DNA of 26,434 bases, from assembly GCA_004022145.1 (NCBI GenBank), contig RCNU01000026.1. One strand, given 5' to 3'. Shown here in pieces: positions 1 through 26,434 of the stretch. Under the pieces are notes generated by a model. That model did no database searches. It had not been told where the DNA came from and saw only the letters and a list, made by a program, of their open reading frames with translations. This DNA is from Paecilomyces variotii. Lineage: Eukaryota. A program made the position numbers and the translations under genes. The number at the start of each line of letters is the position of its first letter. Position 1 is the stretch's first letter.

Positions 1-815
1 GCAGTTCCAGCCTGTGCGCAGCGACGTCAGTTGAGGTTCCACAATGTCCAAGAACCGGATTCTTGGTGGCACAAGCACAGGAACGAAGAGCAGCAGCAAA
101 CACTTACCCAGACTGATCACATTGACCACCAGGACCCGGAGCTCGAGAGGCACAAACGTAAAGTTGACTGCCTGCACCCAAGGCCAGATCATCAGGTTGG
201 CCTTGTAGCTCTGCCAGAAGGTAGAACGCCATTTCTCCACGGGATCGGTGCCTTCCATAATGGCCATAGACGAGAGGAATGCCGTCAGATGTGTTGGGGT
301 AAAGAGACCCTGGTCTGCAACGACTCGCGCAACCAAGGTCGCACGAGTGCTCTTTAGGACAACATTGCGCTGGAGGAAACCGAACCAGGTCGTGGCAGCG
401 GGACCAAAGATAGCTGTAGAGCAAGAAGATTATCAGCGATCTTTCAGCGAGAAAGACATTGTAAAGATAGGAGCTTACCTCCACCGTAGAGCGCCATGCG
501 ACCGGTCCTGGCAAAGTCATGCTTCTCTAGACCTTTGCGGTCGACCAGCTGCTGGGCAAGAACATCTCCGCTACCAAACAGAATCTATATGCAGCTCGAT
601 GGTCAGTCGATGCGGACGGATCAAGGATAGTGGCAGACGCATACCGCGCTGGATACGCTGGCCGTGAGGATCGGCTGCTTCGCCAGCCGTGCTTGATACC
701 TGCGAGATATTTAGTTCTGTGACGGATATCATTGTGATCCAGCTGGTAGGATGAACAACTGAACGAATGGATGAAGCAAAGTAAAATAGAATAATACGTA
801 CCATCGAAATGCCAT
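1..815 (-). CDS. SYM1: Mpv17/PMP22 family mitochondrial inner membrane protein (Sym1-like), 3' end runs off the window
   Basis: Spliced exons 815-802, 699-645, 584-479, 413-108, 11-<1 (all GT..AG) give [69 protein letters not shown]...[37 protein letters not shown], with the typical Mpv17 motifs GDxxAQ, RTxRM, WPxxQxxNF and GWN. Confidence 0.92.
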
Positions 816-1007
816 TGTGAGTCCAGTATGTCGGTAACGGTAACAATGGGAGCCTACTCCAGAGGGGTTGTTTGGCAGCTGGCCTTAGAAGATGGGGAAG
901 GAGATCAGATTGTCTGGGGTAGATATGTTGAGGAAAGTTCATGTTACGCGGTCTCGAGCTGTCCGCTCTGATAAGCCGCTAGATACTAGAGTTATTACTG
1001 TTAGACC

Positions 1008-1026
1008 AGCAAGCAAGCAAGCAAGC
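1008..1026. repeat. (AGCA)4 microsatellite in SYM1/RPS2 intergenic region
   Basis: agcaagcaagcaagcaagc read directly. Confidence 0.8.
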
Positions 1027-1371
1027 TGGGAACACCAGAAAGCAATAATACGAACAGGTTCTTGTCTAACTTATTCGGTCCACCGAAAAACGGCATGTGG
1101 CCACGGATCTGTCGCTATCCAGAGAGCTACTACTCTATTATGATGCTATCGAGCTAGGACTGCGTCCCGAGTTCCCCTTTCGCTGTCCCCGTAGTGGATC
1201 TGGAATGGCTTGGCCTTAGCTTGGGAGGCGTTGTTAATAATTATTATGTATCAACATGGGATAGTTTACTTTTGAACTGATTCTTTGTTGCTGGGGAAGA
1301 GCCCGTCACCTGACCTGCCCGCCCGTCGGGGAAACTGCCCTGGAACGCCGACGCCCTCCGCATTGGTACGC

Positions 1372-1437
1372 GTTAGGTCTTAGGGCACAGGGCTGGCCCG
1401 CTTAGGGTAGACTCGCTTAGCACCACCAGCGAAATTT
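1372..1437 (+). promoter_or_regulatory. Candidate ribosomal-protein promoter elements (paired TTAGGG/GCCCTAA-like sites)
   Basis: CTTAGGGC at 1379-1386 and CTTAGGGT at 1401-1408, plus GCTTAGC and GCGAAATTT, 115-180 bp upstream of the RPS2 ATG. TTAGGG-like (Tbf1-type) motifs are known upstream of RP genes in several ascomycetes. Confidence 0.45.
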
Positions 1438-1551
1438 CCCCATGCCCGCAAAGTCACATCGTCCGGATCGCGCAAAGCAACCTCGACGTCGACAACTTCA
1501 ACGACTCCCTCCTCCCGTCATCCTCGACCTTCAATCGCCAATCTACCCATA

Positions 1552-2562
1552 ATGGCTGACGCTCCCCGTGGACGTGGAGGATTCGGTTCGCGCGGCGACC
1601 GTGGTGGTGACCGAGGCCGTGGCCGTGGCCGCCGTGGCCGTCGTGGTGGTCCGAAGGAGGAGAAGGAATGGCAGCCTGTCACCAAGCTGGGCCGTCTCGT
1701 CAAGGCTGGCAAGATCACCAGCATGGAGCAGATCTACCTGCACTCCCTGCCCGTCAAGGAGTACCAGATTGTCGACTTCTTCCTGCCCAAGCTGAAGGAT
1801 GAGGTCATGAAGGTACGGACATATTTACCCCGGAGGATCAAAATCACAATCAAAGTCTGGCGGAAGGATGGGCAAAAAAATACGCAAAAAGGGGAAAAAG
1901 AATCGGGATGATTGGATATGAGATCAAAGAATATAATTGAAAGGAAGGAATTGGGCAGTGCTGACGGAAAACCAAACAACAGATCAAGCCTGTCCAGAAG
2001 CAGACCCGTGCCGGTCAGCGTACCCGTTTCAAGGCCATCGTTGTCATCGGTGACGGCGAGGGTCACGTCGGTCTCGGAATCAAGACCTCCAAGGAAGTTG
2101 CTACTGCCATCCGTGCCGCCATCATCATTGCCAAGCTCAGCGTTCTGCCTGTCCGAAGAGGTTACTGGGGTTCCAACCTGGGTGAGCCTCACTCTCTGCC
2201 CACCAAGGAGAGCGGAAAGTGCGGTTCCGTCACTGTCAGAGTAAGTTTTCCCGGCTATAATGAGAATTTACAGAGTTTGCGCGTACGATGCTGATATCTC
2301 CCAGCTTATCCCTGCCCCCCGTGGTACTGGCCTCGTTGCCTCCCCCGCTGTCAAGCGTCTGCTCCAGCTTGCCGGTGTCCAGGACGCCTACACTTCCTCT
2401 TCCGGTTCGACCAAGACCCTCGAGAACACTCTCAAGGCCACCTTCATGGCCGTCGGTAACACCTACGGTTTCCTCACCCCTAACCTGTGGACCGAGACCA
2501 AGCTCATCCGGAGCCCGCTCGATGAGTTCAGCGACGTTCTGCGCGAGGGAAAGAGGTACTAG
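1552..2562 (+). CDS. RPS2: 40S ribosomal protein S2 (uS5)
   Basis: Exons 1552-1812, 1983-2240, 2305-2562. RGG-rich N-terminus, [58 protein letters not shown]; strong C-ending codon bias. Confidence 0.98.
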
Positions 2563-4358
2563 GCGGTTTCTGAGATGGGAAGACGTTTCTGAGGCTTGCA
2601 TGACTGTTTTCGATCACATATTTCCCGTTTGTTCAGGCTGGAGGATGGCGGAAAGCTTGCGATGACTTCTCCGATGCTCTGTTCACACACTGTACGGTTG
2701 CTATGCGATCCATGGATGTAGATGGTTTTTTATTCTGAAGGGAAAAAAGCAAAAGGATTGACAGCATCTAGCGCGGAGTCAATAAAAAAAGCGACCCATT
2801 CACCAGTCATCTTTCCCGCGACGCCACGAGAGTCCGCGTAGAATGACCGTAATCGATCCAAATACCACTTTACAATTTGCAGTCGATAGCAAGCCACATA
2901 ATAGTGAGAAAAATGTCTTATGCTGAAATCATATACCCCTCACTTTCTGCGAATATGTCGAACGACCTAGAGACAAAATTCAACATGCAAAATGTAAACA
3001 GAAACCATTCCCTCGTATTATGAGGCTTTCGTAGAGCAGTACCATGGGAGTCATGAGACCTAAATATCTAGAGAACCTAGAGAGATCTTTTGTGACACCT
3101 GAACCGAGTTTTCCTCAAGCAAAAGACGATATGTGGTATAGTTGGTACAGCCAACATCCCAGTAAAAGTCGTCTATTGCATTTATCCTCGATAAACAGAA
3201 CTCTATCTTCTAAAAAGGACCAAGTCGGAGACCTCGCAACACCCTTGGCAGTTCACGCAGATACTTCTTTTTGGTCGTTCAGTAAAGACGCGGTGTACCT
3301 TGAGACTCACAAGATAACAGGAACTGAGATTCCAGTCCACTCCTAGTACGTGTAGCTGAATAAAGAGGAGAGAGATCTACATGGACTCTTGGCATTTCTC
3401 GTACTATTTAGATCCACACGGTTGATTTGTTCGAGATAATATGCAGGATATATCTTGCAATCCTGATCTCTGGATCTGTTAATTTCTTCTCGACTGCATC
3501 GCAAGTCATTTGCAAATAGTCAGATGGAGGAAAAGAAAGAATCTAGTCAATCTGGTAATGATGACTGTCTTTTCTTTTAGTAGACTGCTAGTCTTGTAGA
3601 TGTCTTTGCTTCACAGGAGACCTTGCATAGTGAAAGGCAACCCAGGAGTGTTTTTCTTCTAGATTGGAAAGACCAAAAGGCTGGTAGGGAGCTCTTCTAG
3701 TAAGGAGGGCCTCACTTGAGATAGATGCTAACAACTTCTTAGAAATAGCTATTCAGCTAAATAACCTTATGTTTCAGCGGTTTCTTCTGCCACTGTAAGT
3801 GGTTAAACCTCGAATTATCTCTTAGGCTTTCAAGATACATGCCATCAGCGTGTCGGAACCGGTATAACTATCCTCGATGGCCAGTCAAGCTCCCTAACTG
3901 GCTCAGAGCCATAAAATCCATGTGTATATGTCTCTATGCATACAGAGAAACAGGCCCTGATATTATCATTTAGTCTAAAGAAGATACGAGTATGGACTGG
4001 AGGTTTACTCGTAGCTCCTGATCAGTCTACTATTTGTGTTCCTTCCAATAATAATAAAGACATGCAAGAAGTGAAATCCCAGACAGACGGCTGCCACCGC
4101 CTTGAGTGACGTGAAGTGTTGTGGGCTCAAGTTATTTTTTCCTTTCACGAGTGTATATTGCACTTTCACTGCACTGTGTTCCCATCCTTTACCAGTGTCC
4201 CCTATTTCATGACACCAGGATAGATATCATTATCTGTATCCCAGTACATACAGTGCTGTATTGTACAGGGTGACTGTACTATTTATCTCGTCTGGATCGC
4301 AGCCCCTTTGGCCTTGGATTATCGAGACGTGAAACTATTCTGGCTTTCCACCTTCAAA

Positions 4359-6167
4359 ATGCGAGATATGGAGACTGACCCTCTCTGGGAGGATACCCTT
4401 ATGGGTGGTGCATTCTGGAAAGAACAAGATAAGAAGGACCGGTTCTATAACGAGCTCTGGGAAGATACTCTTATGGGTGCGGAGTTCTGGCGAGAGGAGG
4501 ACAGAAATAATCCCTATGACACTACCTATCATGTGCAGTATTCCGGCATATTCTTTCCTGGTAAGTTCTATATGCGGGTCTGCATTAACTGCCATGTTCT
4601 CTCGGCGTCCTAATCTGGATACTTTCACGCCCATTGTTGCCTATGTCTCCTGAGAAACACATCTAATAACTCTCCTTATCAGTTGCCTTGCAGAAACATA
4701 TCCTGGAGGGGGGCAGTATGGACAGGGACACCCTCCGCGGAATAATCTCCTCTGACAACAGCATGGGTGCAAGACAGGCCGTGCTTGCCCATACAAACAA
4801 TAAAGAGAACACCGAGCTGAACGAGGCTCTGTACAAAGAGCGCCGCTCTAGCATGAGCGATCTGGGTTCACTCAAATCTGGACCCTTCTCTGCTGCGTCC
4901 AAGAGACACTTCTGGGATTTCAGCAAGAAGGCCTACGAGGAACCTGTCACTAGCAACAAGGGCCATACTAGGACAGGCAGATCTCTCATCCGTTCTGCCT
5001 TTGGATCCTCTGCTATTCGCAGCAAGAGTGTCCAGCATGAAGACTCCAGATTTGATTTTGGCTTTGACCCCCATCCAGGCAGTGAAGAGAACCCTCTCTT
5101 GTACTTCAGGGGTGGGGCTTCTTGGAAGTATATCGAGCGTAACCTCGATGTCCTCTGTCTCGATTTGTTTTGGCCTATCAAACAGAAAGCTTCCACTGAG
5201 AACGACATGATTAAAGTCGCAGAGCTTCGTCCCCTGTGCACTTTCCGCCATCTACGCGTCCTGAAACTCACTGGCATGATGCAGTCTTACCAGACTATGA
5301 TATGGCAGGTCGTCTGGCTTAACCCCGACTTGGAAGAGCTTGACCTCGAGATGGCGTTGGAACCGTGCATTAGACGCGGCTTTAATGGTTACTGGACGTC
5401 TATCAGTCCCGGCTGGAAAATTGCGGAGAAGGATGAGCACAAGCCCGTATACTAGTAAGTTTACTCTCCCTCTTTCTTGTTCTTTTTCCTTCTCCTTTTC
5501 TTGTTCTATGCCTGAGGAACAAGAAGCAGTTCGGTTCAGATATCAATAACATATTATGGTCAACAGTGGCAATGGCGATGGTAATATTCACAATGACATT
5601 GGCACCGGCGAGTACCTCGACAAGAGAATCATTGAATCCTCGAGACTTCTCGCGAGAATGATGGGCCCGACCAACAGTCGCCTTTCCGTCGTGGTCATCA
5701 GACTTGCTGGATTTGTTGTCGACGGAGATCCGTTCGATCTCTGGTTCGAGCCGCACAGACTCCGTCGTATCCAATTCAAGCATAACTGCGTCGACGCCGG
5801 GTTCTATCTCGGCGAGTTCATGAAGGACACAGTTGAAGTGATCTTTCCTAAAAAGGCCGTGCCCAACACCGCCCAAATTGGCAGAGTCGTCGACTTAGCC
5901 AAGGAGCTCAAAGTTATCGAGCTCCGCAAAGGCAGGAAGATCAGTGAAGCTCCCTATTATCCTCCTGGTGGCTTTCAAAAGGCCTGTTGTCACCATCGTC
6001 ACGACGACCAGATGCCGGCCGAACCATCCAGTCATCGCAAGGGTAAAGAGAACGAGCACTCTTGCTGCAAGAAAACTGACGCTGGCGCTCATGGAGGCAA
6101 AGGCATCAACGCAGACCACCGTGGAGTGGCCACTGGAGGTAAGCACAAAGAATACAGTACTGATTAG
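4359..6167 (+). CDS. Uncharacterised fungal protein (LRR-like LxxLxL segments, N-terminal 24-aa repeat, His/Cys-rich tail)
   Basis: ATG 4359; exons 4359-4560, 4683-5454, 5567-6167 join three ORF-track ORFs in frame through gtaagt donors at 4561 and 5455 and cag acceptors. Contains FRHLRVLKLTG and LEELDLEMALEP. Confidence 0.75.
4383..4505 (+). repeat. 72-nt (24-aa) period internal duplication in coding exon 1
   Basis: ctctgggaggatacccttatgggt... at 4383 and ctctgggaagatactcttatgggt... at 4455; peptides LWEDTLMGGAFWKEQDK and LWEDTLMGAEFWREEDR. Confidence 0.9.
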
Positions 6168-6719
6168 ACATGAACTGAACAGTGTCTAGGAGAAGAATCC
6201 GACAACTCGACCGACAGAAAGAAAGGTACTGAGCTATCCAGGGGTAACCTTGCACTCAAATCCCCCCGTCAGGCGTCTATGGCAACTGCTGCCCCTCGCC
6301 CCAAGGGCGCTCCACGCCACGGACGTAACGCAATTGTCCCCCGTATGGTGGGCAAGCTCGCGCAGAAGGGCAAGTCGACCGTTGAGAAGGAGTGATTCAT
6401 GGTTCACTGGTTCACTTGAACGTTGCTGACAGATTGTCACGACTTTGTTTATCCCTACTCTTTCCAGTATCCGGTTTATCCGTGATCCGTTTTACATGCC
6501 CATCGGGTCCCCTTCGCGGGTTGATCTGAGCATAGCTGAAGCTAATTGCCACACGAGATAGTGATTTCAAATCCTGATATTTCTTCTAAAGTCTATATCC
6601 TCGTACTCATATGGCCCTCTGAAGATGCCCGCGCGGAAAAAGCATAGAACAGAGATCCCAGTATCACATAGAGACTCATAAGCATCTAGCTCAAAACTAC
6701 ATAAGGCACAGTACCCCAG

Positions 6720-8719
6720 TCATTTCTCAACAATATGCTCTTGCAATTCAGCAGTGGGTTTCACGTCATCCTCAACCGAGCCGTGGCCACTTGCGCGGTT
6801 CTTGCGTAACTCACGGGCAACCTTCCGAGCAGACCTTCCTGGTTGAGTATAGAGATAATCGATCTCTTCAAGAGTCAGGTTTGCCGTCTCCGGATAGAAG
6901 AAGTATATGAGTGGAATGAATGCCAGATTCGTGCACATGAAGATCAGGTATGCCTTCCATTGGAGATGGGAGATGATAACTGGGGTTATCATGACGATGA
7001 CGAAGTTCTGTGAAGGGGCATGTTAGAAGCGACCCATTGATTGATTTCAGGGTGAGCAACAAAAGTCCTAATTTTGAACGTACCCAAAGCCAGTTCGAAG
7101 AGATTCCGATGGCGGTGCCCTTTGCTCTGGCCTGAAGAGGAAGGATTTCTGGTACATAAACCCAAGGGATGCAGTTCACGGATGCACCGAAGATAAGCAT
7201 GTACTGTGATGTTAGTTAGCCTGGCGTATCTCATATAGGTATGATAAGAGGGACTGACAGTGAAGAAGAATGCCACGCTAGCTGTCGAAGTCTCTTTCTC
7301 TACAGAGGAGCCCTTGAAACTCAGCAGAACGGATATCAACATCATGGAAATCCCGAGTCCGAGTGAACCCCACATCATGGGCTGCCGACGGCCGATGCGG
7401 TCGACTAACAGTGAAGGCACGAAGGACCCAATCACAAACATGCATTGTATCCTATAAACCTGTCAATAAGTGTTGCCCATTGCTTCTGTCGGGAGAGTTG
7501 TGGCTTACACTCCACCAAGAAGCAGTGAGAGGTTGCGCGATAGACCGACATTGTCTTGCAAGACGGTGGGTACAAAGTAGCTATTTCTAATCAGAATAGT
7601 CTTCTTAAAGACGAGAGGTGAACGGTTATGCTTACACGACTAGGTTAATACCGCCGACTTGGTTCATGAATTGCATACCGTAGGCCAGAAGTACTCGCTT
7701 TCCAGTCTGGACCTCGTCCTGCTTAAAGATGTCGAACCAAGTTTTGGACTCATGGCTCTCTAGCTGGATAGCAAGCAAAATATCTGCTTGCTCCTTGAGG
7801 ATTTCAGGATGGTCAGGATCCTTATCGTATACAGTACACAAGACATTCAACGCTTCTTCGTTTCGGCCCTTGTTATACAGGTAGCGAGGTGATTCTGGCA
7901 AGCCAAAGACTAGCAAGATCACAACCTGGCGTTCTTAGTTGGTATAATTACTATAATCATGGGAAGAATTATGGGAAGCATCATGGGGACATACGAAGGT
8001 GAAGAGGACTTGGCACGCAACTGGTAGTCTCCAGGCGATTGAGCTGTCAAGGAAATGCAGTCCATAATCAAACCAATATGCTATGAACGAGATCAGTATT
8101 TAATCGAATTTACCCCATAGTCTGAGAGCTCACCAATAACTATGCCAACACCGACAAATAATGCTTCTGAACAGACGAGTCGGCCTCTCTGGTGGGCATG
8201 AGAGAGCTCTGCTTGATACATCGGCACAGTAGATGTTTCGATACCAGTCCCAATGCCCGTGACATAGCGGCCGATCATCAAATGAGGAACTGAGAATGCT
8301 GAAGCCTGTAGCGATGCTCCAACCTAGGATTTGTCAGCGCTGGTAAGGCTCTCCGAATATATATACTTTGAGAACATACGATAATCCAAGCCATAGCAAC
8401 CCACATGGCACGTCGTCGACCAAGCATCTCTCCGAAGATGAACGCGAGAATGCAGCCACTGAAACATCCCAAATTGTATATACTGACGATTATACCAAGA
8501 TATGCATCTTTAGGGTCACCCATCACCCTCAGGAAATCCGAGTTCCCGACAATGCCTGAGAACACTCCCTGGTCATACCCTTTCCGCTGATTAGTACGGA
8601 ATCATGTCTTTGAGAATGGACATTGAAGGAAACTTACCAAACAGAATGAATGCCATTTCACAGGCAACTGTAATGGCCAAACGCAGCTTCCAGCCGCGGC
8701 CGAAAAGGTTGAACTCCAT
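6720..8719 (-). CDS. MFS sugar porter, STL1-like sugar/polyol:H+ symporter
   Basis: Nine exons splice in frame: MEFNLFGRGWKLRLAITVACEMAFILFGYDQGVFSG...GEMLGRRR...VPMYQAE...AWRLP...LPESPR...QFMNQVGGINLVVYF...DRIGRR...PWVYVPEILPLQARAKG...NWLWNF...YPET...LEEID. These are sugar porter signature motifs. Confidence 0.93.
7956..7991. repeat. Degenerate 12-bp x3 tandem repeat inside a transporter intron
   Basis: atcatgggaaga / attatgggaagc / atcatggggaca. Confidence 0.6.
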
Positions 8720-9716
8720 CTTTGATACGTAGGTACAGTTACGCGTTGCGTTGGTAGAAGCCCCACGTGCATAATCTATACAACATAGAACGATACGGAG
8801 AAAGTGAGGAAGTGACCAGCGTTTGGGGAGATAATCATCCTCTGGGAAATCCCTGAATTATATTTCAAAATTTCCAATATCTGAAGGGAGGAGACCATGT
8901 CGATCTCTCTCACTCGCCGGAATAACGCCATAATGGCAAGGCCTCATCCCCGACAACAACATCCCGTGCGGCGAGTTCCATTACCACACTACTCTTTCCC
9001 CGGAAACTGACAGGTTGTAGGGGTTGATATTACCCCAGATCTGCGCCCACGTTTTGCAGAAGTTGAAAAGGATGCACCATGACGCATAGCGCGGACTACA
9101 GTTACAGATGCTACCGTCAAGCTGAAACCTTGTTTTTCGCGCATGGGGAATTGCGGTTACTAAGGAATCAGCTAGTGACACGAGACCCTGCAGTCAGTCG
9201 GCAATATTTCCCTCAAAGGAGGAATTGTTGAGCATTCTTGGCCTCGGAAGATGGCCGATATGCGTCGGGGAGAAGTTGAGTTGCACACGAGCGTGGCGAT
9301 CCGTCAGGCGATCAGATCGTAACGGCGCTACTACTTGCCATTCCAGGAGATATCCATATTAGGAAGGCTGAAGCCACCAATCATCATATATTTCACCTGC
9401 CAATACATCTGAGCGAGACTGTTGAATGCCTACGATGCGGGATATTAGCAGCCAAGGGAACGCATGAATACTATATGGGATCGGCAAGACAGCGTGATGC
9501 CGTACTTTCTATCGTTGAGAGATGGGATTTATCCGAAGGCCAAACTTGGTACAGCAGGTACTAACTTAGCACATTGGCCAAGATCATGAGAAGGTGGTGT
9601 GCTCCCATGATATTAACTGTGCGAGGTTTTGTATTATCGGGAATATATGGAGCGTTGGATTAAATAATATGCTACTCGTGGTGTTATGCTAACTATGCCC
9701 AGGCTGCAATATCTTA

Positions 9717-11167
9717 CTAATTTTGGAACAGTTCAAGGCCAACATCAGTATCATCAACTATATGGACTTTGATACTTCCTTTGCTAGTATCTGAGCATAG
9801 ATGGAGAGCGTCTGCAGCATTATCAAGTGTAAAAGTGTGTGTGATCAACTTTTTCAGATCGAGGATTTTCCCGTCCAAACATGCGATGCCAGCTGGCCAG
9901 GTATCGTGGTAACGGTTGATGAATTTCAGATTGATCTTATGTGTGACAATGAGTTAGCGACGTTTTACATCATTTTTTTTTGTACTGTATGATCTTACCT
10001 CTGCTAAGGAGATATGCATGAATGGTAGGTTGTTCATTATGGATTTCCCAACACCGATAACCATCACTGTACCGCCTCTTCGTACTGCATACGCAGCAGT
10101 ACAGACACTGCTTTCCACCCCGGTACATTCTAGAACCGTGGATGGTGCGAAGTATTCCTCGTTCCCAAACAGAGCTCGAACAGCCTTCGCGTTTCCCGCT
10201 GCGTCTAGGGAAGGGTTGACCATGTATGTCTTACAGCTTGGGACGAACTCTTGAGCGAATGCTAAGCGACGAGGCTCCAAATCTGTGATGACTATTGGGT
10301 GTGCCCCCGACGCGCGTGCAGCTGCCAGCGCTATGAGACCAATAGGTCCTGCACCACAGATGAGAGCTCCCCGACCGAGGGATAATCCAGCAGTGTTTAT
10401 ACCGTGCATGACCACTGAGAGAGGTTCAAGAAGGGCTCCTTCTGCGAAGCTGACACTATCTGGAAGTCTATAATTGTTAGCGCGCAATGCTATATGTATA
10501 AATGAAGCGCAATATTTACTTGTGCAGCCACTTAGCTGATTGGACCTTGAACCTTTGAATTGTTCCATGGTAGGGCCATACTCCAGCAAACTGGACATCC
10601 TCACAAAGATTATAGCGACCTTCGCGACATAAGAAACAATTTCCACAGGAAACTCCTGGTTCAAGCGCGACTCGGTCACCTAGATACAATTTAACTTAGC
10701 AAAAACACATGATGTATTCTAGAATACCTCCTTCCTTACCTGGCTTAAAATTAGCGACGTTCTCCCCACATTGAAGCACAACCCCAGCAGCCTCGTGGCC
10801 TATGATACAATCACTCTTGAATTCGAGGGGCCCAATCCTTCCAGATTTCCAGAAATGAATATCTGACCTATGTGGGATACTCTCAGCAACTATCTTCGCA
10901 ATAAATGGAATGTCTCAGGCCAGCTTACCCGCAGACTCCTGTCGCTTTAATATGCAACAGAACTTCCCCAGGTCCAGGTTGATATATTGGAGCATCGACA
11001 AGTTTCAGTTGATGATCTGGCGTTACTTGCAAGGATGGATTGCGATATGGCCCCAGTTTCGATTTATCAGCCAATTCATGCTCTTCGACGATAGCTTTTG
11101 CTTTGGAGATCCATTCACCTTGAGCGCCGGATTCACTGGCCTGTTCAAGGATGACATACGGGGCCAT
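9717..11167 (-). CDS. Zinc-dependent medium-chain polyol dehydrogenase (L-arabinitol 4-dehydrogenase / sorbitol-galactitol DH family)
   Basis: Five exons: ATGVCGSDIHFW, GHEAAG (catalytic Zn), GDRVALEPGVSCGNCFLCREGRYNLC (structural Zn), EGALLEPLSV, GAGPIG Rossmann motif, TD acidic residue (NAD-type), NRYHDTWP, LITHTF, GSIKVHI; stop TAG at 9717-9719. Confidence 0.93.
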
Positions 11168-11901
11168 AGCTATAACTCAAGAATATGGGAGAAAGATCGA
11201 TCGAGAAGTTTGCTCAAGAAAAGGACAGGGACTTATCGCAACAGTCTGGAAATTAGTTCATGATATAAGACCCCGGGATACTTTCAGTGCTTCCGCGAAG
11301 GATCCAAGAGTCTAGGCTATCTCCTGCACTACCTATCTATCCACATCAGAATCCATGTGGACAACTTAGAAAGCCTTTTGGTCCGTAAGCAAGCTCTGGT
11401 GAGAGCCTATTTGGCGTGGCAGCTCATCTGATTACCTATCTTGTGGAGATTGGTGATACAGCGAAACCGGTTGGTGAAGGATTTCTAATCGTTGCAAAAT
11501 TAGGTACATACGTAGCATGCAGCGGCGCTTAGAGATTCTGTTTCGGGGAGTAATCCCATATTCACTCTACATGTAAGGCAGGCTGTTGCGCTGGACAGCC
11601 TTTTCTGCGCAAAATAATCTGTTATCGAATAGGTCGTTAGATGGCTCCAATATCCACAGGCTGTAGTATGGAGAGTCTGGACCACAATCTGACAACTAGT
11701 TCTAGTAGCAAGAGCATTGCAACATTCGTATCCTTAGGGCTAAGGAGCAGATTTTCCAGCGTCTTTGTCTTAGAATATTTAGTATAATTATCCTAGCAGA
11801 GCCTTCAGAGTGTTAGAAGTGCTATTGACCCACAAATATAATTTCGACTAAGTACGGTGACAAACAGTTATCCGCAAGAGCGAAAGCGTGCAACATCAAC
11901 A

Positions 11902-14170
11902 ATGCAACATTTAACGGAAGATGAAGACCACGTCCTGAGGACTCTCCGAGTCCTGATCGCTGACCTCTGCCAGCAGTTCAATGGGGGACATCCAGGGTAG
12001 AGTGATTTCTGCGTATGTAACATGACGAACATATGTCCTAATTCGTTCCTTATCTAGAGGAGCTATGGGAATGGCTGCGGTCGGGGTGGCATTATGGAAA
12101 TATGTTATGCAATATGCACCACATACTGCGGACTTCTTTAACCGTGACAGATTTGTTCTCTCCAACGGTAAAGACCAGAAAAGATGCCTTGCACTATAGC
12201 TACTGTATTAAATGCTGACGCGATGCCAAAATTAGGACATACCTGCTTGTTTCAGTACATCTTTCTTCATCTCACCGGATACAAACCCATGACTCTCGAC
12301 CAGCTAAAATCATACCACTCAGATCGTGCAGACAGCCTGTGTCCAGGACACCCTGAAATTGAGATCGAGGGAGTAGAAGTCACAACGGGTCCGCTCGGGC
12401 AAGGTGTCGCAAATGCAGTTGGTCTCGCTATAGCGACAAAGAATCTTGCGGCAACCTACAATAGACCTGGATATGATGTCGTGTCAAACCATACTTGGTG
12501 TATGGTGGGAGATGCCTGTTTACAAGAAGGCGTGGCTCTGGAAGCCATTTCGTTCGCGGGCCACCTGAGGTTGAACAACCTTACCATAATATACGATAAC
12601 AACCAGGTCACCTGCGATGGTTCGGTTGATTTGACCAACACAGAAGATATCAATGCGAAGATGCGTGCTTGTGCATGGGATGTCATTGACATTGGAGAAG
12701 GATGCTATGATATCCGCGGAATTGTCGCTGCTTTAAAACAGGCGAGAGCATCAATTCGGAAGCCGACATTTGTCAACGTCCGAACAGTCATTGGGGTAGG
12801 GACAGCCGTCGCAGGAGATGCCGTGGCTCATGGAGTGGCCCTTGGCGCGAATAACGTCGCGGAACTGAAAAAGGCATATGGATTCAACCCCGACGAGCAT
12901 TTTGTTATCAGTCCGACAATTCGCAAGTTCTTCGAAGACATCCCAGCACGAGGAGAGGCGCTGGTTAACAATTGGAGCAATCTTCTTGACAGATACTCTC
13001 AGGATTTCCCGGATCTTGCTGAGGAATTCCAGAGAAGAGTCAAGGGAGAACTACCCGCAGACTGGGATACGCTGGTTCCAACGAAGTTTCCATCGAAACC
13101 TACAGCTTCACGCGCAGCATCTGGGCTAGTTTTTAACCCCGTTGCCCAGAAGATCAGAACGTTCATGGTGGGAACTGCTGATCTTTCCCCGTCAGTCAAT
13201 ATGGCATATCCTGGAAAGACGGATTTCCAGCATGTGAGTCAATTGAAACATAAACCATGTCTAAGTTAAGGATCTGACATGAGTCCAGCCTGATCTGCGA
13301 ACAATTTGCGGAATTGACGGAAACTATGCAGGTCGCTATATCCATTATGGTATCCGTGAACATGCAATGTGTGCCATATCGAATGGAATCGCTGCATTCG
13401 CGCCCAATACCTTTATCCCCGTGACCTCGTCGTTTTTCATGTTCTACCTGTATGCTGCCCCAGCCGTGCGCATGGGTGCCCTCCAGCAATTACAAGTTAT
13501 ACATGCGGCGACTCATGATTCTATCGGAATGGGAGAAGATGGCCCGACCCATCAGCCCATAGAGCTGGCAGCTCTTTACAGAGCCATGCCCAACCTACTG
13601 TATATCCGGCCCGGTGATAGTGAGGAAACTGCCGGTGCCTGGATCGCAGCCATCGAGGCGAAGAAGACTCCTTCAATAATTTCGACTTCCCGACACGCTC
13701 TGCCACAACTAGCAAAAACTAAACGTGAAGGTGTCCTCCGTGGAGCGTATGTTCTCGAGGAATATCAAGGCTCCGAGGGCGCTGATGTCACAATTATTGG
13801 CGTCGGCGCAGAACTGTCTTTCGCTTTGGGAGTTTCTAAGGAATTAAAGGAGTCGAAGAATATCTGTGCCCGGGTAGTCAGCTTTCCTTGTCAGCGACTT
13901 TTCGAAGAGCAACCAGTCTCTTACAGGCGCGAAACGCTACGACGCCACAAGGACATCCCAGCTGTCGTGATCGAGCCGTATGCTCCTAATGGCTGGGAGA
14001 GATATGCTGATGCAGCTATTTGCATGACGAGATTCGGACATAGCCTTCCAGGGAAGTCTGCTTACAAGTACTTCGGTTTCGAGACAAGCAAGATGACAGA
14101 GAAGATATCCAGGTATCTTTCTGACATCAAAGAGGATGAGATTCTGAGGGGCGAGTTTGTGCAACTCTAA
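11902..14170 (+). CDS. Transketolase, dihydroxyacetone synthase (DAS)-like subtype
   Basis: Four exons: MQHLTEDEDHVLRTLRVLIADLCQQFNGGHPGGAMGMA...NRDRFVLSNGHTCLFQY...PGHPE...TTGPLGQG...GDACLQEG..YDNN (TPP-binding motif)...YGIREHAM...THDSIGMGEDGPTHQP. Confidence 0.95.
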
Positions 14171-14309
14171 TATTATCGCAAGGTGTTAATAACTGTGGAA
14201 TGATGAGATAGACATAACCATTTAGTGAATAGATATATGAGAAACAAATTGCAAAAGACCCCAAAAGAATTATCGTTCCAGTGGTACTTATTTAGTGCAT
14301 GGATGTGGT

Positions 14310-14334
14310 GTGGAGTGAATCTGCGGGGCTCCGC
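14310..14334. promoter_or_regulatory. Cluster of three CreA consensus sites (SYGGRG)
   Basis: GTGGAG 14310-14315, GCGGGG 14323-14328 and CTCCGC (GCGGAG on the minus strand) 14329-14334, ~150 bp upstream of the TF ATG at 14481. Confidence 0.45.
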
Positions 14335-14480
14335 GGGCGCCACTTTTGACTCAAGACCGACCGTATCTTGCTGGGTGCGTAAGTACAGTTTTGATCCACA
14401 CATACATACCTCAAGCTACGAGGCATCGCCGTACCATTAGGATTTCTGGGTCTCTTGTCGAATATGCCAATTGATAACCC

Positions 14481-15989
14481 ATGGACCGGTTATCGATGGA
14501 ACATAACAGACAGCAGAGATCATCCTACACTGCTCTTTCACGAGATGAACAATGCTTCGAATTCGAGAATAACCATGAACTTGCATCACCTCTAACTAAG
14601 ATAAACCTCGATCAATTTATTCAGGATCCGGTATACCTGCAGTCACAGGAGACACTCCGCTCTTTGCTCTTCAGTACCGCCCAATCCACGGTGCCAACTA
14701 GAGCTCCTAGTCCCGTACAGGATGGTCAACCCCATACTATCTCGTCTCGTGGTATTTTGTCAAGCAGAAAGAGAATAGAATACCTGAAAAACTACGTTGC
14801 AGAAGTTGCTCCTTGGGTACGTTATGATGCTCATTTGCTCCGAGGCCATTACGAGTTGTATTGGCTAACTGACACAAAAGCTTGATATGTTCGATATGCA
14901 GCGCACCTTTGGTATCAAGATTATGGATATGTCTCAGAACTGCCCTGCTCTATTCTATGCTATCCTGGCTCTTTCATCAAGGCAGTTGGAACGAAAGAAT
15001 GAGATTCGCGATGTTTATGACAGTTTGGAGCTCTACCAGGAAGCAATTCGCCTTGTTACCCCGCTTCTTCATGCTAGGCATCTGGATGCACTCATTGTGT
15101 GCGTGATTCTATGCTGCCTTGAGATGATGTCTGCCAGTGCCAAAGACTGGAGGCGGCATCTTGAAGGATGTGCGGCATTATTTGATACTTTCAACATAAA
15201 TGGGTTCAGTGGCGGGGTATTGCAGGCGGTATTTTGGTGCTACGCTAGGATGGGTAAGTCATAGTATCTACTGACCTTTAACTAATGGTCCGGTTCTCAT
15301 TATATACAGATCTGTGCGGAGCGCTCATCTCTGATGGCACTGAGAGTACGCTCCTTCGTTTGGAGAAATGGCTGCCGCCTGGGACGCACGAGAATAAAGC
15401 GCGGAAGCTGTTCTCCGAAGCTGGATCTAATGATATGTATGCAAATTATGCTGTATACCTTTGCTCAAAAGTATGCGATTTGATCGCCGATCGTACGAAG
15501 TACACTGAACTCGGTGAAGATAATGGCTGTTCCACAGATGTGTTCGCGGAACGGTGGATGCGACTATGGGACGATCTTCAACTATGGATGAGAGATCGCC
15601 CTTCTGGGATTTGCCCCGTTCATGAAGCCGAGGGCGAACCATTCCCACGCGTGTTATTCGTGCACTGGGGGGCGATATCCTCCACTCAACTCATCCACAC
15701 TGCATGCATCCTCCTCCTCGACATGACTCCCCATAAGGCGCGACTTCAATCGAGTTCCAGCACCTCGAAGCTGTGGCATGCAAAACAGATATGTGGTATT
15801 TCACTGGCTAACCCGCACCACGGATGCCTAAACAATGCATTACAGCCACTGTGGATTGCTGGGCGGCTTTTTAGCCATGAGAGGGAGCATTCTTTAGTGG
15901 TGAAACTGATCCGCAGCATCGAAGCTACGACAGGCTGGGGGACCTGCTGGCGCATTTGCGATCTTGAATGTACATGGGGTTATATATAG
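14481..15989 (+). CDS. Fungal-specific transcription factor domain protein (C6/ArcA-like family) with no recognisable Zn2Cys6 cluster
   Basis: Exons ~14481-14816, 14881-15253, 15310-15989: YLKNYVAEVAPW|LDMFD...LFYAILALSSRQ...WRRHLEG...AVFWCYARM|DLCGALI...WHAKQICGISL...LQPLWIAG...TGW. The start codon is uncertain. Confidence 0.82.
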
Positions 15990-16073
15990 CCAAGTACGTA
16001 CAATGCGAGACTATGGAAAACCTGATTATTGCCTAGGCATGATGACTACCGCTCGAATACCCTGGATGTCTCG

Positions 16074-18187
16074 CTAGTTACCGTCCGCAAGTCTCCAAGT
16101 CTCATGGAGCTTAGCCAGCGGATCGTGCATATCCCACCCCGTCAGTTCTTGGATACGAAGAAACCCTTTCTCTATTTCTTTCTGTTGAGACTCGTGGGTC
16201 ATCTTTCTTGCAGCAACAAACAATGATGCAACCAGCGAGGGATCCCAGCATTCACGGCGGTCGTTGTTTAGAGCAATACCGCATATGCGATGAGCGTTCC
16301 AGAGAGGAGACATCATAACATTGTGATTATCCATGGATTTTAATGTTCGTGGTCTGCGATCAAGAAGAAGACACATGGCGGTATGGAGCATTTGGTTAGC
16401 AAATACGGCCGCGGAATTCGTGAAGAGTATCATTGGAAATGGGTTGACAGTTTCGGCCATCTCTGGAGTTGAAGAAAGTTCGAGCATCGGCCAGAACCCC
16501 TGCGGGCGATTCTTGTACCAGTCACCAAGACTTGCAACTAACATCTTCCACCTCTCTACGAATTTCTCTGGGCCCGTTGGTTGGAGCGGTGATTCTGTTT
16601 CCAGAGTCGCGCTTTGGAGCTGGACAGCCTGCGCACAAAGAATAAGGATGTACTGACTATGACGAAACACGACATCCAAGTGCGATTGCATGGCAGCCGC
16701 TGGGGCATGGACGTTCGCGTGAATCGGAACTCGCAATGTCGTATTATTAGTGAGTGCGCTGCTAATATCTACACGGAAACTCAGCTCAGTCTCCTTGCAT
16801 TGTTCGCTGTCGGTAGGACTTACCTATTCTAAGAAGGAGGCCATAAACTGCAGCCATCAGAACTGGCTCCCAGGGATTGGTAGAGACCGTAACAACAGAC
16901 TCGATCTCTTTAGCAATCTTCATCCGTGTATCGGAAAGCCTTGATGAAAGATGATAGACTACCCTTAGCACTGCAGCCACTGTTCGGTGCAGATTATTGG
17001 TTGCTTTTTCTATGTTCCGATATGACTCGGAGATGTCTACATATTTGTTTGCATCTGAGCGAAAAGTTGAAGGCGACGAGTCTAGTGAAGCCAGGGACTT
17101 TGCGGAGACAGCAAGCAATGCGTAAAGCAGCTCTCGTGATGCCATTGCCATCCGCGAAACCAATATGCCGAAAGAGTGTGACATGTCATATATATCCAAC
17201 TACGGCAATTAGCATGGAAATACTCGTCATCTTCCAGTGAAACTCACCCACGGAGCAATCTCATAACGGAAATGCTTGAGGAGTTCGAGGACTTGTTCCG
17301 AGTTTGTGTCTTGCGCAGAAACAAGATTGCCGGAGGAAACAGCCGAGCTCATACAGGCCGCTGCGGTAGGATTTAAAGACAGACATGAAGTCTGCTGAAC
17401 CGATACAGATAAATTTATATTCTCTGTAGGATGAGTTTCCATAGTCGAGTGTCCTAGTGCGAGTAGATCGTGGACGGCAGATTCTTCGTAGTGCTCGCCA
17501 AAGGAACTCCGACTTGATAGTCCAGAGGGGTTTCGCAGTAGGTGACGTGGATCTAAAGAAGATCTTACATTCAAGCCAACATCTCTTATCTCTTGCCCTG
17601 TAGCTGGATGAAGGTGCGAGGTAAAGCCGGTCTGGGATATTGTATTTTCGCCGCTAAGCCCAATGCTTTCTGCATTCTGTGCCTGAGAGCAGCTCTTGAC
17701 GAATGGGCTGATATTTTCACCGTGGATATTCGCATTCTGGGGTCTGTCTGGAGGAATCTCTGCCACAAACTTCAATGATGTCAATGACTAGAACTTTGGT
17801 ATGGGATAATATTACTGCTCGAAAACGTACCTGCACCGAGTTGTATCGATGATTGTCGCCTTCATGTGCGGCTGTAGATTGATCTAGCGTGTGCGCATTT
17901 TTCGAGAGAAAACTCAATCGAGTTCCGTAGACACATTCGAGATTCCTACTTCTGCAGCTGTGGCATACTGGCCTCTCCTCATCGCCTATGTTGCGATCAG
18001 TCTCTCCCCCTTATCGTACCCGAAATGGGCTCGACAGAGGGCGTCCGGTAGAAACAATATGCCCCTCTTTGCGGGTCACAGTTTCGCAACGGCGGGGCTT
18101 ACACTTGCGCTTTCTAGCACGGCATCTCAAGCATCCTGTTCGTGTCCTCCTGCGGGTTTGTCCAATACCTCGATCCCTATCACACAT
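16074..18187 (-). CDS. Zn(II)2Cys6 transcription factor
   Basis: ATG 18187; the first intron splits the cluster RTRTGCLRCRARKRK|CDEERPVCHSCRSRNLEC. Later exons give HFRYEIAPW|LDIYD...LLYALLAVSA...WNAHRICGIALNND...CWDPSLVASL...LTGW; stop at 16074. Confidence 0.9.
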
Positions 18188-18342
18188 GGCCGATTACTGT
18201 AATGCTCGATTGAGTTGATGTAGGTGGAGAGTGATGATGCGAGGATGCTTATTCTTGCTCGAAAGGAACTCGGAAGGGGGACAGATCGGCTCTAAGACGA
18301 TTGGCTGTCGACCAAATTGAGAAACTTCTACTTAGCACCGCT

Positions 18343-18522
18343 CGGAATTGTCACTGCTTTAAAACGCGCAAGAGCATCAATTCGGAAGCCGACATTTATC
18401 AATATTAAATGTCCGAACAGTCATTGGGGTAGGGACTGCCGTTGCAGGAGATGCCGCAGCTCATGGAGTGGCCCTTGGCACGAATAATGGATTTGAAAAA
18501 GGCATATGGATTCAACCCCGAC
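18343..18522 (+). pseudogene. Decayed direct-repeat copy of an internal transketolase segment (source 12717-12894)
   Basis: Shares long exact runs with the source (agagcatcaattcggaagccgacattt; gtccgaacagtcattggggtagggac; gctcatggagtggcccttggc; tgaaaaaggcatatggattcaaccccgac), with one small insertion, one small deletion and several transitions. Confidence 0.93.
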
Positions 18523-18711
18523 TAATAATAACTAGCCAAAGCCACAGTTCGCTTGCCCGCTCCGCGATCTAAGTATCTTGGTGCCAAGAACTAGGTACCT
18601 ATACTATCTTTATATTCTGGTCTGGGCATTCCCACCTAGCTCCGACGACCTGTTTATTCTTCCATCTCACTTCAGCCCTCGCCCTAGAAATTCTCAACAA
18701 TACTACCCAAC

Positions 18712-19656
18712 ATGGTTGTCAATCCCAAAAAGAACTCCTTCGGAGACGAAATCACCGTCTGGACAGAGTTTCAGCTACCCAAGAGCGAAAAGTTCAGGGG
18801 TAAGAAATGGTCCGATTTCTTCCTTCTCATTCGGACGACACCTGGGCAGGGCTACTCCTGGTGGGGCCCGGTGCTAGAGCGTCAAGATCCTTATAATAAT
18901 ACTATGCTTCTGGTGCAAGGTATGTGTCCTTCCCAAACACGGATACCCAAAGCAAGAAAAATCGCTCAAAAAATCCTTTGATATTTAGTTTATGCATCAC
19001 ATGAGGCACTATTGCAATTTAGAGAATCGGACCAGTATGAAAAATATTGGTCAATCCTCTCGGAAGTCTCGGGCCCCAAGGTTCGCTTATTCCGTGCGCG
19101 CTCTCTAAGGCTTTTGACCTCTCTGAGAAAAGGCACTGCGCTAGTGACTGCCTATTTCCCGTGGCCTGTCAGCCAGTCGCAGAGGGAATCGGTCATTAAA
19201 CTCGAGGGGATCTGGGGTTTTGGTCTCGGGATGAGAGCAGCTCATCTTGCTCCTATGCATCATCCTTACAATATCAAATTGTGGGCAATGGAACCAGAGC
19301 AGAGAAATGGCCAGAAGGTACAGGCTATGGTCTGGTTGCATCCATGGAAAGATGCTGAGAAAGAGCGCAAACATAAAAGCCAGGAGGCTTTCTTCGAAGC
19401 TCTGCGTAGAAACATGAATAAGGAGGACTTGACAGGTATGGAGAAGGTCTATCAAGGACTAGAAGATACAGGAGCTATTGAGTACATAGAAGAACATTGC
19501 GCGTTTGAACTTATTCCCGATGTGAATGTGGCCAGGGATAGGTCACTGGACTCCGAAGGCAGTGATGGAGATACAAGTGTACATATTATCTTCTCTCTAT
19601 TTGCGTGTATTTCTCTGCTTTTATGTTTATGGCGGTTCTGTGCTAGCTTGTCATGA
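18712..19656 (+). CDS. Hypothetical protein, possible dimeric alpha/beta-barrel (ABM-like) fold, hydrophobic C-terminal segment
   Basis: Exons 18712-18919 and 18989-19656 join in frame (gtatgt..tttag). TPGQGYSWWGPVLERQD...LLVQVYASHEALLQFRESDQY resembles the fungal ABM-like pattern; the C-terminus is IIFSLFACISLLLCLW. Confidence 0.65.
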
Positions 19657-20158
19657 AAGAGTCACAATCTTTGCCGAACCATCCTCAAAACTCCATTTCT
19701 GTCCTCTGCAAGAAATACCAATATCCGACGCAAAACCAAACATGGTTTTCTGAGTTTCTATGAACGAGCTCTGTATAAGTATAACCTGCGGGGTTGCCAT
19801 CTCCAGGATTCCGATCGTCATATGAAGTCCATCCTGGTACTTGATTCTGGCTCCTCGTTATAAGACTGACGATCTCTTCATTAAGGTTAAAACTTACCTC
19901 GCCATTTGAATGTGATGATGTTATATATAACTTCAACAGAAAGCTTTTTATGTATTCACTGTAGAACATCCTGAAATTTTATCGAATCTGTTCCTGGCAT
20001 CTAACCTTATTTTCCCAACCGAGTCACCGATTGAAGTTTTATTCGAGTTCCTTATAGGTACCTATCTACAGAAATATTATATTTTTGGGGAAAATACACC
20101 TAGAAACCAGCATCAGGCGTCTTTAGTATTGTCAGTGAAAAAAATTATTTCCCAAAAC

Positions 20159-21651
20159 CTATTTCTGTGTCAAGTCAAGAAAATTAACGACCTTTCTTCC
20201 GGTGGCACTTCGATGAAACCCTCCATAATCAGGCAAATACTTCAAATCAAACAGCTCCTCGTTATTCTCAAACACCCTGAAAAATGTTCGCAATTCCTGC
20301 GTTAGCTCTTTCTCACCAATCTTACCCGGCCCATAGTCTCGTAGCAGACGCAGCTCAAGAACAATATCCAGATGATTACAGTCCCCTTCTCTGTAACGCC
20401 GAATAATCTGGTACTGCAAAATTCCCCACGATTCTGTTCTCATTTTGGCCTGTACTTGGGAGAATTCAAAATACTCCCCATACCAGTCAAAGCTGATTCG
20501 TCTGTCACGCCCATATATCCGTGCTATCCTATAGTGAGCTGCATCCTCAGGGGAAATCCTGTCCTTGATAATACTTGACAAAGAATGAAGAGAGCAGACA
20601 TCCCCACAGACATAACGGACAAGAGGATTGCGTAGTCGCTGTAGTGAAGTTTGAACAAGTAGGCCTTTTTCACCGTCAGGGACTGGCTGAAAATCGCGGT
20701 TGCTTGATTTGTTCGGATCCTCAATGGAAAAGGGTAAGACCTCAAGGTGTATAAGGCGATCATCGAACACAAAATCAGCGTAATTCTGATCTGCCGAGAT
20801 ATCTGTAAGTTCTACTGGCGAGGCACCCCATGGACCTGCCTCTGCACTGCCAATAACCGATGACACGGCTATGTTGGGAAAGACAGATTTCAGAAATCTG
20901 CGCTGAGACGGGGTCATGGGCTCGGATGTGTATAGGGCCTTGTCGACTGCCAACTGTTTCCTCTTCTCCTCCGGGAGGGTTGAAACATATCTGGCTAGCT
21001 GCGTGATTTGGCCTGCATCACCAGAAATTGCATTCACGCGATATTCAATGATTGTTTGGACAACCTGATCCTGCTCCATCTCACTTCCTGCACAGAGGAC
21101 TGTGGCCCCTGATCCTTCAAATACTTCGGCCATGAGATCCAGAGCTCTACTATTGTCAGCCTAGCTTTCCCACTTTGGATATTGGCACGCACCGATAGAG
21201 ATACCCTGCAACATGCATAGTCAACACCCAATCCCCAGGGCCCACGATGCCACAGGACCGCAGGAACGAGCCGAACACGGCTCGTTGCTGACGATTTTCA
21301 ATCGAATCCGTGGCAAAGACCATCGGAAGTCCACTTGCTGACCCTCCACCGGTTGTACTAATGTAGGTCCCTCGTCGATAACCATTCCGTGGGTCGCAGT
21401 CCGTGGTGAGTCGTGCAATCTCTTTATACCTGGCCTCGTTAGACGCGCGGAACGAAGAGGGGGCGAACTTACAATGTGTCTTTTCGAGTCAATGGGAATG
21501 ATGGCAACTTAAGCTCCTTGGGCGACTCTCTTTGCCTTTCCAAGATCATAGGTAGTTCTTCACTAGAAGGCGGGTATGTGTTATCAGAGTAGAAGGGATG
21601 AATGCTGGCTATTGCCAGCACATCGGCCATACAATAAGTATTATCGGCCAT
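20159..21651 (-). CDS. Adenylate-forming enzyme, phenylacetate-CoA ligase (PaaK)/F390-synthetase-like
   Basis: Three exons: HPFY...FPLTRKDTL|YK...YISTTGGGSASGLP (P-loop)...GYLYR|ALD...YTSEPM...GSAEAG...HLEVL...GLLVQTSLQRLRNPLVRYVCGD...IYGRD...RSATGRKV. These match the PaaK-type motifs PF, TSG, GEP, YGxxE, PxxRYxxGD, GR and the C-terminal K. Confidence 0.8.
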
Positions 21652-22695
21652 CTTCAGGTAGTCTGAATGAGGAGAGAAAGCGAGTAAAGGTCTAATTGAC
21701 TGTTAATATTTCCAATTAATTGTCTCGACCGCAGGGTATTTGTTTCGTTACAACTTACAAGTGAGGAAACGCCTGAAAACCAAGCGGGGGATTTTTTTTC
21801 TTGAGCGGTGAGCATTGGCCCCGCAGCCGTACTTGGAATACATCACAAGCTCAGCTTATGGAGTATTATAGTCAGGCACTGATACGCCGTATTATTCGAT
21901 ACTTTTGCTTTCAATTAGCATGTAGATCAAGGGATTGATCCCAAGAAAAGGGTAGTGGGTACCGGAGGATCCACGAGCTTAGATGCCCGCAGGGGCCCTG
22001 CTCGGTGATTGGCTCGTTTCATTGCCTACAACGATACAAAGCCCCAGACCGGACAAGCACATCCTGATATATCATAAAAGATAGAGACGTGTAATTATAA
22101 ATGGTGCGCAGTTAGCTAATACAAATACAGAGTGGAGAAAACTACTCCCCCAGGGAAACAACCACCGAAAGCCACAAATGCACAATTGCTCTGTGGCTGG
22201 CTGGAAAGGATTCTTAAAAAAGGGTTTCCGACTATCTACCTAAGTAGAGGGTTTTCTAGCCGCATCCATCCCGCCCAGCAAGACGAATAATAACCTAATT
22301 AATGGCCTGACTTCCATACAACAGAATTGTGATGTTATGGCCTGTGAAATCCATGTAATATCCAAGTCGTTCACCTTGTATGGTAATGCACTAAACCTAA
22401 CAAAAATATGGGCTTCAGGCGCAAATGGGCCACGGCCTGCGCTTGGTCTGGCATCTGCCAGGGAAATTTAATGCAAACCGACTGTGTGCTTCTCATCCGA
22501 GCCCGGTTCGTTGCAATATTAATAGTCCTCCTGGCACGTCTAGACATCCGAAGCACTGAGAATGTGTGCAGAGCAAATATTCCTGTTGTAATACAGTCCC
22601 GAGGTCAAGGAGAAAAGGAATCGCCCTTTCCATTGAACACATATTCTTGGATTTCATCTTCATTCCACTACGATCTCGTCCAGACTACACAGAAT

Positions 22696-24306
22696 ATGAA
22701 GAAACAGATCTGCCACTTCCACAGTATCTGCATTCCTCAAACGTCAGAGGATCTGGATCACCCTGCAGATGTCGAATCGCAAGAACGGTTAAACCTGGTC
22801 GACCAATATCACTCTGAGCTGCTAAAGATCAGCCCCAGGGAGACTTGGTCTGGCGATGCTCACCTGAAATCCGTACCATATCCAATTCTCGGTACGGAAA
22901 TCCACCAACGACAATTGTCGACACTGAGTGATGCCTTGGTTTTGGCCATCACCGATATCGTCGAGCGATGGTGGACCGACCCCGCGGCTCGCTTTCCAGA
23001 GCGAATGCCTATTGAACCGGTGGAGGAGGAACTGCTCAGAGTATGTACGACAGTAACCCAGCATACGTGGGTCCACAGTAACCCGGCATATGTGGATAGC
23101 GTTTCTAACAGGACCAGTGGATGCACCATCAAGAGCCTAACATACTACGCCCATTTAAATCCTGTAGTGGATCCTGGCGACCGGATTTCCTGCTTGAATC
23201 ATCACCAGAAGGGCCGGAAGAGACGGAAAACTATCGGATCTGTGAGATCAATGCTCGATTTTGCTGGAATGGTTTCCTCTATACTGCCTTCGGGCAGCAA
23301 GCATTGCTGAATATGAACATCGAAAGTTTTGGGCTTAGGGGTGCTACAGACCCACAGACGGTGAGTATTCCATATTTTGAAGCATAAACTATCGAGCACG
23401 GCTGAAACCTTCTAGGTTATAAGTGGACTTCAAGGTCTCTACAATGCTCAGCTCCCCTTGCATCTGGTTAAAGGAGAAGAGTATGGGTATGACATCCATA
23501 TGTTCGTTTCACTTGCACAACGTGTGTTGGGCATTCGCCCAAGAGTTATTCACCCGCATAGTTTGAGGCTTATGCCTGCTGCGTCTCCAGGAGGATACAA
23601 GCTATATTGCGTAGCAGAGGCTGGTTCCAAACAATCTGAAGTGACTAACGAAGCCGGTGAAATCCTGGAAGAGATTTACCAGCTGGGGCTGGAACTGCAC
23701 CAGCGAGAGCTCCTTGCTATGAGCTTTGAAATGCTTCAGCAGATTAGCCTAAGATGCTTCAACGACATGAGAACAGTGCTTCTTGTTCACGATAAACGTA
23801 TGCTTGGCTTGGTTCAGGAAGAACTTTCCTCCCTAGTCACGCGTAACGTGCTCACACCGCATGAAGCCGATGCCCTGGATCGAGGAATTGTGCCAACCAT
23901 CATTCCAGGATCGGAGAAACTGGAGCGTTTCATCTCGCAGTGCCAGGAAACAGAGTCACTCAAAGACCAGTACATTTTAAAACCAGTACGCAGTGGGAAA
24001 GGAGTCGGGATTCTTTTTGGTGACCAACTCACACATGAAGAATGGATGTCTGCTCTGCATCATATGCAATGCCCTCGGCTGATTCCCAGCAGAACAACCT
24101 ATGTTGTGCAAAAGCGGGTCGAACAGCGAAGGTACGATGTTCTATTTGAGGAGAACGATGGGGTTCAGAGCTTTCCTCTTGTTGGGACCTTTCATATCGT
24201 GCATGGAAGCTTCTTGGGTCTAGGGCTCTGGCGCAGCGGTCCCGGTCGTATTTGCGCTTTGAGCCGTGGAGGAGCCTGGATGTGTTCAGTGATGAAAAAG
24301 GACTGA
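22696..24306 (+). CDS. ATP-grasp superfamily ligase (glutathione-synthetase-like ATP-binding fold)
   Basis: Exons 22696-23040, 23118-23360, 23416-24306 in frame. Motifs WRPDFL, ICEINAR, HDKRML, YILKPVRSGKGVGI, YVVQKRV and GxWR match the RxD / EIN / LKP..GxG / YxxQ pattern of GS-like ATP-grasp ligases. Confidence 0.78.
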
Positions 24307-24975
24307 GCTTCGTGCGTTGGTCGCGCCTGTGTCATAACAGGTACTTTTTTTTGTATTTGGTTTTAACAATAGTTACTATTTAGCATCTTGCAATACAGTA
24401 GTGCATGCCTGGAAGAGACTAGAAAAATACTTCTGAGGCTAAAATGGGGTTTTATACATCTTTTCAGCTCTGTGACAACTTTTTGTCGACATCGACTCCA
24501 ACCAGGAGTACGAAAGGTCGAATCAGTAAGAAAGAAGCCTTTAGTAGCGGCGGTGAACGAATCCGTTTCCCCTCCAGTCCACAATTGCTGTTTATTTCGT
24601 TCACAGGCCTGATATATGACCTGTAAGTATTTGCTAGTCTTCTTTTTCACACATCTTAGTTTTGACTAGGATTTTTCTACTGTCTCGCAGCCCCATCTCT
24701 TGGAACCTCCATTCACCGCACTAGTGGTGCGATGCAATGACGCGAATGCAATACCCACATATTGTATCAGATCCCTTGTTTTGTCTAGTAGCGTATCAAT
24801 AACAATACACGGCCCATCCGTCGTCTACCATAGGTGAATGACCCGATGGGTCCAATGCAGTGGAGCTGAGGCAAAGAGGTACTAAGGAATAAATACTCAT
24901 GGATGAGCTGAATGCAGTATACATAATACTACAAATATCTATCGTTTCATCTTATCAATCAACTCAAGACCTACG

Positions 24976-25892
24976 ATGCTACGGCCACTGCGTCTTCTCC
25001 ATAAGATGTGGCAGCTGCGCGTTCGATCGCCCAGAATCCGTGAGCTATGAACAGTTATAAATACTGTTATTCGACTATACTAACCATGCAAACAATAGAT
25101 TGCCATATGTCTACCGTACCATTCCTCTCAGTGCCAAATCCCGATCTTGCGTCTCAGCCGAACCACCTGCGCATCGTCCATCACACACTTCAAACTTCTG
25201 GAATTCTGCATATTCAACTCGCTCTTCCAGACAAAGACAGTCATTACATCCAGAACCTTGTCTTGGGCCTGCACAAACAACACGCCCACGGATTACCAGT
25301 TACGCACAGTGCTGACCGTGGTTGGATGTGGGACATCCGGCCGAGTCCAGAAAGCTTCCAGAGTAACAACACTCAAGCTCGATCTGAAACTATGGAAGAA
25401 TTCCCCTGGCACACAGACTGCAGCTACGAGGAGTCTCCGCCCCGATTCTTTGCTCTGCAGGTGCTACAGCCGGACCAATGCGGCGGTGGTACCTTGTCAG
25501 TTATGAACGTCGATGAACTCCTTCCGCTGCTTCGTCCGTCGGCCAGACAAACTCTTTTTAGCCCTAGTTTTCGGATCAGAGTTCCACCAGAATTCGTCAA
25601 GGACAAAGGCAAAACTAGTATTGTCGATAGTCTCCTGGCAACCAACACCGGTGGCAAATCTACTAAACTCCGCTTCCGGGAGGACATCGTCACGCCGCTC
25701 TCAGATAAAGCAGCCGAGGCACTAGCGGAGCTGAAAAGCGTCCTACTCAGCTCAGCAGTTAAAGCGCGGATTCTTGACTTAACAGCCCAGAAATTGTCTC
25801 GAGGAGCGATCATTCTCATGGATAATGGGCGTTGGCTTCACGCACGAAGTGTGGTCAAAGATCCAAATCGGCATTTGCGCCGAGTGCGTTAG
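24976..25892 (+). CDS. TauD/TfdA / clavaminate-synthase-like Fe(II)/2-oxoglutarate dioxygenase (possibly C-terminally truncated)
   Basis: Exons 24976-25039 and 25099-25892. FPWHTDCSYE (HxD), GGGTL, DNGRWLHARS (distal His) and RHLRRVR (2OG-binding Arg); ends in TAG followed by in-frame DACQF... to TAA at 25976. Confidence 0.88.
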
Positions 25893-26329
25893 GACGCCTG
25901 TCAATTTGCTTCCCCTTCGCACACTGCACATGCCGGATTTCGGTTCGATAAGGCTGCAAAGTTTGGCGGCCTGTAATTCAAGCGCTAGCCGCTATTTTTG
26001 GGGGGTTCTTTTCGCAAGTCTAAGAGAAAGGGGCAAATCACGGCGCAGGATCGCTGCTACGTATACTAGCGTTCGGGTCGGTCCGCCGATTGTCGATCCT
26101 AGTTATGCAGTGGCTCAAATCCATAGGCTATCTGATCAGCCGGATCATAATTATAGGTGTATTTAGATAGCGCAGTAAATGGCAGGATTATAATAAGACC
26201 AATCCACAGTAGTTATATAGGCGGTTCGGTCTGGTTCTACCGTAGGTACATAGCGGTTTAGTTTACGATATATAGCTAACCTGGATCACGGGACCTCTGA
26301 TTACGGAGCGAAGACGTGCCCGTGCAGCA

Positions 26330-26434
26330 TTAGGGTTTTAGGGTTTTAGGGTTTAGGGTTTAGGGTTAGGGTTTAGGGTTTAGGGTTTAGGGTTTAGGGT
26401 TTAGGGTTTAGGGTTTAGGGTTTTAGGGTTTAGG
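26330..26434 (+). repeat. Telomere repeat tract, T2-4AGGG (predominantly TTTAGGG)
   Basis: Parsed directly: 2x TTAGGG, 9x TTTAGGG, 3x TTTTAGGG and a terminal TTTAGG; the G-rich strand runs 5'->3' toward the sequence end. Confidence 0.97.

Follow-up and report, generated by a model that had tools for sequence, protein, structure and literature searches.

What becomes of a ketose when the gene of the polyol dehydrogenase that would form it stands back to back with that of a transketolase, and no sugar kinase is encoded beside them? The question is raised by a locus of Paecilomyces variotii (contig RCNU01000026.1), which a preliminary description had read as a self-contained polyol catabolic cluster passing its ketose directly to the transketolase. 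We analysed the whole stretch of 26,434 nucleotides around it, here called the window, and compared its genes with their relatives in other fungi. The locus is a real, conserved metabolic module of filamentous ascomycetes, and it is transcribed. Its core is a dehydrogenase, probably of the LadC type, divergent from an accessory transketolase, with a paralogous pair of Fungal_trans_2 regulators adjoining. The pair, on which we found no publications in the literature, points to an undescribed, possibly kinase-free handling of a sugar alcohol.

Results

Gene content and transcription

Reading frames, Pfam domains and RNA contigs together identify five intact, spliced and transcribed genes between positions 6720 and 18187, both of which are exact gene ends (Table 1). 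This bears out the gene content first described, i.e. a porter, a dehydrogenase, a divergent transketolase and two regulators, coordinates included. The RNA evidence consists of RNA-library contigs from four runs of four studies, in which joints are listed for five introns of the porter (runs X1, X2 and X5), three of the dehydrogenase, two of the first regulator (TF1) and three of the second (TF2); contig pieces imply a sixth porter intron (about 7451-7507) and one transketolase intron (13234-13288). The introns placed by reading frame rather than by RNA are introns 1 and 2 of the porter (by the open frame alone), intron 1 of the dehydrogenase (guided also by the GVCGSD motif), introns 1 and 2 of the transketolase (guided also by alignment to the P. 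variotii protein P0001) and intron 1 of TF2. The reported lack of a sugar kinase or reductase held up as well: none of the 116 stop-to-stop frames of at least 55 aa outside 6700-18200 matched such a family at E <= 0.01, a search that a kinase of very short exons might escape, and the frames inside the region matched only the families of the five genes.

Table 1. Features of the P. variotii locus, with positions in the window; poly(A)-type ends are loose ends of RNA contigs.
Feature	Position	Strand	Details
Sugar porter	6720-8719	-	9 exons, 506 aa; stop 6720, ATG 8719; poly(A)-type end near 6559
Porter exons 1-5	8719-8638, 8579-8380, 8323-8134, 8080-7993, 7923-7636	-	
Porter exons 6-9	7580-7508, 7450-7259, 7203-7084, 7007-6720	-	
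Zn-MDR polyol dehydrogenase	9717-11167	-	5 exons, 404 aa; poly(A)-type end near 9627
Dehydrogenase exons	11167-10929, 10867-10738, 10677-10520, 10467-9999, 9935-9717	-	
Dehydrogenase/transketolase divergent spacer	11168-11901		734 bp, start codon to start codon, read from sequence
Transketolase	11902-14170	+	4 exons, 694 aa; poly(A)-type end near 14266
Transketolase exons	11902-11996, 12058-12167, 12236-13233, 13289-14170	+	
TF1, Fungal_trans_2	14481-15989	+	462 aa
TF2, Zn2Cys6 + Fungal_trans_2	16074-18187	-	about 610 aa
Transketolase gene relic	18343-18522	+	frameshifted, 185 bp; blastn match to 12717-12894

The dehydrogenase and the transketolase

The dehydrogenase carries the ADH_N and ADH_zinc_N domains of Pfam and is 97% identical over 157 aa to a 404-aa protein of P. 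variotii (P0122). Its best solved relative is the L-arabinitol 4-dehydrogenase (LAD) of N. crassa (314 bits; sorbitol dehydrogenases score 290 and 287 bits), and in alignment the N. crassa enzyme and human SDH match it at the GVCGSD, GHE and LEPLSV motifs and the strand end ITD. The alignment reveals a Zn-MDR fold, the catalytic Cys/His/Glu/Glu ligands and the NAD-type Asp that is typical of oxidative polyol dehydrogenases. The enzyme is therefore LAD-like, as first described, in its closest solved structure, but it lacks the pocket residues specific to LadA, M70 and Y318, where SDH and XDH have F/F (PMC2731777). Of 61 full-length clade members, 60 have Leu at the M70 site and all 61 have Asn at the Y318 site, as does the window enzyme at both, and with both residues replaced an identity as LadA was rejected. 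The dehydrogenase probably belongs to the LadC clade, a tie that runs through gene numbering: A. nidulans AN8552, named ladC (PMC4021826, Table 1), is numbered beside AN8551, the orthologue of the window transketolase (74% identity), AN8552 itself being absent among the 120 matches listed. LadC was still without an assigned function in papers from 2009 (PMC2731777) and 2021 (PMC8601170, a figure legend). On xylose, A. nidulans ladC shows log2 values of 0.15-0.32, as against 7.2-7.8 for xyrA, and a gene so hardly responsive to xylose (PMC4021826, Table 1) lies outside the ordinary pentose regulon.

The spliced transketolase frame is open, is 95% identical to P0001 over 693 columns and has the three-domain architecture of its family (Transketolase_N, PF00456, E 3e-99; Transket_pyr, PF02779, E 9e-41; Transketolase_C_1, PF22613, E 1e-29). 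The suggestion that it is not of the housekeeping type proved sound. In a quick maximum-likelihood tree of 31 rows it falls into a fungal accessory clade (16 rows, SH-aLRT 100), and canonical fungal, plant and bacterial-type representatives form a separate clade (12 rows, SH-aLRT 100). Many of its orthologues are named dihydroxyacetone synthase (DAS) or formaldehyde transketolase by their sources; the tree holds no yeast DAS, and "DAS clade" is database naming. Zopfia carries the accessory type together with another paralogue. Thirteen positions are fixed differently in 119 accessory-clade members and 113 canonical representatives, several of them adjoining catalytic or cofactor residues (yeast R94 to H, G158 to A, P266 to A, and LL to FQ after His69). 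The residues that we take to be catalytic or phosphate-binding in yeast TKL1, with positions counted on the alignment, are all identical in P0001 (H30, H69, H103, H263, E418, H469, D477, H481, R359, S386 and R528, the phosphate-binding ones being R359, S386, H469 and R528), and their motifs also occur in the window transketolase's own frames. Such a kept phosphate pocket would fit a phosphorylated acceptor and, equally, an ordinary phosphorylated donor. The C-terminus, -FVQL in the window, -FVEL in P0001 and -FVDL in Aspergillus proteins, does not fit the canonical PTS1 consensus, (S/A/C)(K/R/H)(L/M).

The porter and the regulators

The porter is of the Sugar_tr/MFS family (Pfam Sugar_tr on six exon frames), and one of its exons (96 aa) is 94% identical to a 506-aa P. 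variotii protein. It had been called STL1-like, of which the fold stands, whereas the name has a minority of automatic labels behind it: STL1 is the automatic name of two of the 120 matches listed, a far larger number go under "myo-inositol transporter 1" or "general substrate transporter", and an Atlas cluster auto-named STL1 is fifth in the ranking. The porters at other loci are non-orthologous to it (28-39% identity over 41-68 aa), non-orthologous sugar porters stand beside the dehydrogenase in three of the six dehydrogenase-bearing loci scanned, and in most species comparable the window porter is unlinked to the pair. No word common to the porter and dehydrogenase/transketolase promoters rose above shuffled controls. 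We propose that the porter, which by its family would carry a sugar or polyol, was recruited to the module in Paecilomyces. Of the cluster as originally drawn, the dehydrogenase, transketolase and regulators make up the core, and the porter, replaced by a different one beside the pair in other fungi, lies outside it.

TF1 matches PF11951 at E 1.9e-12 in an open spliced frame whose introns (14817-14880 and 15254-15309) are GT..AG joints in RNA contigs; its start is the frame's first ATG, the 5' end being unconfirmed, and neither TF1 nor its relatives from two other loci (L031, L033) gave a zinc cluster in Pfam. TF2, convergent with TF1, has three introns as RNA joints (16769-16823, 17200-17247 and 17770-17830) and weak Pfam matches to Zn_clus and PF11951, both on single exons. 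Its first intron probably lies at 17986-18102, splitting the zinc cluster, a placement chosen because it restores the pattern CX2CX6CX6CX2CX6C; the halves flank the intron and fit the Zn2Cys6 form CX2CX6CX5-12CX2CX6-8C. The two regulators are paralogues (27% identity in the C-terminal half, E 4e-26), and their family is found beside the transketolase clade at other loci also. Just upstream of TF2 sits the relic of a transketolase gene, 86% identical to its matching segment (Table 1) by blastn, with peptides spread over three frames and a Pfam match to Transketolase_N at E 0.0011.

Conservation in other fungi

The locus tags of the transketolase and the dehydrogenase are consecutive in five named species among the matches listed, Rasamsonia emersonii and four of Penicillium, and to these the adjacent numbers of A. 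nidulans can be added. The dehydrogenase also lies divergent from the transketolase in 11 of 29 informative metagenome loci, each with at least 1.8 kb upstream of the transketolase; the loci were not deduplicated, and the 11 represent about eight arrangement groups. In these 11 the two tblastn matches are 589-768 bp apart, a distance that includes about 35-42 unmatched N-terminal codons of the dehydrogenase. Placement of the pair on the same contig in Zopfia (a Dothideomycete) and Coniochaeta (a Sordariomycete) suggests a wider spread beyond the Eurotiales. A linkage confined to this genome had been named as grounds for abandoning the first reading; since the linkage recurs elsewhere, those grounds fall away.

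The transketolase clade stands without the dehydrogenase in 18 of the 29 informative loci. SDRs of the mannitol-dehydrogenase/carbonyl-reductase type adjoin the transketolase at two loci (L038, L049), SDRs lie near it at three more (L009, L019, L039), a different MDR and an AKR do so at one each (L003 and L006), and a polyol-type oxidoreductase occurs within 6.5 kb in 18 of 29 loci. A sugar-type kinase was found at one of the 33 loci scanned with Pfam, namely a Dak1 divergent from the transketolase (L004). Trichoderma species other than T. reesei have the accessory transketolase.

Discussion

A coupling of a polyol/ketose pair with the accessory transketolase is well supported by context, because the dehydrogenase and transketolase genes are conserved as neighbours and because other oxidoreductases, porters, regulators and once a Dak1 stand beside the transketolase elsewhere. 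Some sugar alcohol would be taken up and converted by the dehydrogenase, acting with NAD+ as a polyol 2-dehydrogenase, to a free ketose. The accessory transketolase would take this unphosphorylated ketose as C2 donor, with a phosphorylated aldose as acceptor, e.g. glyceraldehyde-3-P, erythrose-4-P or ribose-5-P. This would feed carbon into the pentose-phosphate pool with no kinase devoted to the task and release a short aldehyde in free form. We assign this kinase-free C2 transfer a probability of about 0.4; what we infer in it is that a sugar alcohol is the substrate, that flux runs from it to the ketose and that the transketolase acts directly on the free ketose. Intact genes with RNA behind them, the distinct transketolase clade with its 13 fixed positions, the distinct dehydrogenase pocket, the conserved linkage, the oxidoreductases of like function beside the transketolase in other lineages and the weak response of ladC to xylose count for it, as does the presence of a sugar-type kinase at a single scanned locus and not in the window. 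Against it counts a published survey (PMC2731777) that recovered no orthologue of ladC from either T. reesei or N. crassa, the transketolase being present in other Trichoderma. The dehydrogenase is, moreover, absent from most of the transketolase loci, the neighbouring SDRs are of an NADP-type group, usually reductive in its work, which would suit reverse flux, and the porter is mostly unlinked to the pair, non-orthologous to the porters of other loci and shares no promoter word with it.

The kept phosphate pocket, which would suit an ordinary phosphorylated donor too, also counts against a kinase-free transfer, and a kinase step exists at least in the L004 lineage, because the transketolase is paired with Dak1 there. 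Both observations agree with a conventional route, in which the ketose receives its phosphate from xylulokinase, hexokinase or DAK, with the kinase gene lying elsewhere, and the clustered transketolase, canonical in its catalytic residues, is an inducible isoenzyme raising pentose-phosphate capacity; fungal catabolic clusters often miss some pathway steps. We consider this possible but rather unlikely, as it leaves unexplained why a separate clade, with fixed differences near the active site, is kept beside the housekeeping enzyme and is placed repeatedly beside free-ketose oxidoreductases of unrelated folds, with a kinase at a single scanned locus.

The transketolase could instead work in the DAS direction, in aldehyde assimilation or detoxification, transferring C2 from xylulose-5-P to free formaldehyde or glycolaldehyde; the resulting dihydroxyacetone or erythrulose would be reduced to a polyol by the dehydrogenase or phosphorylated by DAK. 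SDR neighbours of the NADP-dependent ketose-reductase type and the divergent transketolase and Dak1 of L004, which mirror the yeast DAS-DAK sequence, speak for such a role, as does P. variotii strain No. 5, found among the matches listed and presumably a formaldehyde-resistant isolate. The clade also bears the DAS name, and a survey of the MUT pathway reports DAS orthologues in Pezizomycotina (PMC3866509). We nevertheless judge this direction improbable: the transketolase ends in -VQL rather than in a canonical PTS1 such as the peroxisomal yeast DAS has, domain search of the window gave neither an alcohol oxidase nor a formaldehyde dehydrogenase nor a catalase, and an uptake-type porter with a dedicated regulator pair fits the catabolism of an external substrate better. 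By the general rule, the NAD-type Asp of the dehydrogenase is also typical of oxidative enzymes.

Transketolase loci without the dehydrogenase, a porter that varies by lineage and the lack of a common promoter word in the window would all be expected if the linkage reflected a bidirectional promoter or historical accident, with the two enzymes in different processes. This is more doubtful still, given that the divergent order recurs with a similar spacer throughout the named Eurotiales and in about eight metagenome arrangement groups, that the same-contig pairs of Zopfia and Coniochaeta suggest a wider spread, and that an analogous oxidoreductase often replaces the missing dehydrogenase. Finally, the window comes from Paecilomyces, which produces cornexistin. 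A self-resistance copy against this transketolase-inhibiting herbicide, which binds the enzyme (PMC7614749), is scarcely credible, as many genera not known as producers have a clade member (70-78% identity) and the dehydrogenase partner, and domain search of the 26-kb window turned up neither a polyketide synthase nor any further biosynthetic domain.

The preferred, kinase-free reading can be set beside several known systems. Fungal pentose and galactose catabolism (LadA, LadB, XdhA, SdhA, xylulokinase, TktA) shares the Zn-MDR fold, zinc ligands and NAD-type fingerprint, and it likewise turns a polyol into a free ketose ahead of the pentose-phosphate pathway, a role that the window enzyme would have by homology. 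It differs in that the window dehydrogenase is probably of the LadC type, with Leu/Asn for Met70/Tyr318 and a ladC counterpart hardly responsive to xylose (PMC4021826), and in that the canonical genes are not clustered with a transketolase and their pathway requires a kinase. The xylulose-monophosphate pathway of methylotrophic yeasts (DAS with DAK) also employs a specialised transketolase paralogue with one unphosphorylated partner; the window clade carries the DAS name, and the related locus L004 pairs its transketolase with Dak1. In the window, however, an NAD-type polyol dehydrogenase stands where the yeasts have a kinase, alcohol oxidase and catalase are missing and the transketolase has no canonical peroxisomal signal; to our knowledge, the mould P. 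variotii is not a methylotroph of the yeast DAS/DAK type. The erythritol cluster of Yarrowia lipolytica (EYD1 dehydrogenase, EYK1 erythrulose kinase, isomerases and the EUF1 regulator) resembles the locus in grouping a polyol dehydrogenase with a regulator and downstream enzymes around a free ketose, erythrulose. There erythrulose is phosphorylated and isomerised with no transketolase, whereas the window has a transketolase and neither kinase nor isomerase. In the bacterial D-apiose transketolase pathway and the sulfoquinovose sulfo-TK pathway a dedicated transketolase splits an unusual ketose, which serves it as the donor of C2, and we know of no fungal counterpart. Their transketolases are unrelated or split and their substrates bear phosphate or sulfonate, but they share with the P. 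variotii locus a pathway-specific transketolase within a catabolic gene cluster.

Gene content of the locus

Five intact genes lie between 6720 and 18187, as read from the frames, from Pfam domains and from RNA-library contigs of four public runs placed on 6000-19500 (see table). A Sugar_tr/MFS sugar porter is followed by a medium-chain polyol dehydrogenase and by an accessory transketolase (TKT), the latter two being divergent with 734 bp between them, and by two Fungal_trans_2 regulators, TF1 and TF2. The TKT and dehydrogenase frames are 95% and 97% identical to P. variotii proteins. The two regulators are paralogues, with C-terminal halves that share 27% identity (E 4e-26); no zinc cluster was detectable in TF1. 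Thirteen introns coincide with listed RNA-contig joints with GT..AG or CT..AC ends and two more were recovered via contig pieces, while porter introns 1-2, dehydrogenase intron 1, TKT introns 1-2 and TF2 intron 1 were placed by reading frame and homology only. Poly(A)-type ends occur in the RNA contigs near 6559, 9627 and 14266. The depths and gaps of these contigs (e.g. run X8, in which the porter and the dehydrogenase are uncovered) are unusable for co-expression.

The preliminary description had named these five genes, and the ends it gave to the cluster fall exactly on the porter stop codon and the TF2 start codon. It had also stated that the window holds no sugar kinase or reductase, and this was confirmed in the flanks, where none of 116 frames (stop to stop, 55 aa or longer) outside 6700-18200 matches a sugar kinase or reductase family (Pfam, E <= 0.01). 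The left flank carries an Mpv17/PMP22 gene and the gene for ribosomal protein S2 (S5 domains), and on the right are a gene with weak AMP-binding likeness, a dioxygenase of the TauD type and several frames that match no family; the downstream neighbours in 18688-26166 may be a separate small-molecule cluster.

Positions of the genes and other features in the window
Feature	Position	Strand	Details
Two long open frames	4670-6167	+	261 and 205 aa; between ribosomal protein S2 and porter; no Pfam match
Sugar_tr/MFS porter	8719-6720	-	506 aa, nine exons
Zinc-dependent medium-chain polyol dehydrogenase	11167-9717	-	404 aa, five exons
Transketolase TKT	11902-14170	+	694 aa, four exons
Gap in RNA contigs	13864-13924		61 nt inside TKT exon 4; CT..AC ends
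TF1	14481-15989	+	462 aa, Fungal_trans_2 domain
TF2	18187-16074	-	~610 aa, Zn2Cys6 cluster interrupted by first intron
TKT-gene relic	18343-18522	+	185 bp, frameshifted; 86% identity to 12717-12894
Spliced gene without known family	18688-19656		intron 18920-18988
AMP-binding-like gene (weak)	20162-21702	-	
Two-frame gene	22387-24303	+	600 codons, no Pfam match
TauD/TfdA dioxygenase	25044-25889	+	

Two further features concern the TKT gene. The stretch within exon 4 that is skipped by RNA contigs of runs X1, X2 and X8 has an unambiguous position, and its CT..AC ends, the signature of a minus-strand intron, suggest a spliced antisense transcript across the 3' part of the gene. The relic just upstream of TF2 was left by a partial duplication at the locus.

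The transketolase

The P. variotii orthologue of TKT (P0001) can be aligned with yeast TKL1 over the whole length. Counted on this alignment, and using a residue list which we take to be that of the catalytic and phosphate-binding positions of yeast TKL1, it keeps His30, His69, His103, His263, Glu418, His469, Asp477 and His481 as well as the phosphate-binding Arg359, Ser386 and Arg528, and the window's own frames have the same motifs. Since these residues are kept, TKT is predicted to be a functional TPP enzyme with binding retained for one phosphorylated sugar or more.

TKT is an accessory and not the housekeeping transketolase. A quick, midpoint-rooted maximum-likelihood tree of 31 rows places it with Pezizomycotina proteins in a clade of 16 (SH-aLRT 100). 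The 12 rows of a separate clade include a 'transketolase' from a basidiomycete, a group from green algae and representatives of bacterial type. Thirteen positions are fixed differently between 119 clade members and 113 canonical representatives. Several of them adjoin catalytic or cofactor residues: the two residues after His69, yeast Arg94 (His in the clade), the residue preceding the Pro-Gly-His103 motif, Gly158 (Ala), Ile191 (Cys), Pro266 (Ala) and two residues before the Ser386 loop. Many proteins of the clade are named 'dihydroxyacetone synthase' (DAS) or 'formaldehyde transketolase' by their sources, and our label 'DAS clade' is taken from these names. The H. polymorpha genome paper reports DAS orthologues in Pezizomycotina and their vertical descent (PMC3866509). 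The C-terminus of TKT (-VQL) lacks a canonical peroxisomal signal. Two proteins considered as canonical transketolases, P0245 of Fusarium and P0246 of Zopfia, were rejected and are other divergent paralogues, because both are further from the solved transketolases than the query is (no match at E <= 1e-150).

The dehydrogenase

The best solved relative of the dehydrogenase is the N. crassa L-arabinitol 4-dehydrogenase (LadA; 314 bits), with the sorbitol dehydrogenases of sheep (290 bits) and human (287 bits) slightly behind. The window enzyme has the zinc ligands and also an Asp of the NAD type. Two pocket residues divide LadA (Met70, Tyr318) from sorbitol and xylitol dehydrogenases (Phe, Phe) according to PMC2731777. 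At these positions the window dehydrogenase has Leu and Asn, as do 60 of 61 and all 61 full-length members of its clade, respectively, the profile expected of an enzyme with a third specificity. Most probably this clade is LadC, since A. nidulans AN8552, named ladC (PMC4021826, Table 1), is numbered beside AN8551, which is among the matches listed as an orthologue of the window TKT. Since 2009 or earlier, LadC has figured among the LadA homologues with no function assigned. The A. nidulans gene shows little response to xylose (log2 0.15-0.32 vs 7.2-7.8 for xyrA; PMC4021826).

Conservation of the gene pair and its regulators

Among the matches listed, TKT and dehydrogenase have consecutive locus tags in five species, namely Rasamsonia emersonii (3037/3038), Penicillium chrysogenum (5896/5897), P. 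atrosanguineum (2771/2770), Penicillium sp. IBT 18751x (11116/11117) and P. frequentans (13256/13257). Eight further species, including Zopfia (Dothideomycetes) and Coniochaeta (Sordariomycetes), show equal longest-contig sizes for the two genes, while TKT and dehydrogenase lie on separate contigs in three Penicillium species. Scanning metagenome contigs with P0001 returned 80 loci. In 56 of them the encoded TKT reaches 52% identity or more, and 24 loci at 38-45% identity were set aside. The informative set consists of the 29 loci among the 56 that have at least 1.8 kb upstream. A dehydrogenase of the window type (59-77% identity) stands divergently upstream of TKT in 11 of the 29, across a spacer similar in size to the window's; these loci, which are not deduplicated, make up about eight arrangement groups. 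All 11 belong to the 20 loci with a TKT identity of 64% or more, and none to the nine more distant ones. The linkage seen in the window is conserved in other fungi.

The regulator pair is conserved too. The window's order TKT-TF1-TF2 recurs in three loci (L007, L016, L031), in L033 the pair is placed on the dehydrogenase's far side, and a Fungal_trans_2 gene adjoins TKT in at least 12 loci. Promoter words were sought as well. The porter promoter and the dehydrogenase-TKT spacer share one 10-mer (shuffle mean 1.1), which is not above the shuffled controls. The word ATGCGGGG, which we take to be CreA-like from the CreA-type GCGGGG core consensus, is conserved in the spacer of six of nine lineage groups (L007, L008, L010, L021, L023, L024), ~410-467 bp upstream of the TKT start; it says nothing on the window locus because it is absent from the window, as it is from L031.

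Other oxidoreductases and porters near the transketolase

Where the dehydrogenase is missing, the same clade of TKT tends to have other polyol/ketose-type oxidoreductases nearby. Altogether, a polyol-type oxidoreductase lies within 6.5 kb in 18 of the 29 informative loci. Short-chain dehydrogenases (SDRs) occur in L009, L019, L038, L039 and L049, a different medium-chain dehydrogenase (MDR) in L003 and an aldo-keto reductase in L006. The L038 and L049 SDRs are closest to a fungal NADP-dependent mannitol dehydrogenase and Candida carbonyl reductases. L049 (2792-14709) is a variant cluster comprising a sugar porter, the mannitol-dehydrogenase-type SDR, a Fungal_trans_2 regulator, a DAS-clade TKT and a second sugar porter; L050 shares its SDR pattern, seen by tblastn only, and neither holds an MDR dehydrogenase.

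Six dehydrogenase-bearing loci were scanned by Pfam (L007, L021, L026, L029, L031, L033), and three of them (L026, L029, L031) have a sugar porter beside the dehydrogenase. These porters are mutually orthologous (76-91% identity) and are not orthologous to the window porter (28-39% over 41-68 aa), whose family is unlinked to the TKT-dehydrogenase pair in most comparable species; a possible exception is Rhizodiscina, in which the porter and the pair proteins have the same contig size.

Proposed role of the cluster

The comparative context says that the TKT clade works with an enzyme interconverting a free polyol and a free ketose, so that the coupling inferred in the preliminary description is borne out beyond one locus. 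Uptake and dedicated regulation often accompany the clade, and a kinase almost never does. We regard it as a fungal catabolic cluster whose pairing of enzymes is unusual, and tentatively favour a kinase-free catabolic route via TKT and a free ketose, at a probability of about 40%. On its residues, the intact phosphate pocket would fit equally well a phosphorylated acceptor, as this route has it, or a phosphorylated donor, as in the DAS direction or ordinary transketolase chemistry. A conventional route served by a kinase encoded elsewhere is conceivable if somewhat doubtful; a sugar-type kinase was found in only one of 33 Pfam-scanned loci (a Dak1 gene in L004), these scans covering frames of at least 140-150 aa, from which intron-rich genes can escape. 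Use in the direction of aldehyde assimilation, with which the pocket is also compatible, seems distinctly unlikely. That the genes are uncoupled neighbours is very unlikely. Cornexistin does target transketolase (PMC7614749), but a self-resistance role for TKT can be dismissed, since the clade and its dehydrogenase partner are widespread and biosynthetic genes are absent from the window.

A specific and general form of the kinase-free route, which we consider speculative and on balance unlikely, is a kinase-independent 'transketolase shunt' for small polyols in filamentous ascomycetes, formed by LadC and the DAS-clade TKT. LadC would oxidise a tetritol (e.g. erythritol or L-threitol) to L-erythrulose or, alternatively, a pentitol to D-xylulose. 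In the next step the free ketose would serve the TKT as C2 donor, with glyceraldehyde-3-P or a different aldose phosphate as acceptor, and glycolaldehyde (or glyceraldehyde) would be freed with no ATP spent. If so, ladC and the mould 'DAS', both of them orphan genes with wide conservation, would receive functions, and the pentose-phosphate pathway would gain a new entry under the control of two Fungal_trans_2 regulators acting as a heteromeric pair.

A literature search covering few subscription journals and no supplements found no publication that links ladC with TKT or gives either a function; a report may exist elsewhere. The mould 'dihydroxyacetone synthase' owes its annotation solely to similarity. 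With a conserved, co-located pair that has regulators of its own, two orphan genes become a single pathway hypothesis open to testing. Should TKT accept a free ketose, this ATP-free entry would be new in fungi and would bear on the natural use of polyols (erythritol, threitol, pentitols), on transketolase biocatalysis and on strains producing polyols or rare sugars, in which an unnoticed catabolic route lowers yields.

One locus allows comparison with a known system. In L004, a Dak1-domain dihydroxyacetone kinase gene (3308-4810, minus strand) is divergent from a DAS-clade TKT (75% identity) at 6075-7800, and the kinase stands in place of the dehydrogenase partner, which is absent. This pairing of TKT with Dak1 mirrors the sequence of DAS and dihydroxyacetone kinase (DAK) in yeast.

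Follow-up and report, generated by a model that had tools for sequence, protein, structure and literature searches.

The last three genes before a telomere in Paecilomyces variotii raise the question of which product, if any, they could assemble in a region that lacks the usual core biosynthetic genes. The window analysed here is the whole stretch of 26,434 nucleotides of contig RCNU01000026.1 (assembly GCA_004022145.1). Its three cassette genes occupy positions 20159-25976 and encode an adenylase or amide bond synthetase (ABS, minus strand), an ATP-grasp ligase (plus strand) and a TauD/clavaminate synthase (CAS)-type oxygenase (plus strand). Such a three-gene cassette had been proposed in a preliminary description of the locus, and all three genes could be located. 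The shared divergent promoter region of about 1 kb that it mentioned corresponds to the 1,044 bp separating the ABS and ATP-grasp start codons. Its statement that the window contains no PKS, NRPS or terpene core gene agrees with a Pfam scan of 25 ORF pieces, which revealed neither a PKS or NRPS domain nor one of a terpene synthase; stop-to-stop ORFs in the window reach at most 365 aa. The proposed end of the cassette at 25976 holds for the oxygenase stop codon of other strains, whereas the frame in the window ends at a TAG. Between 25976 and the telomere array, no ORF of at least 60 aa with a family match was found. The distance from the cassette to the array is approximately 350 bp.

A biosynthetic precedent for this gene set is available. 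Liu et al., Nat Chem Biol 2025 (PMC12568646) attributed E-64 and its analogs to the A. flavus and A. oryzae clusters cp1 and cp2, with cp1A, cp1B and cp1D defined as the minimum cassette for trans-epoxysuccinyl-amino acid-amine cysteine protease inhibitors. These genes encode an Fe/2OG fumarate epoxidase, an ATP-grasp enzyme (Cp1B) and an amide bond synthetase (Cp1D), and the three-gene cassette was reported from more than 100 fungal species in more than 40 genera, with the PLP-dependent decarboxylase gene cp1C being dispensable and often absent from homologous clusters (PMC12568646). It is highly probable that the window carries a subtelomeric P. variotii copy of this 'cp' cassette for NRPS-free synthesis of E-64-type cysteine protease inhibitors. 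The preliminary description had recognised no characterised product, but the E-64 class is known from the cp1/cp2 clusters; since this product class is characterised and its minimum cassette is so widespread, the claim of novelty falls (PMC12568646). The cassette is genuine but of a known kind, and what is new is the TAG allele of the oxygenase and a set of differing pocket residues in the ATP-grasp ligase. The word 'Paecilomyces' does not occur in the main text of PMC12568646, and none of the papers searched mentions 'Paecilomyces variotii' together with 'E-64'.

We infer the likely substrates and product of the window's cassette by analogy with the system characterised in A. flavus. The TauD/CAS-like Fe(II)/2-oxoglutarate oxygenase would convert free fumarate to (2S,3S)-trans-epoxysuccinate, the Cp1B-type ATP-grasp enzyme would phosphorylate one carboxylate of this warhead and couple a hydrophobic L-amino acid to it, and the Cp1D-type ABS would activate the resulting pseudodipeptide by adenylating its amino-acid carboxylate and join it to an amine, usually a polyamine (for example putrescine, cadaverine or agmatine). 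The NRPS-independent logic anticipated earlier, with one amide bond made by an ATP-grasp ligase and one by an ANL adenylase beside a CAS-like oxygenase, is that of PMC12568646. On the other hand, the suggestion of an amino-acid-modifying oxygenase has to be revised, as free fumarate is the substrate that the characterised enzyme turns by epoxidation into (2S,3S)-trans-epoxysuccinate (PMC12568646). According to the same paper, Cp1A can also desaturate succinate, and Cp1D uses an amine instead of CoA as acceptor of the acyl-adenylate (PMC12568646). The labels Cp1A-type and Cp1D-type used here are based on fold, family and linkage rather than on direct comparison with the characterised enzymes.

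Table 1. Coordinates of the cassette genes and neighbouring features in the window
Feature	Position	Strand	Details
Predicted Cp1D-type amide bond synthetase (467 aa; PaaK-like fold, ANL superfamily)	20159-21651	-	Intact frame
ABS exons	21651-21473, 21429-21193, 21146-20159; stop codon 20161-20159	-	Gene model
ABS introns	21430-21472, 21147-21192	-	CT..AC ends (GT..AG on minus strand); removed in X14 RNA contig
ABS mRNA 3' UTR to poly(A) site near 20101	20101-20158	-	X14 RNA contig ends at 20101, loose T run on + strand
ABS 5'-UTR intron, probable	21692-21758	-	Joint 21691>21759, CT..AC ends, one X14 contig
Divergent intergenic region, ABS start codon to ATP-grasp start codon	21652-22695		1,044 bp, from gene models
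Cp1B-type ATP-grasp ligase, 492 aa	22696-24306	+	Exons 22696-23040, 23118-23360, 23416-24306
ATP-grasp introns	23041-23117, 23361-23415	+	GT..AG; removed in X14 RNA contig
Predicted Cp1A-type Fe(II)/2OG oxygenase (TauD/CAS-like), truncated allele, 285 aa	24976-25892	+	Exons 24976-25039, 25099-25892
Oxygenase intron	25040-25098	+	GT..AG; removed in X14 contig
Nonsense codon TAG (other alleles TGG = Trp286 of P0241)	25890-25892	+	tblastn of P0241, P0242 reads W
Remnant of ancestral oxygenase frame, now 3' UTR in window strain	25893-25976	+	27 codons + TAA at 25974-25976
Telomere repeat array, window end	26330-26434		TTAGGGT unit, period 7, 14.7 copies

The ATP-grasp ligase provides the closest connection to an enzyme of the published pathway. 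Its translation is letter-for-letter identical to the P. variotii protein P0001, residues 39-491 of which match PDB 9CJN ('Ligase Cp1B') with an E-value of 4.4e-156. P0001 is 51.7% identical over 487 aa to the A. flavus protein P0068 (502 aa), which in the printed alignments is nearly letter for letter the 9CJN chain. The Cp1B residues R139/D141/E163/N165, at which alanine abolished or attenuated activity (PMC12568646), correspond to R136/D138/E158/N160 in the window's protein, and this catalytic R/D/E/N set is invariant in 20/20 aligned ATP-grasp homologs (the window's own among them). A precomputed PF28486.1 annotation (family name AnkG_N) is present on P0001 and on all 120 relatives among the matches listed; the Pfam scan of the ATP-grasp exon pieces gave no match, the scanned model set presumably being without PF28486. 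The family identity of this enzyme is established.

The ABS is identical to the P. variotii protein P0121 at 437/467 positions and has relatives with 55-66% identity in section Flavi. Its ANL-like motifs (TGGGS, YTSE, GSAEAG, RYxxGD, GRD and S-TG-K) are invariant in 32/32 aligned homologs, and its fold class is established by an AlphaFold model whose best matches are PaaK1 and PaaK2 (E 1.4e-22, TM 0.53-0.71, identity 18-20%). By sequence, no PDB chain was matched, which fits the statement in PMC12568646 that Cp1D represents a distinct ABS family. An identity as a PaaK-type phenylacetate-CoA ligase was also considered and is not supported by the sequence: the score against Pfam AMP-binding is below threshold (17.9 bits; cutoff 29.9), sequence similarity to PDB chains is lacking, and the fold alone matches.

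Transcripts of the cassette were found in the metatranscriptome X14, where each of the three genes is represented by RNA contigs that lack its coding introns (five in total, all spliced out) and have poly(A) or poly(T) loose ends. The contigs reach 21691 on the ABS side (21759 and beyond via a joint) and begin at 22555 on the ATP-grasp side; the ATP-grasp mRNA has its poly(A) loose end behind 24456, and the poly(A) end of the oxygenase mRNA is near 26197. The 5'-UTR intron of the ABS is tentative because the shorter side of its joint comprises only 30 letters. Splicing was seen in X14 only of the two RNA libraries, the contigs of X19 being unspliced and diverged and perhaps derived from DNA.

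The oxygenase matches Pfam TauD above cutoff (E 1.5e-11, 45.1 bits), with positions 76-266 of the 267-position profile covered. By fold it is closest to AsnO, KDO1, CsiD and clavaminate synthase (E 8e-14 for the CAS/AsnO/CsiD fold, with 17-20% identity), which establishes the fold class, and 30/30 homologs keep the HxD motif (WHTDC) and the distal His (WLHAR) unchanged. It is identical to the P. variotii protein P0241 at 306/313 positions, with the stop counted as X. The TAG shortens the protein by 28 codons (285 aa versus 313 aa at full length), and the tblastn alignments of P0241 and P0242 run on to 25973.

This truncation means that the E-64-type pathway may be broken in the window strain, and it introduces the most serious alternative, in which the locus is a decaying, non-functional subtelomeric remnant with an inactivated oxygenase and without an epoxide-warhead inhibitor. 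We regard this as the less probable outcome, though one with a substantial chance of being correct. The TAG at 25890-25892 stands in place of a TGG in conspecific alleles and interrupts the invariant RVRWD strand within R279-D287, a segment in which R279, H280, L281, R283, V284, R285, W286 and D287 (P0241 numbering) are invariant in 30/30 oxygenase homologs. W286 and D287 are removed together with the nearly invariant A288 and F291, and residues 280-288 form the last core strand of the AlphaFold model (mean pLDDT 84 for residues 281-290). Against complete decay, both iron-binding histidines, the aspartate and an Arg-rich stretch are retained upstream of the TAG, the TauD profile is matched all the way to the stop, and the ABS and ATP-grasp frames are intact. 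Moreover, the A at 25891 occurs only in the window and X2, which may itself be the source of the window; X14, X19 and X6 have G there. In the characterised system, transformants without cp1A still yielded fumaryl and malyl analogs, implying that the remaining two genes could still give a product (PMC12568646). Given the loss of the invariant Trp-Asp end of the strand, the window strain may produce no epoxide warhead and, by analogy with these transformants, may instead give fumaryl or malyl analogs, or nothing.

A further possibility is that the same three families serve other chemistry, in which case the oxygenase would use an amino acid or a different dicarboxylate as substrate and the product would not be an epoxysuccinyl peptide. 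The proposed amino-acid pocket of Cp1B (F175/V228/V477/I488) is replaced by Y170/Y221/L467/L478 in the window's protein, whose overall identity to Cp1B is approximately 52%. In addition, PMC12568646 cautions that Cp1B and Cp1D homologs with more than 30% identity are also known from non-homologous clusters unrelated to E-64, and the nearest solved folds of the oxygenase are CsiD-like or AsnO-like, with other substrates. However, the arrangement of the trio is the very definition of E-64-like clusters in PMC12568646, and the cyanobacterial MfaA, only about 20% identical to the Cp1 enzymes, also forms (2S,3S)-trans-epoxysuccinate, which implies that epoxidation is conserved across much larger distances (PMC12568646). 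For all three enzymes, the paralog groups of section Flavi diverge from each other about as much as from the window's proteins. Other chemistry is therefore considered improbable, and the E-64-type assignment is retained.

The linkage of the three genes is conserved in other genomes. In P. paradoxum, the consecutive locus tags N7457_008576, 008577 and 008578 were recovered one from each of the three protein searches, and near-consecutive tags were found in P. atrosanguineum, Thermoascus crustaceus, Ciborinia camelliae, Hypoxylon sp., P. pulvis and Emydomyces testavorans. Among 17 metagenome loci encoding an ATP-grasp relative, all three genes are present at four, and these four are the only ones in which this gene is flanked by 4.7 kb or more on each side; five more have the ATP-grasp and TauD genes, so that 9/17 include at least the oxygenase. 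The 8/17 loci without a partner gene are contigs of at most 3.4 kb or are cut 320 bp upstream. The preliminary description had regarded unlinked homologs and absent co-expression as arguments against a pathway; instead, linkage was observed across fungal genera and in independent metagenome contigs, and spliced RNA contigs of all three genes occur in one sample (X14). A PLP-dependent decarboxylase (cp1C) was not detected in the 26-kb window, nor was a transporter adjoining the cassette. That a CoA ligase, a glutathione-synthetase-like ligase and a taurine-type dioxygenase are merely unrelated neighbours at a chromosome end, as the database names of their relatives ('phenylacetate-CoA ligase PaaK-like', 'glutathionylspermidine synthase', 'taurine catabolism dioxygenase') and the missing cp1C and transporter might suggest, is extremely unlikely, being already contradicted by this conserved linkage, as well as by the close relationship of the ATP-grasp ligase to an enzyme of measured function (Cp1B) and the dispensability and frequent absence of cp1C in homologous clusters (PMC12568646).

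Comparison with known systems places the locus closest to the cp clusters. The PaaK phenylacetate-CoA ligases (PDB 2Y27 and 2Y4O) are the top structural matches of the ABS model, at 18-20% identity. The clavaminate synthase/AsnO/CsiD group shares its fold and HxD...H iron site with the window's oxygenase at 17-20% identity, whereas the characterised Cp1A epoxidises fumarate, not an amino acid (PMC12568646). The bacterial dapdiamide enzymes DdaG and DdaF (ABS and ATP-grasp) are similar in their chemical logic, a pseudotripeptide with a warhead being assembled by two stand-alone enzymes that form amide bonds at the expense of ATP, an analogy that inspired the authors of PMC12568646; however, they are not homologous, and the enzyme order and warhead chemistry are also unlike (PMC12568646). 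Cp1D and Cp2D are described in that paper as having no sequence similarity to characterised bacterial ABSs (PMC12568646). AnkG, an ATP-grasp enzyme proposed to act as amidoligase in the ank pathway to NK13650, is linked by name to Pfam PF28486 (AnkG_N), the family in the precomputed annotation of relatives of the window's ATP-grasp ligase, but AnkG and Cp1B/Cp2B belong to separate network clades with about 30% identity (PMC12568646), in contrast to about 52% between the window's protein and Cp1B. Compared with the cp1/cp2 clusters, the window has an ATP-grasp ligase about 52% identical to Cp1B with the pocket Y/Y/L/L, not F/V/V/I, is without cp1C, carries a truncated oxygenase and lies beside a telomere array. 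Common to both are three enzyme families in one cassette (an Fe/2OG oxygenase, a Cp1B-type ATP-grasp enzyme and a PaaK-fold ANL amide bond synthetase) without an NRPS, and a linkage of the trio that is kept in many fungi.

The three genes at the telomeric end of the window correspond to the Cp1A/Cp1B/Cp1D trio, with Cp1A and Cp1D assigned by family, fold and linkage, and by the tests available the cassette, whose function is putative, belongs to the E-64-type cp cluster family. The NRPS-independent biosynthesis of E-64 and its analogs was described by Liu et al. (Nat Chem Biol 2025; PMC12568646). In the main text of that paper cp1A, cp1B and cp1D are named as the minimum biosynthetic cassette, which was detected across more than 40 genera and more than 100 species of fungi. 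Gene models were built from tblastn of homologous proteins and the splice joints of RNA contigs, with translation used as a check. The genes of the window are interrupted by short introns and are eukaryotic in character; GT..AG ends were found at all five coding introns of the three genes, and the divergent genes for the amide bond synthetase (ABS)/adenylase and the ATP-grasp ligase have their start codons 1,044 bp apart. Because these splice-supported, translation-checked models place the genes there, the coordinates and gene order of the preliminary description proved correct. Exon 23416-24306 matches P0001 (492 aa, Paecilomyces variotii) with 100% identity, and the translated ABS is identical to the P. 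variotii protein P0121 at 437 of 467 positions. Divergence between alleles was uneven among the matches listed (ATP-grasp 100%, best ABS 93%, best oxygenase 98%). Since no identical protein appeared among these matches for the ABS and oxygenase, the record of the source strain may leave both genes unannotated.

Features of the cassette and its surroundings in the window
Feature	Position	Strand	Remarks
Fungal_trans_2-type transcription factor gene	14478-15989	plus	
Fungal_trans_2-type transcription factor gene	16074-17787	minus	
Gene adjoining the ABS	18536-19656	plus	
30-base word	19909-19938		
ABS/adenylase	exons 21651-21473, 21429-21193, 21146-20159	minus	467 aa, frame intact
Stretches without X14 coverage	22040-22467, 24608-24821		intergenic
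ATP-grasp ligase	exons 22696-23040, 23118-23360, 23416-24306	plus	492 aa, equal to P0001
Oxygenase	exons 24976-25039, 25099 onward	plus	
Stop of the oxygenase frame in the window	25890-25892	plus	TAG
Stop in the longer oxygenase alleles	25974-25976	plus	TAA
Telomere array	26330-26434		7-base unit TTAGGGT, 14.7 copies; end of the window

The most direct link to the E-64 pathway comes from the ATP-grasp enzyme. Its exon pieces had no match in the local copy of Pfam, and PF28486 was present on all 120 relatives among the matches listed in the exon search (precomputed annotation); in the protein atlas this family appears as AnkG_N, with glutathionylspermidine-synthase and glutathione-synthase clusters as look-alikes. 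The sole solved-structure match of P0001 was 9CJN_A, 'Ligase Cp1B' (E 4.4e-156, residues 39-491). According to the main text of PMC12568646, Cp1B, formerly a 'hypothetical protein', is an ATP-grasp enzyme by crystal structure and ADP release, and couples the warhead with a hydrophobic L-amino acid. In the printed alignments the A. flavus protein P0068 (502 aa) follows the 9CJN chain nearly letter for letter; its length suits the residue numbering of that paper, and it shares 51.7% identity with P0001 over 487 aa. Alanine at Cp1B R139, D141, E163 or N165 abolished or attenuated activity (main text of PMC12568646), and the corresponding residues of the window's enzyme (R136, D138, E158 and N160) do not vary among the 20 homologs aligned. 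The side chain of the amino acid is proposed there to be housed by F175, V228, V477 and I488, positions occupied in the window's enzyme by Y170, Y221, L467 and L478 and in its nearest relatives by F or Y, Y or F, L and L. The pocket remains hydrophobic yet differs from that of Cp1B, so that the preferred amino acid cannot be inferred from it.

The ABS showed a sub-threshold match to Pfam AMP-binding and no match in a sequence search of the PDB. A model built from P0121 and 31 homologs (mean pLDDT 86.7) had PaaK1/PaaK2 and other PaaK-family ligases as its best fold matches (E 1.4e-22, 18-20% identity). Motifs of ANL type, as named in the literature on this superfamily, are invariant in all 32 aligned homologs. 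Cp1D is presented in the main text of PMC12568646 as an ANL enzyme that works as an amide bond synthetase and attaches the amine.

The oxygenase exon matched Pfam TauD above the curated cutoff, and a sequence match was found with the asparagine oxygenase AsnO. For P0241, a full-length conspecific protein, the AlphaFold model (mean pLDDT 77.5) best matched the folds of AsnO, KDO1, CsiD/GlaH and clavaminate synthase, with E near 1e-13 to 1e-11. The preliminary labels of the three enzymes (PaaK-like adenylase, ATP-grasp ligase and CAS/TauD oxygenase) all held. Cp1A is the Fe/2OG oxygenase that converts free fumarate to (2S,3S)-trans-epoxysuccinate (main text of PMC12568646). Relatives in section Flavi share 56-69% identity with P0241 for the oxygenase and 46-66% with P0121 for the ABS, and the paralog groups of both enzymes in this section diverge mutually about as far as from the P. 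variotii proteins, in agreement with the main text of PMC12568646, where cp1 proteins are roughly 50% identical to those of cp2.

Cp1A-like oxygenases also carry an N-terminal extension, encoded here by exon 1, which is rich in Arg and Lys and poor in acidic residues in the alignment. In 28 of 30 aligned homologs, 11-58 residues precede the conserved core, and in 21 of these 28 they include neither Asp nor Glu. Such an Arg-rich, acid-free extension resembles a mitochondrial presequence. Mitochondria are where fumarate, succinate and 2-oxoglutarate are made, and conservation of the extension suggests that synthesis of the warhead might take place in this compartment. The string 'mitochondri' does not occur in the main text of PMC12568646.

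Whether the trio is kept together elsewhere was examined in two ways. Comparison of neighbouring locus tags across the three homolog searches revealed adjacent or nearly adjacent genes in P. paradoxum (N7457_008576 for the ABS, 008577 for the ATP-grasp enzyme and 008578 for the oxygenase), P. atrosanguineum (N7448_002390, 002391), Thermoascus crustaceus (VTN00DRAFT_7991, 7992), Ciborinia camelliae (NHQ30_004626, 004628, 004630), Hypoxylon sp. (M434DRAFT_19998, 19999), P. pulvis (N7503_000391, 000392) and Emydomyces testavorans (PRK78_006814, 006815). Independently, 17 metagenome loci encoding ATP-grasp relatives were searched with the ABS and oxygenase proteins. The complete trio was found in four (L001, L002, L008 and L010, of which L001 and L002 seem to come from one organism), these being every locus with at least 4.7 kb on each side; five others (L003, L004, L011, L014 and L017) contained the ATP-grasp and oxygenase genes, and the remaining eight the ATP-grasp gene alone, seven of them on contigs of at most 3.4 kb and one (L005) cut 320 bp upstream of the gene. 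The co-localisation in other genomes expected for a genuine pathway was therefore observed in several fungi and in these four loci. A 340-aa predicted protein from a read assembly (P0284) carries PF28486 and TauD labels together; a gene prediction that merged neighbouring genes is a likelier explanation than a true fusion.

Of 24 sequencing runs listed for the stretch, four (X14, X19, X2 and X6) were compared with it. The trio is transcribed and processed in one sample, the food-fermentation metatranscriptome X14, because its contigs lack the introns of the ABS (two), ATP-grasp (two) and oxygenase (one) genes and end in loose poly(T)/poly(A) at about 20101, 24456 and 26197, the 3' ends of the three genes. 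The stretches without X14 coverage are intergenic. The RNA check advised earlier thus returned spliced, polyadenylated transcripts of all three genes in that sample, with levels that cannot be ranked, since assembled contigs cannot order expression; differences in depth between genes were left out of account. The RNA library X19 was rejected as evidence of transcription, all of its contigs being unspliced, with 124 and 152 mismatched letters on the two longest pieces.

The oxygenase frame of the window ends prematurely. At the codon of its TAG, the P. variotii alleles P0241 and P0242 have Trp, followed by 27 further codons before TAA. At base 25891 the window has A, as does X2, a nearly identical assembly from which the window itself may derive; X14, X19 and X6 have G. 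A micro-intron excising the TAG was rejected, as the only surrounding GT...AG spans 9 bases and other strains read through with TGG. The stop interrupts residues R279-D287 (P0241 numbering), with loss of W286 and D287. Among the 30 aligned homologs, R279, H280, L281, R283, V284, R285, W286 and D287 never vary, R282, A288 and F291 are nearly invariant, and the shortest natural tails in this alignment extend 7 residues beyond R285. In the P0241 model, the last core strand covers 280-288 (mean pLDDT 84 over 281-290), and residues 296-313 are disordered. The truncated protein still has the iron ligands and the Arg-rich stretch. Judged from conservation and the model, truncation is likely to cause loss of oxygenase activity. 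If so, fumaryl and malyl analogs, not the epoxide, are predicted, as these were the products of a cp1A-less strain (main text of PMC12568646). P. variotii strains differ in whether the gene of the warhead-forming enzyme carries this nonsense mutation, which provides a natural experiment on the products of the two ligases when the epoxide is missing.

Pfam assigned the larger upstream ORFs to Mpv17/PMP22, a sugar transporter, a zinc alcohol dehydrogenase, a transketolase and two Fungal_trans_2 transcription factors, and some ORFs had no Pfam family. No PKS, NRPS or terpene-synthase domain was detected in the 25 ORF pieces scanned, in accord with the absence of such core genes from the window noted earlier; its longest stop-to-stop ORF is 365 aa. 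The two transcription factor genes are convergent and lie 2-6 kb from the cassette, and either could be its regulator. The gene adjoining the ABS had no Pfam family above cutoff (Ring_hydroxyl_A, E 0.002, below cutoff), and its protein atlas leads were fungal hypothetical clusters and an ABM-domain cluster (score 0.91; ABM in 30% of members). Just upstream of the cassette, a 30-base word is common to several otherwise unrelated contigs (X2, X14 and X19), and in X2 the terminal 6.4 kb form a separate contig beginning at this word. The word may represent either a short dispersed repeat or a junction of the assembly graph bordering the terminal segment.

With regard to products, the aligned pocket of the P. 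variotii/Penicillium roqueforti/A. fumigatus clade reads Y or F, Y or F, L and L, versus F, V, V and I in Cp1B, and this clade may make an undescribed E-64 analog with another amino-acid or amine part. The nonsense allele would then be a natural 'warhead-off' variant yielding fumaryl or malyl pseudopeptides in place of the epoxide. It is rather unlikely that an undescribed analog, a 'warhead-off' allele and mitochondrial warhead synthesis all hold together. P. variotii is a heat-resistant mould of food spoilage and fermentation. Its carriage and transcription of an E-64-type cassette may be relevant to the activity of proteases in fermented foods, and the ATP-grasp enzyme and ABS of this clade could widen the substrate range of the Cp1B/Cp1D biocatalytic toolkit.

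Among literature from 2023 onward on fungal epoxysuccinyl, ATP-grasp or E-64 subjects, only Liu et al. 2025 and the preprint were relevant, and no paper in the collection searched names both 'Paecilomyces variotii' and 'E-64'. The main text of PMC12568646 does not mention Paecilomyces, nor does it contain gene identifiers, 'telomer' or 'self-resistance'; as its species list sits in supplementary figures, P. variotii may already be counted among the more than 100 species. Since the pathway was solved in 2025, the locus adds one more member, not a principle. The statement in the preliminary description that no characterised product was recognised is accordingly out of date, and its pathway logic (no NRPS, two amide-forming ligases and an oxygenase) was vindicated by the match to the cp system, showing that the logic of a cluster without a core gene can be worked out from its sequence alone. 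Compared with the cp cluster, the cassette has the same three enzyme families and no NRPS. On the other hand, it lacks cp1C in the window, whose PLP decarboxylase product is dispensable (main text of PMC12568646), its ATP-grasp pocket residues differ from those of Cp1B, its oxygenase is truncated in the window's strain, and it lies directly at a telomere.
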